Origin: a virus
Taxonomy: Duplodnaviria > Caudoviricetes
DNA length: 64,000 bases
Virus record (IMG/VR): IMGVR_UViG_2925514151_000008
Coordinates: 8,203-72,202 of that record
Direction: 5' to 3' (one strand)
Shown: positions 1 through 64,000 of the stretch, in pieces
How the letters are laid out: every line of letters starts with the position of its first letter
Numbering within the stretch: position 1 is the stretch's first letter
The notes under the pieces: model-generated
Told to the model about the DNA's origin: nothing
Database searches by the model: none
The model's input: the letters and a program-made list of their open reading frames with translations, nothing else
Made by a program: the position numbers and the translations under genes

Positions 1-504
1 ATCAGTAAATGTAGGACGGTATTTTTTAAAAGTAGCTTCATTATCACCATTTTTAGCAACAACAAACTCGCCCGGAACTGGCTCTAACTCTGGATCAACA
101 ATGATAATATCGCCTTCTTTAAAGTCAGGCTCCATTGAATCACCTTCTATCCTTAGTGCAAAAGTAAACTCAGAAATATCAATGTCTGTCATGATGTATT
201 CGAAGCTACCATCAAATGCATCAATAGGGTGTTTTTCTGCTAATGCCCCAGCTTGGACGTAGCTGATCAAAGGCACTTTCCTTGAATTCACATCGGCAAG
301 AGCCATGAAAGGCCCACCGTTCATCAACCATGTTGGATCACACTTAAGTGCTTTGCTTATTCCTACAATGTTGCGAGGCTTTTTAGTTTTACCATCCTCA
401 ATGCTGGCCCATGATTGTTGCCTTATTCCTGCCTTTTCAGCTGCTTGCTCTTGAGTAAGACCAAGTTCGATTCTTTTTTGCTTTACGCGTTCTGCAAGGC
501 TCAT
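1..504 (-). CDS. cI: CI repressor, 434/P22-type HTH + S24 peptidase (3' end runs off window)
   Basis: Manual translation from CAT 502-504: MSLAERVKQKRIELGLTQEQAAEKAGIRQQSWASIEDGKTKKPRNI...FALRIEGDSMEP...ATFKKYR; divergent from cro. Confidence 0.92.
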   Translation of the reverse strand, partial: MSLAERVKQKRIELGLTQEQAAEKAGIRQQSWASIEDGKTKKPRNIVGISKALKCDPTWLMNGGPFMALADVNSRKVPLISYVQAGALAEKHPIDAFDGSFEYIMTDIDISEFTFALRIEGDSMEPDFKEGDIIIVDPELEPVPGEFVVAKNGDNEATFKKYRPTFTD

Positions 505-533
505 AGCTCCTCCATTTCCATGGCCTCATGGTC

Positions 534-592
534 ACAGTTTAAACTGTGATTGACAAACAGTAGTATCTGTTCAAAAATACAGATAAAACTGT
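534..592. promoter_or_regulatory. OR-type operator region: three ACAG-N6-CTGT sites, TTGACA at 550-555
   Basis: ACAGTTTAAACTGT 534-547, ACAGTAGTATCTGT 557-570, ACAGATAAAACTGT 579-592; same geometry as 434 ACAA-N6-TTGT operators. Confidence 0.85.
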
Positions 593-601
593 GGAGGTGT
601 T

Positions 602-832
602 ATGGAATCAATTTCTCAAAGATTAAAGAATAAACGTGAAGAGATGAATCTCTCACAGGCGCAATTGGCTGAATTGGTCGGAATGACCCAGCAGTCATTA
701 CAAGCGATCGAGGCGGGTTTTACAAAGAGGCCCCGTTACATCATCGAATTGTCTTCAGCCCTGCATTGCGATCCTCATTGGTTGCTCTATGGCGAGGGTG
801 CTAATCAGAACGATAGCGCTTCAGGGGTGTAA
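602..832 (+). CDS. cro: Cro-like HTH repressor
   Basis: 434 Cro-like HTH (LSQAQLAELVGMTQQSLQAIEAGFTKRPR); GGAGG RBS; divergent from cI. Confidence 0.9.
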   Translation: MESISQRLKNKREEMNLSQAQLAELVGMTQQSLQAIEAGFTKRPRYIIELSSALHCDPHWLLYGEGANQNDSASGV

Positions 833-860
833 CAGAAACCACAGAGATAAGGGGTAAGCC

Positions 861-1337
861 GTGGGTGTCAAGTCAGCGCAGGAAACGATTAAGAAGCAAC
901 CTTACATCAGTGCAGGTGATTTATCTCCAGAGGAGTTAAGACTCTGGCTGAACCGTGTTGCAGATTCAGCCGGTGTAAAAACCGATGGCATGTTTGAGAT
1001 CGTAAGCAGTCTGCGCCTGCTGGCGGATGAACTGAAAAAGCCGCTGGAAACCATCCAGGTAAAGATTACTTACCTTTCAAGCCCGGAAATAATTCGTTCG
1101 GAAGATCATTCCAACTCAACTCAGGAAGACCTTCGCCTACTTCGTGAGATTCAGCAATCAGTTCACGATTTCCGTCAATCCATTGATTCATTGACTCTTC
1201 AGATTTCAGAAACCCGTCGCTGGCCGCTACCTGTTGACTGGCTAAACACGGACCCAGGAGTTTCAGAGCAAGAGAAGCGGGAATATTTTCAAGGGATAAA
1301 AACACAACCCCAGAGTGGGCATGAAGCAAATGAATGA
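861..1337 (+). CDS. Hypothetical early protein
   Basis: 158-aa ORF after cro, GTG start with purine-rich RBS; overlaps an antisense ORF. Confidence 0.5.
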   Translation: MGVKSAQETIKKQPYISAGDLSPEELRLWLNRVADSAGVKTDGMFEIVSSLRLLADELKKPLETIQVKITYLSSPEIIRSEDHSNSTQEDLRLLREIQQSVHDFRQSIDSLTLQISETRRWPLPVDWLNTDPGVSEQEKREYFQGIKTQPQSGHEANE

Positions 1338-1533
1338 TCGCTTCCCGGCTGTTCAGGTTGAGTTCTGGATTTTCAATTTTGTACTGGCGGATGACCGCAT
1401 AAAGTCTGGTGAGTTGAATCGAACGGGCGGCAATCAGGTTCTGTAGCCAATACCCGACTTCCTCCCGATAGGTATTCGCATAACTCGCCATGAGGGAATT
1501 TTTAATTGAAACGTACGCAGATTGCAAAGTCAT
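1066..1533 (-). CDS. Hypothetical protein, antisense to the early right operon
   Basis: ATG at 1533 preceded by AGGAGG RBS (cctcct ~1540-1545); protein-like 155 aa. Confidence 0.6.
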   Translation of the reverse strand: MTLQSAYVSIKNSLMASYANTYREEVGYWLQNLIAARSIQLTRLYAVIRQYKIENPELNLNSREAIIHLLHAHSGVVFLSLENIPASLALKLLGPCLASQQVAASDGFLKSEESMNQWIDGNRELIAESHEVGEGLPELSWNDLPNELFPGLKGK

Positions 1534-1613
1534 GTTGAACCTCCTTCGGTTCTTAGTCGTGGAAAACCAAGAATATCCGAAGGAAGGTTCGGCACCAACA
1601 GAGGTATTGAACA

Positions 1614-2162
1614 ATGAATGAACCTGAATGGAAAGTGGATAAGCAGCCGGCATGGCTGGTAGCCGCTATCAAAAAAACGATCACTGATTTGGACGGTGGT
1701 TACATGGAAGCTGCGGAGTGGCTGGGCGTTACTGAAAACGCATTGTTTAACCGTTTACGTGCCGATGGTGATCAGATTTTCCCTCTCGGTTGGGCAATGG
1801 TTCTGCAGCGGGCTGGTGGGTCAAATCATATTTCCAATGCGATAGCGCGCCACTCGAACGGGGTCTTTGTACCGCTGGCAGATATTAAGGATGTGGACAA
1901 CGCCGATATTAACCAGCGCCTGATGGAGTCTATCGAGTGGATAGGAAAGCACTCGCAGTATCTCCGTAAAGCTACAGCTGACGGTGTTATTGACCAGGCC
2001 GAACGCGAGCAGATTGAGGAGAACAGTTACCAGGTCATGGCGAAATGGCAGGAGCATTTAACGTTACTTTTCCGTGTCTTTTGTCAGCCAGAAAAGAGTG
2101 ACGCCCGCGAGTGTGCAGCTCCGGGCGTCGTGGCAGATAAATCAACGTGTATGGAGAAATAA
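1614..2162 (+). CDS. ymfL: YmfL-family (CII-position) regulator
   Basis: Close to e14 YmfL: AAEWLGVTENALFNRLRADGDQIFPLGWAM...DARECAAPG. Confidence 0.85.
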   Translation: MNEPEWKVDKQPAWLVAAIKKTITDLDGGYMEAAEWLGVTENALFNRLRADGDQIFPLGWAMVLQRAGGSNHISNAIARHSNGVFVPLADIKDVDNADINQRLMESIEWIGKHSQYLRKATADGVIDQAEREQIEENSYQVMAKWQEHLTLLFRVFCQPEKSDARECAAPGVVADKSTCMEK

Positions 2163-2167
2163 TCCGC

Positions 2168-2494
2168 ATGAGCAATTTAATCGTAAATCTAAGATTACCG
2201 CAACTACGTATGCGTCCGGTGACTGGTGCTGCGCTGTTTCGGTATGAACGCATGGTATGCGGTAAATGGGTTTCATGTAACCACAGCCGGGCAACGGCAA
2301 TTGTGGGGGTCTTTAACCGGAGGGTAAAAGCGTTATGCGCGAAGTTAACCGAAAGTTCAGAGACCACTATGGCAAGCCCGTCAGAGTCATACGGTGGGAA
2401 CGTGAGACCAATCGTGTCATTTACCTCAGGGAAGGCTATCCGCACGAGTGTTTTAGCCCACTCGATCAGTTTCAACGAAAATTCAGGGAAGTAG
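2168..2494 (+). CDS. YmfM-like protein
   Basis: C-terminus LCAKLTESSETTMASPSES...NSGK resembles e14 YmfM; follows ymfL. Confidence 0.5.
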   Translation: MSNLIVNLRLPQLRMRPVTGAALFRYERMVCGKWVSCNHSRATAIVGVFNRRVKALCAKLTESSETTMASPSESYGGNVRPIVSFTSGKAIRTSVLAHSISFNENSGK

Positions 2495-2514
2495 AGGGCA
2501 GCCATGAGCAGTAA
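2335..2514 (+). CDS. DUF4222-like small protein (59 aa, not in ORF track)
   Basis: Manual translation MREVNRKFRDHYGKPVRVIRWERETNRVIYLREGYPHECFSPLDQFQRKFREVEGSHEQ; GGAGG RBS. Confidence 0.75.
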   Translation: MREVNRKFRDHYGKPVRVIRWERETNRVIYLREGYPHECFSPLDQFQRKFREVEGSHEQ

Positions 2515-3415
2515 ATTACACGGTCTGGTATGGGAAGCCTGTGCTTTCAAAGGCCTGATCATATCTGAAATAGCGGTCATGGCCCGCCTGGCTGACTTCA
2601 GCAACGACGAAGGAATATCGTGGCCTGCTGTGACAACTATTCAGCGACAGATCGGGGCAAAGAGCGAGAACACTGTTCGAAGCGCCATTAAAAAACTTCA
2701 GGCGAAAGGGTGGCTGAAGAAGCAGGAGCGTCGCGTAGGAGGCAAGAATAATTCGAACGTCTACAAACTCAACGTCGATATGCTGGAACGTGCAGCAGCT
2801 GAAGCAAAACTCTTCTACGCAACCCCGCGTGAACAATCAAAATTTGATGCCTCAGAAATTGAGGGTTCAAAATTTGAGGGGTCAAATTCTGATGCCTCAA
2901 ATAATGGGTCTGCATCCCCTCAAATATTGCGGGGGGACCCCTCAATGGTTGAAGGCGATCCGTCATTAGATCCGTCATTAGATCCGTCATCTAAAAAACC
3001 TTTTTGTCGGGCTCCTGTGGAACCCGACGATAAGTCGGATCCTGAAGTGGTGATCACTGACCATGCGATCGAAGTTCTGACACATCTGAACCAGGTCAGT
3101 GGCTCCCGGTTTCAGAAGTCAAAAACTTCCCTCGAAAACATTCGGGCACGTCTGCGTGAGGGGCATACCGTTCCAGATCTGAAACTCGTCATTGACGTTA
3201 AGCATGAGCACTGGCATGGCAACGACGAGCAATACCAGTACATGCGCCCCGAGACGCTTTTTGGTCCTAAAAAATTCGAAGGCTATCTGCAAAGCGCTAT
3301 CCGCTGGGATGCCAAAGGGCGACCGCCACGGGAATCCTGGGACAGAAGTAAGCAGCGTGATATCAACCAAATTGGTGCAGTGCAAACGACCATACCGAAG
3401 GGGTTTCGTGGATGA
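2504..3415 (+). CDS. Replication initiator (N-terminal HTH, conserved phage C-terminal domain)
   Basis: LADFSNDEGISWPAVTTI HTH; YMRPETLFGPKKFEGYL C-terminal motif; internal iterons. Confidence 0.85.
   Translation: MSSKLHGLVWEACAFKGLIISEIAVMARLADFSNDEGISWPAVTTIQRQIGAKSENTVRSAIKKLQAKGWLKKQERRVGGKNNSNVYKLNVDMLERAAAEAKLFYATPREQSKFDASEIEGSKFEGSNSDASNNGSASPQILRGDPSMVEGDPSLDPSLDPSSKKPFCRAPVEPDDKSDPEVVITDHAIEVLTHLNQVSGSRFQKSKTSLENIRARLREGHTVPDLKLVIDVKHEHWHGNDEQYQYMRPETLFGPKKFEGYLQSAIRWDAKGRPPRESWDRSKQRDINQIGAVQTTIPKGFRG
2837..2990. repeat. Phage origin iterons inside the initiator gene
   Basis: Five imperfect 15-bp units (TCAAAATTTGATGCC-like, 2837-2911) and three GATCCGTCAT(TA) units (2957-2990). 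Confidence 0.75.
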
Positions 3416-3870
3416 ACATTACTCAAATGGCCTTTGAATTCATTGCTAAAAACCCAGATCAGAAAATGCGCGATATCATTGCCGCCTTTCCTGACTGCAA
3501 ACCTGTTTCTGTGAAAAGTGCCGTATATCGCCTGTACACAGAAGGGCGCCTGGAAACCAAAGCAACCTCATGCGGTTTTATTTATCGAGTCATCAATGAT
3601 GCATCCTGCTGCGATGACCTACAGGACGACTTTAAGTCCAGAGGCAACCTGGAACAGGAAAAAGCTGCTAAAAAACTCGAAGAGCGCAGCCTGTATCGCC
3701 GGGCCGCTACTGTATGGCACCAGCTCAGTACCTCAAGGTGCAGCCAGAAAACTCTTGAGTATTACATTCGTCAGAAAAATGCCTGCCTCCGGAAAGCACG
3801 CATGGGGAAATCACACACTGAGTGTCTGTTAGCCGGGAATTACTGCGGAGGTGATCTGTGCATCGACTGA
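3412..3870 (+). CDS. PerC-family transcriptional regulator
   Basis: N-terminal wHTH plus AKKLEERSLYRRAATVW PerC-like motif; ATGA overlap. Confidence 0.7.
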   Translation: MNITQMAFEFIAKNPDQKMRDIIAAFPDCKPVSVKSAVYRLYTEGRLETKATSCGFIYRVINDASCCDDLQDDFKSRGNLEQEKAAKKLEERSLYRRAATVWHQLSTSRCSQKTLEYYIRQKNACLRKARMGKSHTECLLAGNYCGGDLCID

Positions 3871-5240
3871 ACACGACCAGCGAAGGGGAAATGCTGGTGG
3901 ATGAGGCCGAACTCCCAATCACCAGAAGCCAGTACTGTGATGCTCTGGATGCATTACGTGCTGCACCTGCCCACTATCTCAAGGAGGTGGGCGACCAGTG
4001 GAGAACGCCCGATCTGTTGTTCTGGGGGGTTAACGCTATGTATGGCCCACTGGTGCTGGAGCTCTTTGCAGACGAAAGCAACGCAAAATGCCCTGCGTGG
4101 TACTCAGCAGAAGACAATGCCCTGACGCAGGACTGGGCGGGGCGACTGATAGAACTCGGCGGCGCGGCATTTGGAAATCCGCCGTATAGCCGTTCTCAGT
4201 ATCACGAAAAGCAGGCGATCACAGGCATGACCCACATCATGAGTTATGCATCCGCTCAGCGCGAAAATGGCGGTCGTTATGTCTTTCTGGTGAAGTCAGC
4301 GACGAGTGAGACGTGGTGGCCAGTAGATGCGGATCATGTCTGTTTTATCCGCGGTCGCATCGGTTTCGATCTTCCTACCTGGTTTAAGCCGGCGGACGAT
4401 AAGCAGAAGCCGACCAGTGCCTTCTTTGCCGGGGCGATTGTTGTATTTGATAAGTCATGGCGAGGGGAGCGCTTTAGCTATATCGATCGTGTGGCTCTTG
4501 AAGCCAAGGGGCGCGCGAGTATGGCCCTGGCCCAATACGCCGTGGGTAAACAGGCAACAGCTCCAGTAATGGATCAGCCTCAGACAGAGCAAGCTGAAAC
4601 TGAAATCCCACTTCTTCAGGACGAAATCCTCGCGAAAAGCGGCATACGATCCTTGGCCTGCGTGGTTGCGGCTTTTGGAGATAAAGCCGAGTACACCTTT
4701 GCCGAGTCGAAGTTTGGTCATACCTGGGCGGCTGATTCAGTGGATAAACCGGAGTTTACGCCGGTTAACTCAGAAACGATCGCCACAGCTCAATCCCTGA
4801 TCATCAAACAAACAGCGAAACAAGCGCTGGTGGGCTGGCTTAACGGTGTTGATCTTGGATCCACAATTGCACGTGAAGAAACCATAGAACGTATGAATTC
4901 GGTGTATGCAGAGTTTGTCGACACATGCCCGGTAACTGAGTTCATCGATATTGTCGGCAGCCTGGATAAAGCAAGCTGATTCAACAGCAGACTGATCCGC
5001 ACTCATGTTCGGGAAGCTCTCTCAGTTGCTAAACAGGTCTTACCCGAAAGCCGGATATGGCCACTGGAAGTAGGCCTGGTGTTTGAGCGAGTCGAAGGCG
5101 TGCACCATCTTAACGAGTCTCAGCAAAACAAACTGAAAGCACACATCAATCAGCTGTGGCTTGAGCGTACGCCCAGTACCGAAATCATAACTATTGCCAG
5201 CGGGCTGGTCAGCAGCATGCAGGGGGTTAGCCATGCGTGA
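3858..5240 (+). pseudogene. Phage N6-adenine methyltransferase (Dam family) with internal stop at 4977-4979
   Basis: DQWRTP, NPPYS, IRGRIGF motifs; frame stays open 86 codons past TGA 4977-4979 to TGA 5238-5240, which overlaps the next ATG. Confidence 0.75.
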
Positions 5241-7083
5241 AATTATCGTTGATAACTTTGCCGGAGGCGGCGGCGCTTCTACCGGGATTGAGATGGCTAT
5301 TGGGCGTAGTGTTGATATTGCCATTAACCATGATGAAAACGCTGTGGCCATGCACCGTACCAATCATCCGGATACCTTGCACTACTGCGAAAGCGTGTTC
5401 GATGTTTCTCCTGGCGCAGCAACCAGCGGCAAACCTGTTGGCCTGACCTGCTTCTCCCCAGACTGTCGCCACTTTTCCAAAGCGAAAGGAGCTAAACCAG
5501 TTGAAAAAGCGATTCGTGGGCTTGCGTGGATCGTTCTTCGCTGGGCGCTGGATGTTGGTCCGCGGGTAATGATGCTGGAGAACGTCGAAGAGTTTAAAAC
5601 GTGGGGTCCACTACTGGCGGCGGAAATGCGTCCGGATCCGGACCGCGTTGGTGAAACGTTCGAGGCGTTCGTAGGCATGCTGACATCCGGAGTTCCTGCA
5701 GATCACCCTGCGTTGTTGGAATGCTGCGAATTTTTGGAGTTATCGCCGGATAGCGAACAGGCGATGCGTTTGATTACCGGGCTGGGCTATGACGTCGATT
5801 ATCGCGAATTGCGCGCCTGCGACTACGGCGCGCCAACTATCCGAAAACGTTTCTTCATGGTTATGCGACGGGACGGGCAGCCGATAGTCTGGCCGGCAGC
5901 TACTCACGGGGATCCGAAATCGCCGGCGGTGATTTCTGGCAAACTGGCACCATGGCGCACAGCTGCAGAATGCATCGACTGGTCAATTCCAGCGCCAAGC
6001 ATTTTCGACCGCAAAAAGTCTCTGGCAGAGAATACGCTTAAGCGGATCGCGCGCGGCATCCAACGCTTTGTTATCGAGAGCGCGTCGCCGTTTATCGTGA
6101 AGTGCAACCACACCACGACGCGCGGTAAATATGATTGTTTCCGTGGACAGGCGTTGTATTCGCCGATACAGACAATTACCAAAACCCACGGCTACGCGCT
6201 GGCTGTACCTACTCTGGCACCGTTTATGGCTGGAAATGGTGGTAGCCAGTACCAGGCGAAACCGCGTCCACTCAACAAACCAGCGCATACCATCCTTAAG
6301 CAATCTCGAGCATGCATAGTTGCGCCGGTGATCGCGCGCCAGTTCGGCGGCAGTATCGGCCACCGGGCAGATGAGCCCAGCGCTACGATTACCGCTGGTG
6401 GTGGGGGTAAGTCTCAGTTAGCCATGGCCACGCTTATTCAGATGGGGTATGGCGAACGGGTGGGGCAATCGCCGCGGGTTCTCAATCTTGGTAAACCGTT
6501 GGGTACTGTTACAGCTGGGGGCAATAAGTTTGCCGTAACAACTGCGTTCCTGGCGAAACACTATGGCGGGAATTACACCGGTCCGGGCGTTGCGCTTGAT
6601 GAGCCAGCTCACTCAGTTACTACCGTTGATCATCACGCTCTTGTGACATCGCACCTGGTAAAACTGCGTGGTACCTGCCGTGATGGTCAGCGTACCGATG
6701 AACCGATGCCGACAATCACCGCTGGAGGTCAGCATGTGGGAGAGGTTAGCGCGCTGTTGGCGGCTAATGATTACGACGAGCGGCGTGCGGATCAAGTTAA
6801 AGAGTTCCTCAATTCTTTTGGCGTCAGCGAACTGGTGACGATTAAGGGCATCGTTTACCGCATTGTCGACATCGGCATGCGCATGCTGCAGCCACATGAG
6901 CTCTACCGGGCGCAGGGGTTCCCGGAGTGGTACATCATCGATCGGGATTACCGCGGGGTGAAGTATGCGAAGGATAAGCAGGTTGCACGCTGCGGCAATG
7001 CCGTTCCGCCCCCGTTCGCTGAGGCGCTGGTTAGGGCCAATCTGCCGGAAATGTGTGTTAACAAACAGGAGCGAGCCGCGTGA
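5233..7083 (+). CDS. DNA cytosine-5 methyltransferase with long variable region
   Basis: DNFAGGGG (motif I), SPDC (IV), ENV (VI), RKRFF (VIII), CGNAVPP (X); start at ATG 5233. Confidence 0.92.
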   Translation: MREIIVDNFAGGGGASTGIEMAIGRSVDIAINHDENAVAMHRTNHPDTLHYCESVFDVSPGAATSGKPVGLTCFSPDCRHFSKAKGAKPVEKAIRGLAWIVLRWALDVGPRVMMLENVEEFKTWGPLLAAEMRPDPDRVGETFEAFVGMLTSGVPADHPALLECCEFLELSPDSEQAMRLITGLGYDVDYRELRACDYGAPTIRKRFFMVMRRDGQPIVWPAATHGDPKSPAVISGKLAPWRTAAECIDWSIPAPSIFDRKKSLAENTLKRIARGIQRFVIESASPFIVKCNHTTTRGKYDCFRGQALYSPIQTITKTHGYALAVPTLAPFMAGNGGSQYQAKPRPLNKPAHTILKQSRACIVAPVIARQFGGSIGHRADEPSATITAGGGGKSQLAMATLIQMGYGERVGQSPRVLNLGKPLGTVTAGGNKFAVTTAFLAKHYGGNYTGPGVALDEPAHSVTTVDHHALVTSHLVKLRGTCRDGQRTDEPMPTITAGGQHVGEVSALLAANDYDERRADQVKEFLNSFGVSELVTIKGIVYRIVDIGMRMLQPHELYRAQGFPEWYIIDRDYRGVKYAKDKQVARCGNAVPPPFAEALVRANLPEMCVNKQERAA

Positions 7084-7556
7084 CGAAATTGACACTCAGG
7101 CAGCAGGAGGTTCTGAACCTCCTGATCGACTACCAGCGTAAGCATGGTTTCCCGCCTACTACCTACGAGCTGACCGGCATGCTGGGGTGCCGGTCCCCCA
7201 ATGCGGCGGCAAGCCACCTGAAGGCACTGGAGAGAAAAGGGGCCATCACAATCACCCGCGGGGTATCCCGCGGTATCAGCATCACTCCTTCGTTTTCCCG
7301 AAAGGAGCTGGTCGTTAACCTCAACAGCATCGTGAAAGTGAAACTTAATGAAGTTTCCCTCAATCATTTGGAAAAACAACACGAAGAGAACCGTATACGT
7401 TATCCGGGGATATTCGGAGAGTTTGTACCGTTGGCGACAGACGAAAATGGCTACTCGTCAATGACCCTATGGCGCCTTATGTCTGACCTGGGACAACTTT
7501 GCTATTGCGGAGGGGAGGTTCCCTTTGAGCTCAAGTTGATTTTGGAGGATGAATGA
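7080..7556 (+). CDS. LexA-type DNA-binding domain protein lacking peptidase domain
   Basis: LTLRQQEVL...GFPPT..EL...LG.RSPNAA..HLKALERKGAI...GVSRGI matches LexA N-domain; unrelated C-terminus. Confidence 0.8.
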   Translation: MTKLTLRQQEVLNLLIDYQRKHGFPPTTYELTGMLGCRSPNAAASHLKALERKGAITITRGVSRGISITPSFSRKELVVNLNSIVKVKLNEVSLNHLEKQHEENRIRYPGIFGEFVPLATDENGYSSMTLWRLMSDLGQLCYCGGEVPFELKLILEDE

Positions 7557-7951
7557 AATTTATTCTTCCTTTCCCACCCAGCGTGAACTCCTACTGGCGG
7601 TCCCCAAATAAGGGGACTGCAAAAGGTAAATTGCTGGTCACCGAAGCCGGCCGCAAATTCAAACATGCTGTAAGAGCAGCGATTATCGAACAGCTGAAAG
7701 CAGTCCCAAAACCCTCCGCTTCACCAGCGGAGGTAGTCATTGTCCTGCATCCGCCTGATTACCGCCGCCGCGATCTGGACAACTACAACAAGGCGCTTTT
7801 CGACGCACTTACATACGCCGGTATCTGGGAGGATGACAGCCAGGTTAAGAGGATGACGATCGAGTGGGGTGAGAATGCAAAGGGAGGGAGAGTTGAGATC
7901 ACCATAACGGCATTCAATAAAGTGCTGGATGTTTGTTCAGTGGTAGGTTGA
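7553..7951 (+). CDS. rusA: RusA Holliday junction resolvase
   Basis: LPFPPSVNSYWR, RRRDLDNYNKALFDAL, WEDDSQV. Confidence 0.92.
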   Translation: MKFILPFPPSVNSYWRSPNKGTAKGKLLVTEAGRKFKHAVRAAIIEQLKAVPKPSASPAEVVIVLHPPDYRRRDLDNYNKALFDALTYAGIWEDDSQVKRMTIEWGENAKGGRVEITITAFNKVLDVCSVVG

Positions 7952-8040
7952 AGACTATGCAATCAGGCATTAATCTCAAGGTGTGTAAACGAACCGGGCG
8001 TGCAGGCCCGATCGTCACGTTAAAGTGTATGGAGATAAAT

Positions 8041-8862
8041 ATGGCTAACCACGTTATGGGCTATGGTGCGCCCAAAAACCACTCTCATTTGGCGATAGAA
8101 GGTATTTTCGTTCGCCGGGATTCAGCAGGTCGATTTTGTTTAAATGACTTTCAGCGCGCAGCTGGTGGAGAAGAACGTCATAATCCTAACCGCTGGCTTC
8201 GGTCCGAGATGGCAGCTCAGTTGATTGCTGAGCTAACGCCAGATATGGCGTTTGCTCCTGTCGATGTTGTGAGAGGAGGGATCAACCCTGGGACATACGC
8301 CTGCAAGGAATTGGTGTATGCCTATGCTATGTGGATTAGCGCCGCCTTCAATCTGAAAGTCATCAGAACGTTTGATGCGGTGCAAAATACTATGACAACG
8401 CTGACCTCCGATCGTATTCAGGCTGGTGTCATTTTGCTGGAGTCAGCATCCCGAACATTAAACCTCTCCAATTCTTCCAAACTTGGTGCTTACCAGAAAT
8501 TGCAACAGGCGGCCGGGCTTCCAGATTTAATGCCTGCTTATGCGATTGATGCTCCAGCCGGCGCCATGGATGGATCCAGTCGTCCAACACTCTCGCTTAG
8601 TGCTCTGCTTAAAACCCATGGGATACGGCTAACTGCAAACCAGGCATATCACTTAATGGCGCGTGCCGGGATCGTGGATCAGAAGGAACGGCAAAGCCGG
8701 AGCGGATTAAACGGAGTAAAAAAATTCTGGTCTGTAACAGCCAAAGGCTGCCTTTACGGGAAAAATATCACCAGCCCTGCGAATCCCCGGGAGACTCAGC
8801 CACATTTTTTTGAATCAAAATTTCCCGAGCTTCTGAGACTGCTCGGCATTGTCACGCAGTAG
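8041..8862 (+). CDS. KilA-N domain antirepressor-like protein
   Basis: GRFCLNDF, GTYACKELVYAYAMWISAAF; GGAG RBS before ATG 8041. Confidence 0.85.
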   Translation: MANHVMGYGAPKNHSHLAIEGIFVRRDSAGRFCLNDFQRAAGGEERHNPNRWLRSEMAAQLIAELTPDMAFAPVDVVRGGINPGTYACKELVYAYAMWISAAFNLKVIRTFDAVQNTMTTLTSDRIQAGVILLESASRTLNLSNSSKLGAYQKLQQAAGLPDLMPAYAIDAPAGAMDGSSRPTLSLSALLKTHGIRLTANQAYHLMARAGIVDQKERQSRSGLNGVKKFWSVTAKGCLYGKNITSPANPRETQPHFFESKFPELLRLLGIVTQ

Positions 8863-8865
8863 GGG

Positions 8866-9930
8866 ATGATCTTGCGCGGATTACTAACACCAGAGATTGT
8901 GCCCCGCCTCGGCGTAGTACTCTTTAAACCGGGAAAGGAGCTGATGAGCCTCTTTGCTCAGGGGCGAGTTCTAATAACTCCACAGCCCGAGTACATGGCC
9001 GATTTTCCGACGGGGAAAGTGCCAGACGCTCGCCAGCCGTTATCCGTAGATCGCAGCCTTGTTCCTTTCTTTACCGATCCACGTGTCATCACTGCTGCGG
9101 GAGGTATTGAGGGGCTGGAGCGATGGCTTAGCCTGGCAGTCAGACAATGCCAGAATCATGATGAGGGATATCACCACATCGAAACAGTCATCTTAAGGCA
9201 AGATCATGGCTCCGTTTTATTATGCTGGCATTGCAACAATAAGCTTCGAGATGAGCCGGATCCGGCGATCAAGGAAATAGCAAGCCGTAATGTTATCGAC
9301 TGGGTCATCGATATGGTCCTGCTTTCGCTTGGATGCACCCGGGAAAGGACATTATCCCTGGCAGAGTTGTGCTGGTGGGCTGTTCAGTCTGGGATTTCTG
9401 ATGCGATAACGGAGGCTATGGCTGAAAAGGCCTTGCGGATAGCTCCAGAGCCGCACCGTTCGGTATACAGGGACAGCGACATCATCCCGGCAATACCCGC
9501 GGCCGACATACTTAAAAGACGTCTGGATAAGAGGGAAAGCCATGCCATAACAGGTGATCTGGAGACGGGTGACCAGGATGCAGGGAGACCTATTCTCCGG
9601 TTGGGCGTGGATCCGGACTGCCCTGAAGCATTTATGTTGCGGCCGAAGCGCCGGCGCTGGACTTGCCCTCAATACACCCAGTGGGTAAAAACACAGGAAT
9701 GTGCCTGCTGTAGGCAACCAGCTGACGATCCACACCATATAATAGGGCATGGTATGGGAGGAACAGCAACCAAAGCCCATGACCTGTTCGTGATACCGCT
9801 GTGCAGAGCGCATCACGATGAACTACATGCCAACCTCATCGCATTTGAAGAGAAGTATGGTTCGCAGCTGGAGCTGCTAATCCGTTTTCTTGATCGTGCG
9901 CTTGGCATTGGCGTCATTTTTAAAGAATAA
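8866..9930 (+). CDS. DUF968 (YdfU-like) protein
   Basis: C-terminal CACC...DDPHH.IGHG.GG...KAHDLFVIPLCRAHHDELH. Confidence 0.85.
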   Translation: MILRGLLTPEIVPRLGVVLFKPGKELMSLFAQGRVLITPQPEYMADFPTGKVPDARQPLSVDRSLVPFFTDPRVITAAGGIEGLERWLSLAVRQCQNHDEGYHHIETVILRQDHGSVLLCWHCNNKLRDEPDPAIKEIASRNVIDWVIDMVLLSLGCTRERTLSLAELCWWAVQSGISDAITEAMAEKALRIAPEPHRSVYRDSDIIPAIPAADILKRRLDKRESHAITGDLETGDQDAGRPILRLGVDPDCPEAFMLRPKRRRWTCPQYTQWVKTQECACCRQPADDPHHIIGHGMGGTATKAHDLFVIPLCRAHHDELHANLIAFEEKYGSQLELLIRFLDRALGIGVIFKE

Positions 9931-9948
9931 GTGTATGGAGTGCTGAGC

Positions 9949-10779
9949 ATGAATATCGAATCAATTCCAAAATTCTTTGCCCCGAAAGGAATGCATATAT
10001 CAGATAGCGGGAGAGCAACTGCCAGCGAACAACTCACCGTAACTGACGTTATGGCTGCGCTGGGGATGACGCAGGCCGAAGCGGGGATCGGATTATCCAT
10101 GTTCCTGGGTAAGGCTGGCATCAGCGAGAATGACCGCATGGCCTCAATTCACTGGTTGGCCGAATATGCAAAGAAGAATGCTCCCCGCTCAGTCAGGAAA
10201 GCCGCCGGCAAGAAATTTCCTCTTTGCATGCTGATCATCGCCAGGTTCGCATATCACGACTACGCCTCATCAGCTGCTGATACTACGGACTGTACGAAAT
10301 GCGCAGGTAATGGGTTCGTGAAGAAAGTTAAAATGGTCGAGAAAAGCCACTACACAATGAGATTACCGCAATGGGCAAAAGACCTGAGGCAGTCACCTTC
10401 GGATTTTGAGGTTAAGCGGCAGGTGCAGGATGTCGATCACGTGCTTTGTGTGAAATGCCATGGCACCGGGAAAATCAGTAAGCGCTGCCAGTGCAGCGGG
10501 ACGGGGAAGACACTTGACCGCAAAGAATCAGAACTTCAGGGAGTGCCTGTCTACAAGACATGTAAGCGTTGTGAAGGCCGCGGGTTTAGCAGGCCAAAAT
10601 CCTCCAACGCATACCGCGGCATCCTTTCAGAGCTACCTGGCTTGCCGGAGCGTACCTGGCGTTATAGCTGGAAACCTTTTTATGAAAGCCTGGTGACCAA
10701 ATGTTTTGTGGAGGAGAGTTTTACTGATGCTCAACTCCGGAGAGTTACAAAAACAACTAATTTGATAAATTTCGCATGA
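9949..10779 (+). CDS. Q: Late antiterminator Q
   Basis: RATASEQLTVTDVMAALG start, CxxC zinc motifs, position before late promoter. Confidence 0.85.
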   Translation: MNIESIPKFFAPKGMHISDSGRATASEQLTVTDVMAALGMTQAEAGIGLSMFLGKAGISENDRMASIHWLAEYAKKNAPRSVRKAAGKKFPLCMLIIARFAYHDYASSAADTTDCTKCAGNGFVKKVKMVEKSHYTMRLPQWAKDLRQSPSDFEVKRQVQDVDHVLCVKCHGTGKISKRCQCSGTGKTLDRKESELQGVPVYKTCKRCEGRGFSRPKSSNAYRGILSELPGLPERTWRYSWKPFYESLVTKCFVEESFTDAQLRRVTKTTNLINFA

Positions 10780-10795
10780 AATAGCGACACGATAC

Positions 10796-10887
10796 TTGCA
10801 AAGTTGCCGTTTTTGTGTAAATTTAATCTTAACGATGGGCACTGTATGTTCAACGTTATCAAACCCGCCTCCGAGCGGGTTTTTTTA
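10796..10887 (+). promoter_or_regulatory. Putative pR' late promoter and tR' terminator
   Basis: TTGCAA 10796 / TAAATT 10818; hairpin AAACCCGC-ctccga-GCGGGTTTTTTT 10861-10887. Confidence 0.65.
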
Positions 10888-10988
10888 TGGCTGCGAATCA
10901 CATTTCTCGCAGTGGCGGTAACTTGTAGCTTGCTGAATTATTCGACCAGAGTTATCTGTGTGTCACGCCAAATGAAAGGGTAAAAGAC

Positions 10989-11180
10989 ATGCTAAATCAG
11001 CAAGATATGACAGAAACAGCCAAAGCGGTTTTGAGCGCCTTAAGCGACAAGCCTGCAACGGCTGGAGAGATTGCACAGAATACGCACCTGACGCGCGAAC
11101 GTTGCCAGTTAATACTGACGCAGCTTGTGATGGCGGGGTTATCTGATTACCAGTTTGGGTGTTACAAGCGCCTCCAGTAA
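10989..11180 (+). CDS. Small wHTH protein
   Basis: 63 aa, TAGEIAQNTHLTRERCQLILTQL HTH-like. Confidence 0.6.
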   Translation: MLNQQDMTETAKAVLSALSDKPATAGEIAQNTHLTRERCQLILTQLVMAGLSDYQFGCYKRLQ

Positions 11181-11329
11181 TGGAGGTTTCCTGCTGTGAA
11201 AATGGGCGGCTGGTGGGTGTTGTAGCACCCAGCCAGCCATTCGCTCATGTAGAAGGTCACAAGCGAACCATGGCCCACTGCTTTAGCGCAAAAGCATAGT
11301 GAGCCTACCAGAGTTACGCTTACTGATCT

Positions 11330-12379
11330 ATGAAAAACACTGTAAAAATATCCAGTATTGAGTTGGTGAATGCTGACTGCCTGCAATATCTTCCATCGCT
11401 ACCTGATAACTCTATCGACCTAATCGTTACGGACCCGCCTTACTTTAAGGTAAAGCCGAACGGCTGGGATAATCAGTGGAAAGGGGACGAGGATTACTTA
11501 CGTTGGCTGGATAGATGTTTGTCCGAGTTCTGGCGGGTATTAAAACCCTCCGGCAGTATGTACTTGTTCTGCGGGCACCGTTTAGCCTCCGATATTGAAA
11601 TACTGGTTAGAGAGCGTTTTAACCTGCTCAACCATATCATCTGGGCCAAACCATCAGGCCGCTGGAACGGATGCAATAAAGAAAGTCTGCGTTCATATTT
11701 CCCGGCTACTGAGCGGATCATTTTTGCTGATCATTATCAGGGCCCTTACAGGCCGAAAGATGATGGTTTCGCTGTCAAATGCAGCGAGCTTAAGCAGCAT
11801 GTCATGACTCCATTAATTTCATATTTCCGTGATGCCAGAGAGTCTCTGGGGGTAACCTCTGCCCAAATTGCTGCTGCAACGGGAAAGAAAAATATGGTTT
11901 CCCACTGGTTTGGTCTTAGCCAGTGGCTGTTGCCGAGCGAATCCGATTATTTGAAGCTCCAGGCATTGTTCCAGCAAATTGCCGGTGACAAGCATGCTCG
12001 CAATGAGCTGGAGAGGCCACACCACCAGCTGGTGGCAACATGGCAATCACTTAACCGGAAATACGCAGAACTCCAGCAGGAGTATCAGCGTCTACGTAGA
12101 CCATTCAGCGTTTCTGTCACGGTGCCATATACCGATGTCTGGACCCATAAGCCGGTTCAGTTTTACCCGGGGAAGCACCCATGTGAAAAGCCTGCCGATA
12201 TGCTGCAGCAGATCATCAAAGCAAGCAGCAGACCTGGTGAGGTTGTCGCGGATTTCTTCTTCGGCTCTGGCTCAACGCTTAAGCAGGCCGCTTTGCTCGG
12301 TCGGAATGGTATCGGTGTTGAGCTTGAGAAGGAGCGATTTGATCAGACGGTCATGGAAATGCGTAATTTGCTGGTTTAG
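11330..12379 (+). CDS. DNA N6/N4 methyltransferase (beta class)
   Basis: DPPY, HPCEKP, DFFFGSGST. Confidence 0.92.
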   Translation: MKNTVKISSIELVNADCLQYLPSLPDNSIDLIVTDPPYFKVKPNGWDNQWKGDEDYLRWLDRCLSEFWRVLKPSGSMYLFCGHRLASDIEILVRERFNLLNHIIWAKPSGRWNGCNKESLRSYFPATERIIFADHYQGPYRPKDDGFAVKCSELKQHVMTPLISYFRDARESLGVTSAQIAAATGKKNMVSHWFGLSQWLLPSESDYLKLQALFQQIAGDKHARNELERPHHQLVATWQSLNRKYAELQQEYQRLRRPFSVSVTVPYTDVWTHKPVQFYPGKHPCEKPADMLQQIIKASSRPGEVVADFFFGSGSTLKQAALLGRNGIGVELEKERFDQTVMEMRNLLV

Positions 12380-12458
12380 CTCGGTGGAAAAACTGCCTTG
12401 CCGCAAAAATTTCTAATCAATTACATCACTCTACAAAGAATAAGAGCCTTCATTGTTA

Positions 12459-12488
12459 GAAAAAACCCGTTTAGCGACGGGTTTTTAC
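12459..12488. terminator. Bidirectional intrinsic terminator
   Basis: AAAAAACCCGT-ttagcg-ACGGGTTTTT between convergent genes. Confidence 0.7.
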
Positions 12489-12507
12489 TAATCGTAAGCG
12501 AGGTTGC

Positions 12508-12750
12508 TTAAGGATGTTCGCTGCAAACGTTACCTTCATCAAGCGAACCCGGTAAGTATGTAGGTAACAGTTCCTCTGTTTTATAGTTGACCGGATTTTC
12601 AACTTCGATACCGTAATCACCGCAGCAACAGCATTCTTCTCGATCGTCTTCAAATGCATGTGTCTTACAGAAAACTTGCAATGGCAAAACTATGTCGTGG
12701 TCATAAGTAACAAGTACATGAGTTGCACGATTACCACAATAGCAATTCAT
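12508..12750 (-). CDS. Small Cys/His-rich moron protein
   Basis: 80 aa with CxC, CxxH, CCCC, CxxH; GGAGA RBS; AT-rich upstream region. Confidence 0.65.
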   Translation of the reverse strand: MNCYCGNRATHVLVTYDHDIVLPLQVFCKTHAFEDDREECCCCGDYGIEVENPVNYKTEELLPTYLPGSLDEGNVCSEHP

Positions 12751-13073
12751 AAAATCTCCATTAAATCAATGAAAAACGTTGAGTTAGTTTCCTATGAATA
12801 ATAACCAGATCTACTCTCAGGTAACGGAATGCATATGATTACATCAATGATATCCTTCCTTTTTGGATAAAACACTATTTATCCCCATGCTCATTCACTA
12901 TTTCTCTCATTTTACCCCTTTATTGACGCTGGTAATGTCGGACGATGGAAGTTCACAGGGAAGGCTAGCCAATAAAACTCGATAGGCATTTTGTTGGATA
13001 CTGTTCATTTTGAGCAGATTTTTTTATTCCCCTCGTTCATGAGAGGAACTCACAGCAACAAAGAGGGGGCTAA

Positions 13074-13463
13074 ATGTCCGATCCTGTCTCTGGAACATCA
13101 GTTGCGGCCGGTGGCCTGATGGGGGCCAGTATGTTTGGCTTGGCCACCGGAATTGATTATGGTGTTGTGTTTGGTGCATTCGCTGGTGCGGTCTTCTACG
13201 TAACTACGGCAGCGAACATTTCACGCGGTAAGCTGGTGGCATATTTTATGACGTCTTTTATCGTTGGTGTCTTGGGCGCCGGGTTAGTGGGCTCAAAGCT
13301 ATCAAGCTGGACGGGTTATAGCGACCGCCCACTTGACGCACTTGGTGCTGTGCTTATCTCGTCGCTGATTATCAAAGTGCTGACGTTCCTTAACAGCCAG
13401 GACCTGAATAGCCTGTTCAATATGCTAACCCGGTTCCGAGGAGGAGGCTCAAATGGTAAATGA
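13074..13463 (+). CDS. Putative holin
   Basis: Multiple hydrophobic helices; first gene of lysis cassette. Confidence 0.75.
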   Translation: MSDPVSGTSVAAGGLMGASMFGLATGIDYGVVFGAFAGAVFYVTTAANISRGKLVAYFMTSFIVGVLGAGLVGSKLSSWTGYSDRPLDALGAVLISSLIIKVLTFLNSQDLNSLFNMLTRFRGGGSNGK

Positions 13464-13731
13464 TCCTTCAGCACTGGTTAACGCACTTACCTGTACTGTG
13501 ATTGTTCTCGCTTTGATGTTTTACCAACGTGGCGGATCCAGACACAGACGGGGAATATCTTTCCTGGCATATCTCATGGTGCTGGTTTACGCCAGTATCC
13601 CATTTCGTTTCCTGTTTGGCCTTTACGAGTCATCCAACTGGCTGGTGGTGCTGGCAAACATCCTAATCTGCGCCGCCGTGTTATGGGCACGGGGTAACGT
13701 GGCGCGTCTGGTCGATACACTGAGGCACTAA
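13453..13731 (+). CDS. Phage holin-family protein (DUF754-like)
   Basis: Three TM segments, WARGNVARL end; overlaps neighbours. Confidence 0.75.
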   Translation: MVNDPSALVNALTCTVIVLALMFYQRGGSRHRRGISFLAYLMVLVYASIPFRFLFGLYESSNWLVVLANILICAAVLWARGNVARLVDTLRH

Positions 13732-14357
13732 TGAATCAATCACAATTCCAGAAGGCGGCTGGTATCAGCGCCGGGTTAGCTGCGCGCTGGTTTCCACATA
13801 TTACAGCCGCAATGAAAGAGTTTGGTATAACAGAAGCTATCGACCAGGCAATGTTCATTGCCCAGGTAGGGCATGAAAGCACGGGATTTACCCAGCTTGT
13901 TGAGAGCTTCAATTATAGCGTGGCCGGCTTGAATAGTTTTGTCCGCGCCGGGCGGCTGACGCAGGGTCAGGCTAATTCGCTCGGCCGCCGGCAGGGTGAA
14001 CCATCTTTGCCACTGGAGAGGCAACGAGCGATCGCCAATCTGGTGTACAGCAAACGCATGGGGAATAACGGGGCAACAGACGGCTGGTTTTACCGCGGGC
14101 GCGGGCTCATCCAGACCACCGGCCTGAACAATTACCGCGAATGCGGGAATGCTTTGAAGATTGATCTGGTTAAACAGCCTGAATTGCTGGCACAGGATGA
14201 GTATGCGGCGCGCAGTGCTGCCTGGTTCTATACCTCACGCGGCTGTTTGCGTTATCCCGGTGACCTTACACGCGTCACTCAGATTATCAACGGCGGACAG
14301 AACGGCATTGATGACCGTAAAGCCCGCTATCTCCTGGCAAAAAGTATTCTTGTTTGA
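13731..14357 (+). CDS. Endolysin, glycoside hydrolase family 19
   Basis: FIAQVGHES, YRGRGLIQTTG, INGGQNG. Confidence 0.93.
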   Translation: MNQSQFQKAAGISAGLAARWFPHITAAMKEFGITEAIDQAMFIAQVGHESTGFTQLVESFNYSVAGLNSFVRAGRLTQGQANSLGRRQGEPSLPLERQRAIANLVYSKRMGNNGATDGWFYRGRGLIQTTGLNNYRECGNALKIDLVKQPELLAQDEYAARSAAWFYTSRGCLRYPGDLTRVTQIINGGQNGIDDRKARYLLAKSILV

Positions 14358-14364
14358 GGGAAAT

Positions 14365-14541
14365 ATGAACTATCTCATTAATCGACTGAAAGAGCCGTCA
14401 ACCTGGCGCGGCATCATCCTGGTCATTGCCGGTGTCTTCGGCTATCAGATGCCTCCGGGCATTCAGGAAACCGTCATCGCTGGCGGCGTAGCGCTGGCTG
14501 GCGTTGTTGGTGCGGTGATGCCGGACAGCGTTAAGAAGTAA
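14365..14541 (+). CDS. Small 2-TM protein at the spanin position
   Basis: MNYLINRLKEPSTWRGIILVIAGVFG...; GAGG RBS. Confidence 0.7.
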   Translation: MNYLINRLKEPSTWRGIILVIAGVFGYQMPPGIQETVIAGGVALAGVVGAVMPDSVKK

Positions 14542-14562
14542 CCTGGCCAGAAACCAGCAGGC

Positions 14563-14745
14563 CTACAGAAACCCGCTTTCCTTCAGCTTTTTAGCCAATA
14601 AGTAATTGGTGATTACTCCAAGAGAAACCCCAACAATCCACGGCACAGCTGAATCAAGCATTAGTGAGTTGTTCACGTTAATGCTGGCGGTGATGCAGGC
14701 ATAGGTATTTGTAAAAGCAAACCATGTAAAAAGTATCTGTTTCAT
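14563..14745 (-). CDS. Small antisense membrane protein
   Basis: 60 aa, two hydrophobic segments, GGAG RBS. Confidence 0.5.
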   Translation of the reverse strand: MKQILFTWFAFTNTYACITASINVNNSLMLDSAVPWIVGVSLGVITNYLLAKKLKESGFL

Positions 14746-14830
14746 TTGATTATCTCCATGCTTTCCCTCCCAACAATATCCACCCAAGAGCTAGTAAAAG
14801 CAAACCAGGTACAACCGAAAGGGCTACGAA

Positions 14831-15115
14831 ATGAGTGAAGCTAAACCGCAGGACGGCAGCACAGTAAAGGGCTACCGCACATTAACCGCTGGCGACATTG
14901 AGCGGATGAACCGCCTAAAAGGTGTCAGCCGGCATTTTTGCAGTCTGCTCGATACTGAGCGAGAGGTAGCAACGGATGAAGTTGTCGAGCGTGGTAGTCA
15001 GGCCGAAACCAAGAGAGCAGAGGCTTTGCGCTGCATGGCTATCGCGCGCACCAAAATGCAGGAAGCCTGTATGTGGGCATGCCGCGCCGTGGCGCGTTCT
15101 GACGCTGATTGCTAA
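14831..15115 (+). CDS. acb2: Acb2/Tad1-family cyclic-nucleotide sponge (anti-CBASS-like)
   Basis: VKGYRTL..DIERMNRLK and ARTKMQEACMWACRAVA parallel Acb2 KGYRDL..EIDMMNRVK / GKTDIQTGMMAIIRAIA. Confidence 0.75.
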   Translation: MSEAKPQDGSTVKGYRTLTAGDIERMNRLKGVSRHFCSLLDTEREVATDEVVERGSQAETKRAEALRCMAIARTKMQEACMWACRAVARSDADC

Positions 15116-15159
15116 CCCCACTAAGGGATAACCAAACAACTATCCCCACCAGAGAATAC

Positions 15160-15415
15160 AGCCATGAAGAATTAAAGCAGATAGACCGCAGCCGTAAGGC
15201 AGAGCAGTCATGATGCTGCCCCGAGTCGCGTAATGGCGAGCCTGTGTAGTGATGGGTAAGGGTTCATAGATAACAATAAGCTCCGGTAACGCAGCGCGAA
15301 TGCTGAACGTGCACCGGTTATCAGCGGCGATGATGCGACAGCGACTCAAGGGCATGAGCGTGGCCACTCCGGGAAGTGGCAAAGCATTGCAGGAGCCATT
15401 CACCAGGTGGCGGCC
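15160..15415 (+). ncRNA. Candidate structured non-coding RNA
   Basis: Several hairpins (one GNRA loop) plus long-range helix GAGTCGC 15223-15229 / GCGACTC 15341-15347; no credible ORF. Confidence 0.45.
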
Positions 15416-15455
15416 CTAATATATTTTGTTAGAATAACCTCATAACTAATGTGAG

Positions 15456-16016
15456 GTGGATATGGATGCTAGTTATATAGCTTATGAAACGCTCGTGGCT
15501 AATCGCAATGCAGCTGAGTGGGCGTTTTGGTCAATGATTGCTGCATTTATTAGTGGCACTGCAAGCGTAGTCACTTTGATTTTTGCTTATAGAGCCCTGA
15601 CAACCTGGCGAGAGCAAGAAAAAACAAAAGTAAAAATGGAGTTTAGACTTGCGATCAAACAATTAAGAGTCGCCTTGTTAAATATGCCACTAAACCTTGA
15701 TCGAGATGAACTTGAGGAAGAGAGGGAGCAGGTTATTGTGAGGTGGCTTTTTAAAGATGTCGCTCTCATAAGTCAGCAGATAGATGCTGGAGAGCAGAAT
15801 GTGCAGAGATTTGATAACCTTCTTAGCATCTTTGACGCCTGCCAGTCGTCTTGGCTTGCTACTGAGCACTTATTTGATGGGACTCAACTTGCTAGAGACT
15901 GGATAATATTCGAAGACGACTTCGAACATTATATCAACGGCGAAGGGACTAAGGCACCATTAGTGCAGTTGCTTAATAAAATAACATCTTCACGATTTGT
16001 CTTTGATTCAAAATAA
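15456..16016 (+). CDS. Moron: N-terminally membrane-anchored hypothetical protein
   Basis: AT-rich; TM segment WAFWSMIAAFISG...LIFAY; followed by terminator-like hairpin ~16050-16072. Confidence 0.7.
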   Translation: MDMDASYIAYETLVANRNAAEWAFWSMIAAFISGTASVVTLIFAYRALTTWREQEKTKVKMEFRLAIKQLRVALLNMPLNLDRDELEEEREQVIVRWLFKDVALISQQIDAGEQNVQRFDNLLSIFDACQSSWLATEHLFDGTQLARDWIIFEDDFEHYINGEGTKAPLVQLLNKITSSRFVFDSK

Positions 16017-16144
16017 CCACTACCCTGCAATTTATTTAGATATTAAAAAGGCCACCCACATGTGGTTTTTTTAATGGCACTTCAGAAGCTATTCCGAATA
16101 GTGACTTGATAATGCTCCCCACATCGCATAGAGGTAAGACAGAC

Positions 16145-16390
16145 ATGGCAGACATCACACCAGCAGAACAGATACGCCTGAACCTGCTTTCAATCCTGAA
16201 CTACGATACAGCAGCTGCAGCTAAGGCTATTGCATTCGTACAGGACAGTCAGTTGAAGTATCAGATTTTCATCCAGCAGTACAACCGGGTTGTAACCGAA
16301 TCTGAAATGGTTGCGAAGACCATCAAAGCGATTCAGGAAGCCACCGAAGCGCTGGCGCTGTTTGATACAGCCTCAGAGCAGATTAGCTAG
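16145..16390 (+). CDS. Small phage protein (DUF2560-like)
   Basis: MADITPAEQIRLNLLSILNYDTAAA; GAGG RBS. Confidence 0.65.
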   Translation: MADITPAEQIRLNLLSILNYDTAAAAKAIAFVQDSQLKYQIFIQQYNRVVTESEMVAKTIKAIQEATEALALFDTASEQIS

Positions 16391-16464
16391 TAAAGCAGAA
16401 TAGGCACTCTATGAGTGCCTATGATAATATTAATTCTGTTATATTATCAAAGCTCTTGACTCTG

Positions 16465-16926
16465 TCATTGTTGTCCAGGGGTCAACACTATATGTCCTTT
16501 ATCAATAAGTGATGATATTATTTCTTCGAAAACTTTTTTCCCACGGTATTCGTTTTCGGTCTTACAAATATAATCGCTTGAGAAAACATCTTTCACGATA
16601 TAGCCGTCTTGCGTTATGAATATTTTTAAAACAGAGTGAAATATATCTTCTTCTCTTAAAAAGAAATGCATTTCTATACACGAAGCAACAATCGGTGGGA
16701 AGTCATAAAGCTTTAGAGACTCTTTGCACTCAAGTTTTAAATTGAAATGTGAGAGGTCGATGGTGAGGTTGTTCTCTATAATAGAAGCGGATGCTGCTGC
16801 GCTTACTAAATCATTGTTGTTGATATAAGATATTAATTTGTTTTTTAAGTTTAATGTTGAGCTTATCTCCGTGCAACATTCATTTTTTATCTTTGAAAAT
16901 ACGTTGTAAACATTTTCAATTTCCAT
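16465..16926 (-). CDS. AT-rich moron, hypothetical
   Basis: 153 aa, opposite strand, AAGGA RBS, visibly AT-rich. Confidence 0.7.
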   Translation of the reverse strand: MEIENVYNVFSKIKNECCTEISSTLNLKNKLISYINNNDLVSAAASASIIENNLTIDLSHFNLKLECKESLKLYDFPPIVASCIEMHFFLREEDIFHSVLKIFITQDGYIVKDVFSSDYICKTENEYRGKKVFEEIISSLIDKGHIVLTPGQQ

Positions 16927-17124
16927 AATTGTCCTTATTGCTGTGCTTGGTTTTCATTAAACGTCTTGGGATAATATGTACGTTATACCAAAGACAAAAT
17001 CCATGTTTCATTTAATATAAGAGAATAGCCTAAGGTGACTATTAAGAGTAAACTGAATTATATAACCTTTTTAAATTAAAGTTAGAAGCATAAGAAATAA
17101 CTTTTATAAGAGGTAAGCGAATTA

Positions 17125-17478
17125 ATGTATTCCAATAAGAGTAGCGAACCTCGTATTTACGGCAGCAAATGGGACCGTGAGCGTCTTATCTTCCTTCGTG
17201 CACACCCCTTATGCATCATGTGCCAGGAGCAAGGCAGGGTGACAGCGGCAACGGTGGTTGACCACATCATCCCGCACAAACTGAAAGAGGCTGTGCGCTC
17301 TGGCGACAGCCAGGCAATAGCAAAAGCTCAAAAGCTTTTCTGGAGCCGGAAGAACTGGCAAGGGCTGTGTAAGCAGCACCACGACTCAACGAAGCAGCGA
17401 ATGGAGAAGCGTGGCACCGTGATCGGCTGCGATGAAAACGGGATGCCACTGGACCCGGCTTCTCATTGGTTTAAGTGA
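17125..17478 (+). CDS. HNH endonuclease (HK97 gp74-like packaging cofactor)
   Basis: CIMC..., VDHIIPH, NWQGLCKQHHD; directly before cos/terS. Confidence 0.9.
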   Translation: MYSNKSSEPRIYGSKWDRERLIFLRAHPLCIMCQEQGRVTAATVVDHIIPHKLKEAVRSGDSQAIAKAQKLFWSRKNWQGLCKQHHDSTKQRMEKRGTVIGCDENGMPLDPASHWFK

Positions 17479-17552
17479 TAACCATTATCAATATATCTCA
17501 GAATTGATTGTCATTTGAAATCATTATCATTCAAATGATGTCGATTCTCATC

Positions 17553-17640
17553 TGAGGGGGGAGGGGCGGGTCAAAAGTTCAGAACCTCGAACCCAAATGA
17601 CCGCCGCCAGTCCTTTTTGTGCACAACCGCGAAATGAAAA
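17553..17640 (+). other. Putative cos region
   Basis: G-run GGGGGGAGGGG then CGCCGCCAGT (17602-17611), similar to the HK97 3'-cos CGCCGCCAAA; between HNH and terS. Confidence 0.6.
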
Positions 17641-17661
17641 GTTTTTTTCCGGGAGGTTCCG

Positions 17662-18126
17662 ATGGCAGGACGACGCCCGAAACCGACCCACCTCAAAGTG
17701 GTTACCGGCAACCCGGGCAAACGAAAACTCAACGATAAAGAACCCACGCCAGCTAAAGAAATTCCAGGCCCCCCAGCTCATCTTACCGACTGGGGTAAGG
17801 TGGCATGGGGTCGGCTGACTGTGCTTCTCGATGGTATGGGTGTTCTCACCGTTGCAGATACTTTGGCGCTTGAAAGGCTTTGCGATATTTATGCCGATAT
17901 CCTGCAACTGCGCGACACCATCGCTGTAGAGGGCAGAACTTATACCGTCCAGACCGAGGGTGGTTTTCTGATAAAGGCCAACCCGGCAGTTTCAATGCTG
18001 GCTGATGCCGACCGTCGTTTTAAAAGTTACCTGGTTGAATTCGGTCTGACACCAGCGGCAAGGACGAAGGTGAAAGTGAATGGCGAAACCCCCGAAGAAG
18101 ACACGCTCGACAAGTTCTTCGGTTGA
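17662..18126 (+). CDS. terS: Terminase small subunit (P27 family)
   Basis: GRRPKPTHLK..GNPGKR, KANPA, EFGLTPAAR. Confidence 0.92.
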   Translation: MAGRRPKPTHLKVVTGNPGKRKLNDKEPTPAKEIPGPPAHLTDWGKVAWGRLTVLLDGMGVLTVADTLALERLCDIYADILQLRDTIAVEGRTYTVQTEGGFLIKANPAVSMLADADRRFKSYLVEFGLTPAARTKVKVNGETPEEDTLDKFFG

Positions 18127-19816
18127 TCCGGCAACGCAGTATGCAAAGGATGTAACCTCTGGAAAAGAACTGGCCGGTCCTGACATTCGAAATGCCTGCC
18201 AGAGACATCTCAGGGATCTTGAATCTTGCCATGCACGAGGGCTCCATTGGGATGTTGAGGCAGCACAGCGCTCCATTGATTATTTTGCGAAAGTCCTCAA
18301 GCTCAACGGGGGCGATTTTGAAGGTGCGCCTTTTGTTCTGCTTCCATGGCAGTGTTTCATCGTCGGTTCGATTTTTGGCTGGAAAAATGCCAGAGGTTTT
18401 CGCCGGTTCCGAATGGTCTACGTGGAATCAGGAAAAGGTTCTGGCAAATCCCCCCTTTCTGCCGGGATAGGTCTTTACTGTCTCACTGCGGATAAAGAAC
18501 CTCGTGCTGAAGTTTATGCTGCTGCTACGAAAAAAGACCAGGCAATGGTCCTCTTTCGTGATGCGGTGGCGATGGTCGATCAGTCTCCGGCTCTTTCCGC
18601 ACGCATACAGAAATCTGGCGGCGCCGGAAAAGAGTGGAACCTGGCTTTTCTTCAGGCTGGTTCATTCTTTCGCCCAATTAGTTCAGATGACGGACAGTCG
18701 GGTCCACGACCACATTGCGCTCTTATTGATGAAGTTCACGAGCATAAAAGCAATCAGGTTGTTGAAATGATGCGCGCCGGCACTAAAGGTCGCCGGCAGG
18801 CACTCATTTTTATGATCACCAACAGTGGACACGATAAAACCAGCGTCTGCTATGACTATCACGAATACGGTAGAAAGGTATCTGCCGGTTCTATAGAAGA
18901 TGACAGTTTTTTCGCCTTTATTTGTTCACTGGATGAAGGTGACGATCCTTTCAAGGATGAGTCCTGCTGGAAAAAGGCTAATCCCTCCTTGGGTCACACC
19001 TTTGAAGAAAGCTATCTTCGTGAGCAGGTGACTCAGGCCCGGGGGATGCCTTCGAAAGAGAGTATTGTCAGGCGTCTCAACTTCTGTCAGTGGGTTGACG
19101 CGGCTAACCCGTGGATGAGCAGTGATGTCTGGATGGGATGTGAGGAAAACTTTGATCCAGATGAGCTGGAGGGTGAGGAATGCTACGGTGGCCTGGACTT
19201 GTCCGGATCCCGTGATTTGACTGCCCTGGCGCTGTTTTTTCCAAAACAACGCAAGTTGCTGGTGGAGTTCTGGACACCCAAAGATACCTTGCTCGAACGG
19301 GCTAAAACGGACCGGGTGCCTTATGACGCCTGGGAGCGCGATGGTCACATCCACACTACTCCAGGCAAAGCGGTGAAATACGGCTTTGTTGCCCAGCGTA
19401 TTGCCGATCTGACGGAGAAGTTTGATATCAAGGCCATCGCCTTCGACCAGTATCGCATTAAATATCTTGAGCCGGAGCTTGAGGAAGCATCTGTTTCTGT
19501 TCCCTTAATCCCTCATGGGCAAGGGTATTACAAAGCGAAAGATTCCGGGCTGTGGATGCCTCACTCCATCGAATTGTTTGAAGAGTTGCTTGATGACAGT
19601 GTCATTATCATCAGGACGAACCCTTGTCTTCGCTGGAATGCGGCTTCAGCTGTGACGGAGGCTGATCAGAAAGAAAACCGGATTTTTGCCAAGAAAAAAA
19701 GTACCGGGCGTATCGACGGCATTGTAGCGGGCGCTATGGCAATCGGTGCCTCCGAAGGCTATGAGGATGATTCTGGCGATATCGACGACTTTTTCAGTAA
19801 TCCCATCATTGTGTGA
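18080..19816 (+). CDS. terL: Terminase large subunit
   Basis: Walker A GKGSGKS, Walker B LIDEVHEH, GLDLS, RIDG. Confidence 0.95.
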   Translation: MAKPPKKTRSTSSSVDPATQYAKDVTSGKELAGPDIRNACQRHLRDLESCHARGLHWDVEAAQRSIDYFAKVLKLNGGDFEGAPFVLLPWQCFIVGSIFGWKNARGFRRFRMVYVESGKGSGKSPLSAGIGLYCLTADKEPRAEVYAAATKKDQAMVLFRDAVAMVDQSPALSARIQKSGGAGKEWNLAFLQAGSFFRPISSDDGQSGPRPHCALIDEVHEHKSNQVVEMMRAGTKGRRQALIFMITNSGHDKTSVCYDYHEYGRKVSAGSIEDDSFFAFICSLDEGDDPFKDESCWKKANPSLGHTFEESYLREQVTQARGMPSKESIVRRLNFCQWVDAANPWMSSDVWMGCEENFDPDELEGEECYGGLDLSGSRDLTALALFFPKQRKLLVEFWTPKDTLLERAKTDRVPYDAWERDGHIHTTPGKAVKYGFVAQRIADLTEKFDIKAIAFDQYRIKYLEPELEEASVSVPLIPHGQGYYKAKDSGLWMPHSIELFEELLDDSVIIIRTNPCLRWNAASAVTEADQKENRIFAKKKSTGRIDGIVAGAMAIGASEGYEDDSGDIDDFFSNPIIV

Positions 19817-19822
19817 GTCACC

Positions 19823-21142
19823 ATGAATAAAGAGAAGAAGCCAGGCCGGATAAAAAGCGCTGTTCGCCGGTGGCTCGGCGTACCCATCTCCCTTACCGAC
19901 GGTGAATTCTGGGCTGCTTATGCTGGTGGGCAGTCAGCAGCAGGGAAATCCGTTACGGTTGATAAAGCCCTGCAGTTATCGGCAGTGTGGTCATGTGTAA
20001 GGCTGTTATCCGAAACCATCGCGACGTTGCCTGTTGGTTTTTACGAAAAAACGGCTGACGGTCGCCAGAATGCAAATGATCACCCGCTTTATGAGCTCCT
20101 CCATAATCAACCCAATGCTGATATGACTGCAGTGGAGTTCTGGGAAATGATCATGGCCAGCCTGCTTTTGTGGGGGAATGCTTATGCAGAAATCGATCGA
20201 ACCGGAAAGCGTATTACCTCGCTGGTGCCTCTCAGGCCAGAAAGGATGAAGGTTGATTTAAGCAAGAGCGGAGATCCAATTTATACCTACCGTGACTGGC
20301 CTTCAGGTACATCCCGAAACATTGATGAACGGGACATCATGCACATCCGTGCGTTCAGCACCAATGGTGTCATGGGCCTGTCACCTGTCAGTTATGCCCG
20401 ACAGACACTTGGTCTGGCAATGGCAACAGATGAAGCCAGCGCCAAAGTTTTTAAAAACGGTATGCGGCCCAGCGGCGTTCTCTCAATGGATCAGATCCTG
20501 AAAAAAGAGCAGCGCAATGAAGTACGTGAAAGCATGGTTGAACAATTTTCTGGATCCATGAATACCGGGAAAATGATGGTTCTTGAAGCGGGAATGAAGT
20601 TTCAGCCTGTTGACCTCAACCCGGAAGACGCCCAGATGCTGCAGTCCAGAGCCTTCAATATCGAAGAGATTTGTCGGTGGTTCAGAGTATGGCCGGGGTT
20701 GATTGGACATACCGCCCAGGGGCAGACGATGTGGGGAAGTGGCGTCGAACAGATGCTGATTGGCTTTTTAACGTTTTCACTTCGTCCATGGCTGACCCGT
20801 ATTGAGCAGGCGATTCGTAAAAGTCTCCTGGCTCCGGGAGAAAGAAATAAGTACTTCGCAGAGTTTTCCATCGAAGGTCTCTTACGTGCTGACAGCGCCG
20901 CCCGTGCAGCTTTTTACTCAACGATGACCCAGAACGGTCTGATGACCCGCAATGAAGCACGGCAAAAAGAAAACCTTCAGCCAAAACCTGGCGCTGACCA
21001 ACTAACCGTTCAATCCAACCTGCTGCCGATAGATCAGCTTGGCAAGTCCGGCGACAGTGAATCAGCCAAAAACGCACTGCGGGAATGGCTTGGCATTAAA
21101 TCAGAGGAGACGCCGGAATGTACCGGAAAAACGCAGCCATGA
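19823..21142 (+). CDS. HK97-family portal
   Basis: AVWSCVRLLSETIATLP, LLWGNAY, GLMTRNEAR. Confidence 0.95.
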   Translation: MNKEKKPGRIKSAVRRWLGVPISLTDGEFWAAYAGGQSAAGKSVTVDKALQLSAVWSCVRLLSETIATLPVGFYEKTADGRQNANDHPLYELLHNQPNADMTAVEFWEMIMASLLLWGNAYAEIDRTGKRITSLVPLRPERMKVDLSKSGDPIYTYRDWPSGTSRNIDERDIMHIRAFSTNGVMGLSPVSYARQTLGLAMATDEASAKVFKNGMRPSGVLSMDQILKKEQRNEVRESMVEQFSGSMNTGKMMVLEAGMKFQPVDLNPEDAQMLQSRAFNIEEICRWFRVWPGLIGHTAQGQTMWGSGVEQMLIGFLTFSLRPWLTRIEQAIRKSLLAPGERNKYFAEFSIEGLLRADSAARAAFYSTMTQNGLMTRNEARQKENLQPKPGADQLTVQSNLLPIDQLGKSGDSESAKNALREWLGIKSEETPECTGKTQP

Positions 21143-21825
21143 AAGTAAAGGCATTCGACTTCGATATTAAGGCTGTCAACGATGACGGCCTTTTTTCTGG
21201 ATACGGTTCTGTTTTCGATGTGGTGGATAGCTACAACGAAGTCGTGGCGCCGGGCGCATTCCTTGAAAGCATTGAGGAAACACGGGCGAAGGGGAGAACG
21301 TTCCCTGTTCTCTGGCAGCATCGCACCGGCGAACCCATCGGGAACTGGGATATCTCGACCCTGAAAGAAGATAAACATGGGCTTTTTGGTGAAGGCGCTT
21401 TGTGGCTTGACGACGCTGCCTACGCTAAAACTGCCTGGCGGGGTATGAAAACCCGTGCCATTACAGGCCTTTCCATTGGCTATTACGTACGGGAGTCGAA
21501 TTATGATGAGAAAACCCGGATCCGCACATTAACGAAGCTCGATCTGGTGGAAATCTCCATCGTTACCGTACCGGCCAACGACGATGCCCGCATCGACGTC
21601 ATTAAGTCGAAATTATCACACGGTGATCTTCCTTCCTTACCCGAATTTGAGAAGTTCCTGCGAGAGGCAGGTTTCTCGAAAAGTCAGTCCGCTGCGGTCG
21701 CCTCCCGCGGACTGTCCTATCTGCTTGACCGGAGTGAGTCCGGGGGCGAAGACGGCGAAACCAAAGCGGCTATTGCGGCGATGCGCCAGCAACTGAGCCA
21801 GTTTTCTCTCCCAAAAATTCTCTAA
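21118..21825 (+). CDS. HK97 prohead protease
   Basis: FSGYGSVF, LWQH, GLSIGY, EISIVTVPAN. Confidence 0.93.
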   Translation: MYRKNAAMKVKAFDFDIKAVNDDGLFSGYGSVFDVVDSYNEVVAPGAFLESIEETRAKGRTFPVLWQHRTGEPIGNWDISTLKEDKHGLFGEGALWLDDAAYAKTAWRGMKTRAITGLSIGYYVRESNYDEKTRIRTLTKLDLVEISIVTVPANDDARIDVIKSKLSHGDLPSLPEFEKFLREAGFSKSQSAAVASRGLSYLLDRSESGGEDGETKAAIAAMRQQLSQFSLPKIL

Positions 21826-21834
21826 GGGATTTAT

Positions 21835-23055
21835 ATGTACCAGAAAAAATCGGCTGATGATCAGCCACAAAGTATTGGCGAAATCTCTAATCAGCTCACC
21901 ATGGTGATTGATCAGGTCAAAAACTTTGGCGAAGACGTGAAGAAAAAAATGGAGGCAGGAGAAACCGTTTCGCTGGAACTGAAACAACGAACGGACGAAA
22001 GCCTTAACCAGATGAACGAGCTGAAAGAACGTCTCACTGAGCTGGAGCAAAAAGGTGCACGCCGCCCGAACGATGCACCTGCACAGCGAAAATCGCTCGG
22101 TGAGCTGGTGGTCGAAAGTGAAGAGTTCAAAGGTATGGACAGTTCGGCCCGTAAGAGCATCCGCGTCAAACTGGAACAGAAAGATATTATGAACGTGCCG
22201 GCCACTACGGGCACAGGCGTGAGCCCAACCAACAGCCTTGTGGTCTCTGATCGTGTTCAGGGCATTATCGCCCCGCCGGAACGCACTCTGACCATCCGTA
22301 ATCTGCTTATCCCTGGCACTACCGCATCTAACGGTATTGAATTCGTTCAGGAAACGGGGTTTACCAATAATGCTGCAGCTGTGGCGGAAGGTGCCCTGAA
22401 ACCAAAATCAGACATTCAGTTTGATCTGAAAAGTGCGCCGGTTCGTACTATTGCGCATTACTTTAAAGCGTCCCGTCAGATCCTGGACGATGCGCCCGGT
22501 CTGGCCAGCTATATCAATGGCCGCGCTCAGTATGGTCTTCGTTTCAAAGAAGAGCAGCAACTGCTGAGCGGCGATGGCACCGGTGCGAATATCCTCGGTA
22601 TCCTGCCGCAGGCAACAGAATTTGCACCAGCCCTAACCCTGTCCAATGCCACGCCGATCGACCGTCTTCGCCTGGCTGTTCTGCAGGCCGTTCTTGCGGA
22701 ATATCCGGCGTCTGGTTTTGTCCTGAACCCGATTGACTGGGCAGGCATCGAGCTGACCAAAGATAACGAAGGTCGCTATATCATCGCGCAGCCGGTCAAT
22801 AGTGGTGTTCCTCGTATCTGGGGTCTCCCTGTTGTGGAAACACAGGCCATGGCGCAGAACAACTTCCTGACTGGTGCCTTCAACATGGCTGCGCAAATCT
22901 TCGACCGCATGGATATCGAAGTGCTGCTCTCCACTGAGAACGAAGATGACTTTATTAAAAACATGGTCACCATTCGTGCGGAAGAGCGTCTGGCGTTAGC
23001 GGTTTATCGTCCGGAAGCATTTGTCACCGGTACGGTAACCGCTTCTGGCGGCTGA
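21835..23055 (+). CDS. Major capsid protein (HK97 fold)
   Basis: Coiled-coil delta domain; VAEGALKP, IRAEERL. Confidence 0.95.
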   Translation: MYQKKSADDQPQSIGEISNQLTMVIDQVKNFGEDVKKKMEAGETVSLELKQRTDESLNQMNELKERLTELEQKGARRPNDAPAQRKSLGELVVESEEFKGMDSSARKSIRVKLEQKDIMNVPATTGTGVSPTNSLVVSDRVQGIIAPPERTLTIRNLLIPGTTASNGIEFVQETGFTNNAAAVAEGALKPKSDIQFDLKSAPVRTIAHYFKASRQILDDAPGLASYINGRAQYGLRFKEEQQLLSGDGTGANILGILPQATEFAPALTLSNATPIDRLRLAVLQAVLAEYPASGFVLNPIDWAGIELTKDNEGRYIIAQPVNSGVPRIWGLPVVETQAMAQNNFLTGAFNMAAQIFDRMDIEVLLSTENEDDFIKNMVTIRAEERLALAVYRPEAFVTGTVTASGG

Positions 23056-23100
23056 CAATTCAGGGCCGCTTAGCGGCCCTCTCTTTCTGAGGAGATAGTG

Positions 23101-23355
23101 ATGGCCAGAAAAAATGTGGCTGAACCGTCTGTATCCGACGGCATAAATGCGGCGCCAGAACCCACAGAGTCCGGGACTATTCAGGTTCAGCCTGTCAGGC
23201 GTTTTATGGATGGCGACATTTTCAGGATGCCAGCTGATGATCCGTTTCACGTCTCTCGCTTACGTGCTGCCGAGCTCAAAGGTAACGGGCTGGTGACCAT
23301 AGTTGGTGAAGTCCCTGATAACAAAATGAACCGCGCCCCCGAAACCAAAGGGTAA
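23101..23355 (+). CDS. Hypothetical head-region protein
   Basis: GGAG RBS; follows capsid terminator hairpin. Confidence 0.65.
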   Translation: MARKNVAEPSVSDGINAAPEPTESGTIQVQPVRRFMDGDIFRMPADDPFHVSRLRAAELKGNGLVTIVGEVPDNKMNRAPETKG

Positions 23356-23693
23356 TGGTTATGACGGTAATCAATACTGAAACAGCCATGGAACATCTCA
23401 GGCTGGATGATGAAATCGATAAAACGATGGTGGAGGGGTATCTTGCCGCTGCGGAGGATGCTGCAATGCAGTTTCTCAACCGACGCTTTTTCGCTGACCA
23501 GGCTGCTCTGGATAGTGCTGTTGAGAATGAAAGCGCTGGCGATCGTCCTCTTATCATCACGCCCTCCATTCAGAGCGCGGTTCTTCTTATCGTGGGCTGG
23601 TTGTATGAAAACCGCGGGGATGATCTGAGTCCTGATATTCCAGGACCCGCACGCTGGTTGCTGAATCCCTGGCGAATTCAAATGGGTGTTTAG
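23355..23693 (+). CDS. Head-tail connector (gp6-like)
   Basis: HLRLD, AVLLIVGWLYENR. Confidence 0.9.
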   Translation: MVMTVINTETAMEHLRLDDEIDKTMVEGYLAAAEDAAMQFLNRRFFADQAALDSAVENESAGDRPLIITPSIQSAVLLIVGWLYENRGDDLSPDIPGPARWLLNPWRIQMGV

Positions 23694-23702
23694 CCGGAGG
23701 GG

Positions 23703-24044
23703 ATGATGAAAATTGGACCAATGCGGCATCGGATCACCATCCGTAATTTTATTACTACACGAACACCGAGTGGTCAGCCAACAGAAGAGTGGTCTGACGG
23801 CGCCACTATCTGGGCAGAGGTTAAGGGAATCAGTGGGCGAGAGAGCCTGACAGCAGGAGCAGAAAGGGCGGATGCTACCATTCGTGTATGGGTTCGATAT
23901 CGCAAAGATATTTCGGCATCATCGCGGCTTCTTGTCCTGAATGGCCCCTACAAAGGAGTGACATTGAATGTCACCGGGCCTCCGGTGCCAGATGGCAAAG
24001 GTATCCGGCTGGAAATTCTTTGCAAACAGGGGACCGAAAAATGA
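23703..24044 (+). CDS. Head closure protein
   Basis: MRHRITI, IWAEVKGISGRE. Confidence 0.88.
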   Translation: MMKIGPMRHRITIRNFITTRTPSGQPTEEWSDGATIWAEVKGISGRESLTAGAERADATIRVWVRYRKDISASSRLLVLNGPYKGVTLNVTGPPVPDGKGIRLEILCKQGTEK

Positions 24045-24490
24045 TTGATGTGAATCTGGATTTTTCCGGCTTAGAGGATATCGCCCGAGACCTGCAAACC
24101 CTCAGCAAAGCCGAAAACAGCAAAGTCCTCCGGGATTCGACCCGCGCCGGGGCTGAAGTCCTCCGGCAGGAAGTGATTGACAGGGCTCCTGAGCAAACCG
24201 GGAAGCTGAAGAAAAACGTTGTTGTCGTCACCCAGAAAAGCCGCCGTCGAGGTGAAATCTCGTCGGGGGTGCATATTCGTGGCGTTAACCCGCGAACGGG
24301 GAACAGCGACAACACCATGAAGGCCAGCAACAAGCGGAATGCGTTTTACTGGCGCTTCGTGGAGCTGGGAACATCTACGGCGCCAGCACATCCGTTTGTT
24401 CGTCCTGCCTTTGATACCCGCATGGAAGAGGCTGCGCAGGTGGCGATGCAGCGGATGAATCAGGCTATCGATGAGGTGTTATCAAAATGA
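24041..24490 (+). CDS. HK97 gp10-family tail component
   Basis: YWRFVELGT..APAHPFVRPA; start at ATG 24041. Confidence 0.9.
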   Translation: MIDVNLDFSGLEDIARDLQTLSKAENSKVLRDSTRAGAEVLRQEVIDRAPEQTGKLKKNVVVVTQKSRRRGEISSGVHIRGVNPRTGNSDNTMKASNKRNAFYWRFVELGTSTAPAHPFVRPAFDTRMEEAAQVAMQRMNQAIDEVLSK

Positions 24491-24834
24491 CAGAGGATGA
24501 TCTCTATGACCTGCTGTCGTCGCTGGCAGACGGGCGGGTTTATCCGTATGTAGTATCGCTGGGCAGCGACGGACTTCCTGCAGTTTCCACTCCCTATGTC
24601 ATTTTCTCGATACCGACTGATGTTGCCGGGGATGTTTTCTGCGGCCAGGCAGAGTCGACACTGCGCATTCAGGTTGATGTATGGGCTGAAACGAATGACG
24701 AAGCCCGGGCGATACGCCTGGATGCCCTGGCTCGCCTGCAGGTGCTTTCACCTGTCGAGGTGACAAAAATTCCTGGCTACGACACGACAACCCATCTTCA
24801 TCGGGCAACCCTCGAAATAACGGTTATTGCCTGA
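24487..24834 (+). CDS. Tail terminator (DUF3168-like)
   Basis: GRVYP, IQVDVWA; gene position. Confidence 0.8.
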   Translation: MTEDDLYDLLSSLADGRVYPYVVSLGSDGLPAVSTPYVIFSIPTDVAGDVFCGQAESTLRIQVDVWAETNDEARAIRLDALARLQVLSPVEVTKIPGYDTTTHLHRATLEITVIA

Positions 24835-24890
24835 CAAAAACCAATCCAATCCGACCGCCGCTGGCGGTTTTTTCATTTATGGAGGCTGCG

Positions 24891-25595
24891 ATGTCAGCAC
24901 TATTTGAACGTGCCCAAAAAACGGTTGTAATGATTACCTCTGTGCCGGTCACCGCGGCAGAGCTGGATACGGCAACCTGGTTAAACCTGAGTTGCACTAT
25001 CAAACAGGCCAGCTTTACCGCTGGTCAGAAAAACGATATTGACGTGACAGTGCTGTGTTCGGATGAAACGGAAAATATCAACGGCCTTCCGGCTCCGTCT
25101 GAAATGTCACTTTCCGGTAACTTCTACCGCAATCCGGCGCAGGATGCACTTCGTGCAGCATACGATAACGACGGGGTTTATGGATTTAAGGTTATTTTCC
25201 CGTCTGGTAATGGATTCCTGATGCGCGCTGAGGTACGTCAGCACACCTGGGATTCTCAAACCAACGGTGTTGTTGCTGCAACGTTCTCGCTGCGTCTGAA
25301 AGGCAAACCCACCAATATTAATGCCCCAGGAGTCCTGTCTTTTGCTACTGACCTTCCGGCGTCCCAAACGGTCGCGGCAGGAAGCGCCCTGACTATGGGC
25401 GTGGTCGTCCAGGGTGGTACGGCACCTTATACCTACGTCTGGAAAAAGGGTGCCTCGACGGTCAGCGGCCAGACCAGCGCAACGTTTACGAAAGCCAGCG
25501 CTGTATCCGGTGATGCCGGGGTTTATTCCTGCGTGGTTACTGATGCCGATGGCACCGTTATCACCTCTGCTGATCTCACCGTCACCATCAGTTAA
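24891..25595 (+). CDS. Major tail tube protein with C-terminal Ig-like domain
   Basis: IDVTVL..E.E.INGL; PYTYVWKK...DAGVYSCVV Ig motif. Confidence 0.9.
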   Translation: MSALFERAQKTVVMITSVPVTAAELDTATWLNLSCTIKQASFTAGQKNDIDVTVLCSDETENINGLPAPSEMSLSGNFYRNPAQDALRAAYDNDGVYGFKVIFPSGNGFLMRAEVRQHTWDSQTNGVVAATFSLRLKGKPTNINAPGVLSFATDLPASQTVAAGSALTMGVVVQGGTAPYTYVWKKGASTVSGQTSATFTKASAVSGDAGVYSCVVTDADGTVITSADLTVTIS

Positions 25596-25625
25596 TGGAG
25601 CGCCGGGAAACCGGCGATAAACTTA

Positions 25626-26030
25626 ATGTCAAAACTGAGTCTTAAAGCACTGGCACTGGCCCCGATGGCGGGCTTTCGTAAAAAAGAAGTCATCGTTCCG
25701 GAGTGGGATAACGCCAAAGTCATCATTCGTGAGCCATCAGCAGAAGCCTGGATTCGCTGGCAGGGCATTGCCAGCCCTGAACCACCCAAACCACTGGAAG
25801 GGCAGGATCCCCAGGAGGCACCGGAACTGACCCCTTCAGAACGAGCCTTCCGCACGATGCGGGCTGATGTCACGCTTTTCATCGATATTTTGCTGGATAC
25901 CGACCTGCAGTCCGTTTTTACTGTCGATGACACCGAACAGGTTGAAGCGATCTATGGCCCTGTGCATTCGCGGCTGTTGAAGCAGGCACTCGATCTCATT
26001 CGTGACGCGGATGATGCTAAAGCAAAGTAA
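25626..26030 (+). CDS. Tail assembly chaperone G
   Basis: VPEW..KVIIREPS, YGPVHSRLL; between tube and TMP. Confidence 0.88.
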   Translation: MSKLSLKALALAPMAGFRKKEVIVPEWDNAKVIIREPSAEAWIRWQGIASPEPPKPLEGQDPQEAPELTPSERAFRTMRADVTLFIDILLDTDLQSVFTVDDTEQVEAIYGPVHSRLLKQALDLIRDADDAKAK

Positions 26031-26032
26031 AA

Positions 26033-26338
26033 ATGCCTGGCATGCAGTTCCTGATGGCGCTGGCGCTCCGGATGGGCCGCACGCTGGGCGAACTGCGACA
26101 AACCATGACGGTCGGCGAATTCAGGATGTGGGCTGAATATGATCGTATCAGCCCGATCGGTGATATCCGTGGCGATATTCTCAATGCTCAGCTGGTATCA
26201 GCGGTTTACGGGGCGCAGGGCGGTAAAGTCACCATTGAAGAGGCTCAGCTTCAGTGGAGTACAGAAGAAGATGAGGCAAGCGACAGCGGCGATCCATTTG
26301 CCGGGTTAGAAGCCGCTTTGCTCGCCGCTTCGGAATAA
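26033..26338 (+). CDS. Tail assembly chaperone T (frameshift extension of G)
   Basis: -1 frame relative to G; FLMALALRMGRTL. Confidence 0.85.
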   Translation: MPGMQFLMALALRMGRTLGELRQTMTVGEFRMWAEYDRISPIGDIRGDILNAQLVSAVYGAQGGKVTIEEAQLQWSTEEDEASDSGDPFAGLEAALLAASE

Positions 26339-27170
26339 AATCGAATTATCTCCAGCCTCGCTTCACCGTGGGGCTTTTCTATATCTGCAATTTAAAGCGC
26401 ATTCGCGTGCGCATCTTCCAGCAAGAGCTTTCCGTAGTGTGAGTCTGAGACAGGGCGGTGGTTATCATCGTTCCGCTCTTGGCTGCCCATGTCTACGCGA
26501 ACAGGCTCGCACCACAGAAAGGTAAATACGATGAAATATCCAACCGTATCAGTAAACGGCGTTTCAGTTCGTGTTGATGACTATGGACGTTACAGTCTGA
26601 ATGACCTGCACGCCTCCGCTGTAGGCAGTGGTCAGGCCAAAGAAAATCAGGGACCAAGTCAGTTCCTTCGCTCCAAAAAGGTTAAAGATTTCGTTCAAAC
26701 CTTAGCCAGAATGCAAAAATGCACTCTGGAAGAAAATCAACCAGTTAAGGTTATTAACGGCGGCGTAAACCAAGGTGTATGGGCCCTGGAAATTGTTGCA
26801 ATACGCTATGCCGCATGGCTCAGTGCTGAGTTTGAGATCCGGGTTTACCAAACCTTTCAGTCTCTTGTTCGACAGGGCTTTGATGCTATGGCCCGCTTAA
26901 ATAAAATTGACCATGTGATAAACACTGAAACCAAGGAAGTGAGCCAGTGTGCAAGCCGTATGGGCAAATGGGGGGCGGGAGGACGGAAACGCCTACTCTT
27001 TGCAGCTCGCACCCGTGTGGTTGATGAGGTTCAAATGTATCTGCCTGGATTTGAGGCGTGACACCCTCAAATCCGTGGTTTTTGAGATAGCTCACTCAGG
27101 TGGGCTTTCATCGATACACGGGGACTAACAACAGTGATCCTTTTTAAGGCTTAGAAGCCGCTTTGCTCGC
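26306..27170. repeat. 20-bp direct repeat bracketing the KilA-N moron
   Basis: TTAGAAGCCGCTTTGCTCGC at 26306-26325 and 27151-27170. Confidence 0.9.
26531..27061 (+). CDS. KilA-N domain protein (tail-region moron)
   Basis: GRYSLNDLH, VAIRYAAWLSAEFEIRVY; start ATG 26531. Confidence 0.88.
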   Translation: MKYPTVSVNGVSVRVDDYGRYSLNDLHASAVGSGQAKENQGPSQFLRSKKVKDFVQTLARMQKCTLEENQPVKVINGGVNQGVWALEIVAIRYAAWLSAEFEIRVYQTFQSLVRQGFDAMARLNKIDHVINTETKEVSQCASRMGKWGAGGRKRLLFAARTRVVDEVQMYLPGFEA

Positions 27171-27257
27171 AGCATCAGCTTGAACAAACAATGATAGCTG
27201 AAGTTTTACATAACCAATGGTAGGATTTACCCATATCCTTACCAATAGGGGCGCTGT

Positions 27258-27641
27258 GTGAAAAAATTAATAGTTTTGGCATTATCCATTATATTTCTGG
27301 CAGGATGTAAACCCAGCGACGAAAAAGCAATAGATATTGCCAAAAAGGAAGTTGCTGCTGACATGAAAGATCCAGATAGTGCAAAGTTTCGCTATCTAAG
27401 GTTTGTAAAAGCAGGTGAAAAAGATGGACTGGTTGGCGGATTTGTTTGTGGGGAAATAAATTCAAAAAATAGTTTCGGAGCCTATGCTGGTTATTCAAAG
27501 TTTCAGCTGGCATTAACAATGAAATCGAAAGGTTTTTTCTCTAAAGGCGTAAACTATACCATTGATGATAAGAAGATATACAAGACCCTCATTGGGTCTG
27601 ATTTGGATTTGTATTATAAGGTATGCGGTCAGGATGAATGA
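27258..27641 (+). CDS. Moron lipoprotein
   Basis: Lipobox FLAGC; KDPDSAKF...VCGEINSKNSFGAYAG. Confidence 0.82.
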   Translation: MKKLIVLALSIIFLAGCKPSDEKAIDIAKKEVAADMKDPDSAKFRYLRFVKAGEKDGLVGGFVCGEINSKNSFGAYAGYSKFQLALTMKSKGFFSKGVNYTIDDKKIYKTLIGSDLDLYYKVCGQDE

Positions 27642-27708
27642 TTGATTAAACTAACAAATTAGATTAAGAGCCTCGCGTAAGCGGGGCTTTTTTTTTAGAG
27701 GAATAGCA

Positions 27709-30700
27709 ATGGCAACCCTTCGCGAATTAATTATAAAAGTTTCAGCTAATTCTCAGTCCTTTCAGACCGAGATCGCTCGCGCATCTCGCATGGGGTCCGA
27801 TTATTATAAGACAATGCAACGGGGTGGGCGGCAGGCGGCTGTTTCCGCACGCGAGACAAGACAGGCGCTAGCCGAAGTATCTGCACAATTATCAGAAACT
27901 AAAAGTGCAGCTATGGGTATGGCTGGTGCGTTTGCCGGAGTTTTTGCGACCGGGCACCTTATCGCTCTTGCTGATGAGTGGAGTTCTGTGAATGCACGTC
28001 TAAAACAGGCGTCAACATCAACCGATGATTTCTCCAATTCCCAACGATTACTTATGGATATCAGCCAGAAAACAGGGACAGCGTTCAGTGATAACGCAGG
28101 TTTATTTTCTCGTTCGGCAGCATCCATGCGTGAGTTTGGCTATTCCTCTGGCGATGTACTGAAAGTCACCGAGGCTATCAGCATGGGCCTTAAATTATCC
28201 GGGGCCAGCACGTCAGAGGCCAGTTCAGTTATCACACAGTTCAGCCAGGCGCTGGCGCAGGGGGTATTGCGCGGGGAGGAGTTCAACTCTGTTAACGAAA
28301 ACGGTGATCGGATCATCCGTGCCTTAGCGGCAGGTATGGGCGTTGCCCGCAAAGACCTCAAGGCGATGGCTGATAACGGACTGTTGACAATAGATAAAGT
28401 GGTTCCGGCTATTACCGCTCGGTTACGGGTGATGCAGGCTGAATTTGATGCAATGCCAAAAACAGTATCAGCCTCGACTCAAAAGGTTGAAAACGCCTTT
28501 ATGGCCTGGGTGGGCGGTACAAATGATGCCTACGGTGCCTCCGCTGTGCTTGCTGGTGGTCTTGATTCACTGGCTGAGAACATTGATACCGTAGCAATGG
28601 CTGCAGGAGCGTTGACGGCTGTGGGCGTGACCCGGTTTCTGGGAAACTGGACGCTTCAACTGAAATCACACACCGAAGAGCTAATTAGGGCCAGAGGGGC
28701 GGAAATTTCCAGCACTGCGGCTAAAATCGAAGGAGCAAACGCCTCACTTGTTCAGATTGAAACGGAAAAATCGTTACTTCTGTCTAATCAGCGCTCACTA
28801 GTGGCTCAACTTGAACTGGCGCAGACGGAAAAACAACGCGCATCCATCAGGACACTGCTTGCAAGAAACTCAATGGAGATGGTCAAAGCGAATAAAGCGG
28901 AAACCGCCACGGTCAATGAGCTGTCAATAGCAAATCAGCGGCTTAATGCGCTCACCTCTGTAACGAGAACCGCATGGGCTGGCGTATCATCCCTCTTTGG
29001 TGGCATTCCAGGGATTTTGATGCTGGGTGCAGGTGCCTGGTATACATGGTATCAGAACCAGGAACAGGCGCGTCAGTCTGCGATACAGTATGCCTCCACC
29101 CTTGATGAGGTGGTGGAAAAGGCGAAAGCCATGAGCGAAATTCAAATCAGAGGCTCTATTGCTGATTCTGGTGAATCCATTGACGCGCTCAAAGATAAGC
29201 TGGAAGACTTGAGGGATGCTCAAGCCGAGGCCGCTGCTGAAGTTCAGAAATATACGTCTCTCGCTCGACAGATGGGCGTTCAGAATGATCAAAATAATGG
29301 TTACGTACAGAACGCTGCTAAATATCAGCGGGAATATAATAAAATATCCCGAGATATTGCTGATACTACATCTCAATTAAACAATGCTGTAGATGCGCAA
29401 AATAAGTTACAAACTGAGTTAGCCTCAAAAGTTCAGGCATCGGCAGTCGCTTTTGACAAAATAAAAAGTTCGATAATTGGTGCGCTGAATGTTAATGAAG
29501 CAATGGCAACATCGCTGTCAGTTACCATTCAATTCATGGACGAATTAAAAAAGCGTTCTGGGAACGGCCAGCCCCCAGCACCCCAAACCAATACAGCTTA
29601 CGATAATTTTATAAAGCAACAGAAGGAGAGCATAGCCCTCTCTCAGAAAGAAGGTGTAGAGCGGGCCAAGCTTAAAGCTCTTCAAGATGCCATCAAACAG
29701 GGAGCGGTTAGAACTGATAATAAAGGTAATATTTTACCTGGGCAGGATGAGCAGATCGCAGCTATTCAAGGTAATGCTGCTACAGACTTTAAACTTAACG
29801 AATCGCAAAAAAAACCTCGCGGAAAGTCAGAGGTAGAAAAAAATGAAGATGCATATACCCGTATTGTTAAACAACAAGAAGAACAGATTGCACTCGCCGG
29901 ACAAAGCAATGAACTGGCAAAAATAAAATATCAGATAGTTCAGGGGGAGTTAGCCTCACTCGATCGAGCTAAAAAAGAAACTATTCTGCATAATGCTGCG
30001 CTTATCGATCAGAAAAACATTGCTGAACAGTTAAAAACGTTCCGTGATGGGCTGGCTGATAGTAATGCTGCTGCGCGTGACAGGGGGAATATTGATTTTC
30101 TTGGTGCCGGGATGGGGGGAAAGGCCCGCGACCGCATGAAGGAAATGGCAGATATTCGCACTGATTTTCTCAAACAGCAGCGGGACCTGCAGCGGGATTT
30201 CAGTCGAGGGGAAATTTCTGAGGACCTGTACAAAGAGCAAACGGAAGCACTGCAGGCTGCACTTGCTGAACGGCTGGCGATTCAGGAGGACTACTACAAA
30301 AAAACCGATGAACAGCAGTCAGACTGGCGCGCTGGGATCAGCGATTCCCTGATGAACTATGCCGATCAGGCTTCTGAACTGAGTTCAATGGCTGCCACTG
30401 CAACCAGCGAGATTCTGGATGCCACCACAAACTCTATCTCCAACAACCTGACAAACGTCCTGACAGGCGCTGCTTCTTTTAAAGATGGGATGTCTAATAT
30501 TTTCTCTTCCCTGGGCGAAACGGTGATTAAGACGCTGATCCAGATGGCAACACAGGCGTTAATCACCAAAGCAATTATGGCGTCATTTGGCGGCGGAGCG
30601 GGTGGGTTGTTCGGTAGTCTTTTTGGCGGTGCCAGCGGTGCGGCAAGTAGTGGTACCGCTATTCAAAGCGCGGGAGCTAATTTTTCATTTAACGCTCTCG

Positions 30701-31116
30701 GAGGCGTTTACGATTCTCCGTCACTTTCTGCCTACAGCAATGGTGTTTACAGCACTCCCCAATATTTTGCGTTTGCGAAAGGGGCGGGTGTATTCGGCGA
30801 GGCCGGGCCGGAAGCCATCATGCCGCTTACCCGTGGCGCTGATGGTTCGCTGGGGGTCAAAGCTGTTGGGTGGGAATCGCCGGCGGTACAGAACGCTGCT
30901 AACCAGATCCAGGCACAGCCACGAATTGCTGTCAGCGTAGATGCCAGAAGTACGTTCACCGGTAAACCGGATGACATAACGATGCAGGCAATTGAGCGAA
31001 GGAATGACGCTCTGGAACAGCGGATAGTTAACACCTTAACCGCCGAAGTAAATAACCCCCAGAAGAAATTCGGTCGGGCTATTTATTCAAATCTCCAATC
31101 TAAAAAACCAAGATAG
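27709..31116 (+). CDS. Tape measure protein
   Basis: 1135 aa, QFSQALAQGVLRGEEFNS, GEAGPEAIMPL. Confidence 0.95.
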   Translation: MATLRELIIKVSANSQSFQTEIARASRMGSDYYKTMQRGGRQAAVSARETRQALAEVSAQLSETKSAAMGMAGAFAGVFATGHLIALADEWSSVNARLKQASTSTDDFSNSQRLLMDISQKTGTAFSDNAGLFSRSAASMREFGYSSGDVLKVTEAISMGLKLSGASTSEASSVITQFSQALAQGVLRGEEFNSVNENGDRIIRALAAGMGVARKDLKAMADNGLLTIDKVVPAITARLRVMQAEFDAMPKTVSASTQKVENAFMAWVGGTNDAYGASAVLAGGLDSLAENIDTVAMAAGALTAVGVTRFLGNWTLQLKSHTEELIRARGAEISSTAAKIEGANASLVQIETEKSLLLSNQRSLVAQLELAQTEKQRASIRTLLARNSMEMVKANKAETATVNELSIANQRLNALTSVTRTAWAGVSSLFGGIPGILMLGAGAWYTWYQNQEQARQSAIQYASTLDEVVEKAKAMSEIQIRGSIADSGESIDALKDKLEDLRDAQAEAAAEVQKYTSLARQMGVQNDQNNGYVQNAAKYQREYNKISRDIADTTSQLNNAVDAQNKLQTELASKVQASAVAFDKIKSSIIGALNVNEAMATSLSVTIQFMDELKKRSGNGQPPAPQTNTAYDNFIKQQKESIALSQKEGVERAKLKALQDAIKQGAVRTDNKGNILPGQDEQIAAIQGNAATDFKLNESQKKPRGKSEVEKNEDAYTRIVKQQEEQIALAGQSNELAKIKYQIVQGELASLDRAKKETILHNAALIDQKNIAEQLKTFRDGLADSNAAARDRGNIDFLGAGMGGKARDRMKEMADIRTDFLKQQRDLQRDFSRGEISEDLYKEQTEALQAALAERLAIQEDYYKKTDEQQSDWRAGISDSLMNYADQASELSSMAATATSEILDATTNSISNNLTNVLTGAASFKDGMSNIFSSLGETVIKTLIQMATQALITKAIMASFGGGAGGLFGSLFGGASGAASSGTAIQSAGANFSFNALGGVYDSPSLSAYSNGVYSTPQYFAFAKGAGVFGEAGPEAIMPLTRGADGSLGVKAVGWESPAVQNAANQIQAQPRIAVSVDARSTFTGKPDDITMQAIERRNDALEQRIVNTLTAEVNNPQKKFGRAIYSNLQSKKPR

Positions 31117-31137
31117 ACCTGCCCGGAGGGAATATTC

Positions 31138-31611
31138 ATGGCAGATATTTTCTACCCGGATGAATACCTGCCCATGCCGCTTATGGACGGGTACGGGTTT
31201 AAGCCCATATCACCTTTACTGCGAACGGAGATGACGTCCGGTCGTGCTCAACAACGAAGGCGATATACCTCAACACCCACCCAGGCATCAGTTAAATGGA
31301 TTTTTAAAACTGATGCTCTGGCGCAGGTATTTGAGGCGTTTTTCAGGGATGCGCTTAAAGATGGCCAGTCCTGGTTCTATCTGAAACTCCAGACTCCAGT
31401 CGGGGTAAAGCCCTATAAAGCCAGGTTCGTGGATATTTACGAAGGGCCGACGCTGGTCGCGCCAAAATACTGGCAGTACAGCGCAACGCTGGAATTATGG
31501 GAGCGCCCGTTACCGCCTTCAGGCTGGGGAAATTACCCGGAATGGCTGGCGGGCCAGTCGTTACTTGATATTGCGCTAAACAGAGAGTGGCCGAAGCATG
31601 ACAATTCTTGA
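31138..31611 (+). CDS. Distal tail protein
   Basis: RTEMTSGRAQQRRRY; follows TMP. Confidence 0.75.
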   Translation: MADIFYPDEYLPMPLMDGYGFKPISPLLRTEMTSGRAQQRRRYTSTPTQASVKWIFKTDALAQVFEAFFRDALKDGQSWFYLKLQTPVGVKPYKARFVDIYEGPTLVAPKYWQYSATLELWERPLPPSGWGNYPEWLAGQSLLDIALNREWPKHDNS

Positions 31612-32074
31612 GCGGCTATATGCCAGCAGCGGATCGGAGGTTATTCACGATACGCTGCAGATATCGGCAGGAGATGATAACTACTGGCTAACCAGTGGCT
31701 GGGATGACGTTTCAGTGACTCTGGAATATGGTCAGCCGGTGACGTTTGAGGCCAGCGCGATAGATATCGCCTTACCAGCCAGGAACGCCGACGGGACACA
31801 GGATTTAAAGTTTGCTATCAGCAATATTGACGGACGGGTTTCAGAGGCGATCGATAAAATTCTGGATGAAATGAAATCAGCCACGCTGACATTCCGGCGG
31901 TACATTTCATCCGATCTGTCTGCTCCGGCATCATCACCGTATACGCTCGATATCAAATCCGGCTCCTGGACCCCGACAGCAGTTCAGGTCACGGCAGGCT
32001 ATATGAATGTCCTCAAAACAGCCTGGCCCCGTAAACGTTACAACCTCGCCGAGCATCCGGGCTTACGTTACTAA
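31598..32074 (+). CDS. Tail tip protein (DUF1833-like)
   Basis: LERLYASSG, QDLKFAISNI, HPGL end. Confidence 0.75.
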   Translation: MTILERLYASSGSEVIHDTLQISAGDDNYWLTSGWDDVSVTLEYGQPVTFEASAIDIALPARNADGTQDLKFAISNIDGRVSEAIDKILDEMKSATLTFRRYISSDLSAPASSPYTLDIKSGSWTPTAVQVTAGYMNVLKTAWPRKRYNLAEHPGLRY

Positions 32075-32086
32075 TCTGAGGCAAAT

Positions 32087-32467
32087 ATGTTCAACCCTGA
32101 TAAATACCGTTCTGTTAAATGGCAGAAGGGCGGTAGAGCCTACCCGCTACTCGACTGCTTCGGCATTGTAAATGAGATACGTCGCGACCTGGGGCTACCT
32201 GAATGGCCGGATTTAGCAGGTGTGACCAAAGACGGCGGGGGCCTCGACCGGGAAGCGAGAAAGCTGATGCTTTCGCTGAAACGTTGTGAACCCTGTGAAG
32301 GTGCCGGAGTGGCTTGCTATTCGGGCTCAACAGTTTCCCATGTCGGGATCGTTGTAATGCTCGATAACCAGCTGCAGGTCGCGGAATGCAATCCAGGCTC
32401 GGGGGTTACGTTTCTGCCACTGTCGCGATTTATCCGTCGCTTTAACCGCGTGGAGTTCTGGCAATGA
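32087..32467 (+). CDS. NlpC/P60-like tail tip assembly protein
   Basis: GGR...LDCFG and HVGIV. Confidence 0.75.
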   Translation: MFNPDKYRSVKWQKGGRAYPLLDCFGIVNEIRRDLGLPEWPDLAGVTKDGGGLDREARKLMLSLKRCEPCEGAGVACYSGSTVSHVGIVVMLDNQLQVAECNPGSGVTFLPLSRFIRRFNRVEFWQ

Positions 32468-35400
32468 CGATAAAGTTTTACCCGTCCCGGCTTCCGGGTG
32501 AACCCCTTGAAACGCACGAGCATGGTGTGCTGACGCTGCATGAGTGGATGAGCAGAAATGTCCCGAGCTATTCACAGGATAAAACTCATCCTGTCGTGAT
32601 CGAGCTGAACGGCCAGGCAGTCCCCCCGGCGGAATGGCCGTTATGTTTGTTGCGGCCAGACAGCGACGTGCGGATATATCCCATTCCGTATGGCACGGGT
32701 CTTGAAATTGCCGCGTGGGTTTCGGTGGCCGTATCCATTGCGTCTACGGCCTATGCATTATTCTTTGCCCCTAAACCAGAGCTGGGCGGCTTTTCATCCA
32801 GTAACGCTTCATCGCTGGATCTGAATCCGGCTAAAGCCAACACAGCGAAGCTTGGCGATCCCGTTAGGGAGGCTTTCGGGCGAAACCGGATCTACCCGGA
32901 TTACCTGGTACAGCCGGTAACGCGATTCGACCCCGCTGATCCAACCAGAATGACGGTCGAAATGTTTGTCTGCCTTGGATATGGGCGTTTCTCCTATACC
33001 GGTGGGGATTTTCGGGTAGGAGAAACTCCGGCGCTGACCTTAGGCGAGGGCTTTTCATATACCAGCTATGGGCCTGGCGATAATGTGGCCGGGGATCGTC
33101 GCAGTGAGATATGGTTCAACTCAACGGAAGTTGGGGGAACGTCGAGCGGCAGTGGCCTCGATATGGCTCAGACTGCCCCTGAAGCCAGTGATATCGTTGC
33201 TGATGCCATGACCGTCAGCGGTGCCTCTGTCTCGTTTTCTGGCCTCGATGTCGATGATGATAATGATGAAGACGAGGATGAGAACAAACTTCCTCCTGGC
33301 TGGATCGCCGGTGCAATTGTCACCCTGAAAGCGCCAGTGAATTATCAGGTATCCATCGAGGGCGGTTTTAACGTGCTGACAGGCGACGTCGTGTCAGAGA
33401 TTGCGCCATTCAGCGGAATGCCTGTCACCCTAACGTTTAACGGTACTGACTATGACCTGCAGATCGCCACGTATACCCCTCACCAGGACGCCGTTCCGGG
33501 AACAGGGGGAGCGACTGCGGTATTACGCGCAAGTGCGTCGCCGTCAACGTATGACTTTACGACAACCAGCCAGACCTTTGCTCTGACCTGGCAGGGTATC
33601 ACCTATACCATATCTCTGGTCGCCAACTACGGCACAATGTCTGGCTTGCTCGCAGCGATTAATGGCGGGTTGAATGGTTCGGGGCTCATTGCTCAGGATG
33701 ATGGCGGCGTGATACGTATCGTCGAGATCTCCAGCCCCTGGCGTGGCGGTTCCATTACGTCATCTTTCCTGCCTGCGTCAGTATTTGGTGACAGCCCGGT
33801 ATTTACTGCTGGTGCAGCCTCCAGCGGCGGAAGCCCTGCGGTAACAGCCAGCGTCACGCTGGCATACGATTCTGGCACTGCCTTTTCCGGATTGCCGGAA
33901 GGCACCCAGCGGATTTCCCTGGCGCACCGTGGCAACGAATACCAGATAGCGTCTACTGATGGCCCCTCTGCGACCGTACAGCGTGTGGTTAACGGTGTCA
34001 TCGACAGCACCTGGTCAGGCTTTATGAACCGTACCGTCGTGGATTTTGCCGCGTCTGGTATTAACGATAATGAAACCTGGCTAGGCCCCTTTCTGGCCTG
34101 CCCGCAAAATGAAGTTGTGGACGCCTTCGAGGTCAACTTTGCTTTCCCAAACGGAATTTGCGGGTTCCAGAACAACGGGAATAAGCGGGTCCGCAATGTC
34201 GAGTATGAAATCCAGTATCGCGTTTATGGTTCCGGATCAGGGTGGACGAGTAAGCCAGGGGTTTACGCGCTTAAAAACATTAATGGCCTCGGTTTTACAG
34301 AGCGTTTTGATCTGTCCTCTCCCGGGCTGGTGGAGGTTCGATGCCGCCGCCGTAACGAGCAGGGGAGCAACAACGCGAGAGACAGCATGTTCTGGCAGGC
34401 GCTCAGAGGTCGTTTGCTTTCCCGTCCGACCTCCTACGCTGGGATATCAACAATAGGGATCACGGTTGAAACCGGCGGCCAGCTGGCGGCGCAGTCAGAC
34501 AAGCGTGTGAGTGTTGTCGCCACGCGGAATTATGATGGCGGTGGTGACAGGACAATCAGCGGTGCGTTCCTGCATCTTGCCCGCAGTCTGGGATATCGCG
34601 ACGACCAGATCGACATTGCGGCACTCAGTACGCTGGAGGCGACCTACTGGACGCCAAGGGGAGAATATTTTGATCACCAGGCAAGCAGTGACAGCACGTC
34701 AGCAAAGGATATTTTCGACAAAATAGCCGAGGCTGGCATGGGGTATTTTCTGCTGTCTGACGGGTTGCTTTCTGTCGGGAGAGAGGGCGTCAAAAGCTGG
34801 ACAGGGATCATTACTCCTCAGGATACCGTGGAGGAAATGCAGACGTCATTCAGGGTCCCGTCGGAGGATGATTTTGATGGCGTGGATGTGAAATATATCA
34901 ACCCTGTGACCTGGGCGGAGGAAACCGTACAGTGCCGGACGCCGGAAAATCCTTTTCCGCGCAAAACGGAGGCATATACCATTGATGTTGCCATGACTGC
35001 AGATCGCGCCTGGCGTATCGGGATGCGTCGGGTAATGAAATATCTCCACCAACGCCGAACGTATACGGCTACGACTTCAATGCTGGGATGGTGTCATGAC
35101 TTCGGTGATCACATCATTTTGTCCGACGACATTCCAACCGGGAAAACCCAAAGTTGCCTGATTGACGCGATGATTTACGACTTCCAGGAAATTACGCTGC
35201 ACGTCACGGAGCCACTGGACTGGAGCTACGCGAATCCTCGCTGCTGGATACAGTTTCAGGACGGTCGACCATCATCGCGAATGCTCACGCCGCAACGGGT
35301 GGATGATTTCACGCTGACGGTGCCGTACAACGACGACCTGCATCCGGAAGACTGGATTATGGACGACCCAGATATTGATCCGCCGAAGTTATTGTTCTGC

Positions 35401-35541
35401 GACAGTGAAAAGGGTGCGCGGCATGGGATAGTCCAGGAGGTTGCCCCATCAGGTGACAGCAACTGTCAGATTACTGCACCTGAATATAAAGAAATTTTCT
35501 ACCAGTACGACGACGCCACATACCCCGGCGACGTCGCGTAA
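32464..35541 (+). CDS. Central tail tip / host specificity protein (TipJ-like)
   Basis: 1025 aa, ANTAKLGDPVREAFGR, DFDGVDVKY. Confidence 0.85.
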   Translation: MTIKFYPSRLPGEPLETHEHGVLTLHEWMSRNVPSYSQDKTHPVVIELNGQAVPPAEWPLCLLRPDSDVRIYPIPYGTGLEIAAWVSVAVSIASTAYALFFAPKPELGGFSSSNASSLDLNPAKANTAKLGDPVREAFGRNRIYPDYLVQPVTRFDPADPTRMTVEMFVCLGYGRFSYTGGDFRVGETPALTLGEGFSYTSYGPGDNVAGDRRSEIWFNSTEVGGTSSGSGLDMAQTAPEASDIVADAMTVSGASVSFSGLDVDDDNDEDEDENKLPPGWIAGAIVTLKAPVNYQVSIEGGFNVLTGDVVSEIAPFSGMPVTLTFNGTDYDLQIATYTPHQDAVPGTGGATAVLRASASPSTYDFTTTSQTFALTWQGITYTISLVANYGTMSGLLAAINGGLNGSGLIAQDDGGVIRIVEISSPWRGGSITSSFLPASVFGDSPVFTAGAASSGGSPAVTASVTLAYDSGTAFSGLPEGTQRISLAHRGNEYQIASTDGPSATVQRVVNGVIDSTWSGFMNRTVVDFAASGINDNETWLGPFLACPQNEVVDAFEVNFAFPNGICGFQNNGNKRVRNVEYEIQYRVYGSGSGWTSKPGVYALKNINGLGFTERFDLSSPGLVEVRCRRRNEQGSNNARDSMFWQALRGRLLSRPTSYAGISTIGITVETGGQLAAQSDKRVSVVATRNYDGGGDRTISGAFLHLARSLGYRDDQIDIAALSTLEATYWTPRGEYFDHQASSDSTSAKDIFDKIAEAGMGYFLLSDGLLSVGREGVKSWTGIITPQDTVEEMQTSFRVPSEDDFDGVDVKYINPVTWAEETVQCRTPENPFPRKTEAYTIDVAMTADRAWRIGMRRVMKYLHQRRTYTATTSMLGWCHDFGDHIILSDDIPTGKTQSCLIDAMIYDFQEITLHVTEPLDWSYANPRCWIQFQDGRPSSRMLTPQRVDDFTLTVPYNDDLHPEDWIMDDPDIDPPKLLFCDSEKGARHGIVQEVAPSGDSNCQITAPEYKEIFYQYDDATYPGDVA

Positions 35542-35618
35542 TACCCCATAACAACCCCTAATTAACTCTTTTCGCTCAAACGAGGGTTTGAGCGAACGCC
35601 TTTTTTGGAGCAAAAAAC

Positions 35619-37580
35619 ATGGCCGAACTTAACCCGCCTTTGGGAACGACGACGCCTGAAATATTCCTGGATAACGTCAAGCGCGCTGACGAACTGGTGA
35701 ACGGTCCGGCCGGAACGATTAACGATCGCGGCGGTGAACCACTCGATACCTGGCGCCAGATGATGGCGAAAAACGATGAGATCAGGCAGAACCTGATCCC
35801 TCTCAGTAAGCAGTACATGACGATTGAGGCTGCGCAGGCGGATATCGCGAATATTCCTGCAGGTTCAACAACTTATGTCCGCAGTCAGGACGGAAGCTCT
35901 CTGGCCGATGAGTATATCAACCTCGCTGGAACGCTGCAGCCAACCGGACGGCGGATGGTTCGTGACGACTACGGATACCAGGTATCGCCAGACAGCGTGA
36001 CCCTGGCAGCATATGATCCGGAGACTTCCCGCGTGGCTCCATTTTTAAATACAAGCGGCAGATTAATTCAAATCGGTCCTGACGGAAAATATTACGAAGT
36101 GCTGACGCCGCAAGAGGCTGAGCTATATGCGCTCGGGACTGAGGGACCGGTACCGCAATTTATCGGCGGTGAAAAAGTGTGGCGGATGACGGTTGATTCA
36201 ACCACAAAACAGATCGTTGAAGCCTATACAGTTGGTGGAAAACACTGGATTTACTCAGACGGTGGCCTGGTAGCTGTTAATAACGGAAATGGCGGTGGCG
36301 GTGGCGACGATAATGCCAACCAGCTCCCTCAGTATAGCCTGCATCTGTCAGGGTCTACGGTATATCCGTACTCAGAGACAGTACCTGTGTGTTTTATTTT
36401 TGTAACTGCTGGGCAGTCCAACGCACGTGGTTATTGCCCTGACGCCGATCAAACTATTGTCGCGGCAACGCCCGTTTATCCTGATAACGCTTTCATGCTC
36501 AGCGGCGGGGTTAGGCGCACAGGGACACGCAGCACTACTCTGGTGCCGCTGGTTGAGGCAGTAAGTGGGACAGATAAGGAGACTGCAGCATCTGGGCTTG
36601 CGAATACATTCATTCGCGATATGGCTGCAGCTACCGGCGTCATGCCGCGCACGCTATCAATCGTCTGTGCTCAGTCTGGACAGGCTTACGAGTACCAGAA
36701 ACGCGGTAATGCCGTGTACCAATACATGCTGGACTCAATCGAGGACTGCGTAACGGCCTGTAAAGCACGCGGCTGGCTGCCGATTGTTCTCTGCGTTGAC
36801 TGGATGCAGGGAGAGTCCGACGAGGACTGGTCAGGATTACGAGAAGGAATGTATGAATCACGGATGAGGCAGTACCAGAGACAAATCACCAGCGACATCA
36901 TCGCAAGAACGGGTCAAAACGAACCGCCGATTATCGCCATTACCCAGCTGGGGTATGTCAATGACGGGCATGGTGCATTTACAGGCCAGTACACGCGACT
37001 GGCGTCGACGCGATTGCACGGAAAAGAGCAATTCAGGCTGGTCAATAGTTTGTACCAGTACGATTTTATTTCAGACGGTCTGCACTTGACGTGTGCGGGC
37101 CAGAACCGGCGCGGAGCAGCTGTGGCGAGAGCGCTTATCCAGGAGTGGTTTACGAGCGGCTGGTACGGCATGGTTCCGACAAGTTTCGTGTGGAACTCAC
37201 CAACGCAGATACAGATCAATGTCCCAGCGTATACGAACCTGGTGCTGGACACGACTACGATCAACACCTCCGGTCTGGCCAATTACGGCTTTAGCTACAC
37301 GGATGAATCGGCGTCACCCCCTGCCATTTCGAGCGTCGCGATTAGCTCTGACGGCAAGGGAGTATTGATTAACCTGGCGTCTGCTCCTACTGGCCGTTTT
37401 GGACGGGTTTCCTACGCAACCGTCGAAAATGCAATCCAGAGTGGGGCTACTGTGAAACCGTCTGGTAGGACCTTGGGCGCACGAGGGTGTGTAAGATCTT
37501 CTGCCGGAATCACGTGGGTATACGATACATCTGTAACCCTCTACGACTGGCTCCCCGCTTTTCGGATTAACGTTTTCTGA
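35619..37580 (+). CDS. Tailspike/fiber with SGNH (SASA-type) acetylesterase domain
   Basis: Anchor MAELNPPLGTTTPEIFLDN; catalytic blocks AGQSNA, WMQGESD, DGLH. Confidence 0.85.
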   Translation: MAELNPPLGTTTPEIFLDNVKRADELVNGPAGTINDRGGEPLDTWRQMMAKNDEIRQNLIPLSKQYMTIEAAQADIANIPAGSTTYVRSQDGSSLADEYINLAGTLQPTGRRMVRDDYGYQVSPDSVTLAAYDPETSRVAPFLNTSGRLIQIGPDGKYYEVLTPQEAELYALGTEGPVPQFIGGEKVWRMTVDSTTKQIVEAYTVGGKHWIYSDGGLVAVNNGNGGGGGDDNANQLPQYSLHLSGSTVYPYSETVPVCFIFVTAGQSNARGYCPDADQTIVAATPVYPDNAFMLSGGVRRTGTRSTTLVPLVEAVSGTDKETAASGLANTFIRDMAAATGVMPRTLSIVCAQSGQAYEYQKRGNAVYQYMLDSIEDCVTACKARGWLPIVLCVDWMQGESDEDWSGLREGMYESRMRQYQRQITSDIIARTGQNEPPIIAITQLGYVNDGHGAFTGQYTRLASTRLHGKEQFRLVNSLYQYDFISDGLHLTCAGQNRRGAAVARALIQEWFTSGWYGMVPTSFVWNSPTQIQINVPAYTNLVLDTTTINTSGLANYGFSYTDESASPPAISSVAISSDGKGVLINLASAPTGRFGRVSYATVENAIQSGATVKPSGRTLGARGCVRSSAGITWVYDTSVTLYDWLPAFRINVF

Positions 37581-37589
37581 GGATAAAAA

Positions 37590-38390
37590 ATGAGACTGAT
37601 TTACACACTAACTGGACTGAATAACCCCTTACTCCCTGTGTACTCACAAACAGCGGCAGAGAAAGCGATCTCAGAACTATCCCCATCAGTATGGACACCA
37701 GTGAAGACAGAGTTTCTAAAAATGGGGTCTGGTGCAAAAGTAGTAGCTATCTCTAACCGATTAGATGGCGGACTTTTCAAGTCACTGGAGACCCTCGAGC
37801 CATCCACAAAGCTGAATGGTTCTGTTTTGCAGGGGCTTAATTTCTCCGGTGCATCCGGCATGGCTGGTGATACGGCGGTGGTTATGGACGCAAACATCAA
37901 TACTTTTGCATTCATCTATCAGCTGCCAGGTGGGGCGCTTCCGGCTACGCCACAGGACAGAGCGGTTATCGCAACCCAGGAAACAACCCCTCATGGCGTC
38001 GGCATTCGTACAACGTCAGCAGGTTCATTCCCGATTTTTCTGAATGGAGGGATCGAGGCCGATCTGGCATTTACTCCTAACAATATGGGGCAATCTGTAT
38101 TCTGCGCTGTAGTTATGTGCTCTAACAAGGCTGCAGGAACCTATGCAGTTGCATACCAGCGGTCAGATCAGTCTGCCGTGACCAGCCGACAAGTTACAGG
38201 CTATACAATCCCAGCGTATAGCCCGTCTCAAAAAATGAGTATTGGCGGAGCAGGCAATGGTTCAGTGTCTCCGTTAACATCCGTTTTGTCAGAATGTTTG
38301 GTTTTCCCCGGCAAATATGCATATGGGACCGGCACACTGGATGTCATCATGGCATATCTGATGGAGAGGATTGGAAAAATCACGGCCTAG
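37590..38390 (+). CDS. Beta-rich hypothetical protein (possibly LamG/ConA-like) after the tailspike
   Basis: 266 aa, GAGG RBS, beta-strand pattern; fold is an inference. Confidence 0.65.
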   Translation: MRLIYTLTGLNNPLLPVYSQTAAEKAISELSPSVWTPVKTEFLKMGSGAKVVAISNRLDGGLFKSLETLEPSTKLNGSVLQGLNFSGASGMAGDTAVVMDANINTFAFIYQLPGGALPATPQDRAVIATQETTPHGVGIRTTSAGSFPIFLNGGIEADLAFTPNNMGQSVFCAVVMCSNKAAGTYAVAYQRSDQSAVTSRQVTGYTIPAYSPSQKMSIGGAGNGSVSPLTSVLSECLVFPGKYAYGTGTLDVIMAYLMERIGKITA

Positions 38391-38409
38391 AATTTGCCGA
38401 ATGCATCCG

Positions 38410-38583
38410 AGTCGGTCCGCAGCGATGGAGCAGGGGAGAGTCGGCGGACGCCGCCGGGTAATGTCCACTGAGGTTGTGGAGCGGTGCCGCAGAATGCTGG
38501 AGAACGGCGCTACCAGGCAGCAGGTAGCCGATGTGATAGGAGTGGGAGTGAAGACGATTTATAAATATTTTCCAGCCGGTTAA
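38410..38583 (+). pseudogene. C-terminal remnant of a serine DNA invertase (Pin/Gin-like HTH)
   Basis: EQGRVGGRRRVM...RQQVADVIGVGVKTIYKYFP with no catalytic domain. Confidence 0.8.
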
Positions 38584-38585
38584 GT

Positions 38586-38628
38586 TTGCTCACCTGCGAA
38601 CCGTATGCAAGAGATCGCAGGTGAGCAA
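38586..38628. repeat. 14-bp perfect inverted repeat
   Basis: TTGCTCACCTGCGA 38586-38599 / TCGCAGGTGAGCAA 38615-38628. Confidence 0.8.
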
Positions 38629-38783
38629 TTTGCTATGAAGGCATTGCCATAGCTGAAAAATTTTAACCGCATCCTGTTCGTAAAACCATCAAACAACTAA
38701 GGCCTGAAAACACTTTAAGACTTAACTTACTTGTTAAATCAATGCGTTACGTCAATGGCATATATTGATAGACATAATCTATA

Positions 38784-38825
38784 TTGATCTGTCGCTTTGC
38801 TAAAACTACTGTATATAAAAACAGT
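38784..38825 (+). promoter_or_regulatory. SOS promoter with LexA box (umuD promoter)
   Basis: TTGATC 38784-38789, 17 bp, TACTGT 38807-38812 (sulA-like layout); CTGTATATAAAAACAG 38809-38824. Confidence 0.9.
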
Positions 38826-40734
38826 GTGCGCCGGGAGACCGGTAGAGATCAAGGGGTGAAAGTCCCCGACCATTGAAGGACCAGCAATCCACAAGGTCCC
38901 CGAGTCATGCGTTGCATACCGCGAGGTATGGGGCGAAGCGTTGACAGGGGTGTTGACAGGCCAGCCATTGAGCCACGAAATCTATATTAAATTACCGGGT
39001 GCCGACGTTGTACTGTTAACGGAAGGCAACATCATAGGGTGCAATACTGCGAGTGCCACATGGACCCGGCGGGGTCTGAGACCCTGGCATGTCAATACGA
39101 TCTCTACGCGGGAACCGGGAGATCTCCCCTCTGACCATCTGCCAGTGTCGGAGATGGCCCGCACCGGGAAGACGAGGAGTCATAGCCGGTGATGTACGGA
39201 GAGGAGAAGTCGGACTCGCTCATAGTAGCGGCGAAGCAGGCGAACAACCCGAAAGGAGCGGAGTCAGTGGAGCGAAGGAGCGGGGCCAAGGGGAACGCGG
39301 AACAGCCACACATGCGCCGGACACAGAGCCGGGAAAGCATGTCACAGAGGCTGTCACGCGTGCGGGAAGCTGCGAAGCAGCGGAAGAAAGAACGGTTTAC
39401 AGCATTGTTCCACCTGCTGACAGTCGAAGCACTGGAAGCCGCATTCCTCTCCCTGAGCAGGAAAGCGGCCGCCGGAGTGGATGGCATCAGGTGGATGGAC
39501 TACGCCGGAAACATGAAGAACAACATAACAGATCTGCACCGGAGGCTACATCAGGGCAGCTACAGGGCGCAGCCCGGCAGGCGTCACTACATCCCAAAAG
39601 CGGATGGAAAACAACGCCCGCTCGGCATCGCCTCGCTGGAGGACAAGATCGTCCAGTATGCGCTGGTGAAAATCCTGAACGCAGTCTATGAAAACGACTT
39701 TATGGGGTTCTCATACGGGTTCAGACCCGGGCGAAGCCAGCACGATGCACTGGACGCACTGGCCACAGGGCTGGTACGCACTAACGTAAACTGGGTACTG
39801 GATGCCGACATCAGTCAGTTCTTTGACAGGGTGAGCCACGAATGGCTGATCAGGTTCACAGAGCATCGGATCGGCGACCGGAGGGTAATCAGGCTCATAC
39901 GTAAGTGGCTCACAGCCGGGACGTCGGAGGAGGGTCAATGGCGAGCAACGGAGGAAGGCACCCCACAGGGTGCGGTCATCTCACCGCTGCTGGCAAACAT
40001 ATACCTCCACTACGTCTTCGATCTGTGGGCGCATCAGTGGCGACGTCGCTATGCCACAGGCAATGTGGTAATGGTCAGATACGCCGATGACATCGTCATC
40101 GGGTTCGACAAACGATACGATGCCCGGCGCTTCCGTATAGCCATGCAGCGCAGACTGAGGGAGTTCGGACTCACGGTTCACCCGGAGAAAACCCGTCTGA
40201 TGGAGTTCGGCCGCTTCGCTGCCGAAAACCGTGCCATCAGGGGAAAAGGCAAACCAGAAACGTTCAACTTCCTCGGGTTCACGCACATCAGCGGGAAAGA
40301 TCGCAACGGCAGGTTCATGCTGATACGAAAGACCCGCCGGGATCGGATGACGGCAACTCTGAAAGCCATCAAAGACGGTCTGCGAAGGCGCTGGCATTAC
40401 TCAATCCCCGAACAGGGAAAATGGCTCAGGAGAGTGGTTCAGGGATACCTGAACTATCACTCGGTACCGGGCAACTTCCCCACCATGCAGAAGTTCAGGA
40501 CACACGTAACAAACCTCTGGCGCCGGGCGCTCAGGCGCAGGAGCCAGAAGGATGATACGACCTGGACGAAAGCAAACAAACTGGCAGCCGCATGGCTACC
40601 AAGGGTTCGGGTTCTTCATCCATGGCCTGTGGAGCGGTTCACCGCCAGACACCCGAGGCAGGAGCCCGGTGCGTAAATCGCGCACGCCGGGATCTGTGCG
40701 GGGGGTATCCGGTAACGGGTATCCCTACCGCGAC
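38826..40734 (+). mobile_element. Complete group II intron (probably bacterial class E)
   Basis: 5' GTGCG at 38826; DV GAGCCCGGTGCG...CACGCCGGGATC 40662-40694; DVI with bulged A 40727; 3' CGAC 40734; removal restores TACTGTATATAAAAACAGT|A. Confidence 0.93.
39189..40676 (+). CDS. ltrA: Group II intron RT/maturase, no HNH domain
   Basis: [37 protein letters not shown]; stop codon falls in the DV loop. Confidence 0.95.
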
Positions 40735-40755
40735 ATTAATCTGAGCGAGTCAATT

Positions 40756-41175
40756 ATGCAGTTTTACACACCCGTTGAGTTACGTGAGATCATGCTGATC
40801 CCGTTGTACAGTGACCTTGTGCAATGTGGTTTTCCAAGCCCCGCACAGGATTACGTTGAGCAACGCATAGACCTGAATGAGTTACTAATCAATCATCCCA
40901 GTGCGACGTATTTTGTCAAAGCCGCCGGCGACAGCATGAAAGACGCCGGCATAGGGGAAGGGGATCTTCTGGTTGTGGATAGCTCAAGGACAGCAGTTCA
41001 TGGCGATATCGTTATTGCTGCTGTGGATGGGGAATTTACCGTTAAGAAGCTGCAGCTGCATCCGCGGGTTCAGCTTAACCCAATGAACTCTGCATATTCG
41101 CCGATAGTCGTGGGTAGCGAGGACACTCTCGACGTGTTCGGGGTGGTTACGTACATCATTAAATCAGCTGGCTAA
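40756..41175 (+). CDS. umuD: UmuD-like Pol V subunit
   Basis: [10 protein letters not shown] cleavage site, GDSM, FTVKKL; ATG 40756, 139 aa. Confidence 0.95.
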
Positions 41176-41176
41176 G

Positions 41177-42442
41177 ATGTTTGCGCTTTGTGATGTGAAT
41201 TCATTTTATGCATCGTGCGAGACCGTATTTCGTCCTGACCTGAAGGGGCGGCCGGTGGTCGTTCTGTCAAACAACGACGGCTGTGTGATCGCCCGTTCGC
41301 AAGAGGCGAAGCCCTTCGTCAAAATGGGCGAGCCTTATTTCAAGCAAAAGGACATGTTTCGCCGGCACGGTATTATCGCGTTTAGCAGCAACTATGAGCT
41401 TTATGCCGATATGTCCAACCGAGTGATGACAACTCTGGAGGAACTCTCTCCACGCTGCGAAATTTACAGTATTGATGAGGCATTTTGCGATCTGACTGGT
41501 GTTCGTAACTGTCGCGATCTTACCGATTTTGGCAGGGAAATTCGTGAGACGGTTCTGCGCAGGACGCACCTCACGGTCGGCGTCGGCATAGCCCAGACTA
41601 AAACCCTGGCAAAACTGGCCAATCATGCTGCGAAACAGTGGCAGCGACAGACCGGAGGAGTGGTGGATCTGTCTAATCTTGAAAGGCAGAGGAAGTTGAT
41701 GGCTTTGCTGCCGGTGGATGAGGTCTGGGGAGTTGGCCGCCGCATAAGTAAAAAACTGGAGGCCATGGGCATCAAAACGGTGCTTCAGCTGGCGGATACC
41801 GATATCCGTTTTATCCGGAAGCATTTTAACGTCGTGCTGGAAAGAACAGTGCGGGAACTGCGTGGTGAACCCTGTCTTGGGCTGGAAGAATTTGCGCCGG
41901 TAAAGCAGGAAATCGTTTGCAGCCGTTCGTTCGGCGGTCGTATCACGGAATACCATGAAATGAGGCAGGCTATATGTTCATACGCATCGCGCGCTGCGGA
42001 GAAACTCCGTGGCGAACATCAGTATTGCAGATTTATTTCCGCTTTTGTCAAAACCAGCCCCTTTGCGCTGAATGAACCGTACTACGGAAACAGTGCATCG
42101 GTAAAATTGCTTACCCCAACCCAGGATAGTCGGGACATAATCACTGCGGCGACAAAATGCCTCGACGCAATCTGGCGAGACGGGCATCGCTATCAGAAAG
42201 CAGGCGTGATGCTTGGGGATTTCTACAGTCAAGGCGTAGCGCAGCTCAACCTCTTCGATGATAACGCACCACGGAAGAACAGCGAAAAGCTCATGGAAGT
42301 ACTCGATCATCTCAATGCAAAGGATGGCAGGGGGACGCTGTATTTTGCAGGGCAGGGGATCCAGACAGCCTGGCGGATGAAGCGAGAAATGCTATCCCCG
42401 CGCTATACTACGAGATTCTGTGACCTGCTCAGAGTCAGGTGA
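41177..42442 (+). CDS. umuC: UmuC-like Y-family polymerase
   Basis: DVNSFYASCE, YSIDEAF, QLNLF clamp motif, LSPRYTT. Confidence 0.96.
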   Translation: MFALCDVNSFYASCETVFRPDLKGRPVVVLSNNDGCVIARSQEAKPFVKMGEPYFKQKDMFRRHGIIAFSSNYELYADMSNRVMTTLEELSPRCEIYSIDEAFCDLTGVRNCRDLTDFGREIRETVLRRTHLTVGVGIAQTKTLAKLANHAAKQWQRQTGGVVDLSNLERQRKLMALLPVDEVWGVGRRISKKLEAMGIKTVLQLADTDIRFIRKHFNVVLERTVRELRGEPCLGLEEFAPVKQEIVCSRSFGGRITEYHEMRQAICSYASRAAEKLRGEHQYCRFISAFVKTSPFALNEPYYGNSASVKLLTPTQDSRDIITAATKCLDAIWRDGHRYQKAGVMLGDFYSQGVAQLNLFDDNAPRKNSEKLMEVLDHLNAKDGRGTLYFAGQGIQTAWRMKREMLSPRYTTRFCDLLRVR

Positions 42443-42567
42443 CTCAGCATTAACATCTAGTGGTTGTACTGCTACTACAGTCCGCTTAGAGCGAATTGCG
42501 GACGTAACACTAGCAATTACTGCTTGCTTGGAGCGTAGCAGAAAATAAGTCGGACAATATTCGGTTG

Positions 42568-43557
42568 TTAGGCCTTTTTTAAGTACTCTCGCTGAATATT
42601 ATTCGTAAGTGCAATTCTATTTATCTCATTTGGGGTAAAAACCAAATTAACAAAGCCCGCTTGCGCAGCGTGTAACCTACCAGTACTTTCTAATTTCCCC
42701 TGTGATTTTAACTCATGTTCTAATTCATGGATGAGCCGTACCAATTCTTTACCCCTAGAGGTGAGTGGTGCCATAAAAGATGGCTGTCTATCACGATCAT
42801 ACCATTCAATCATACATTCAGAAAAATCTACATCAGCTATATGTTGGTGCACGATGAACTTTATATACTCGAACAAAAAACTTTGTTCTGAATCACCGAC
42901 TCCGATAGCAAAAGGTAAATTTTGATTATCCATTTCAATTTCTGCTATTCCTAATGCCATATCCATGCCAAAATATAAAGATCGTCCGGCATTAGTTAGT
43001 CCAGTACAGAAAAGATTGAAGTATGAGACAGGAAATGAAGCATTGTTACTTTCAGATTTAATCAAATAGTCGAGGATATCTTCGACTGACATGATGTCTT
43101 GATCTAAAATCGCAAATCCTTCAAAGAGTTTTTTAGCACTGGTAGATTGCAAGACATTTGATTTAGGTATGGTAATACCTTTTGCATCAGTTGTCTTGGA
43201 AACTCTTAATGCATGGCGAACATCTTGCCAATAACTTAACTTTGTTTCTGGGTTGTGAATAATAATAAGCACAGGTAATGGGAATATTTCCCAGTAAAAT
43301 CGATGCTTCTCTTCCGGGTGGAAAATCCAACATCCATTACTTTCCTTAAAAAAGGACAGCCCTGATTTTATTTGAACGGCTATTATCCTTCCCGTAGCAA
43401 AACCCTCTGGATTAACATACTCGATCTGGCCATCAATTCCAACGTCAGCCATCGGAGTTTCACGCCAAATCTGGCCAATCTTGGCCATTGCTTCCGCGAC
43501 GGCATTTACACCCAATCTTTCCTGAGAATTAGTCTGGTTATATTTTGGGAAATTCAT
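42568..43557 (-). CDS. DUF4365 (PD-(D/E)XK) nuclease-domain moron
   Basis: WRE...DVGIDGQIE...IAVQIKS...FYWE..PLPV; AT-rich. Confidence 0.82.
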   Translation of the reverse strand: MNFPKYNQTNSQERLGVNAVAEAMAKIGQIWRETPMADVGIDGQIEYVNPEGFATGRIIAVQIKSGLSFFKESNGCWIFHPEEKHRFYWEIFPLPVLIIIHNPETKLSYWQDVRHALRVSKTTDAKGITIPKSNVLQSTSAKKLFEGFAILDQDIMSVEDILDYLIKSESNNASFPVSYFNLFCTGLTNAGRSLYFGMDMALGIAEIEMDNQNLPFAIGVGDSEQSFLFEYIKFIVHQHIADVDFSECMIEWYDRDRQPSFMAPLTSRGKELVRLIHELEHELKSQGKLESTGRLHAAQAGFVNLVFTPNEINRIALTNNIQREYLKKA

Positions 43558-43846
43558 TTTTTCCTCAATCGCATGACACTGGTAACATTATCTTCAGAAT
43601 CTGGCACAAAATTTCGCCAGAGATTTAAGTTCAGGTCGGTAGTCCATTGTTGATTTTTAACAGGTTTCTACTTAACCAGAGAAAACAATGCAAACAAACC
43701 GATACTGTCTATTTTCGAGTATTCGAAAATCATCTCGTAGTTATTGACTAATTATTTCCCCTGTGATTTTGTAACTTTTTGGGAGCACTGTAAAGTCATA
43801 TCAGACGAAGATTGTCTATTTTTGGCTCATTCCGACGTTATCAAAG

Positions 43847-44524
43847 CTATAGGCTTTTGATAGCCTCAATCAATTCCGGCCCCTGGTTTTTCACGTTACC
43901 CACGGCACGCGATACCGGGTGCCAGATGAAATGGTCGGCGGATACTGCTCCGTCTCCAGCAATTTCAACTGCCTTCGCCCCAGTGACATCCTTCCTCATC
44001 CATTCCCGGGCGGCTTCAGGCGCCAGGACCAGCGGCCGACGGTCATGAATATCGACCAGCCCGTGGTCAGCAGCTGCAGTCACTATCAAAAATCCTTCGG
44101 CTTCGTCTCCGCGTTCAAATGGTGTGCTTCCGATAGCAGCCATGAAAATCGGCTGGCCATCAGCACGCTGGATAAAATAGAACTGCTTCTTGTCGTCTTC
44201 CTTTTTCCATTCAAACCAGCCGTCTGCAAAACAAATTGCTCTCCCATATTGCCATAGAGGCTTAAACATTCTGCTTGCCGCCGCGGTTTCTACGCGTGCG
44301 TTAATGAGCGCTGGTTTATCCCACCACCCCGGCCTGTAACCCCAGTGAACCGGATCAAGGTGCAGTTGTTCATCACGTTCGCTCAGGAGCAAAACTTTTG
44401 TCCCTGGCGCCACGTTGTACCGGCCGATTGGTTCGGGGTCATAGGCGATATCACGCTCAGCTTCTTCGGCAAGGAAAGCTAGGTATTCTTCACGTGTCTG
44501 TGATTGAGCAAAGCGTCCGCACAT
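43847..44524 (-). CDS. SOS response-associated peptidase (SRAP/YedK family)
   Basis: MCGRF, RYNVAP, INARVET, IHDRRP, VGNVKNQG. Confidence 0.93.
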   Translation of the reverse strand: MCGRFAQSQTREEYLAFLAEEAERDIAYDPEPIGRYNVAPGTKVLLLSERDEQLHLDPVHWGYRPGWWDKPALINARVETAAASRMFKPLWQYGRAICFADGWFEWKKEDDKKQFYFIQRADGQPIFMAAIGSTPFERGDEAEGFLIVTAAADHGLVDIHDRRPLVLAPEAAREWMRKDVTGAKAVEIAGDGAVSADHFIWHPVSRAVGNVKNQGPELIEAIKSL

Positions 44525-44669
44525 GGTTACCTCCAGTAGTCATTCTGAAAGTATAGAAGACAGAAAATTGAGCGTTTCTTAGGGAGGTAAATAGCCCCGG
44601 AGTAGTTGCTATTGATGGGGTTTCTCCCCCGTTTCACCCCATTAACTCCCCGTACAAATTTTGAGCAAT

Positions 44670-44698
44670 AAAAAACCAACCGTAAAAGGTTGGTTTCA
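44670..44698. terminator. Terminator hairpin just downstream of the tRNA 3' fragment
   Basis: AAAAAACCAACC-gtaaaa-GGTTGGTTT. Confidence 0.65.
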
Positions 44699-44709
44699 TT
44701 GGGGAATTT

Positions 44710-44724
44710 TGGTCGGCACGAGAG
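44710..44724 (-). other. att core: 3' end of tRNA-Pro(GGG)
   Basis: TGGTCGGCACGAGAG is the reverse complement of ...CTCTCGTGCCGACCA; diverges beyond 15 nt so not a full tRNA; GTATGCCTA direct repeats at 44785 and 44797. Confidence 0.8.
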
Positions 44725-45051
44725 AGTGTGAATTGTAATTTCAATTACTTGTTTTTATTTAAAAATTTAAAATTAAATATTTTCGGTATGCCTATTTGTA
44801 TGCCTAAAATTAAAAGTCATCTCTAATCTTTCTTCCAGTACGCTACGAGGTAATGCTGACCCGGTTTTTTTGTACTGATGAGATAGTAGTTATGGTATTA
44901 CGCGCTCCAAAACACCTTAACAATTCTTAACTTATCTAGGATAGTTTTCTAGATTAAAAAACCTCAAAACTTAACTTATAACGTATTGATATTACTGATA
45001 ATAGATAATATCGGTACAGCACTTATAGTTTACTTCAATAGCAGGCTTTAC

Positions 45052-45320
45052 CGACACCGGTAAGTGTCAAGGAAGTTGGCGCCATTGGTTAAGTTAAGCG
45101 GCCTGTTTTGTCCGATCCGGATCAGTGTTACCGGGCCTTCCGGCTGCCAGTTTATCGTTTTGCCTGACCAGCGCTCAGGATGGGCCTTCTGTGCCATGCG
45201 GTACAGTTCATCACGCTGCTTCAGCAGCGCATTATCTTCGCCACGGTGACGCTGCCCGGGGTCACATATTGTATCCCGCTGTGGCGGTGTTCTTCGTTGT
45301 ACCAGCGGGTAAATGTATCT
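45052..45320 (-). pseudogene. IS3-family transposase 3' remnant with probable terminal IR
   Basis: TFTRWYNEEHRHSGIQYVTP, frameshift, then QRHRGED...HPERWSG..NWQP. Confidence 0.75.
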
Positions 45321-45893
45321 ATAGCCATTGGTATTGACCATGGGCACTTCAACCGACTGCCTCCACTGACCGAATGGCTGGATGATGGTCGCAGTATGCA
45401 GTTGAAACGACCGTTTGGTTACGTCTCGATGAATGGTCGAGAATGGAACGTCCCTATCATCACCATTGTAGACGGTGCTTCCATACCGCGAGTTTTCTGG
45501 TCCCTGATAGGTGGACAGTTTGAAGGGGCTTACCGTAACGCATCCATCGTTCATGATTATTTTTGCGATATACGCCCTCAACCTTGGCCAGACGTATATC
45601 GGATGTTCCATGACGCGATGCTATGCAGCGGTGTGCCCAGCTTGAAGGCGCGAATCATTTACTACGCGGTATATCGATTCGGGCCGCGCTGGGTCAATGT
45701 TCCATCGCTCGAACTGGCAAGCTTTGGGTTGAGTAAAGGTGTTTCAATTGTCCCAACGGAATTGCCAGCCGAAGTTTTCAATGCAGATTCTTTTATCGCG
45801 GACTGCGAACTGATAGAGCAAGATAACCTTGATCTTCCTGCGATTGAGCGGCTTGCAGACGCACGAAAGTCAATGTTCAAAACTGCTGACTAG
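45321..45893 (+). CDS. DUF1353-like protein, probably 5'-truncated by the IS remnant
   Basis: DGASIPR.FW...Y..ASIVHDYFC...YYAV..FG; conserved-looking block begins before first in-frame ATG (45396). Confidence 0.7.
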   Translation: MAIGIDHGHFNRLPPLTEWLDDGRSMQLKRPFGYVSMNGREWNVPIITIVDGASIPRVFWSLIGGQFEGAYRNASIVHDYFCDIRPQPWPDVYRMFHDAMLCSGVPSLKARIIYYAVYRFGPRWVNVPSLELASFGLSKGVSIVPTELPAEVFNADSFIADCELIEQDNLDLPAIERLADARKSMFKTAD

Positions 45894-45917
45894 GAGAGTT
45901 TACACCTTTGGTAACAC

Positions 45918-47732
45918 ATGGGACATTATGGTAGTTCACCGAAAAATCTTAACTCAGTGCCTTCGACCGATAGCGAGCCCTGCATGGAAAGTACAGAAAG
46001 CAGTAACCCCTGTAGTAAATTGACTGACGACTTCGAACATGCGGTCGTGCATGTCGCTGTGGTTGTACCACCAAGCTCTACATCTGAGCGGTCTCCTCTA
46101 CGTTTGCTGTTTGCATCTGTCTGGTTGCTGGCATCAGGAAGGCAAGCTCCTTCAAGACCTCCCAAGCCTTACATGAAAAAATTTAGCAAAGAAGGCGCTA
46201 TAGCGGTCGACCGTATAGTCATGACCGCAGAAGAGGCCATCCAGTGGTATCGAAGTGCATCGGAAGAACTTTGTACACCATCTCCCCGTCATGGTTTCCG
46301 GGCGAATTCTGACGACGAACCCCTCTCAGTTGGCAGGCTAAGCGACTTTCCAAGTTGGCCTGTACTGGGCATACCCATGGAAAGCGAAGACATCGCGCTG
46401 AAATCTGAGCGTTCTACACTCCCCTTCCGTAACCTTGGCATTATCAGGTATTCACGTCGAATTTCAGACAGTCAGGAATGGCCGAGCTTCCTTGACACAG
46501 CTGGACAAAGCAAGCAGTGCCAGGAAGCCTTCCAATTCCTAGAGCACCACATGTACGTCGATTTTAGGGAATATCCTGAATATTTGGGTGGGATGGTACT
46601 CGCTGTCCCTGATTGCGACGTTCATTCCGTCCGACAGTTCGTTGAGCCCAAAGAGGACGGTTCCGAATCGTTGTACTTCCATGTGAGGCCCCACCCAGGC
46701 CGTAAACTCCAAGGTCTAAGCTTGACCTCAATGGAAGGACAGGAAGGGATGCTCACCTCCTTCGATACAGTTACGGTACCGGAAGATGGCTTGGTTGTGA
46801 TTGAAAGACCGTCTTCCATCCACGGCTCCGGTCTTGTCCTTACACATACGGAACGAGGGGTCTTACTGCAAACGCCCATGCGACAGTTCCTTCGACAAAT
46901 GAACATGAGGATTGACGTGATCGAGCGACGCGTCAAGGTTACTGCCCCAGAGACAGATAAAAAGAAGAGCCCAGTCAATGAGTACTTCACTGAAAAAAAA
47001 ACCTTTGCGTCCTCACAAACATTGGGTGAAGCACCGAACACGACTGACGCCTTCCAGCGTTTGCTAGACGCGAAAAACGAGCGTCTCCTTAATTACAGCG
47101 CTCAATTATATGATCAGACGTGGTTTGCGGCTGACCAGCGCAAGGAAGCGCTCGAGCACATCAGGAAAAAACTTAAGCATGCTCACTCAAGCATCTTCAT
47201 CGCTGATCCCTACTTCAGCGCAAACCAAATTTCCCAATACCTATTTGCTATTGAGCGAGACGAGATCAAGATACAAATCCTTACCTCAGGCAGTGCTTTC
47301 AAACAGATCAAAGAAGCGGAAGCAAGTCCCGAAGCCGATAGTGAGGCGGCGCTAGACGCACACCAGACAATGCTGCAAAACCTGGATATATTCAAAGCCA
47401 GCCACAGAAACAGCATTGAAATCAAAGTTGCCAATACAGAAAATAGCCTCTTTCATGATCGATTCATCGCGGTCGATGGTCGTGTATGGATGATAGGTAG
47501 TTCTCTGAACTCTATCGGTATACGGCCAACGCTGACCATGCGCATACCCCATGGCGAAAAAATCCTCACCCACCTCATGGACCTTTATAATAAGGCTACC
47601 CCTTTGAAAGACTTAAAAGTCCTGAAAGGAGGACCCAAGAAGCAATGCGCGAATTACGGGCGCGGAATGGTGGACGCGAAAGAGGCGCAGGACGAGGAAC
47701 CGCGCGGCGCGAAGGACGTTAATAATGAGTAA
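45918..47732 (+). CDS. VPA1262-like protein with C-terminal PLD-like domain
   Basis: IADPYF and FHDRFIAVDGRVWMIGSSLN (HxR-x4-D...GS.N variant). Confidence 0.72.
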   Translation: MGHYGSSPKNLNSVPSTDSEPCMESTESSNPCSKLTDDFEHAVVHVAVVVPPSSTSERSPLRLLFASVWLLASGRQAPSRPPKPYMKKFSKEGAIAVDRIVMTAEEAIQWYRSASEELCTPSPRHGFRANSDDEPLSVGRLSDFPSWPVLGIPMESEDIALKSERSTLPFRNLGIIRYSRRISDSQEWPSFLDTAGQSKQCQEAFQFLEHHMYVDFREYPEYLGGMVLAVPDCDVHSVRQFVEPKEDGSESLYFHVRPHPGRKLQGLSLTSMEGQEGMLTSFDTVTVPEDGLVVIERPSSIHGSGLVLTHTERGVLLQTPMRQFLRQMNMRIDVIERRVKVTAPETDKKKSPVNEYFTEKKTFASSQTLGEAPNTTDAFQRLLDAKNERLLNYSAQLYDQTWFAADQRKEALEHIRKKLKHAHSSIFIADPYFSANQISQYLFAIERDEIKIQILTSGSAFKQIKEAEASPEADSEAALDAHQTMLQNLDIFKASHRNSIEIKVANTENSLFHDRFIAVDGRVWMIGSSLNSIGIRPTLTMRIPHGEKILTHLMDLYNKATPLKDLKVLKGGPKKQCANYGRGMVDAKEAQDEEPRGAKDVNNE

Positions 47733-48360
47733 ATTATCGTCCCGGATAAATGTCAGTACGACCGAGTCGGTGGTAGACATAAAATATACCCCGAAGCTAC
47801 TCATACCTTGCGAGGCGTCCTACCAGGTCGAATCCAGTCATCGTTTCCCATCTTTTGATGCCATCAGAGCCCGTAAAGATGCTCTGAATGTACGGTTAGT
47901 CGAAGAATTTGAAACAGCAATTAGTACTGCGCAACAGGTGTGGATAATTGACAAGCATTTATTTTCTGCAGATGGTCAGGAACCCGACCATAGTATACGA
48001 ATTCAGAAAGTTGTGGATTGGTTTTGGACAGACCATATTGAAACAGTAAAGATTTTAACTGGTTATCATGATTCAAAGAAAAAAATCATGGATGATTTCG
48101 AGATCTTAAAGCAGTTAGTAACAGAAAATCGTGCCAAACTTGCCCCCCCCATGACAATCGAGGTCTCATTTAACCTCAGTAACGCCAACTGCATTCACGA
48201 TCGCTTTGCTATTATCGATAACGAATTATGGCATTTTGGCGCAACTGTAGGCGGTTTTCATCGGGATGTAAATGCCGTTAGTAGAGGCTGGAATGCTGAT
48301 GCTCATGATGCAGTGCAGTTTTTTGATACAGTTTGGAAGATGGCCAACGAGAAAAAATAG
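47725..48360 (+). CDS. Stand-alone PLD-like domain protein
   Basis: WIIDKHL and IHDRFAIIDNELWHFGATVGG; 8-nt overlap with upstream gene. Confidence 0.72.
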   Translation: MSKLSSRINVSTTESVVDIKYTPKLLIPCEASYQVESSHRFPSFDAIRARKDALNVRLVEEFETAISTAQQVWIIDKHLFSADGQEPDHSIRIQKVVDWFWTDHIETVKILTGYHDSKKKIMDDFEILKQLVTENRAKLAPPMTIEVSFNLSNANCIHDRFAIIDNELWHFGATVGGFHRDVNAVSRGWNADAHDAVQFFDTVWKMANEKK

Positions 48361-48362
48361 TC

Positions 48363-50282
48363 ATGAACAAAGAATGGCAATTGCCGCCCACTTATGAATC
48401 GGAAAAGCAGAAATCGTACACAATCGCCGAGTCGTTGATTGAAGACTTCGCAGAAGGTAGCTTCGCATCTCCCGATGCATTGATCACGTCTGTGACAGAG
48501 TACTTCTGCGCTCAGGATGATGCAGAAGATGCTCTTAAGAGGTTTACCGCCCACCTAAGCGGTTCCCACGAGGACTTCGATGCGTCGGACCATCCGAAAA
48601 TTCAGGCGGCCTTGGTAATTGGAATTGTAACGGTATGGGCCTCTTCAGAAACCGAAAACCGGTATACAGCCTTCAAGGCTCTCGTCCGAAACTCATGGTG
48701 GGTTGAGCATTTGTGGACGAAAGTGGCACTGGTTGTAGCTCTAAAAAATGATGTTTTCAAGGAAACACTCTTAAATTTGGCCGAACAATATTTCGTCGAT
48801 GCTGAAAAAAATCTGCTTCATGAAGACGTAGTTGATCCATCCTATCCAATCACCCTCGATGCAATTTGGTATGGACACACCTGGGAAAGTCGGGTCGATA
48901 ATTCCAGTTGGTCATGGATTGAATTACTGGCGAAGCTCGCTCCCGACAAACTATTAAAATGGATGAGTGCAACAAAAAATCTAGTCTTGATCAATCGAGT
49001 ACTCGAAAGCCCGGAGTTTTACCGTAACTACGATCTGTGGGAACAAATCACCCTCGGATCTTCACCGAGTTTCCAAAGCGATGGTTCATGGAATGGTGCC
49101 CTATTGCTTCCCTGCCTACTCAGGCACGGAAGTACAAAAATCATCCACCTTGCCAATGGCCGCGAAGATGATCCATCTGTGCTAGAGCAGCGCGTCAGGT
49201 CATTGCTCGCTTGTTTCGTTGCTACTGTCGCTAAAAGATCAGATTTCGAGGGTCTGTTCAAGCGATGGGGTACATGGCTCACTCGCCAACACCTTAACTT
49301 CTCTGATAACAGTTCGGATCAAAAACGACCTCTAAGCAGCCAAGATATATTATTGGCATTAGCCGAAAAACTCACACAGCCCTTTTCCCCAACCATTTCC
49401 GACCAATTGAATTTTTCGTGGGAGCAATGGGTTTACCAATCCATGCTGGCACTTTTACATTCGAACTACCCCGATAAGTTTGCGAAACCAGACGTCAGTG
49501 CCTTCATCGAAGAATGGAACTTGACACCTACCGAGTGGAACTCCTCTAAAGGTAAGTCGCTTCGAAGTCATGTTAGTCAATTTCATGCCAATCAGCCTAA
49601 CAACTATGCTTGCCGGGTGCTCGGGTATTCCATCGCCTTGAGCGAAGACTTCACCTGTCACTGGCTGAGTATGTGGAACTCTAGCGTTGCGCTGAGAGAA
49701 ATCCTCGAATTCCATCCCATTGATAGGATTTCCAAAGAATGGGAACCTTCGGATGCTTCAGGACTGATGCGTACATTGGTTGACGTAGGCCTAGGAATTC
49801 TAATCTGTACTGCAGACGTACAAGAAACTCTCAATCCCGAAATACTTAAGAAGTCCGCCGCGCTATTTCAAGCGCTGTGGGAGGCTACCACTGAGATGTT
49901 AAGCATTGACTTCTATGGTGAAGACTTCTGGCCAATCATGCAGCAGTACCTAGTCATTTTCCGGCTACGGTGGACAGTTGAAGCGAAGAATGCGAATGAA
50001 GATCATTACAGCACTTGGCTGGATCAGGCCGCCTACCCAACGTCACTGGAAACATTGGCCTTAGTCTCTAGCAATCCCTGTTCACTCATAAGACTGCTTC
50101 CCCTGCTTGTGCAAAACCATATTCCTAAAGAAGACTTAAAGGTCTTGCTCAGCCAGGCCGGAATTGACTTAGCTTCTCTCGCATCGAGTGCAGCCAGATA
50201 CCAGAATGGGCCTGAGAAGAAATTCAAGATATATCCTCGTCACGTCAACTTGATTGAAGAATTAGCTAAGGTCAGCAAATGA
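48363..50282 (+). CDS. Large Trp/Leu-rich helical hypothetical protein
   Basis: ~640 aa ORF starting 2 nt after the previous stop. Confidence 0.8.
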   Translation: MNKEWQLPPTYESEKQKSYTIAESLIEDFAEGSFASPDALITSVTEYFCAQDDAEDALKRFTAHLSGSHEDFDASDHPKIQAALVIGIVTVWASSETENRYTAFKALVRNSWWVEHLWTKVALVVALKNDVFKETLLNLAEQYFVDAEKNLLHEDVVDPSYPITLDAIWYGHTWESRVDNSSWSWIELLAKLAPDKLLKWMSATKNLVLINRVLESPEFYRNYDLWEQITLGSSPSFQSDGSWNGALLLPCLLRHGSTKIIHLANGREDDPSVLEQRVRSLLACFVATVAKRSDFEGLFKRWGTWLTRQHLNFSDNSSDQKRPLSSQDILLALAEKLTQPFSPTISDQLNFSWEQWVYQSMLALLHSNYPDKFAKPDVSAFIEEWNLTPTEWNSSKGKSLRSHVSQFHANQPNNYACRVLGYSIALSEDFTCHWLSMWNSSVALREILEFHPIDRISKEWEPSDASGLMRTLVDVGLGILICTADVQETLNPEILKKSAALFQALWEATTEMLSIDFYGEDFWPIMQQYLVIFRLRWTVEAKNANEDHYSTWLDQAAYPTSLETLALVSSNPCSLIRLLPLLVQNHIPKEDLKVLLSQAGIDLASLASSAARYQNGPEKKFKIYPRHVNLIEELAKVSK

Positions 50283-50765
50283 TATCCGGGGTCGATCACA
50301 CCTGATTTTCTGACTGCATCCGACCGACTCCTTTACTGACCCTGACGGGGCTGCAATGAAATCACTGACCCTGCATGAAATGAATATCAACGGTTGACAA
50401 GAGTATTATTGTAGTTGCGTCAGTTAGTGATTCAGCATTGCAATCATCCCGCGGGCGTGGGTTTTGTGTGGGTTTTGTGTGGGTTTTGTGATCGTTTTCT
50501 GTATCAGTCGTCGTTCACTGTGGGGTCAATAGGCCCGGCATCAGCGGAAAGGCCTGAATCATCGCGGCCGGTTGTCGGCGTAGCGGCGATAACTTCATCC
50601 TGCTGCGCCTGAGCCGGGCCTGCTGCTGCCGTCGCGTAGGTACCGGAGGCTGCAGGATCGACAGCGCCTGCGGCCGGGTCGGCATTGCCTGCGGCGGGGC
50701 CAATGTTACCGCCAACTGGTGGCTGATTGTCTTTACGCAGGCGGGTAGCTGCACTTTTCCCCGCT

Positions 50766-51236
50766 TCAAATATTTTCGCACAGACAGTATGGCCTGCCGC
50801 TGCTGATGCGCTGCCACGCATCAAGGGAGGTCTTGAAATCGCCGCTCTTGTCGCCTAACATCTGAACTAGGCCAGCGCCCAGCTCATCACGACTAAACGT
50901 AGGGGGGAGTTGCGTAGCGTGGGATTGAGTACCAACCTCGCCCTTTGCATCTGGCCTGTCATTCTCCCAGCCCGTCAGCAACCATGTCTTCCGTTTCCCG
51001 TTTTCATCGAGCGACAATACCGCCGTTACGCCATCATGGTGGATACGCACGGTTTTCTTGGCCGGGACATTCTTAACTTCGGTACCCAGCGCCACAGCGC
51101 GAAGCGCACGGGCGACGACGCCCGGATCACGCTTGATACCAATGTGCTCAAGACCATATTGGCGATTGCCGTAGACAAAATGCACGTCAGCGCTACCGCC
51201 GTACCACACGAGGTCAGGTCGCAGATTTTTTGCCAC
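50766..51236 (-). pseudogene. Fragment with a barnase/colicin-E5-like (PBECR) domain of polyvalent proteins
   Basis: VHFVYGN..YGLEHI...AVLSL...KTWLLTGWE; GC-rich, ragged ends. Confidence 0.55.
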
Positions 51237-51269
51237 ATCCCGTCATAGGCAGCTCTACCGGTACCGAAC

Positions 51270-51755
51270 ATCTATAACCAGTGGCATGCGGACAAAGAAG
51301 CACAGCTGACCTCTCCACCTCGAAAAACGCCCGCACTGGCGAAGCGGATCGCATTCGTCAGCTGGTGGCCGACGCCGAAAGTGATGATGCCGAGATGGCC
51401 AGCGCAGCACAGGAAGAACTCGACAAGATGTCGTCGGACGAACTGTGGTGCTGAAGTCGAATTTCTCCGTCTATGATGATCTGAAGCAAAACTCATCGAC
51501 CGGGGCATCCCGGAGAAGGAGATCGCCTCCATCCACGACGCAAAGACCGACGACCAGAAGACCGAACTGTTTGCGAAGGTCAACGCCGGTACCATTCGCG
51601 TACCGCTGGGAGCCACCCAGAAAATGGGCGCTGGCATGAATGCGCAGGAGCGCCTTGTGGCGCTTCATCACCTCGATACCCGTGGTTTCTGTCCGACCTC
51701 GAACAGTGCGAAGGCCCCATCATCCGGCAGGGCAACACTCTTTATGAGCGCGACC
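51270..51755 (+). pseudogene. Frameshifted SNF2 helicase C-terminal fragment (DarB-like)
   Basis: Across frames: FSVYDDLK..LIDRGIPEKEIASIHDAK...LFAKVNAG.IRV..G.TQKMGAGMNAQERLVALHHLD...SDLEQ.EG.IIRQGN. Confidence 0.8.
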
Positions 51756-52393
51756 GCCGCCTGATACTCCTCCGGAGAGAGGATATCATTCATCTCGGCG
51801 ATTTCCTTTGCCCAGCCGCTGGTGGCCGTGCCATCCGTGCGGGCAAACGCTCCGGGATGTCGCCCCAGCCTACGTATTTGGCGAGCACGACCTGTTCGTC
51901 GGCCGTCGCCTGCCTGTTGCCGAATCTCCAGCTCTTTCAGTAGTCGGATGGCGGCAACGTTATCGCGGTACTTGGCCTTTTTCCCGCCCTGACCGATTGT
52001 CGCCGGGGCGATGGTGAAGAGGCTGTCCGGTTTTTCCTGCGCAGTTACGCCTGATGCTGGTCGGCTTCCTCGTCCTCGTCGTACAGCGGCATCCCCATCA
52101 CCTCGCTGAGTGCCGCCCCGCTGCGCTGCGGCTCCGCGTCCTGCTGGTCCTTCAGGCTCTGTTCCTCGGGCGGAAACAGGTACTTCTCGCGGGTCATCTC
52201 CCACGCCTCGTGTTCCCGATACCCGCTGTTCTCCAACTGGTCCATTTCGTCCGCTGTCCGCTTCGCCGCGTCCTGAAGCGCGGTCTCCAACGTTCCCGCT
52301 TTCTTCAGCTCCCGATACTTCGTTGGCTGGAATTCCGCCCAGTGTTGCCGGGCCTGATTCACCCAGTTTTGCAGCATTACCATTTGATACCAC
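51756..52393 (-). pseudogene. Fragment of DarB-like region preceding the methylase domain
   Basis: GGKKAKYRDNVAAIRLLKELE, (shifted) LAKYVGWG, W.KE...LSPEEYQAA. Confidence 0.75.
52045..52383 (-). CDS. TnpV-like small protein nested in another frame of the DarB-like fragment
   Basis: QARQHWAEFQPTKYRELKKAGTLE...EAWEMTREKYLFPPEE; GAGG RBS. Confidence 0.55.
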   Translation of the reverse strand: MVMLQNWVNQARQHWAEFQPTKYRELKKAGTLETALQDAAKRTADEMDQLENSGYREHEAWEMTREKYLFPPEEQSLKDQQDAEPQRSGAALSEVMGMPLYDEDEEADQHQA

Positions 52394-52754
52394 CTCGTTG
52401 TTGAATTAAGCCATCATGTCATTGAAAGCTGCAGTCAGGCAGTTGTAATGACGGCTTATTTCAGAAGTTAAAGTTTTAACGACCATTCTGGCCCTATCAC
52501 TTGTTAAGTGCCGTCACCGACTGATTTCACGAACGGGAACCATAAAGAATTGTTGGTGTAGCCATACATAAAATGCCGCCAGTGATGTTCGGTATAACCT
52601 ATCACCATTACAGGATATACCATCATTGTTCGGAGTCATTCTGATGGTAATGTTTTTATGTTTATTGTCGATTTATAACGTTTTTATACTGGTCAGTTAC
52701 GACTTTCAGATAGAGTTTCCTTTTGCTCAGAACAGTGTTTCTGGTTAAATGTCA

Positions 52755-53156
52755 TTAATAACTTGAGCAATATACTGATGTGCCAACTTGATGACAGTTG
52801 GTTTGTACAGGTTTAGTTTGTACGGGGGTATTCTGCTGCATGATTTGACCAGCCGCTATCATTCTTTCCCCCATGCTCGTATCGTGATAAATATTGGATG
52901 CACCATACTGAACAACAAAACCGTTATTTAGTAACACTTGATAATCCGCTTTATCCCATGACCAGTCGGACATGAATCGATTCGAATAGGTTAACAGTTC
53001 AGCTGTACCTTGTGTTTGCACTCCATCAGGAGACCCCAGCTTGTCAATCACATCTGTACGGCTCATACCTTGTCTAATTTTAGAAAATTTCTCTCCCGTT
53101 ACACAGGAAGCTAGTACCAGAGTGACACAACACATTATGATAAAACGAATGAACAT
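52755..53156 (-). CDS. Lipoprotein, SmpA/OmlA-like
   Basis: Lipobox LASC; IRQGMSR.DV...LGSPD. Confidence 0.78.
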   Translation of the reverse strand: MFIRFIIMCCVTLVLASCVTGEKFSKIRQGMSRTDVIDKLGSPDGVQTQGTAELLTYSNRFMSDWSWDKADYQVLLNNGFVVQYGASNIYHDTSMGERMIAAGQIMQQNTPVQTKPVQTNCHQVGTSVYCSSY

Positions 53157-53251
53157 AACAGTTTCCTATTTATGGTTTTTAAAAAAATATGGCAGTAGTT
53201 TATTTAATTCGTTTACGTGCATCTTATGCTGCTTACCATTTTATGGGGGTG

Positions 53252-53608
53252 TTATTTTGTATTATTGGCATCTTTAAGTGTCTTCTTGAAGTAAGGGTGT
53301 ATTTTTATTGCAAGAAGCATTGATAGCGCTGGGGATAAAATACAGGCAATTAAACCAGTAAGTAAACCTGCACCCAAAAACATCATGACTCCGTGAGGGA
53401 ATCCTACGATACTAAAAACGATTAAGAAAGACCCTCCCCAGCGGCTTGCTCTCTCTATAAACCAATAAATGGCTATATTAATAGGTTTAAAAAATATTCT
53501 TGCGTAATCAGTACGGTAATGATCGGTTCCTAAACTGTACTCAGCAGGTAACATGAATCCGCGAAATAAAATATTCAAAAAAAACACTACAATACCAATA
53601 ATAAGCAT
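53252..53608 (-). CDS. Membrane protein
   Basis: 118 aa, about three hydrophobic segments. Confidence 0.65.
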   Translation of the reverse strand: MLIIGIVVFFLNILFRGFMLPAEYSLGTDHYRTDYARIFFKPINIAIYWFIERASRWGGSFLIVFSIVGFPHGVMMFLGAGLLTGLIACILSPALSMLLAIKIHPYFKKTLKDANNTK

Positions 53609-53712
53609 TTGTAACCTCTTCTATATCAATCTGTTAATTTTTAGTGGCTATTTAATCGTCTCGGATTTCTTCAGGACCGCGTACTTCGTCGACCAAGATC
53701 TCTCCCAATATT

Positions 53713-54582
53713 CTAGTAAAAAGTACTTGTCAGTGCCTCTCCTACGAATTTATCCCGCTGCCATAGAACCTGTTCCAGTAGTCGGGATCTTTCTCCGCTT
53801 TCTGCGCATGCCAGGGTATTGAGGAATATCGTTCTTTTAAGTGTTGCGCCCCCAGCGCCTGCCGCTCTAACTCGTGGACAGGAACTCCAAGCGCGTAGCA
53901 TTCCATCAGTAAAGGGCTGACCTTCACCTGTGCGGAAGGTTCGGGTTGCGAAGTCGTATCTGACATTATCTATCTCCGGCAGAGTGTTTTTCACTGAGCA
54001 CAATGATGTTCCTATCATTGAACTGATATTGTAAATATTATTTCCTGGGCGCCATTTTAATGGTGGAATTCCTAGCATATCTTCACCGTAGAGCTGGCGT
54101 TCATGCGGCTCGATATGTTCGGTGCCACCATGTTTGATCGCTGAAGACAGCATCGCCTCGGTACGTCTACGTATCGCGATATCAGATAGTCCTGCAGGAT
54201 CGCCAATAAATATTCGCCCGGTATTCACAGCATAATCAGCTACTGCCTGATATGCAGCGGAACCAAACTCTCCCTCCTTCAATTGACTGACATCAAACCA
54301 CACAACTTCTGGTTTACGGTAAATGTATATATTCACATCGTTTTTGATGATAACGCGAACAAGCTCAACACCATCAGGATTACAGTTATCATCTAAGCAT
54401 TCTTCTGTGAAGTTGATAGTTCCCCATGGGTATATCAAGTCAAATATACGTTGCAATGAGTGAATCCCTGTGGCTTTCGGATGCTGAAACAATGCACTCA
54501 TTGCCGATAATTCAATGATAAATTCAGCGGCAAATTCATATCGGTGGTAATCGGAATTTCTTATTTTATTTTTTGTCATCAT
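53713..54582 (-). CDS. Hypothetical protein
   Basis: 289-aa ORF co-oriented with upstream operon. Confidence 0.75.
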   Translation of the reverse strand: MMTKNKIRNSDYHRYEFAAEFIIELSAMSALFQHPKATGIHSLQRIFDLIYPWGTINFTEECLDDNCNPDGVELVRVIIKNDVNIYIYRKPEVVWFDVSQLKEGEFGSAAYQAVADYAVNTGRIFIGDPAGLSDIAIRRRTEAMLSSAIKHGGTEHIEPHERQLYGEDMLGIPPLKWRPGNNIYNISSMIGTSLCSVKNTLPEIDNVRYDFATRTFRTGEGQPFTDGMLRAWSSCPRVRAAGAGGATLKRTIFLNTLACAESGERSRLLEQVLWQRDKFVGEALTSTFY

Positions 54583-54624
54583 AGGTAAGTATTTAATCGA
54601 ATGATAAACTTTTTTATAAATTAA

Positions 54625-55629
54625 TCAGAATTTACCATTGCGGACGGCCTTATCACTTTGATGGATAAGAATAGTGTCATCTTCATTTGTAAAAACATTC
54701 TCTCTTTGTTTTTTACCTGATAAAAACCGTATGCTTTTTATTTTGTTTAGTATGACTGAACCAGTTAGTCCCTTTGTGTTTTCCTCATAGTATTTAAACC
54801 ATGGTAACTTATTATTTTTGTAATCTCTGCTGGTTATGGGGGGGCGGGGCATTGGATAACCTGTTAGTTTGTGCCAGTCAGATGCATTAATCATATGGAT
54901 AAAACAGCGTGAACTATGATTTGTATCCCACGCTGCAGGTCCATATATATCCTCTTTAATTTTCTGAGTGATTCGGCCACCAGCTCCCATTCCCATCAGA
55001 CAGTAAAGATCATTGTATTCTGGCTCCAGATAACTCTTGCATCGTTTCTTTCGTTTTGCCTCACGTTCTTCTCTTTCTCTTTTAGCCCTCTGAATAGCAT
55101 CATATACGGATGCTTTCATCGGCCAGGCAATAATCTGTAATCCACCAACTTCTGCAGACCCTGTGATTTGCTCTTCTACTGTATAACCTGATTGTAAAGG
55201 TACAGAGGTAAACTGCCGTACTGTACCCTGGCCGACATTAAAGCCATCCAGCCAATATTGACGTGATAAATCGATGAAATCTTGGGGGTGATGAGATAAT
55301 TCATTCTGCCATGATAACCCCGTAATGGCATTAATTTTTCCTGTAGCAATCTTCATAGCTATAGGATAATCACTGCTGAAGTTAATCCACATGGCCTCTG
55401 AATTATATATTGGCATGAGTACACCGCCTTTTTTGAGCATACAGGCGGGAATTTTTTCAGCGTAGTTATCTATATGAGCCAACTGGAACCTTCCAAGCCC
55501 GGCAGGTAATGGATATATGCGGTCATTGTCAGGTACACGTAATGTTCGCTGAAATGAGACTGTTCCAGAGGCCTTCGGATGGACTTCCGGAAATGAGATA
55601 ATCAACTGATTTTTATGAAGTTCAATCAC
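54625..55629 (-). CDS. Conserved-looking hypothetical protein (SFQRTLRVPD type)
   Basis: SFQRTLRVPD...LPAGLG, EAMWINF, WLDGF, VEEQITG..EVGGLQI, LPWF; AGGAG RBS. Confidence 0.8.
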   Translation of the reverse strand: MIELHKNQLIISFPEVHPKASGTVSFQRTLRVPDNDRIYPLPAGLGRFQLAHIDNYAEKIPACMLKKGGVLMPIYNSEAMWINFSSDYPIAMKIATGKINAITGLSWQNELSHHPQDFIDLSRQYWLDGFNVGQGTVRQFTSVPLQSGYTVEEQITGSAEVGGLQIIAWPMKASVYDAIQRAKREREEREAKRKKRCKSYLEPEYNDLYCLMGMGAGGRITQKIKEDIYGPAAWDTNHSSRCFIHMINASDWHKLTGYPMPRPPITSRDYKNNKLPWFKYYEENTKGLTGSVILNKIKSIRFLSGKKQRENVFTNEDDTILIHQSDKAVRNGKF

Positions 55630-55641
55630 AATTTTCTCCTT

Positions 55642-55992
55642 TTACCATTCACCATCTGTCACCTCACGAACGATACGCAATACAGCTGCTTCAGGCGCGT
55701 CTTTTAACTGTCTTAGCAACTGGGAAAAGAGCAGCGGACGTGAGCAGATAATTTCCTGTAAATCCGACGATATTTTCCCTGACATGGCCAGGACGACGTC
55801 AGGATCCAGTTGTAGCTCATGTGCAATTTTTTTCAGAGTAGCTTCTGAGGGAGGAGCGGTTTCTCCGCGTTCGATCTTGCTGAGATAAGCCGGTTCGATT
55901 CCTACACGCAGAGCAACCTGACGCAAAGAAAATGACTTGCTGTGTAAGCGTAGAAACTCACGCTGTTCTCTGAGTACGGTTCCTATGTTCAT
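55642..55992 (-). CDS. XRE-family HTH regulator
   Basis: SLRQVALRVGIEPAYLSKIERG. Confidence 0.88.
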   Translation of the reverse strand: MNIGTVLREQREFLRLHSKSFSLRQVALRVGIEPAYLSKIERGETAPPSEATLKKIAHELQLDPDVVLAMSGKISSDLQEIICSRPLLFSQLLRQLKDAPEAAVLRIVREVTDGEW

Positions 55993-56029
55993 GGGTGTGT
56001 ACTATATACTACACGCAACACACCATCAA
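55993..56029 (-). promoter_or_regulatory. Leaderless-type sigma70 promoter with overlapping inverted repeat
   Basis: Minus strand TTGATG-17-TATAGT, 8 nt, ATG; GTGTGTA...TACACGC dyad spans the -10. Confidence 0.6.
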
Positions 56030-56206
56030 TTATTAATTATGAATAAAATGTTCAGCGCGCTCACTTCAGGGCTGTTGTAATCCATCTTGGTGATTGAACA
56101 CATAGCTACCGCGCAACCGATTGTAAGGCTGTAGCAATAGGTGATGGATGTGAATAGTTTACCAGGTAGGGAGGTAACATCCCTGACAGCAGATGAAAAT
56201 CACTAA

Positions 56207-56269
56207 TTCCAACTATAGTTGGAAGACAAGGATATCATTGCTCGATGAAATTTCCAACAATTGTTAGAG
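56207..56269. promoter_or_regulatory. Paired palindromic operators
   Basis: Perfect TTCCAACTATAGTTGGAA 56207-56224; imperfect TTCCAACAATTGTTAGAG 56252-56269. Confidence 0.65.
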
Positions 56270-56285
56270 ATTGTTGGGAGGAACA

Positions 56286-56540
56286 TTGAATATCGCAATA
56301 GCTTTCGGAGGTGTACTGCGGCAGTTACGTAAGAACGCAGGATTAACACAAGAGCAACTGGGTTTTGAGGCTGAACTGGAACGTAATTACATCAGTATGC
56401 TTGAACTTGGACAACGTCAACCAACGTTGGCAACTGTATTCAAGCTTGCCTCTCCATTGAATGTTACTCCTTCGAAAATGGTGTCAATGGTAGAAGTTGA
56501 ATCCCTGATTTCTCCAGTAGAGAAAAAAAGTAAGAGTTAA
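56286..56540 (+). CDS. XRE HTH, controller(C)-protein-like
   Basis: FGGVLRQLR..AGLTQEQL...LERNYISMLE.G.RQPTL; GGAGG then TTG 56286. Confidence 0.82.
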   Translation: MNIAIAFGGVLRQLRKNAGLTQEQLGFEAELERNYISMLELGQRQPTLATVFKLASPLNVTPSKMVSMVEVESLISPVEKKSKS

Positions 56541-56737
56541 ACCTCTCATTTCACTGTTTCATGCGTTAAAGGTTTGCCGTATTTGATGCTTTTTTGCCAT
56601 TCCAGCTACCGTGAAAATGCATTGGGACAGTGGGGGCAACCAGATGTGGCTCGGGGTTGAGACGTCCCCGCCCGTTTTGAACAGTGGGGACAAAGCGGAC
56701 GGGATATCTAAAATACAACCAATCTTGTCCTCACCTG

Positions 56738-57060
56738 TCAGACATTGCGGCCCTCTCCGAATGACTGGAGTTCCTTGACTATCTGGCGCAGGCGGTAAAC
56801 GTCCACCACATCATGCATACCCCGGGTAATCTCGACGGTGAGCGCCAGCGACGCCCCAACGTCAAGCATTTCATCCGGGGATGTGTCGGCAGTGTCCGCC
56901 GCCTGTTCCGGCGTTTTTCCCATACAGACCAGAAGCGCGGCCATTCTGTCGGCGCGAAGTTCGGCATCATCAAAAAGGCGCTTAGCCTGCGCGGCGTCAG
57001 CGGTTTTCATCGTCTGAATCAGCAGGTCAGGGATTCGGGTATATCCGGCGTTACGCATGA
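56738..57060 (-). CDS. Hypothetical satellite protein
   Basis: MRNAGYTRIPDLL...; overlaps Icd-like stop; 3' end paralogous to 60886-61119. Confidence 0.65.
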
Positions 57061-57320
57061 TGGATCCCCTGAGCAGGGACGCGCTCGGCAAAGCACAGCA
57101 CAAAGTTCCCGGCCAGCAGGATGCGGGCGGTCAGTTCATCGGGTGCGGTGACTGATTCGCGGTGCGGCCTGTCGTTCAGGTCAGAACGGCGCAAGGCCAG
57201 AAAGTGAAACGTAAATTCATGGTGTGGTGGGATAAGGGTAGCAACCATAGCGGCTGCGGGAGGCTCCAGCGACTGAATGAAGTGACAAAGCGCGGGCGGA
57301 AGAATGAATGGTCGTTGCAT
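57051..57320 (-). CDS. Icd-like protein (host cell-division inhibitor family)
   Basis: FTFHFLALRRSDL..RPHRESVTAPDE.TAR..L...FVL.FA.R.P. Confidence 0.7.
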   Translation of the reverse strand: MQRPFILPPALCHFIQSLEPPAAAMVATLIPPHHEFTFHFLALRRSDLNDRPHRESVTAPDELTARILLAGNFVLCFAERVPAQGIHHA

Positions 57321-57740
57321 AAATTAACCCCTGTATTTTTGCGTATTCCTATGATTCACGCCATTTATACCCGTTATTTGCTGGTTTCTACCCGGTGATT
57401 TCCTGCAATCCCTTTGCTTGTGCGGCCTGCGGGTGTCTTATGGCAGGAATACCCGCCATAAGACACCCGCCCAGCTCAACAAATACGGTTGTATCCCGCG
57501 CCGCTACTGGCCTCGAGTGACTTCACCACTAGAAAAGCGCATTTTCTGGCAAAAATGTGCACTTTTGCGAGTCTGGATAAAATGGCCTGAAAGTCTTGTG
57601 CTGTCTGGCCTGCGGGCTGATTTCGTGCGCTTCTGCTGTTTCGCGGTTTTAAACGCTAAAAGAGCCTGAAAGCCGCGCTGTGTCAGGGACTTTGCGGTTC
57701 CTGCGCTGGCTAAACAGAGACGCACGATATTGTGCAAAAT

Positions 57741-57983
57741 GGTGGGACTGGTGGGAACTCTGGGAACCGCTTAGAACTGAGCGGGTTTCTGCGGTTCCCA
57801 CCGGTTCCCGCCCCCCAGTTTTGTGGGAACCGATGCGGTTAATATTTGTGCACTGCGGTTCCCACCTGTTCCCACTGAGTTCCCACCGAAAAATGAGGGT
57901 AAAAGGACAGTGTTTTAATGTTTATTTATTGTTTTATATTGTTTTTATTTGTGGCGGTTCCCACAGTTCCCACCAGTCCCACC
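57741..57983. repeat. Island origin-like region: GGGAAC/GTTCCC iterons inside a 30-bp inverted repeat
   Basis: 57741-57770 vs 57954-57983 match 29/30 as reverse complements; AT-rich tract 57900-57950; just downstream of the helicase. Confidence 0.8.
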
Positions 57984-58018
57984 GCTTTTTTATTTTCTGA
58001 AAACGGGTTTATTCTGTT

Positions 58019-59866
58019 TTATTCATCAATGGCGCATAGCAATGCGCTCTGGCTGATAACATAAACCCGGTGCTTTTCCCCGTTGACCGATACGCGTTTG
58101 GTAAAGCGTCGTCTGCCGTCCACGTCACGGTCAGCAATTGCGCCCGCATCATCCAGACTGGCCGCAATGCGTTTCAGGTCATAGCCGCTGGCTGCCTCGC
58201 ATAGTGCATCCTGTAAAAACCAGTACAGCCGTCCGCCGTTGCTGTCCGGTTTCCACCATCCTGCACGGTTGTTCACGGCCTCCCCGTGTACCCCCGTTCC
58301 CTCAAAGCGTGCAGCATGGCGGGCAATAAACCCGGCAACGGCGCGAAGAATCTTCACATCCTCGGACTGGCCCCGCCCCCGGTATTCCGTCCACGCCTCA
58401 AACATGGCCCGCACGGCGGCCAGCGCTTCCCCCTGCTTCCACGGCAGAATCTCCGCCGTGATTGCCATTTCTCCCGCCAGCGCACACAGGGTAAAACGCG
58501 CGGCAGCGCGGGCTTCCTGCCCGGTACTGACCGGGAATTGTTCGCGCAGCCGGGCGAACAATTCCCCCAGCGTCTGGCTGTCGCTGTTATTGCTGGTGCT
58601 GCTGGTCTGGCTGCGGGAAATGAGCCAGCGCACAAACTCCGGCCCGGCGTGGCCGTAATGGCTGGCCGCATTGCCGCGAAGGGTTTCGGCAAACTTCTGG
58701 CCAGCACCCCGGCGCTCCGCGTCGTTGTCCGGGTTGTGCGGTAGCTCCATGCCGTGGAGAAAATCAAACGCCCCGTAAAGCCGTTGCGCCGGAATATCCA
58801 GCAGGCGCATTTCCTGCCCGGCCTTAATGCGCTGGCCGCCGCTTTCCATGTGCTTACCCACAGTCATTTCCCCGGTGGAAATGATGATAGTGCGCCAGAC
58901 GTTGACCGGGCGGGCCATGCCGGACACCTTGCCGCGCTGGCGGCCCGTGCCGTTGCCTAACTGGTAAATTAGCCCGCCAATGTCTTTGGCTGGAGCCTCG
59001 CCGATTTCGTCCAGAATCAGCGCGGTATCGTTGCGCATGGTCGCCAGTCCTTCCAGTCCGGTACTGGTGGCGTTCCAGTTGCGTTTAAAGTTGCGAGGCT
59101 CACCCCAGACGCTACAGGCCACCAGTGCGCCCACGCTTTTGCCGCTGGAACTGTCGCCCACGAAGTGGAACCCGCCGCTGTCCACGTCCAGCAGCGACAG
59201 CAGAGGCCCGGCCAGCGCCGCACATACGGCCATCATCGGAACGGGGTTGCCACGACACAGGGCGGCCACACTATCGCGCCAGCCCTCCGCCGTGCCTGCG
59301 GTGGTGTATTCCTGAGAGCCTGCCTCCGTGGACTGAAACACCACATCACCCGCACCGATAATGCCACCCGGCATCACGAACAAATCAGGCGAGTGCCAGC
59401 CCGTGGCCGTGGCGGCCAGCGCGTGGCGTTTTGGGGTTGAATCCATCAGGTAATCTGTCAGCGCCTGCCGTTGCTTCTGCGGGATAGTCACACCCATGCG
59501 CAGCAGTTCGCCACGAAGTTCACTGCCGTCACCCGCCAGCATTTCCATTGGTGCGGCCCATTCGCGCCACTCGCCTTTCGGGGTAAGAAAGCGCAGCAAC
59601 CGCCCGTAGTTTTCCCCTTTGTCGTCACTGGTCATGGCGATGACTTCCAGTGGAGAGCAAATAAGCGTGTCGGTATTGGTGGCATCGCGCACCCCGTGCC
59701 AGTAAAGGCCCGGTTTCAGTATCTGGCCACCATCCACCTGCGCATACTGTGCATGGGTGGCATAGCCCGGACGTGCCGGGCTGACTTTCGGGTATTTGGC
59801 GCGGGGCTTTTTGCGCTGTCCCGCGCCTGTGGTTTTTGCTGGTTGGCCGTCAGGCTTCTGGCTCAT
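58019..59866 (-). CDS. DUF927 replicative helicase
   Basis: TGWH, Walker A GDSSSGKS, LILDEIG, GQEMRLLDI. Confidence 0.88.
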   Translation of the reverse strand: MSQKPDGQPAKTTGAGQRKKPRAKYPKVSPARPGYATHAQYAQVDGGQILKPGLYWHGVRDATNTDTLICSPLEVIAMTSDDKGENYGRLLRFLTPKGEWREWAAPMEMLAGDGSELRGELLRMGVTIPQKQRQALTDYLMDSTPKRHALAATATGWHSPDLFVMPGGIIGAGDVVFQSTEAGSQEYTTAGTAEGWRDSVAALCRGNPVPMMAVCAALAGPLLSLLDVDSGGFHFVGDSSSGKSVGALVACSVWGEPRNFKRNWNATSTGLEGLATMRNDTALILDEIGEAPAKDIGGLIYQLGNGTGRQRGKVSGMARPVNVWRTIIISTGEMTVGKHMESGGQRIKAGQEMRLLDIPAQRLYGAFDFLHGMELPHNPDNDAERRGAGQKFAETLRGNAASHYGHAGPEFVRWLISRSQTSSTSNNSDSQTLGELFARLREQFPVSTGQEARAAARFTLCALAGEMAITAEILPWKQGEALAAVRAMFEAWTEYRGRGQSEDVKILRAVAGFIARHAARFEGTGVHGEAVNNRAGWWKPDSNGGRLYWFLQDALCEAASGYDLKRIAASLDDAGAIADRDVDGRRRFTKRVSVNGEKHRVYVISQSALLCAIDE

Positions 59867-60893
59867 TTTCTATCGTCCATATCATCAGGTCGTTAAAGTC
59901 GGACAGTTCGACGGGCGCACCGGGCGGCCACTCCGGGGAGACCACCATACACCCGGCCAGATACGCCGCCTCATTGGCGGCCCGGTCACCGGGGTTATCT
60001 TTAGATGTCCGGTCATCATCCCCGGCAATCACCATCTGAATGCCTGAGCCGTAGCGCCCACGCAGCGCCAGCGCCACATGTTTAAGGTTTCCTGCGTTCA
60101 TTGCACACACTACGGCCTGAATATCCCAGAATTGCAGTAGGGCGGCCCCGGTGGCCCAGCCCTCACACACATACACGTCATGCTGTGGGGCGTCCGGGCT
60201 CATTTGGTCAAAGTCCCCCATCACATGAAAAGCAAACTTCACCTGCCCGTTACGCAAAAACAGCTTGTGCCCGTCCGGGCGGATAGTCTGCACATTTACC
60301 AGTTCGCCGCGCACGTTGTGCAGGGGTACCAGCAAATCATGACCGGATTGATATAACCCGTGAGGCAGTAGCCGTTTAGCGGTCAGATACGGATGATAGG
60401 GGCTGGCCCTCTCTGCATTACTCAGTAATTCAAACGCCCTGCAGGCGGTCAGTTTATGAAGGCGCTGCCGCTGCTGTTGTTCGGTCTGCCTCAACTGGAC
60501 GACATCCCGCTCTGCTGCCTCCAACCGTTCTCGCTGAGCCTCACGCTGTCCGGTGTTCATAGTATCGGACTTACACAATGGGGGCAGACAGAGGCCCAGC
60601 CTGTCAGCCACAATGCGAGCGGCATCGATTTGGCGTAGGTTCCAGAGGTACGCCCCCAGTGATACAAGATCGCCTCCGCCGTCACCCGTGGCGAAGTCGT
60701 GCCAGCGGCCATCTAGAAGCGAAACAGAGAAGCTCCCGGCGTGACGGTCTGCCCGGGTGGGATTGCGACACGACCATTCACAAGCCTGTCGTTTACCTTC
60801 TGGCAGCCATTCCGGCACGAGAATTTCAGTGTATTGAGTGGCGGCAGCGGCCACTCTGCGGATTGCGTTGATTGTTGTGGCTATATCAGACAT
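59850..60893 (-). CDS. TOPRIM-domain primase
   Basis: NPTR.D...GSFSV, VCEGWATG, AGDDD, SDFND; ATG 60893 with GGAG RBS. Confidence 0.88.
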   Translation of the reverse strand: MSDIATTINAIRRVAAAATQYTEILVPEWLPEGKRQACEWSCRNPTRADRHAGSFSVSLLDGRWHDFATGDGGGDLVSLGAYLWNLRQIDAARIVADRLGLCLPPLCKSDTMNTGQREAQRERLEAAERDVVQLRQTEQQQRQRLHKLTACRAFELLSNAERASPYHPYLTAKRLLPHGLYQSGHDLLVPLHNVRGELVNVQTIRPDGHKLFLRNGQVKFAFHVMGDFDQMSPDAPQHDVYVCEGWATGAALLQFWDIQAVVCAMNAGNLKHVALALRGRYGSGIQMVIAGDDDRTSKDNPGDRAANEAAYLAGCMVVSPEWPPGAPVELSDFNDLMIWTIENEPEA

Positions 60894-61119
60894 GGTGTCT
60901 CCTTCTGAATGACTGGAGTTCCTTGAATATCTGGTGCTGACGGTAAATGTCCACAACGTCATACATACGCTGGATATTTTCTAGGGTAGGTGTCAGCGAA
61001 GCCTCCATATCAAGTAATTTCGCGAGGGATGTACCGACCGTGTCTCTCGTTTCTTGCTGTATCACTTTGTCCAATACCGTTGGAGTTGATGTGTTACATA
61101 TGTGGTTTATATTACTCAT
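60886..61119 (-). CDS. Hypothetical protein
   Basis: AGGAG RBS; stop overlaps primase start. Confidence 0.65.
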   Translation of the reverse strand: MSNINHICNTSTPTVLDKVIQQETRDTVGTSLAKLLDMEASLTPTLENIQRMYDVVDIYRQHQIFKELQSFRRRHHV

Positions 61120-61218
61120 CGCCACTCCTTTAAATTTTTTATAATAAGTGTATTTTATTTTTACCAAGAGCATGTGAGTGAAAATAAAAACTATCTGTCT
61201 GTTGGTAAGGGATTTTTA

Positions 61219-61416
61219 TCATATATTTCGGTGCCGAGACTCATGGATGCGTTTGTTTATCCATTCAATAACTTCATCTTCAAACCAACCAATGCGACGA
61301 ATACCTATGCGAAATCCTGGTGGAAAGTCACCGATGTTAATCATGTCCTGAAGTGAGCTGTCAGATTTTATACGCAGAATTGCCTTTACTTCCTGTTTGG
61401 TGAGGATCTTTTTCAT
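61219..61416 (-). CDS. alpA: AlpA-family regulator/excisionase
   Basis: IL...EV...GDFPPGFRIGIRRIGWFEDEVIEWI. Confidence 0.88.
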   Translation of the reverse strand: MKKILTKQEVKAILRIKSDSSLQDMINIGDFPPGFRIGIRRIGWFEDEVIEWINKRIHESRHRNI

Positions 61417-61495
61417 GGTTAAGTTCCACTGAATACCGGGTTACTCCGGCGATAAGTGGATATTGGCACAGTTTATTTTGGTTGATAAGACATAA

Positions 61496-61544
61496 TAAAA
61501 TGCACTGCCTGCATAGTAAAATACTATGCAGGCAGTGCATTTTA
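61496..61544. repeat. 23-bp perfect inverted repeat, 3-nt loop
   Basis: TAAAATGCACTGCCTGCATAGTA-aaa-TACTATGCAGGCAGTGCATTTTA. Confidence 0.9.
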
Positions 61545-61546
61545 AT

Positions 61547-62614
61547 CTACAGTTTATTGACTATATAATTTCTTGTCTTTAAGTATGCGCGAAGGTGTTT
61601 TATTATTGTCCTTTCAGTCCACATAAAAAATTTTGGAATGGCAGGGTCAGGGTTATCCCTGTGTTTGATTATTGCTTCAGCCCATTTCTCTGGGCTGATT
61701 AATAATTTTCGACTTTTGCATTCTTCAGGGAATTTTTTTAAAATAATTTCTGCAGTTTTTATTAGCTCCATCCTCAACTCTTCATTTCGGATGCTGTTTC
61801 CATGTGCTTTTTCCGGAGTGTCAATCGGTTTCTCGATTAAATTTGATTTTTCTTGCTGCGTAAGGTGCGGTAATCTACTGCACTGAAATATTTTCTCTAC
61901 GTCAGACTTTGTTAAGAAAATATCTTTCTGGGTGAAGCCTCCAAATTCGTCAGATGTGGCTGTTACGTTGTGTATCTCATCATTGATGATTAATTTAGGC
62001 TTAAGCTCAAAAGGGAATATTTCGCTGGCACTATTCATATCATTGGTTAGATCTTGTTCATCACTTATTTCCCATATACCATAAATATAACACCCATATA
62101 TCTCATTTTTAAATGTATGTTCATTGGTATTTGTAGTGATTACTTTTATATGGCCGTTAGGTAGGATAACTTGTGAGTGTTTATAAAATGTATTGCGAAT
62201 TAAACTTTCCATTATTGCTTTGTTTTTGTCTAATTGTGAATTTATTTTTTCTCTTTCATCTTTGTTAATGAATATCAAGTCTTCGTTATTCTCTTCAGAG
62301 ATGATAACTCTTTTGCTACCATTTTCCTCAATGAGAATCCCTCGTTTTCTGCCATCATTTTCTTCGTCAATATATGCCTTTTGTATTACTGGACCATTAG
62401 CCTCAAAGAGCGCGGTCTCACTTTCAAAGACAATGAAAGCAGGAACCTCTTCACGTAAATTGACAGAAAGTGTTATAAGCCCCTCATCATGCCAGTGTAA
62501 AAAATCTTCTTCTTTACAATTCAGTAGATTAGCGGCTCTGATGATGCTGCAGTACTCCAGCGGAGGCATCTCTTTTTCTTCCCAAATACTTTTAGATAAC
62601 TTTTCATCAACCAT
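61547..62614 (-). CDS. AT-rich hypothetical protein between int and alpA
   Basis: 355 aa; N-terminal LEYCSIIRAANLLNC..EDFLHW HTH-like. Confidence 0.75.
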   Translation of the reverse strand: MVDEKLSKSIWEEKEMPPLEYCSIIRAANLLNCKEEDFLHWHDEGLITLSVNLREEVPAFIVFESETALFEANGPVIQKAYIDEENDGRKRGILIEENGSKRVIISEENNEDLIFINKDEREKINSQLDKNKAIMESLIRNTFYKHSQVILPNGHIKVITTNTNEHTFKNEIYGCYIYGIWEISDEQDLTNDMNSASEIFPFELKPKLIINDEIHNVTATSDEFGGFTQKDIFLTKSDVEKIFQCSRLPHLTQQEKSNLIEKPIDTPEKAHGNSIRNEELRMELIKTAEIILKKFPEECKSRKLLISPEKWAEAIIKHRDNPDPAIPKFFMWTERTIIKHLRAYLKTRNYIVNKL

Positions 62615-62740
62615 ATATGCTCCCTGGATAACAGCTTACGAATTATCATGAGTCTAAGAGTAACTTGTTCGGTTTTGAATGGTTCTAACTGGTTTTCACC
62701 GGTTAAATTCGGTAAATACTTATAGACTTCCATCAGCAGA

Positions 62741-64000
62741 TTAGGCGGTCTTACCAATCAGATATAATCTCTGTGCGCCATCGGCAGCCAACATTTGCCC
62801 GGTAGCTGCAGTTTCTACAAATTCGCCCCACCAGCTCATTAATACCTTACGTTGTTCCAGATAGGTTGAACGGTTGTAGGCGCGGCGCACTTCGTTCGTG
62901 TCTACATGCGCGAGGGCTGCCTCTATTACATCTGACGGAAACCCGGCTTCATTTGCTGCTGTACTGAATATGGCCCGCAAACCATGAGAAACAAGAATGC
63001 CTTTGTAGCCCATACGGCGTAACGCTGCATTGGCAGTCTGGCTGTTCATCGACTGTTTGGGGTCTTTGGCGGACGGGAAAATGTATTCGCGGTGGCCGCT
63101 GATAGGTCGCATAGCATCCAAAATCGCTAACGCTTGTGAGGGGAGGGGGATGGTGTGCTCGCGACGCATCTTCATTCGACCAGCAGGTATTGTCCATGTG
63201 CTTGTGTTAAGGTCTATTTCAGACCAGCGGGCTGACGCAGACTCTGCTGGCCGGGTTACGGTCAGCAATTGCCATTCAATCAGTAGCCGGGTCTGTAACT
63301 CGATGCTGGCAACAGAAAGAGTTTTCATCAGATCGGGAAGTGCTTCAGGCCTGATGGTAGGCATATTCTTTTTGACAGGTGCCTGGAATGCTTTACGGAT
63401 CTTAGCAGCGGGGTTAGAAAGTATCAGACCAGCATTTACCGCGTAATCCATCACCTCGTTGATACGCTGAATAACCCGCTTTAATGCTTCCAGTTTGCCA
63501 CTGGCTTTAATCGGATCCAGAGCTGTAATGAAGTCACGAGCAACTAGGCTGGTGATAGGACGGTTGCCAATCCAAGGTATGACATGCTTTTCTAGCGATC
63601 GCCAAATATCTTTAATGGTGTTAGGTGCCAGTTGCTCTGTTTTTTTCAACTCATACCAATCGGCAGCTACTTTAGCGAAGGTGTTTTGGCTGGCAATCAG
63701 TTCTTGATCACGAAGTTGCTGCTGGTGGATTTGCGGATCGATATCACGTTCTAACAGGGCTCGAGCGCGTTCCCTCATCCGACGGGCATCGGCTAGCGAT
63801 ACCATGGGAAATGCCCCAAATGATATCATTGCTCGTTTCTTCGATATGGGGCGGTAGTACCGAAAGCGCCATAGTTTGGAATTACTACCTGGCTTTATCA
63901 GTAACTCCAGCCCCTCGCCATCATAAAGCGTTTCAGGCTTATCATTGGCTTTTGCTGCTTTAACTTCGCTATTGGTTAATGGTCTTGTGTGCCTTGCCAT
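62741..64000 (-). CDS. int: P4-like tyrosine integrase
   Basis: Arm-binding LYDGEGLELL..WRFRY; catalytic TRP.E, RMKMRREH, HGLR, LAH, AYNR. Confidence 0.95.
   Translation of the reverse strand: MARHTRPLTNSEVKAAKANDKPETLYDGEGLELLIKPGSNSKLWRFRYYRPISKKRAMISFGAFPMVSLADARRMRERARALLERDIDPQIHQQQLRDQELIASQNTFAKVAADWYELKKTEQLAPNTIKDIWRSLEKHVIPWIGNRPITSLVARDFITALDPIKASGKLEALKRVIQRINEVMDYAVNAGLILSNPAAKIRKAFQAPVKKNMPTIRPEALPDLMKTLSVASIELQTRLLIEWQLLTVTRPAESASARWSEIDLNTSTWTIPAGRMKMRREHTIPLPSQALAILDAMRPISGHREYIFPSAKDPKQSMNSQTANAALRRMGYKGILVSHGLRAIFSTAANEAGFPSDVIEAALAHVDTNEVRRAYNRSTYLEQRKVLMSWWGEFVETAATGQMLAADGAQRLYLIGKTA

Follow-up and report, generated by a model that had tools for sequence, protein, structure and literature searches.

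The locus analysed here raises the question of whether a group II intron that splits the LexA operator of a phage-borne umuDC operon homes to that operator as such. In the window, by which we mean the whole 64,000-nt stretch of viral DNA that was analysed, the intron Kl.pn.I5 is very probably an intact, endonuclease-less mobile element that homes naturally to the LexA operator. The evidence comes from the insertion junctions of its many copies, from base pairings between intron and exon, and from a sister lineage whose insertion point is shifted by one base.

A catalogued group II intron splits an SOS box ahead of umuD

The element begins with GTGCG (38826-30) and ends with GAC (40732-34), in keeping with the GUGYG / AY end rule, and both of its boundaries are fixed independently by an empty site in Klebsiella phage ST846-OXA48phi9.2 (MK416022.1, locus L273), where the flanks are joined as ...TACTGTATATAAAAACAGT/ATTAATCTGAGCG... 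(slash, junction) with the intron absent and zero duplicated bases. The box of the window reads TACTGTATATAAAAACAGT/A, and it is present as an uninterrupted 20-bp box in the empty allele, such that both the coordinates and this allele agree with the original prediction, which had placed the intron between box positions 19 and 20 ahead of umuD (Table 1). Across 1909 nt the copies in the window and in CP023932 share 99.8% identity; the latter is named Se.ma.I1 / Kl.pn.I5 in the available text of PMC6764390, and by sequence the window element is this catalogued mobile group II intron. The same intron is also labelled S.ma.I1, and in Klebsiella plasmid backbones it appears as a gene called 'retA' or 'ltrA'.

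Table 1. Coordinates of the intron, its parts and the interrupted umuDC locus in the window
Feature	Coordinates	Strand	Remarks
Possible -35, TTGATC	38784..38789	+	inferred; 17 nt upstream of TACTGT
LexA (SOS) box, positions 1-19	38807..38825	.	TACTGTATATAAAAACAGT; end of 5' exon
Candidate IBS2, ATATA	38813..38817	+	positions -13..-9; complement of 38983-87, weak support
IBS1, AACAGT	38820..38825	+	exact complement of ACTGTT 39012-17
Group II intron Kl.pn.I5/Se.ma.I1	38826..40734	+	1909 nt, GTGCG...CGCGAC, intact
Domain I core	38859..39084	+	Rfam RF02005 (group-II-D1D4-6)
Candidate EBS2, TATAT	38983..38987	+	complement of 38813-17; homologous columns pair in relatives
EBS1, ACTGTT	39012..39017	+	hairpin loop; covariation with 5' exon
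EBS3, T	39077	+	pairs with first 3'-exon base; best covarying column
Intron-encoded protein	39189..40676	+	495 aa, open ORF, reverse transcriptase/maturase
Domain V hairpin	40658..40697	+	predicted fold; AGC 40663-65, 2-nt bulge AC 40684-85
Domain VI hairpin	40698..40731	+	predicted fold; unpaired A at 40727
First 3'-exon base, A	40735	+	box position 20, IBS3; completes 20-bp box
umuD homologue	40756..41175	+	Peptidase_S24, E 4.5e-29; ATG at 40756; operator-controlled gene
umuC homologue, Y-family polymerase	41177..42442	+	IMS, IMS_C, DUF4113

The domain I core matches model positions 1-225 of 225 of RF02005 at 184.2 bits (gathering score 49; E 8.1e-55). For domains V and VI, Rfam RF00029 gave no match at E up to 1; the region 40650-40734 that holds both is predicted to fold at -44 kcal/mol (z -3.56), and the unpaired A of domain VI is the eighth base counted from the intron 3' end, seven positions ahead of the last one. 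The intron-encoded protein, a reverse transcriptase/maturase whose ORF lies in domain IV, matches RVT_1 (E 4.6e-47) and, over residues 81-451, TIGR04416 (376.2 bits, cutoff 300), and searches of it returned no endonuclease domain and no further Pfam family at E up to 10. Activity of the element is also on record, two new Kl.pn.I5 insertions having appeared during a hospital outbreak (available text of PMC8269217).

The host locus, a umuDC operon, belongs to a prophage rather than to a plasmid backbone, and the 5' flank searched by itself gave no close plasmid match and 6 weak matches. For its promoter, TACTGT in the left half of the box is a possible -10 element, to be paired with the putative -35 of Table 1; a consensus promoter scan called no + strand promoter upstream of the box, and of the 63 flank clusters among the matches listed, 14 have TTGA at offset -42, while no other offset has it more than 3 times.

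Independent insertions recur at LexA boxes

At least 174 intron copies in genomes, metagenomes and viral contigs yielded at least 111 distinct 45-nt flanks, which fall into at least 63 flank clusters; these counts took in copies whose first 46 bases equal those of the window, leaving most 92% variants aside. Among the matches listed, 52 of 63 independent clusters end exactly in CTG-N10-CAGT/intron, in a single register with CTG at -17 to -15 and CAG at -4 to -2, where the chance for a random triplet is 1/64. The clusters that lack a perfect CTG...CAG (11 of 63 among these matches) comprise six with a single left-half mismatch (CAG in 2, GTG in 2, ATG in 1, CTT in 1), two with boxes cut by an IS, one tandem junction, and two non-box sites, L146 (TCG...TTG) and L150, where ATT replaces the left CTG. 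The claim that the intron targets the LexA operator was thus borne out among these matches.

The genes behind these boxes are varied. Ten downstream ORFs were scanned, giving Peptidase_S24 (1), DinI (2), GyrI-like (1) and Cloacin (1), together with four ORFs without a family and one sub-threshold integrase match; in CP023932 the intron stands ahead of a cloacin gene, and on the E. coli chromosome the native umuDC operator (L092) and sbmC (L097) are occupied (6 of 45 chromosomal places inspected). The umuDC, sbmC, DinI, GyrI-like and cloacin gene families are known to be LexA-controlled. If the association went back to one ancient insertion upstream of umuD that was inherited and passed on horizontally, this would account for the fact that the commonest flanks are plasmid backbones found in thousands of records, but this account deserves next to no credence and is contradicted by the 63 unrelated 5'-flank clusters and at least four downstream gene families among the matches listed, by chromosomal insertion sites in E. 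coli and K. michiganensis, and by the empty allele of the locus. The original prediction had named confinement to this one umuD locus by descent as an outcome that would speak against it, and the insertions are not so confined.

The CTG-N10-CAG core is kept at the 5' junction after insertion, as had been proposed, and L244 and L219, where introns follow one another head to tail within a single box, show that the 5' junction is still a target.

Pairings between intron and exon account for the insertion point

The RF02005 structure places TACTGTT (39011-39017) in a hairpin loop whose stem is formed by GCC 39001-03/GGC 39025-27 and CGTT 39006-09/AACG 39018-21, and sequence and structure together agree with the earlier reading that the stem-loop at 39001-39027 displays TACTGTT, with ACTGTT complementary to IBS1. 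The assignment of this loop as EBS1, on which that reading had been staked, is upheld by covariation with the last six 5'-exon bases in relatives having other targets: CTGTTG pairs with CAACAG in L027, TGTCAC with GTGACA in L031-37, CTGACC with GGTCAG in L038, and TAAGCG with CGCTTA in L039. Altogether the loop homologous to 39010-17 complements the last six exon bases in the window, L021, L023, L025, L027, L031-37, L038 and L039, and does so more poorly in L026 and L044. Across the insertion sites of the window intron only the ACAGT part of IBS1 (-5 to -1) is conserved, being near-invariant, while position -6 is A in 18 and T in 42 of 63 clusters (among the matches listed).

The partner of the first 3'-exon base had to be reassigned. 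T39011 had been proposed to fill this role, which the alignment does not support: every aligned relative has T immediately 5' of EBS1, regardless of the base it has at +1. The covarying column is instead 39077, which forms Watson-Crick pairs with +1 in 13 of 17 cases and pairs in 14 of 17 when wobble is counted (T-A in three lineages, G-C in alphaproteobacterial copies, A-T in L022, L023 and L024). Of the 30 distinct 3' flanks among the matches listed, 27 have A at +1 and the other 3 have G.

The proposal of TATAT at 38983-38987 as EBS2 held as to position and not as to pairing strength. The homologous columns of relatives complement their own 5' exons over 8 bp in L023 and 7 bp in L044 and L021, runs that 8, 36 and 51 of 500 shuffles equal, respectively, whereas the window run consists of 5 A/U bp and is equalled by 315 of 500 shuffles, which is not significant. 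Comparing the used with the opposite strand, EBS2 pairing is better at 20 of 52 boxes, equal at 20 and worse at 12 (among the matches listed), and it does not account for strand choice.

From these pairings the route of insertion follows. The excised intron RNA recognises the right half of the box, with EBS1 ACUGU(U) (39012-17) pairing with ACAGU at -5 to -1 and EBS3 U39077 pairing with the A at +1, and these two pairings direct reverse splicing between box positions 19 and 20. The short A/U pairing of EBS2 with the TATA-rich spacer likely narrows the choice further, to boxes that have TAT at positions 8-10. As the protein has no endonuclease domain, cDNA priming probably proceeds via replication forks, a dependence known from other endonuclease-less introns.

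A sister lineage inserts one base further into the same box

A lineage 71% identical to Kl.pn.I5, found in Betaproteobacteria, inserts in LexA boxes one base further 3', with all five junctions (L021, L022 and three Pelomonas contig ends) reading CTG-N10-CAGTA/. Its EBS1 is shifted to TACTGT, and its EBS2 (TATTCAG) can pair with CTGGATA in the left half of the box. In the protein tree, built without L023, L029 and L066 (each with a stop inside the translated range), the LexA-box introns of both lineages form one clade with support of 98/95; since the targeting habit is common to the sister lineage, it is a property of the clade and not of one copy.

The sister lineage also bears on a structural alternative, in which the palindromic box would be extruded as a single-stranded DNA hairpin and recognised as such, in the way group IIC introns use terminators and attC sites. 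The target is indeed palindromic, no endonuclease domain is present in the protein, and the intact box folds as a 6-bp hairpin (-2.9 kcal/mol, z -2.58). This stem is weak and A/T-rich, however, and it consists of IBS1, meaning that folding would hide the very bases EBS1 needs; moreover, the insertion point shifts by one base exactly with the EBS1 shift of the sister lineage, and complementarity of the sister EBS2 to the left half implies an unfolded target. We regard recognition of a hairpin as highly improbable, and pairing of intron RNA with the operator sequence as the better account of the insertion point.

A probable role of the spacer, and a possible one of the left half, in the choice of sites

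The original prediction had further proposed that SOS boxes form a genome-wide set of homing sites. Many independent boxes are indeed used, but not every box is, those in use carrying TAT at positions 8-10. Those positions (-12, -11 and -10) are T, A and T in 61, 55 and 61 of 63 clusters among the matches listed, and in genome G001 three of five perfect-core boxes with TAT are occupied against none of ten without it (hand count; 10/455 = 0.022), such that only boxes carrying TAT at 8-10 seem to be used. A search of 401 genomes of the family of G001 gave 4 with the intron and no new site.

RNA-pairing information covers the right half and the spacer only, which would suit a rival account whereby the intron inserts at any short right-part motif (about TAT-N4-ACAGT/A) and its copies in LexA boxes are tolerated survivors, not targets, sitting in a repressed leader in sense orientation and being spliced out. 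Insertions outside boxes exist (L146, L150, L202), and among the matches listed a sense ORF starts within 80 nt in 21 of 30 distinct 3' flanks, although the divergent-ORF control (45 of 108 5' flanks) is too crude for a sense bias to be claimed. We nonetheless consider this account unlikely. Three genomes hold 139 sites that match the right part loosely (TAT-N4-ACAGTR), and CTG is present on the left in 23 of these, versus 52 of 60 informative clusters, and 7 of 9 CTG-less clusters that are neither cut nor tandem retain two of the three left-half bases (both cluster counts among the matches listed). The copies at dozens of sites are 99.7-100% identical, pointing to recent events with little time for purging, and a copy antisense to its SOS gene persists (L094). 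With a stricter spacer filter taken from occupied sites, CTG is found in about 8 of 16 unoccupied sites (hand count). It is suggested, though not proven, by these comparisons that the left half-site is read directly.

Conservation of that left half without a demonstrated RNA partner in Kl.pn.I5 would also be expected if LexA protein tethered the intron particle, the box being found through bound repressor and not through DNA sequence. The 495-aa protein has no domain besides RT/maturase, bound LexA would cover the bases that pair with EBS1, and base-pair covariation already accounts for the exact insertion point; we give tethering marginally less weight even than hairpin recognition, and retain the operator sequence itself as the target.

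Relation to known intron targets

Group II introns are known to home to single genes, insertion sequences, terminators and attC sites, and a lineage addressed to the operator of a global repressor would add a further class to these targets. RmInt1 of Sinorhizobium, an endonuclease-less and sequence-specific intron, homes to one insertion-sequence site. Kl.pn.I5 resembles it in combining EBS1, EBS3 and probable EBS2 pairing with a few distal 5'-exon positions thought to be protein-read, and in a priming step that probably depends on replication, but differs from it in that its lineage homes to a regulatory motif of which each genome has many, and which is found on chromosomes as well as on plasmids and prophages.

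Group IIC introns integrate downstream of intrinsic terminators or within integron attC sites (available text of PMC3522654 and PMC3001079). Kl.pn.I5 shares with them an endonuclease-less protein, a compact ribozyme and a target that is a class of functional, partly palindromic DNA motifs and not a single gene. In group IIC, insertion falls downstream of a stem-loop with IBS1 outside the stem, whereas here the insertion point lies inside a palindrome arm, and IBS1 is part of that arm, forming the 3' arm of the only hairpin. Further differences are the EBS2-type pairing present in relatives of Kl.pn.I5, the best Rfam model (RF02005), and a target that is a repressor operator upstream of genes and not a structure downstream of genes.

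In the text available, Leclercq and Cordaux 2012 (PMC3522654) used three copies to derive the consensus of the homing site, which they considered to be saturated in K. pneumoniae MGH. In the main text of that paper (as distinct from Figure 3A and the supplementary tables) SOS, palindrom and umu each have 0 occurrences, and the target was accordingly not recognised there as the LexA operator. The available text of PMC4471558 and PMC6053426 holds nothing relevant to an intron-LexA target, 'SOS' has 0 occurrences in that of PMC11783820, and the searchable literature, a scope that excludes subscription journals, the intron database, figures and supplements, contains no description of the LexA operator as an intron target.

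Possible coupling of intron expression and mobility to the SOS response

Since the retained CTG-N10-CAG core immediately precedes the inserted intron, the intron is expected to be transcribed from a LexA-repressed promoter and spliced from the leader of an SOS gene. Integron integrases (available text of PMC3108266) and ISCR transposases (available text of bioRxiv 10.1101/2025.11.21.689736) are wired to SOS via LexA boxes. As in those elements, a LexA box lies directly upstream of the mobility gene, which should be damage-inducible; integrons and ISCR elements carry their own box, whereas Kl.pn.I5 gains one by landing, making the box an address and a likely switch.

One may go further and envisage an SOS-coupled life cycle in which the operator is kept upstream and DNA damage induces intron RNA and protein, frees boxes from repressor and stalls forks for priming. 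We put this forward tentatively and lean somewhat against it; mobility would then be SOS-induced. If it held, the SOS response would set both the time and the place at which the retroelement moves, and nature would provide an example of a mobile element that ties its own expression and the availability of its targets to a stress response. On clinical Klebsiella and E. coli plasmids the intron would also rewire or buffer prophage genes and those for error-prone polymerase and bacteriocin. As it stands before genes for mutagenic polymerase, gyrase inhibitor, DinI and bacteriocin, clinical strains may have their SOS regulation altered by it.

Transcription of the intron is visible in raw stranded RNA reads, whose depth over it is 100-280 in one direction versus 0-19 in the other (run X24); the four RNA runs used gave no exon-exon joint, as they carry the intron at other sites, and the window flanks have depth 0 in X24. 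Chimeric flanks suggest that intron copies serve as recombination points between plasmids; in the SOS-coupled cycle the intron would also seed portable homology for plasmid recombination. It is very common, being carried at 4977 places in 4313 of 72,556 PLSDB plasmid records and at 275 places in 219 of 5426 complete E. coli genomes.

A catalogued intron in a prophage umuDC operator

The window, whose source is a 72-kb IMG/VR provirus record, carries ahead of umuDC an element with the consensus group II ends (GTGCG at 5' and ...GAC at 3'). Folding of its terminal 77 nt (z -3.56) gave a domain V-like hairpin with AGC at 40663-65 and a 2-nt bulge at 40684-85, followed 3' by a domain VI hairpin with an unpaired A at 40727; the Rfam D5/D6 model found no match to this 3' end at E up to 1. 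The encoded protein matches RVT_1 (E 4.6e-47) and TIGR04416 (376 bits, cutoff 300), and since no additional Pfam domain appeared at E up to 10, an endonuclease domain was not detected.

Features of the intron-bearing locus, in window positions
Feature	Position	Strand	Remarks
Group II intron, complete, 1909 nt	38826-40734	+	5' end GTGCG, 3' end CGCGAC
Domain I-IV core	38859-39084	+	Rfam RF02005, whole model, 184.2 bits, E 8.1e-55
Intron ORF, open, 495 aa	39189-40676	+	Group II reverse transcriptase/maturase
umuD	40756-41175		Downstream of intron
umuC	41177-42442		Downstream of intron

An intron-less allele in the related Klebsiella phage ST846-OXA48phi9.2 joins the flanks without duplication (TACTGTATATAAAAACAGT directly followed by ATTAATCTGAGCG) and fixes both ends, so the coordinates, the 1909-nt length and the insertion between LexA-box positions 19 and 20 given in the original prediction are right, and its observation as a whole is confirmed. 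Just upstream of the prophage umuDC region we also observed a 653-aa ORF (35619-37580, + strand); it encodes a sialate O-acetylesterase-like (SASA) domain (E 5.5e-12), and its product could be of the tail-fibre or depolymerase type.

The intron is the already catalogued Kl.pn.I5, 99.8% identical to the copy on plasmid CP023932, which PMC6764390 lists as Se.ma.I1 / Kl.pn.I5. It is present in 4313 of 72,556 PLSDB records (3550 at >=99% identity, 675 at 90-95%), and among 5426 complete E. coli genomes 219 have it, at 45 chromosomal and 230 plasmid places. It is an active element by the two new insertions that PMC8269217 describes inside one hospital outbreak. A widespread sub-variant (search matches H41-H45 and H96-H109, loci L088 and L094) has five initial bases that do not fit the group II 5' consensus, so that its alignment begins at intron base 6; these copies, of which that in L094 lies antisense to a umuD with its ORF annotated with an internal stop, are probably immobile fossils carried along by plasmids. 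We further observed a 99.5-100% identical intron on contigs of ~2-12 kb (L001, L002, L004, L006, L007, L008, L010, L018, L019) from assemblies labelled Streptomyces, Actinomadura, Kitasatospora, Microbacterium, Pedobacter, Arthrobacter, Flammeovirga, Eggerthellaceae and Haemophilus; the flanks in all nine are enterobacterial plasmid sites, and this looks like cross-contamination.

Insertion sites reproduce the LexA operator

About a dozen unrelated 5' flanks from the first genome-contig loci all ended in CTG-N10-CAGT directly before the intron. Of the E. coli chromosomal places, 45 in all, six were inspected: the native umuDC operator adjoining hlyE (L092), a site ahead of sbmC where an ISL3-family element had removed the left half of the box (L097), a prophage site shared by L095 and L096 that has G at +1, the first 3'-exon base, and integrated plasmid segments, one copy being antisense to a umuD (L093, L094). 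The CP023932 copy lies ahead of a cloacin gene.

Metagenome and viral contigs were then scanned for the first 46 intron bases and all loci pooled, which among the matches listed gave 174 copies with >=25 nt of 5' flank and 111 distinct 45-nt flanks; clustering on the 25 nt before the box reduced these to 63 clusters. Among these listed matches, CTG at -17 to -15 plus CAG at -4 to -2 occurred in 52 of 63 clusters, the left half was one base off in 6 (CAG 2, GTG 2, ATG 1, CTT 1), and the rest comprised 2 IS-cut boxes, 1 tandem-intron junction and 2 non-boxes (L150, L146); a position matrix of the same clusters, from -19 to -1, reproduced the LexA consensus. Ten ORFs just downstream included one UmuD-like, two DinI-like, one GyrI/SbmC-like and one cloacin, with four lacking a family and one giving a sub-threshold integrase match; UmuD-, DinI- and GyrI/SbmC-like genes and cloacins are types under LexA control. 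The 52 of 63 flank clusters with CTG...CAG in register, among the matches listed, support the central proposal that the intron targets the LexA operator. Spread of a single umuD locus by descent, the alternative for such a recurrent junction, is excluded by the 63 flank clusters and the varied downstream genes, the distinct sites including umuDC, sbmC and cloacin.

Directly behind several occupied boxes (L112, L233, L237, L240, L216, L258) we observed 79-85 aa proteins with N-termini MLR(H/Q)SDI... or MPR(N/R)SDI..., matching no Pfam or NCBIfam model, which may represent a still unnamed prophage or plasmid gene under SOS control.

PMC3522654 derived a consensus homing site for Kl.pn.I5 from three copies, and the words SOS, palindrom and umu are absent from its main text. 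Our literature search, confined to the text of openly accessible papers, found no report of group II introns targeting LexA operators. The evidence supports the LexA operator as a new, directly testable target class for a known kind of element.

Recognition of the insertion site

EBS1, the intron segment pairing with exon segment IBS1, is carried by the hairpin loop 39010-39017, and its predicted pairing of ACTGTT with AACAGT is borne out by loop/exon covariation in relatives at other targets (L027 CTGTTG/CAACAG, L031-37 TGTCAC/GTGACA, L038 CTGACC/GGTCAG, L039 TAAGCG/CGCTTA, and L023 GTTTCC/GGAGAC with one wobble). Only ACAGT (-5 to -1) is kept across Kl.pn.I5 sites, position -6 being T in 42 of the 63 clusters among the matches listed and A in another 18. 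The pairing proposed between T39011 and the first 3'-exon base fails, as T stands there in every aligned relative regardless of +1; the column that co-varies with +1 is window 39077 (13/17 Watson-Crick, 14/17 including wobble), judging from which the 39077 to +1 contact is an EBS3-type pairing. Columns homologous to 38983-87 contain an 8-bp run in L023 (matched by 8/500 shuffles) and runs of 7 bp in L044 (36/500) and L021 (51/500), and by these runs EBS2 appears real in this intron class. Its predicted placement at 38983-87 holds as to position, but the window run is weak, a 5-bp A/U stretch equalled by 315/500 shuffles. Nor does EBS2 account for strand choice at the palindrome: of 52 boxes among the matches listed, the used strand pairs better than the opposite one in 20 and worse in 12, with a tie in the other 20. 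The interpretation is corrected on two pairing details, its main point standing.

T-12, A-11 and T-10 are near-invariant (61/63, 55/63 and 61/63 clusters among the matches listed), and in a K. michiganensis genome (G001) hand counts of the perfect-core boxes found 3/5 occupied where positions 8-10 read TAT and 0/10 where they do not. LexA boxes are therefore homing sites as envisaged, but just a subset of them, apparently that with TAT at 8-10.

No RNA partner for the left-half CTG was demonstrated in Kl.pn.I5. CTG stood in register in 52/60 informative clusters among the matches listed, versus 23/139 loose right-part sites (TAT-N4-ACAGTR) in three genomes and ~8/16 unoccupied sites by hand count under a stricter spacer filter from occupied sites, counts which make direct reading of the left half, by protein or otherwise, likely. 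The box being palindromic, recognition as a DNA hairpin might be considered; this alternative is weak, as the folded box reaches only -2.9 kcal/mol and its stem would sequester IBS1.

The occupied box, intron transcription and possible recombination

Box positions 1-19 are retained at the 5' junction, leaving the CTG-N10-CAG core intact as predicted. Head-to-tail tandem introns occur in one LexA box in L244 (1098-4920, starts exactly 1909 nt apart) and in L219 (downstream copy a sequence variant), so the 5' junction remains a target. In the window TTGATC (38784-89) stands 17 nt upstream of TACTGT, and TTGA recurs at that offset in 14/63 clusters, against <=3 at any other offset, among the matches listed; were this pair a promoter, transcripts would start within the box with a 5' exon of ~six bases. 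A consensus scan called no + strand promoter upstream of the box. Raw stranded RNA reads from another strain gave intron depths of 100-280 in one direction versus 0-19 in the opposite one, a number of different exons appearing as loose ends, and show intron transcription, not splicing.

We also observed one 5' flank with different 3' flanks, and vice versa (e.g. L088/L094, L093, L164), which points to homologous recombination between copies at different boxes; the intron would therefore be portable homology reshuffling plasmids. Separately, three loci (L097:239-1500, annotated ISKox3; L135; L140) each have an ISL3-family element adjoining the LexA box at one shared internal position, the box ahead of the intron being retained from position 7 onward only. 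Since two different boxes are involved, this IS may likewise prefer the A/T-rich middle of SOS boxes.

A clade of LexA-box introns

A sister lineage at 71% DNA identity (L021, L022, and Pelomonas candidula L020 with three further contig-end junctions) follows CTG-N10-CAGTA, inserting one base further 3' at 5/5 junctions; its EBS1, TACTGT, is in step with this shift, and its EBS2, TATTCAG, is complementary to the left half CTGGATA. A maximum-likelihood tree built from 23 intron proteins (midpoint root only, three rows left out for stops) placed the four LexA-box rows in one clade (98/95), and on these sequences the LexA-box habit appears to belong to the clade, not a single copy. More distant relatives use other target sites. 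One related intron shows at least 8 insertions within one alphaproteobacterial MAG (L031-L037, L071), all following conserved TTACGGTGAC(A/G) with EBS1 TGTCAC, which looks like another repeated target.

Follow-up and report, generated by a model that had tools for sequence, protein, structure and literature searches.

To avoid harm to their hosts, group II introns are known to insert into other mobile elements or downstream of terminators. The locus described here raises the question of what follows when such an intron enters the operator of a host stress operon, as was found at umuDC in the window, a 64,000-nt stretch of DNA whose source record is a 72-kb provirus. Landing in a repressor operator would be a different strategy, by which a stress-inducible promoter is inherited ready-made, and the target would be found alike on plasmids, phages, and chromosomes across many species. 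The error-prone DNA polymerase V (Pol V) would also be separated from the SOS switch by a ribozyme. The intron and the umuDC operon probably share one damage-inducible promoter, because the intron begins a few bases past the predicted transcription start. On balance, we favor the reading that an endonuclease-less intron retrohomed into the LexA operator of umuDC and thereby placed itself, its reverse transcriptase (RT), and the operon under a single SOS promoter.

The intron lies in the sense orientation and splits the umuDC LexA box after base 19 of 20, and the features of the locus are collected in Table 1. Both expected boundaries are present, the 5' GUGYG as GTGCG at 38826 and the 3' AY in the CGCGAC ending at 40734. 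The match to RF02005 had an E value of 6.5e-54 and spanned the full model (1–225), which identifies domains I–IV. No separate domain V/VI family in Rfam was matched at E values up to 1; RNA folding predicted hairpins for both domains at the 3' end of the intron. The intron-encoded protein (IEP) had been described from the sequence, before any database search, as being without an HNH domain, and this was borne out: RVT_1 was its sole Pfam match at E values up to 5, with no HNH or other endonuclease domain.

Table 1. Features of the intron-interrupted umuDC locus (positions in the window)
Feature	Position	Strand	Basis
-35-like hexamer TTGATC of the umuDC promoter	38784-38789	+	Sequence; same hexamer and spacing in E. 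coli (L001) and the empty allele (L084)
Spacer of 17 bp between TTGATC and TACTGT	38790-38806	+	Sequence
-10-like hexamer TACTGT, left half of the LexA box	38807-38812	+	3/6 to consensus, key A2 and T6 kept
LexA (SOS) box, 19/20 bases, TACTGTATATAAAAACAGT	38807-38825	+	CTG-N10-CAG pattern
Candidate IBS2 ATATA	38813-38817	+	Complementary to UAUAU at 38983-38987 (internal loop)
Predicted 5' exon as transcribed, 7 nt, or 6 nt with a start at 38820	38819-38825	+	Inferred from -10 position plus ~7 nt
IBS1 AACAGT	38820-38825	+	Complementary to EBS1; pairing covaries in relatives
Group II intron, 1909 nt, complete	38826-40734	+	Boundaries GTGCG...CGCGAC
Ribozyme domain I region, Rfam RF02005 (group-II-D1D4-6)	38859-39084	+	184.2 bits vs gathering 49
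Candidate EBS2 loop CUAUAU	38982-38987	+	Unpaired stretch in Rfam alignment
EBS1 ACUGUU, hairpin loop	39012-39017	+	Rfam alignment; covariation with targets
IEP, RT/maturase, 495 aa, in domain IV	39189-40676	+	RVT_1 E 4.6e-47; TIGR04416 376.2 bits (cut-off 300)
Domain V-like hairpin with two-base bulge	40658-40697	+	RNA fold (MFE), z -3.72 for 40655-40740
Domain VI hairpin, bulged UA, candidate branch A at 40727	40698-40731	+	RNA fold
3' exon leader (starts ATTAATC) with umuD ribosome-binding region	40735-40755	+	Aligns with empty allele
umuD, 139 aa	40756-41175	+	Peptidase_S24 E 4.5e-29; NF007621 166.5 bits (cut-off 110)
umuC, 421 aa	41177-42442	+	IMS, IMS_C, DUF4113; NF002955 866.6 bits (cut-off 431)

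The sequence-only reading had placed a TTGATC-17 bp-TACTGT promoter pair ahead of the intron, and direct reading of the sequence confirmed it. By consensus the pair is weak, with 4/6 for the -35 and 3/6 for the -10 (7/12 overall), and a promoter scan of the window did not call it. Judged by sequence comparison, the pair nevertheless exceeds chance, because it recurs at the E. coli chromosomal umuDC (L001) and in an intron-free Klebsiella allele (L084), and because a -35 lies at 16–18 bp in 24 of 47 flanks of close copies, as detailed below. The -10 hexamer is overlapped by an SOS box of the CTG-N10-CAG type. The 19 box bases left upstream are those that precede the intron at L001, and the uninterrupted 20-mer is found in L084; here, base 20 (A) is displaced by the intron to 40735, so that the last base of the box is turned from A to G. 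Passages of PMC8072944 describe LexA-dependent bistable Salmonella genes in which LexA boxes overlap known start sites, and its Discussion includes sulA, umuDC, and dinP among the tightly LexA-repressed genes. From the promoter geometry, transcription is predicted to start near 38819–38820. The promoter and 19 of the 20 operator bases stay upstream of the intron, and the native promoter would therefore reach umuDC only via transcribing the intron. The intron RNA and the RT it encodes would be produced from that promoter as well, presumably upon LexA cleavage, and the primary transcript would have a 5' exon of 6–7 nt, which is roughly IBS1 alone.

The intron insertion is exact and without target duplication, because an empty site joins both flanks: in an intron-free allele on the Klebsiella plasmid pBio30, they abut between positions 71465 and 71466 within an intact 20-mer. 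In the reading favored here, a mobile intron of group II whose IEP has no endonuclease domain would have retrohomed in the sense orientation into the SOS box, after base 19 of 20 and ~7 nt past the predicted transcription start. The base-pairing by which the site is read is supported by covariation. The proposed IBS1–EBS1 pairing held in relatives, with EBS1 covarying with the target at eight loci from six lineages (L024/25, L026, L030, L036, L041, and L081/82), and the EBS1 loop and the insertion point were both shifted by one base at L024/L025. U39011, directly 5' of EBS1, could pair with the +1 A. Among the 47 sites compared, IBS1 positions -5 to -1 were kept in 45–47 and the candidate-IBS2 positions -12 to -10 in 43–47. 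The candidate IBS2 precedes the predicted start, in agreement with the earlier proposal that IBS2 lies upstream of +1, and the EBS2/IBS2 assignment itself is tentative, given that these bases are also under the constraint of the LexA consensus. Position 38982 in the EBS2 loop is C here, whereas the close copies aligned with it and 158/158 reads of the RNA run X22 have G. A hairpin-recognized target of the IIC-like kind was also considered and was ruled out by the covariation of the EBS1 register with the insertion point.

The arrangement recurs far beyond this locus. Copies of the intron at 99% identity or more were found in 3517 plasmid records, and among 5426 complete E. coli genomes, 13 have their chromosomal umuDC occupied at the same insertion point. 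Close copies have 47 distinct 5' flanks, every one of which resembles a LexA box; CTG-N10-CAG ends 1 nt before the intron in 45 of them, and the other two are one base off. A TTG-starting (TTGAnn) -35-like hexamer lies 16–18 bp before TACTGT in 24 of the 47, at exactly 17 bp in 23 cases, whereas control spacers of 4–6, 8–10, 12–14, and 19–20 bp in the same flanks gave 1, 1, 0, and 0 matches, respectively. A 5' exon of 6–7 nt is therefore predicted at about half of the sites. When orientation was surveyed at the 30 sites with both flanks, the -35 placement was sense-only at 13, antisense-only at 2, both at 1, and none at this spacing at 14. Several of these 14 have a co-oriented ORF that starts 17–46 nt downstream, including sbmC-like, DinI-like, umuD-like, and bacteriocin-like ones. 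Tandem intron copies at re-hit occupied boxes were seen at L096 and L121. An exact 5'-flank pattern search in viral contigs gave 0 matches. Apparent hosts such as Streptomyces, Actinomadura, Microbacterium, and Pedobacter were set aside, their 100%-identical ~2-kb contigs resembling contaminating enterobacterial DNA. Farther away, a relative with 55% IEP identity adjoins an actinobacterial-type LexA box in 3/3 copies.

These distributions could also be explained by passive landing, in which the LexA box is a conserved, multi-copy, and harmless intergenic match to the EBS loops, most of the intron RNA and IEP is supplied by read-through transcription and by other copies in trans, the contribution of the SOS promoter is small, and the umuDC copy is a passenger. 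The 14 of 30 two-flank sites without the -35 geometry and the 2 with an antisense-only placement are in line with this, and the tandem copies at occupied boxes fit plain sequence recognition. However, the sense orientation predominates even though the palindromic box offers targets on both strands, and the -35 geometry recurs at 24 of the 47 sites. Furthermore, the adjacency of the 55%-identity relative to a different LexA box in all three copies suggests that what has been selected is the operator as such and not one sequence. We regard passive landing as unlikely on these grounds, although it draws further support from RNA reads.

Run X22, the one raw-read RNA run that contained the intron, comprises stranded reads of another strain, with the intron at other loci, without this umuDC locus, and with an unstated growth condition. 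The share of query words matched in the RNA runs, 0.85, equals the share of the query that the intron makes up, so that the matches come from the intron and not from the umuDC locus; run X19 gave only four partial reads and X24 none, and X3 consists of contigs. Over full intron bins, the depth in X22 was 63–278 on one mate orientation versus 0–20 on the other. Sense intron RNA was thus abundant, and the reads covering a 5' exon numbered only 22. Of the latter, 16 extended upstream of the box, with one group of seven spanning the -35 of the locus concerned, which indicates that intron transcription at those loci does not come solely from the box promoter and that read-through feeds the intron. 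This, together with the plentiful sense RNA under an unspecified condition, is what passive landing would lead one to expect. At least 53 reads continued from the intron into a 3' exon; three such exons were represented, and all of them contain an ATG and a Shine-Dalgarno-like stretch. The X22 results listed neither an accumulation of read starts within the 5' exon nor any lariat, back-joint, or joint reads; the lack of listed joint and lariat reads does not argue against splicing.

With respect to the operon, the distance of ~1.9 kb between umuDC and its promoter that had been noted earlier corresponds to the 1909-nt intron that lies between the promoter and umuD. The intron ends 21 nt before the umuD start codon, and umuD, the S24 self-cleaving subunit, is followed after 1 nt by umuC, the Y-family polymerase, both being intact. 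A separate umuDC promoter inside the intron, which would have spoken for independence from the upstream one, was looked for by promoter scan, and no convincing one able to serve umuD was found; the best + strand candidates reached 8/12, and the one nearest umuD cannot serve it because its -10 overlies the start codon. Once spliced, the RNA would regain the usual umuD leader of 28 nt, and unspliced read-through RNA would keep the umuD ribosome site presented. The Shine-Dalgarno sequence and the AUG of umuD are unpaired in the centroid fold computed across the unspliced junction, and no terminator-like sites were found on the + strand inside the intron. The read-through RNA could therefore be translated, as the intron lies outside the reading frame. 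In this respect, the sequence-only reading went too far when it suggested that Pol V might be gated by splicing, because the intron is in the 5' UTR and the ribosome site of umuD is not predicted to be masked when the intron is retained. An assignment of umuDC to the prophage was also weakened, in that the phage tail genes stop near 38.4 kb of the window and a module of recombinase, hypothetical protein, umuDC, and SRAP recurs on plasmids.

A further possibility is that the insertion acts mainly as an attenuator that lowers or delays Pol V, with a 6–7 nt exon that splices poorly and a 1.9-kb intron that cuts umuDC transcripts via Rho, RNA decay, or lariat-3'-exon dead ends. The 363 nt of structured untranslated RNA ahead of the IEP ORF would suit such a role, as would the presence of the intron at the chromosomal umuDC in only 13 of the 5426 E. 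coli genomes. The excess of 3'-junction reads in X22 (at least 53 versus 22 over the 5' exon) is compatible with stalled intermediates, but the same counts equally fit short-exon precursors. Given, in addition, that the intron has no + strand terminator-like site, that the ribosome site of umuD is not sequestered in the unspliced fold, and that umuD and umuC are intact, we consider attenuation as the main effect to be improbable.

Under the favored reading of one SOS promoter shared by the intron and umuDC, the insertion could alter the speed or strength of the onset of damage-induced mutagenesis, and the arrangement occurs in clinical Klebsiella as well as in the E. coli genomes counted above. 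The predicted 6–7 nt 5' exon would also be a natural test of the minimal 5' exon for a group II intron in vivo. A broader proposal, which we put forward only tentatively, is that a clade of endonuclease-less introns has tuned its EBS loops to host LexA operators, apparently more than once, to CTG-N10-CAG in enterobacteria along with other Proteobacteria-type boxes and to GAAC-N4-GTTCG in Solirubrobacterales. Such introns would sit bases past SOS start sites and would be made in the SOS response with a 5' exon of about IBS1 only; the target in full, comprising IBS2, IBS1, and the left half-site, would be present on DNA alone and would be accessible only once LexA had left, and the downstream SOS genes would rely on read-through or splicing. 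If this is true, the genes reliant on the intron may include those for Pol V, DinI-like, SbmC-like, bacteriocin-like, phage, and integrase-like proteins.

Judged from descriptions in papers and not from a database-entry sequence, the intron is of the kind called Kl.pn.I5 (= Se.ma.I1), which the Zimmerly database lists as a group II intron of Klebsiella/Serratia. In the parts of four papers that deal with it (PMC3522654, PMC6764390, PMC8269217, and PMC6965571), Kl.pn.I5 is a multi-copy and currently mobile intron of Klebsiella plasmids and chromosomes, whose homing site has been inferred to span -25 to +10. Its mobility is illustrated there by two fresh insertions during an outbreak (PMC8269217) and by related strains with 11 versus 6 copies (PMC6965571), and class C group II introns are described in PMC3522654. 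An unnamed multi-copy intron with a 1485-bp coding sequence is the subject of a 2026 paper (PMC13658459). LexA and SOS have 0 occurrences in the available text of the four Kl.pn.I5 papers, and those texts describe neither the geometry of the SOS promoter nor a short 5' exon. Among the matches listed, no literature tied group II introns to LexA or SOS boxes by title or abstract. No more than a hint comes from a passage of a Marinobacter paper, in which four group II intron RT genes are named as having higher expression in biofilm and a gene set is discussed with LexA. New here are the LexA-box-like flanks in all 47 cases, the -35 geometry in 24 of them, the EBS1 covariation, including the three actinobacterial-type-box copies, and the X22 stranded reads.

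Among known systems, group IIC/attC-targeting introns insert after terminator or attC hairpins and are without an endonuclease domain. The present intron resembles them in lacking this domain and in using a recurrent intergenic regulatory DNA motif, not a gene, as its target. In contrast to them, it reads its target by a covarying EBS1–IBS1 pairing of 5–6 bp and a candidate EBS2, the target is an AT-rich operator without a T run, the insertion is downstream of a promoter and not of a terminator, and the ribozyme matches Rfam D1D4-6. This intron does not follow the IIC/attC pattern of insertion directly behind a terminator or attC hairpin with an IBS1 of 3–4 nt and no EBS2. According to a title cited in PMC3522654, RmInt1 of Sinorhizobium meliloti has an IEP without an endonuclease domain. 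The IEP here is likewise without one, but RmInt1 targets an insertion sequence, whereas the target here is a transcription-factor operator. RmInt1 priming depends on replication-fork DNA strands, and we know of no link between it and a stress regulon.

Integron integrases, lambdoid/186-type prophages, and colicin plasmids have their mobility or expression tied to LexA cleavage. Unlike these elements, which evolved their own LexA box, the intron would gain control by entering the box of a host and leaving the host gene behind it. It is nonetheless connected to them, in that several such promoters are themselves landing sites of the intron or its relatives, as seen at an intI-like gene (L025) and a bacteriocin-like gene (L011/L022). 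Further landing sites adjoin phage ORFs of 79–85 aa of undefined role, in L093, L099, L110, L114, L117, and L135.

The umuDC intron was found to interrupt the LexA operator (SOS box) preceding umuD, and every sequence element named in the sequence-only reading was present when positions 38500-42700 were read directly. In an intron-free allele on the Klebsiella plasmid pBio30, the two flanks abut at record positions 71465/71466 (identity, 93.6% and 91.6%), and at this empty site TACTGTATATAAAAACAGT/A leads into the umuD leader. These abutting flanks and the uninterrupted box place the intron between bases 19 and 20 of a 20-base SOS box, without duplication. The occupied form was present on a second Klebsiella plasmid (L085), and the same point was occupied at the E. 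coli chromosomal umuDC, between hlyE and dsbB, in 13 of 5426 complete genomes.

Features of the intron and the umuDC leader (a slash marks an insertion point)
Feature	Coordinates	Description	Basis
-35-like hexamer	38784-38789	TTGATC, then 17 bp before TACTGT	Direct sequence reading
-10-like hexamer	38807-38812	TACTGT, first bases of the 19-base SOS-box stretch	
SOS-box stretch	38807-38825	TACTGTATATAAAAACAGT, 19 bases; GTGCG of the intron starts at 38826	
Second potential target	38807-38817	TATATACAGT/A, minus strand, unoccupied	Palindromic box
Candidate IBS2	38813-38817	Pairs with UAUAU at 38983-38987	
Group II intron	38826-40734	1909 nt; starts GTGCG, ends CGCGAC	Direct sequence reading
Ribozyme domain I region	38859-39084	group-II-D1D4-6	Rfam RF02005, 184 bits (gathering score 49)
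EBS1	39012-39017	ACUGUU, complementary to AACAGU	Hairpin loop marked in Rfam alignment
IEP ORF	39189-40676	495 aa, group II reverse transcriptase/maturase	TIGR04416, 376 bits (cut-off 300)
Candidate branch A	40727	Bulged UA of domain VI hairpin	RNA fold
Leader 3' of intron		21 nt, up to the umuD start	
umuD	40756-41175	Full length	NCBIfam
umuC	41177-42442	Full length	NCBIfam

The intron-encoded protein (IEP) had been read as lacking an HNH domain, and this was borne out, since RVT_1 was the sole Pfam match even at E values up to 5. For the final 80 nt of the intron, RNA folding (z -3.72) predicted two hairpins, one domain V-like, in which two bases bulge out, and one for domain VI, in which UA is bulged; because domain V/VI families gave no Rfam match of their own at E values up to 1, this assignment is fold-based. 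At 38982, within the candidate EBS2 (exon-binding site 2) loop, the window copy has C, and at 39043 it has A; the other aligned close copies carry G at both positions, as do the reads of X22, an RNA sequencing run from another strain (158 of 158 and 155 of 155, respectively).

The close copies examined were all located directly 3' of a LexA box. An exact-match scan of viral contigs with the first 42 bases of the intron gave 54 occurrences on 53 contigs in 33 flank combinations, 30 of which matched CTG-N10-CAGT, with one-base differences in the remaining 3. Among the 47 distinct 5' flanks pooled from all loci, a count that excludes six flank clusters (five from the distant relatives L026, L038, L041, L064, and L074, and the intron-after-intron junctions), TACTGT was found at -19 to -14 in 42-47 and ACAGT at -5 to -1 in 45-47. 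LexA-box insertion is a habit of the intron family and not a local accident, and the anatomy of the intron and its recurrence in SOS boxes are solid. On two viral contigs (L096 and L121), a second copy lies directly 3' of the first, indicating that an occupied box can be hit again and that the +1 A is not obligatory. Another viral contig (L095) carries a umuD-like gene behind two LexA-box-like motifs, with the intron in the upstream one and the second kept in the 3' exon. A 100% identical intron was also found on short contigs, mostly of ~2 kb (L004, L005, L007, L009, L010, L011, L021, L022, and similar), with enterobacterial-type flanks and assembly labels of Streptomyces, Actinomadura, Microbacterium, Kitasatospora, Pedobacter, Flammeovirga, Arthrobacter, and Eggerthellaceae; these copies are probably contaminating DNA in the assemblies.

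As judged from sequence comparison, target recognition is by base pairing, with EBS1 covarying with the target in relatives. The loops of relatives L026, L030, L036, and L041 each pair with a distinct target of their own. Relatives whose IEP is 69% identical (L023-L025; beta-proteobacterial and Gemmatimonadales MAGs, Pelomonas) are inserted past the CAGTA of a CTG-N10-CAG box, one base beyond the point used by the present intron (of the kind called Kl.pn.I5 or Se.ma.I1 in published papers), with a corresponding one-base shift of EBS1 (loop UACUGU in L024 and L025). Furthermore, a relative whose IEP is 55% identical, from two Solirubrobacterales MAGs (L081/L139, L082/L140, and L141), lies 2 nt past GAAC-N4-GTTCG in 3 of 3 copies, with three upstream flanks that all differ and an EBS1 loop, UGUGAA, that pairs with UUCGCA. 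The motif at these sites fits the actinobacterial LexA consensus, tCGAAC-N4-GNNCGa, given in PMC9380542.

Orientation with respect to the palindromic LexA box was compared at 30 sites with both flanks. A -35 was placed on the sense side only at 13 sites, on the antisense side only at 2 (L108 and L138), on both at 1 (L089), and on neither at the tested spacing at 14, several of which have a co-oriented gene (sbmC-like, DinI-like, umuD-like, or bacteriocin-like) starting 17-46 nt downstream. These counts and the co-oriented genes indicate that sense placement in SOS-gene leaders is the rule. The downstream genes at other sites included a tyrosine recombinase, an integron-integrase-like gene, and a short (79-85 aa) phage ORF; the ORF downstream in L025 resembles, by eye, the N-terminus of an integron integrase.

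At umuDC, TTGATC/TACTGT matches 7 of 12 consensus positions, and a promoter scan made no call here. The empty allele and the umuDC promoter region of E. coli have identical hexamers and spacing, and a TTG-starting hexamer (at least 4 of 6 matches) precedes the first hexamer of the box by 16-18 bp in 24 of 47 flanks (exactly 17 bp in 23); the same test at other spacers found 0 or 1 flanks. This conservation across sites argues that the pair is a real promoter of weak consensus. Thus, the claimed promoter geometry was upheld, and the claimed start is a prediction from it: with TACTGT as the -10, transcription would begin ~7 nt on, at 38819-38820, and the 5' exon would therefore comprise 6-7 nt, equal to the intron-binding site IBS1. 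The candidate IBS2 would lie upstream of that start, as had been proposed; its assignment is tentative, since these bases are also under constraint from the LexA consensus. The nearest published support found for the predicted start is from Salmonella genes with LexA-dependent bistable expression, in which LexA boxes overlap known start sites (PMC8072944); the Discussion of that paper counts sulA, umuDC, and dinP among the genes under tight LexA repression. Expression of the intron under SOS control, with a 5' exon of 6-7 nt, would be the most economical reading, and we favor it with moderate confidence.

None of the public RNA runs contained the umuDC locus of the window, the best runs sharing 0.85 of the sampled words, which is the share of the intron in the query. 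X22, a stranded raw-read run with the same species label, carries the intron at other boxes; the 3219 reads placed bear on intron RNA at those boxes, in one unspecified growth condition, and not on SOS control. Depth over full intron bins was 63-278 on one mate orientation versus 0-20 on the other, a bias that represents sense RNA in most stranded libraries. Positions 38818-38821 were covered by only 22 reads, 16 of which extend upstream of the box, including 7 that contain the -35-like stretch of their own locus. The 3' junction is spanned by at least 53 reads that continue into one of three different 3' exons, all of which have a Shine-Dalgarno-like stretch and ATG; 8 molecules end at 38830, and no joints were listed among the 3219 reads at these other boxes. 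Sense intron RNA in X22 far exceeds its 5' exon, which fits either an intron that has been excised or transcripts whose 5' exons are very short, and the run shows that the intron is also reached by read-through from upstream. In addition, position 40160, within the IEP ORF, is the starting point of 41 molecules, after which depth is not raised. An RNA contig from run X3 ends at 38814, 12 nt short of the intron, followed by sequencing adapter.

Splicing had also been suggested as a possible gate on Pol V, the umuDC product. An internal umuDC promoter, named beforehand as evidence to the contrary, was not found: no promoter candidate within the intron could serve umuD, the closest having its -10 over the start codon, and therefore transcription from the native promoter must cross 1.9 kb, in agreement with the distance claimed. 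The term "splicing-gated" was overstated, since the intron splits the umuD leader with the coding sequence uninterrupted, its plus strand contains no terminator-like site, and, when the unspliced 3' junction is folded, the centroid structure leaves the umuD ribosome site free of pairing. Read-through RNA could be translatable for umuD, as the fold suggests. Gating of Pol V by splicing is possible and not required, and attenuation or delay is equally likely.

The intron itself is already known and catalogued; the target logic and the promoter placement appear to be previously unremarked. PMC3522654, in its available text, infers the homing site from -25 to +10, describes the K. pneumoniae MGH sites as saturated, and contains none of the terms LexA, SOS, umuD, and promoter; LexA is likewise unmentioned in PMC6764390, PMC8269217, and PMC6965571. 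Intron copies adjoining lexA, dinP, and dinI are described in PMC13658459, where the connection is not drawn. Among the papers listed by searches linking group II introns to the SOS box or LexA, with subscription journals and supplements outside their range, none dealt with operator targeting, which, together with its transcriptional consequence, appears not to be in print within that literature.

The umuDC locus is preceded by a recombinase remnant (38371-38583) and followed on the minus strand (42568-44524) by genes for a DUF4365 protein and for SRAP, an SOS-response-associated peptidase. Plasmid p2 (L085) carries a similar recombinase/hypothetical/umuDC/SRAP module, and thus the umuDC module may be cargo and not core prophage. 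The right part of the window (45918-62614), which may represent a second element next to the prophage, codes for PLD-like, LPD37, DUF927, and Toprim proteins, the last two of which are similar to a satellite or plasmid primase.

Follow-up and report, generated by a model that had tools for sequence, protein, structure and literature searches.

The catalytic motif of the PLD superfamily is HxK(x)4D(x)6GSxN, and PLD nucleases that carry a single copy of the motif homodimerise, so that one active site is formed. An HDR-type PLD-like domain, in which Asp or Glu stands after an early strand and H-D-R before a late strand, has already been described in the PB-PLD1 domain of Menshen NsnC, the BrxL C-terminus and the MIT_C domain of MITD1, and a catalytic role of the HDR variant was put forward as a prediction (PMC12065111). 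Juno, the VPA1262 family, was presented in a 2026 preprint as a single-gene anti-phage system, with no mechanism reported (bioRxiv 10.64898/2026.08.01.741415). PADLOC further contains PDC-S05, a single-gene candidate of ~300 aa, of which no mention was found in the literature searched. Here we describe a three-gene cassette which is a real, conserved and unpublished multi-gene cousin of Juno.

The cassette lies in the window, by which we mean the whole 64,000-nt stretch of DNA analysed. According to the ORF list, it begins with ORF1 (45918-47732, + strand, 604 aa) and ORF2 (47725-48360, + strand, 211 aa). ORF3 (48363-50282, + strand) encodes 639 aa from the ATG at 48363; the list gives its frame as 48333-50282 (+ strand, 649 aa) with a TTG start. 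The TAA of ORF1 (47730-47732) lies beyond the ATG of ORF2 (47725), an overlap of 8 nt, and a gap of 2 nt separates the TAG of ORF2 (48358-48360) from the ATG of ORF3. The distances, which we re-measured, bear out the tight coupling of three same-strand ORFs proposed in the initial annotation. Its suggestion of a mobile, cargo-like setting also held, as the cassette is flanked by prophage tail, RT and UmuDC genes on one side and by a satellite-type primase-integrase module on the other. SRAP and UmuD/UmuC-like genes were seen near the cassette in the window. RNA-seq contigs from two libraries of one study (depth 105 and 79) span from 45083 or 45668 to beyond 51500 and give zero cover of the adjoining 43500-44834, which argues for transcription of the cassette and not for DNA carry-over. 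Judged by their homologues, all three ORFs are genuine genes and not chance ORFs: the homologues of ORF1 and of ORF3 fall into 62 clusters each and those of ORF2 into 151, and an exhaustive search with 50% clustering recovered 623 ORF1 representatives at E<=0.001.

Most ORF1 homologues start at the aligned position of Met23 (45984), so the true start of ORF1 is either 45918 or 45984, the latter giving a 582-aa form. ORF1 matched the NCBIfam model NF040700 (VPA1262_N_dom) with 376 bits (E 2.7e-112, cut-off 80), and the match covers the whole model, from profile position 3 to 478 of 478, over ORF1 residues 95-559. RefSeq uses the same name for ORF1 homologues of Klebsiella, Burkholderia, Azospirillum, Rhizobium, Methylorubrum and Bradyrhizobium. 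In the AF2 model (pLDDT 86.5, pTM 0.77), residues 1-150 of the 582-aa form had no fold match among those tested. The middle region (46434-46895, + strand, residues 151-304 of the 582-aa form) is a beta-sandwich that matches Ig-like or GH2 sandwich domains at Z 8-9.5, a common arrangement that is only weakly informative. The C-terminal domain (47097-47618, + strand, residues 372-545 of the 582-aa form) adopts a PLD fold and ends ~40 residues before the C-terminus. Its closest structural match by VIA was FAM83A 4urj (Z 13.6, 3.0 A over 146 residues), with SauUSI at 12.9, Nuc 1bys at 12.8 over 144 residues, NucT 6ehi at 12.7 and MITD1 at 10.6; the fold was backed also by Foldseek and by a Pfam PLDc_2 match (E 1.1e-9). 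The H-D-R motif (47454-47462, + strand) comprises H513-D514-R515, or H491-D492-R493 in the 582-aa form, and its segment reads FHDRFIAVDGRVWMIGSSLN (H-D-R-F-I-A-V-D-x6-G-S-S-L-N). Both the motif and the Asp of 'DPYF' (D430, D408 in the 582-aa form) are invariant in 56 divergent family members. The model places D408 after strand 403-407 and HDR 491-493 before strand 493-497.

The relationship to Juno concerns the N-terminal part of the Juno proteins. The ORF1 family profile aligned in hhalign with the N-terminal half of two full-length VPA1262 proteins, P0394 and P0395 (prob 94.5%, E 7.7e-8, 327 columns). The full VPA1262/Juno model NF040699 gave ORF1 41.7 bits, far under the cut-off of 325, and matched over profile positions 286-521 only; it had no match at E<=10 in ORF3-type proteins. 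Against the C-terminal halves of P0394 and P0395, the ORF2 and ORF3 profiles reached hhalign probabilities of 0.1-0.5%, with a Juno profile that is shallow (2 sequences) and may have missed distant homology. According to its methods, the homologue search of the preprint required 70% coverage (bioRxiv 10.64898/2026.08.01.741415), and under that threshold a split form would not have been collected.

ORF2 is, from its sequence, a paralogue of the PLD-like domain of ORF1, as the ORF2 HMM matches the ORF1 PLD region with E 1e-5 to 1e-8. Its H-D-R motif (48196-48204, + strand, H158-D159-R160) lies in the segment IHDRFAIIDNELWHFGATVGG (H-D-R-F-A-I-I-D-x6-G-A-T-V-G-G), and H158, D159, R160, D165, G172, T174 and D76 are invariant in 61 sequences. 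The top 28 structural matches of the AF2 model (pLDDT 83.6) in VIA all belong to the PLD superfamily (Z 5-10.5), after which the scores drop to 4.3 or less. The highest values, 10.5-10.2, were obtained with 4urj, F13, NucT and Nuc, and MITD1, which scored 8.4, was the best Foldseek match (E 3.3e-5). In the ORF2 model, strand 71-76 has D76 as its last residue, and HDR 158-160 lies ahead of strand 161-164. Models, Foldseek, Z scores and alignments thus agree that ORF1 and ORF2 each contain one PLD-fold domain with an H-x-R motif, and that the H-D-R variants read from the letters alone in the initial annotation are present in both.

Whether these domains are enzymes was less clear. Neither family follows HxK(x)4D(x)6GSxN, since Lys is replaced by Arg in all 56 ORF1-family and 61 ORF2-family members and the Asn is missing in ORF2. 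Both have instead the arrangement of the HDR type (PMC12065111), and neither family shows any variation in HDR, in G-x-S/T or in the acidic residue that follows the first core strand. The domains could be non-catalytic modules with a ligand, a membrane lipid or a protein as their target, as is reported of other degenerate PLD folds; in that case ORF3 or the N-terminal region of ORF1 would do the killing or blocking, and the cassette might still be a defence system without being a composite nuclease. The universal Lys-to-Arg change and the lost Asn of ORF2 fit this explanation, as does the presence of the non-catalytic folds FAM83 (DUF1669), TrmB/TrmBL2 and MITD1 (MIT_C) among the best structural matches, which weighs against a nuclease. 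Pfam PLDc matched neither ORF2 nor the Juno proteins, and the title of a MITD1 reference cited in PMC12065111 states that the PLD fold binds membranes. However, the invariance of His, Asp, Arg, the second Asp and G-x-S/T at 20-35% overall identity resembles an active site, and Arg could in general chemical terms bind phosphate as Lys does. Moreover, the ORF1 domain matched Nuc, NucT, SauUSI, NgoAVII and BfiI at Z 10-13, equal to its scores with the pseudo-enzymes, and neither ORF1 nor ORF2 contains a membrane-like segment. We consider purely binding domains unlikely.

ORF3 was said in the initial annotation to have no recognised motif, and our searches of families, PDB sequences and the Atlas were likewise all empty. 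The protein is acidic and rich in Leu (12.7%) and Trp (3.9%), and no membrane-like segment was detected in its sequence. Its 62 homologue clusters show 47-100% identity, and it has weak colinear links with the third gene in distant loci.

The order ORF1-ORF2-ORF3 is kept in 5/5 close loci. A search by ORF1 alone returned 41 loci, 11 of them with a full-length ORF1-family protein (one of them, L017, coincides with L006). In all 11 the gene is followed by an ORF of 185-226 aa and then by one of 580-675 aa, with overlapping or abutting ends. In seven of these loci the ORF2 HMM matches the second ORF; in the remaining four, the only match is with the PLD portion of the ORF1 HMM. Further triads occur on Burkholderia and Azospirillum plasmids, in genome G636 and on a second viral contig, and the triad reaches across Proteobacteria, Melainabacteria, Bacteroidota and Leptospiraceae. 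The cassette is a conserved unit elsewhere as well, and an ORF1-family gene was always accompanied by one or two partner genes in the loci examined. A recognisable ORF2 is missing, however, in three of the six plasmid loci examined (L013, L014 and L015) and in genome G461, and it is broken in two loci whose other genes are intact (a 169-aa frame in L005, two frames in L012). Since not every locus has ORF2 and Juno proteins contain just one HDR domain, ORF1 may form homodimers where ORF2 is missing. Taken further, the homodimer would be the working form of ORF1, as it presumably is of Juno, and ORF2 would be a regulatory look-alike. By capping the ORF1 dimer interface or competing for it, ORF2 would keep the enzyme off until its release by ORF3 or by a phage cue, and there would be no obligate ORF1:ORF2 composite site. 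Such a scheme agrees with the Juno proteins, each of which contains only one HDR domain and reportedly acts without partner genes, with the two-gene variants in L013, L015 and G461 and with the interrupted ORF2 of L005 and L012. Yet all motif residues of ORF2 are invariant in 61 sequences, which would not be expected for a mere cap, and ORF2 is there in all 11 full-length loci found via ORF1; we regard this arrangement as decidedly unlikely.

Several cassettes lie in surroundings that are mobile or typical of defence. On a Klebsiella conjugative plasmid the cassette lies beside Abi and TrlF genes, one cassette is flanked by TnsC and TnsD/E within a Tn7-like transposon, one adjoins a type IIG restriction enzyme and another a SIR2-family gene, and AAA-ATPase neighbours were also seen. 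Weighing against a defence role are the non-defence neighbours (an ABC transporter, a GH2 glycosidase and a sugar ABC operon) and the rarity of the cassette. Of the IMG/VR viral contigs, one more was found to carry it; in a sample of 401 genomes the triad was present in one genome beyond the two already known. We also noticed an SRAP gene directly upstream of the cassette in L015, and in L011 YcaQ upstream and ImuA with a Y-family polymerase downstream. The cassette might not be immune at all, but an addiction or stabilisation module, a factor in inter-element competition or a phosphodiesterase that processes DNA damage. Its constant occurrence on mobile or variable DNA is compatible with these roles, and the SRAP and UmuD/UmuC-like genes of the window and the genes around the L015 and L011 cassettes could be read in the same way. 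Nevertheless, 24 loci were searched with the proteins of the window, and in none did an SRAP, UmuC, DUF4365 or DUF1353 gene turn up again beside the cassette (the sole SRAP match was the L015 query itself), and Abi, restriction, SIR2 and AAA-ATPase genes stand beside the cassette at several loci. The sole experimental data known for any relative are anti-phage. A role outside immunity appears very unlikely to us.

We propose that this conserved three-gene operon, a cargo of mobile elements, is most likely a Juno-related anti-phage or anti-mobile-DNA defence system, an assignment that we hold with about even confidence and whose evidence for defence is borrowed from Juno, a relative that has only the ORF1 part in common with it. 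In the cassette, the C-terminal half of Juno would be replaced by two genes, the paralogous HDR PLD fold of ORF2 and the unrelated ORF3. The presence of two single-motif paralogues side by side is suggestive, though only suggestive, of a composite active site. The PLD-fold domains of ORF1 and ORF2 may pair like the dimerising single-motif PLD nucleases, so that two H-D-R half-sites would make one phosphodiesterase site cutting nucleic acid, while ORF3 and/or the N-terminal domains of ORF1 might sense infection or restrain the enzyme. In its boldest form, the proposal describes a widespread and ancient three-component immune system, in which an asymmetric heterodimeric HDR phosphodiesterase is gated by ORF3 as a Trp-rich sensor; this we consider unlikely.

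The results show that the N-terminal core of Juno is also a separate and far wider gene family (the 623 representatives at 50% clustering), almost always tied to a large partner and usually also to a second PLD-like paralogue. As a naturally 'split' version, the cassette makes it possible to delete or mutate the effector, the partner and the possible sensor one at a time. It allows a direct test of the HDR PLD fold as an enzyme, which bears on Menshen NsnC, BrxL and MITD1. Should the boldest form of the proposal prove true, it would be the first demonstration of the HDR PLD branch as a catalytic immune effector, and single-gene Juno and the triad would be alternative solutions built on one effector core.

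The claim that the cassette matches no named system is not supported, since ORF1 is a VPA1262_N_dom protein related to the N-terminal half of Juno and the HDR-type domain was already described (PMC12065111). A triad that defends would be a new multi-gene system, one that current tools (PADLOC 2.0.0) do not call; at the level of domains PADLOC gave weak matches of at most 31 bits, to PDC-S05 (ORF1 E 3.2e-8, 31 bits; ORF2 E 3.8e-5, 21 bits) and NsnC (ORF1 only, E 4.4e-5, 21 bits). The C-terminal HDR PLD-like regions of ORF1 and ORF2 align with PDC-S05, but only the last ~130 (ORF1) or ~40 (ORF2) of ~300 profile positions match. With NsnC PB-PLD1, BrxL and MITD1 the two proteins share the early-strand acidic residue and the late H-D-R, whereas in ORF1 the domain is joined to a large beta-rich N-terminal part and in ORF2 it makes up the protein by itself. 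The cassette lacks NsnA/B as well as ParB-like and inPIN domains, and Pfam MIT_C had no match at E<=0.1. Like the single-HKD nucleases Nuc, NucT, BfiI, Zucchini and the N-terminal domain of SauUSI, they have one PLD fold per chain (Z 10-13 for ORF1 and 7-10.4 for ORF2) and the spacing H-x-[K/R]-x4-D-x6-G-[S/A]-[S/T]; they differ in having Arg for Lys, in the lack of the Asn in ORF2 and in being two differing paralogous chains encoded side by side. Compared with Juno, a single protein of ~1,030-1,100 aa, ORF1 lacks the C-terminal half of ~500 aa, in place of which there are two extra genes, ORF2 and ORF3. It has in common with Juno the N-terminal region, the beta-sandwich and the single HDR PLD-fold domain, and the cassette, like Juno, is found on mobile or variable DNA.

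The candidate defence cassette comprises three genes on the plus strand, ORF1 (45918–47732, 604 aa), ORF2 (47725–48360, 211 aa) and ORF3 (48363–50282, 639 aa counted from its ATG; a TTG at 48333 opens the longest frame). The ORF listing bore out the coordinates proposed in the initial annotation, and both HDR-type motifs quoted there (a variant of the H-x-K motif of the PLD superfamily) were found in the translations of ORF1 and ORF2. The ATG of ORF2 overlaps the ORF1 stop in a stretch of 8 nt (...AATAATGAGTAA...) and is preceded by AAGGA about 9 nt upstream, and ORF3 follows after a gap of 2 nt (...AAATAGTCATG...). As most ORF1 homologues start in the alignment at the position of Met23 (45984), the start of ORF1 is either 45918 or 45984. 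The 582-aa form beginning at Met23 was used for structure models and its numbering is followed here. A word-indexed search at E ≤ 0.001 recovered 62, 151 and 62 homologue clusters for ORF1, ORF2 and ORF3, and an exhaustive HMMER search yielded 623 ORF1 representatives (50 % clustering), of which 357 reached E ≤ 1e-10. All three ORFs are genuine genes.

ORF1 is matched over the entire length of the NCBIfam model NF040700, the 'VPA1262 family N-terminal domain-containing protein' (E 2.7e-112, 376 bits, cut-off 80). The full-length VPA1262 model, NF040699, scored only 41.7 bits, its cut-off being 325, and aligned at profile positions 286–521 only; none of the best 150 of the 623 ORF1 representatives is longer than 647 aa. 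Pfam PLDc_2 was recognised at residues 416–529 (E 1.1e-9). The AlphaFold2 model, for which 56 divergent relatives were used, is of good confidence (pLDDT 86.5, pTM 0.77) and shows a beta-rich N-terminal two-thirds followed by a C-terminal alpha/beta domain. Residues 372–545 resemble PLD-fold chains, namely FAM83A 4urj (Z 13.6), SauUSI (12.9), Nuc 1bys (12.8), NucT (12.7), NgoAVII R-protein (11.8), Zucchini (11.3), MITD1 (10.6) and BfiI (10.1), and Foldseek was concordant in assigning a PLD fold to the C-terminal domain. Residues 151–304 are similar to beta-sandwiches of the Ig-like or GH2 kind (Z 8–9.5, a range that the search tool calls common). In Atlas the N-terminal part came closest to a 'putative VPA1262 family' cluster (score 0.84), a match that serves as a lead only.

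Profile searches assigned ORF2 to no Pfam or NCBIfam family. Its model, made from 61 sequences, is a single PLD-fold domain (pLDDT 83.6, pTM 0.81). Foldseek placed MITD1 4a5z first (E 3.3e-5), followed by Zucchini, NucT and PLD3, and in an independent structure search the best 28 rows all belonged to the PLD superfamily (Z 5–10.5), the next row having Z 4.3. The claim of one PLD-like domain in each of ORF1 and ORF2 was supported by both kinds of structure-model search. Since the PLD region of proteins in the ORF1 family is recognised by the ORF2-family HMM (small search space, E 1e-5 to 2e-8), ORF2 is a paralogue of the C-terminal domain of ORF1. Among 56 members of the ORF1 family, each only 20–39 % identical to the query, the columns without variation are D408, H491 (H513 of the 604-aa form), D492, R493, G505, S507 and two more; those of the ORF2 family (n=61) include D76, H158, D159, R160, D165, G172 and T174. 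From these columns it follows that both proteins have H-D-R-x4-D-x6-G-x-[S/T]. Besides this motif, an acidic residue closes an early strand in both. The spacing is that of the HKD motif, but Arg replaces Lys, and ORF2 is without the Asn. The HDR domains might be binding modules and not enzymes, a reading that we regard as unlikely. What the analysis established is that the PLD-fold domains of ORF1 and ORF2 are paralogous and that their HDR-type site is invariant.

For ORF3, no match was found in Pfam, NCBIfam, PADLOC or PDB sequences. Its feature scores in Atlas were below 0.8, with nothing above chance, and Atlas held no structure for it. The protein is acidic, rich in Leu and unusually rich in Trp (3.9 %), 17 Trp residues being invariant among close relatives, and a sequence scan found no membrane-like segment.

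Single-motif PLD nucleases build one active site from two chains. By analogy, ORF1 and ORF2 would pair into an asymmetric phosphodiesterase, and the part of sensor or regulator would fall to ORF3, the N-terminal domains of ORF1, or both. That this composite-site mechanism is right in detail seems doubtful to us. An ORF1 homodimer, with ORF2 as a regulator, is an alternative that we consider quite unlikely.

A copy with 83 % DNA identity is carried by the Klebsiella variicola plasmid pML9ba2, and four genomes were found via ORF3 (Pseudomonas soli, Rheinheimera, Motilimonas and Chromobacterium). The order ORF1-ORF2-ORF3 is kept in all five close loci, with protein identities of 75–80 %, 57–75 % and 77–82 %, respectively; the Motilimonas ORF2 frame is shortened to 169 aa. 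The search via ORF1 alone (alignment A1), which is unbiased toward partner genes, returned at least 41 loci, and in 11 of them the ORF1-family protein is full-length (L006 and L017 are one and the same site, and in L023 it is split over two frames). In every one of the 11, an ORF of 185–226 aa comes next and then one of 580–675 aa, with ends that overlap or abut. In seven loci the small ORF matches the ORF2 HMM; in the remaining four its match is to the ORF1 HMM and confined to the PLD part. The hosts are Pseudomonas, Chromobacterium, four Gastranaerophilales/Melainabacteria MAGs, Arachidicoccus, two Bacteroidota MAGs and a Leptospiraceae MAG. The neighbourhood check put forward in the initial annotation thus came out positive in both sets of loci, and the analysis established a coupled, conserved operon.

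Thirty further listed loci (L027–L056), whose proteins of 125–425 aa share the HDR domain only, were excluded as other families. The C-terminus of these proteins is an HDR-type PLD-like domain as in the cassette, their hosts are mostly rumen and gut MAGs (Kiritimatiellae, Bacteroidales, Clostridia, Bacilli), and they may represent single-gene families similar to the PADLOC candidate PDC-S05.

More divergent forms were recovered by tblastn on plasmids, where seven records matched and six were analysed (H3, a second Burkholderia plasmid, was left out). Plasmids of Burkholderia glumae and Azospirillum carry the triad with an ORF1 identity of 24–27 %, ORF2 being split over two frames in Azospirillum. 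ORF2 is not recognisable on the Rhizobium and Bradyrhizobium plasmids, which encode ORF1 and one protein of about 594 aa, nor on the Methylorubrum plasmid, with ORF1 and proteins of 659 and 260 aa. In the 401-genome sample, G636 carries the full triad, G461 a two-gene form (534 and 483 aa) and G430 fragments only. There was no DNA match to the cassette in E. coli complete genomes and no tblastn match to ORF1 in the phage collection.

The large partners are connected by a loose chain of similarities, whose E-values refer to very small databases. ORF3 matches the third gene of Melainabacteria colinearly (HMM E 4.7e-7, BLASTP 2e-4; very small database), which in turn matches the Burkholderia gene (9e-16), and the latter the Azospirillum gene (2e-37; both very small databases). 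The Azospirillum large gene matches the second genes of Rhizobium and Methylorubrum (2e-4 and 5e-5, again in very small databases), and hhalign aligned ORF3 with the Burkholderia large gene colinearly (E 0.0028). Third genes of the Bacteroidota type showed no link to this chain. The E-values are singly weak, but because position, size and colinearity agree, the large partner genes are likely homologous across the linked loci. On the same comparisons, ORF1 and the large partner look like the conserved core, to which most forms add ORF2.

Regarding expression, the scan for promoters and terminators gave no signal (9 vs 7.8 and 9 vs 6.3, i.e. chance level). RNA-seq contigs of 7.4 and 6.8 kb (depth 105 and 79), from two libraries of one study, span from 45083 or 45668 to beyond 51500. 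The adjacent 43500–44834 had no cover, and 44835–45635 was covered at a depth of about 3 in one run. The contrast between 43500–44834 and the cassette argues for transcription of the cassette region and against DNA carry-over; the contigs carry no strand or single-transcript information. Their ends suggest a transcript start between ~45.08 and ~45.67 kb. Both contig starts fall in the stretch of the DUF1353 gene (45180–45893, plus strand, E 2e-18), directly 5′ of ORF1, and of a 187-aa ORF that overlaps it on the minus strand (45048–45611, no Pfam match). In the wastewater metatranscriptome runs X17 and X18 the cassette was present as short pieces only.

The window comes from an IMG/VR provirus record that is 72,202 bases long and bounded by integrases at either end. 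Upstream of the cassette lies a tail fibre gene (35619–37580), and a 495-aa group-II-intron-like reverse transcriptase (39189–40676, plus strand; Pfam RVT_1 E 4.6e-47, PHROG 'Reverse transcriptase' E 1.4e-149) stands directly after the tail fibre genes. Its top PADLOC matches are generic RT models and homing-endonuclease/group-II-intron-like ones, and not a specific DRT or retron class. The prophage region also includes a UmuD-like (Peptidase_S24) and UmuC-like (IMS, IMS_C, DUF4113) pair (40552–42442, plus strand), and then come, on the minus strand, a DUF4365 gene (42568–43557; PADLOC Aga_REase-PNTD-type match, E 2.5e-21) and an SRAP/YedK gene (43847–44524). Downstream, a satellite-like module occupies 53713–64000 on the minus strand, with an LPD37-domain gene (53713–54582), a primase pair of DUF927 (58019–59866) and Toprim (59850–60962) genes, an unassigned gene of low GC (0.37–0.39; 61547–62614) and the adjoining integrase at the end of the window (62741–64000). 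With 79 % identity, the primase pair resembles small integrase-primase islands (order integrase, HTH, Icd-like, Toprim, DUF927), which occur in 94 of 5,426 E. coli genomes. This likeness makes it plausible that the cassette sits, as the initial annotation proposed, at the cargo end of a putative satellite-like island.

None of the window neighbours DUF1353, SRAP, DUF4365 and UmuC recurs beside the cassette in 24 other loci. The conjugative-plasmid copy adjoins Abi and TrlF-family genes, one copy adjoins a type IIG restriction enzyme and another a SIR2-family gene. In Rheinheimera sp. A13L (L004, 1561–13300) the cassette lies inside a Tn7-like transposon, between TnsB/TnsC-like and TnsD(TniQ)/TnsE-like genes; this cargo position, within the row of transposition genes, is unusual. 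A second viral contig with the cassette carries a Rep_trans initiator and a CI-like repressor, and neighbours elsewhere are of housekeeping type (ABC transporter, GH2 glycosidase, sugar ABC operon). The pattern is one of mobile cargo with defence genes nearby often, but not always. The cassette could serve the mobile elements in a non-immune function, which we hold to be very improbable, and its being a defence system appears somewhat better than an even call. Our best explanation as a whole is evenly balanced between right and wrong.

A large gene lies directly 5′ of the triad, on the same strand, on the Azospirillum plasmid (L012, 1889–5833) and in two Gastranaerophilales MAGs (L018, 3006–5672; L020, 3785–6466). 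The first encodes an ATP-binding protein of 1,314 aa, whose LmuB/DndD-like P-loop matches are weak; the ORFs in the MAGs (888–893 aa) had no Pfam and/or PADLOC match in the scans run. Some cassette variants may have a fourth component.

PADLOC, which includes the Rst_3HP models, called no named system. No model other than PDC-S05 and Menshen NsnC, to which ORF1 had weak matches (E 3.2e-8 and E 4.4e-5), matched any of the three proteins at E ≤ 0.1, and Rst_3HP and other named multi-gene systems were rejected on this basis. Full-text searches of openly accessible main texts found neither the triad architecture nor the ORF2 and ORF3 families nor experiments on them. Literature on VPA1262/Juno, PDC-S05, NsnC and the MIT_C/HDR PLD motif in defence, within the same scope, contained no triad; the PDC-S05/NsnC, MIT_C/HDR and Juno/phospholipase D searches added only the Menshen paper. 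The 'HDR' variant of the PLD-like domain has already been described (PMC12065111), and the VPA1262 family, reported as a single-gene anti-phage system, was renamed 'Juno' in an August 2026 bioRxiv preprint, in the accessible part of which neither a mechanism nor a PLD-like domain is mentioned (10.64898/2026.08.01.741415). The initial claim that the cassette matches no named system is not supported, as the ORF1 family bears an NCBI name and has a fused relative in Juno. Already known are thus the ORF1 gene family, Juno and the HDR PLD-like domain; the three-gene architecture with its ORF2 and ORF3 families we could not find in the literature covered.

Full-length VPA1262 members above the cut-off occurred in two of the 401 sampled genomes (P0394, 1,103 aa, 973 bits; P0395, 1,052 aa), and these Juno proteins had no match in PADLOC 2.0.0 or Pfam. 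Among 400 genomes of the class of G002, the full VPA1262 model (E ≤ 0.001) matched only the ORF1 homologue of G002 itself. Both P0394 and P0395 contain one D-P-[YF]... / H-D-R-Y motif pair at about residues 440–525 and then some 500 more residues. Profile comparison aligned the ORF1 family with the N-terminal half of Juno over 327 columns (probability 94.5 %, E 7.7e-8), and therefore ORF1 is a relative of that half; its homology to this part of a protein reported to act in defence is thereby established. The C-terminal half of Juno reached a probability of 0.1–0.2 % against ORF3 profiles and 0.5 % against ORF2, with a Juno profile of two sequences only, and the idea that ORF2 and ORF3 together are a split-off C-terminal half of Juno was rejected at this sensitivity. 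Juno has its PLD-like region fused to a C-terminal half of about 500 residues, whereas in the cassette ORF1 is followed by the separate genes ORF2 and ORF3.
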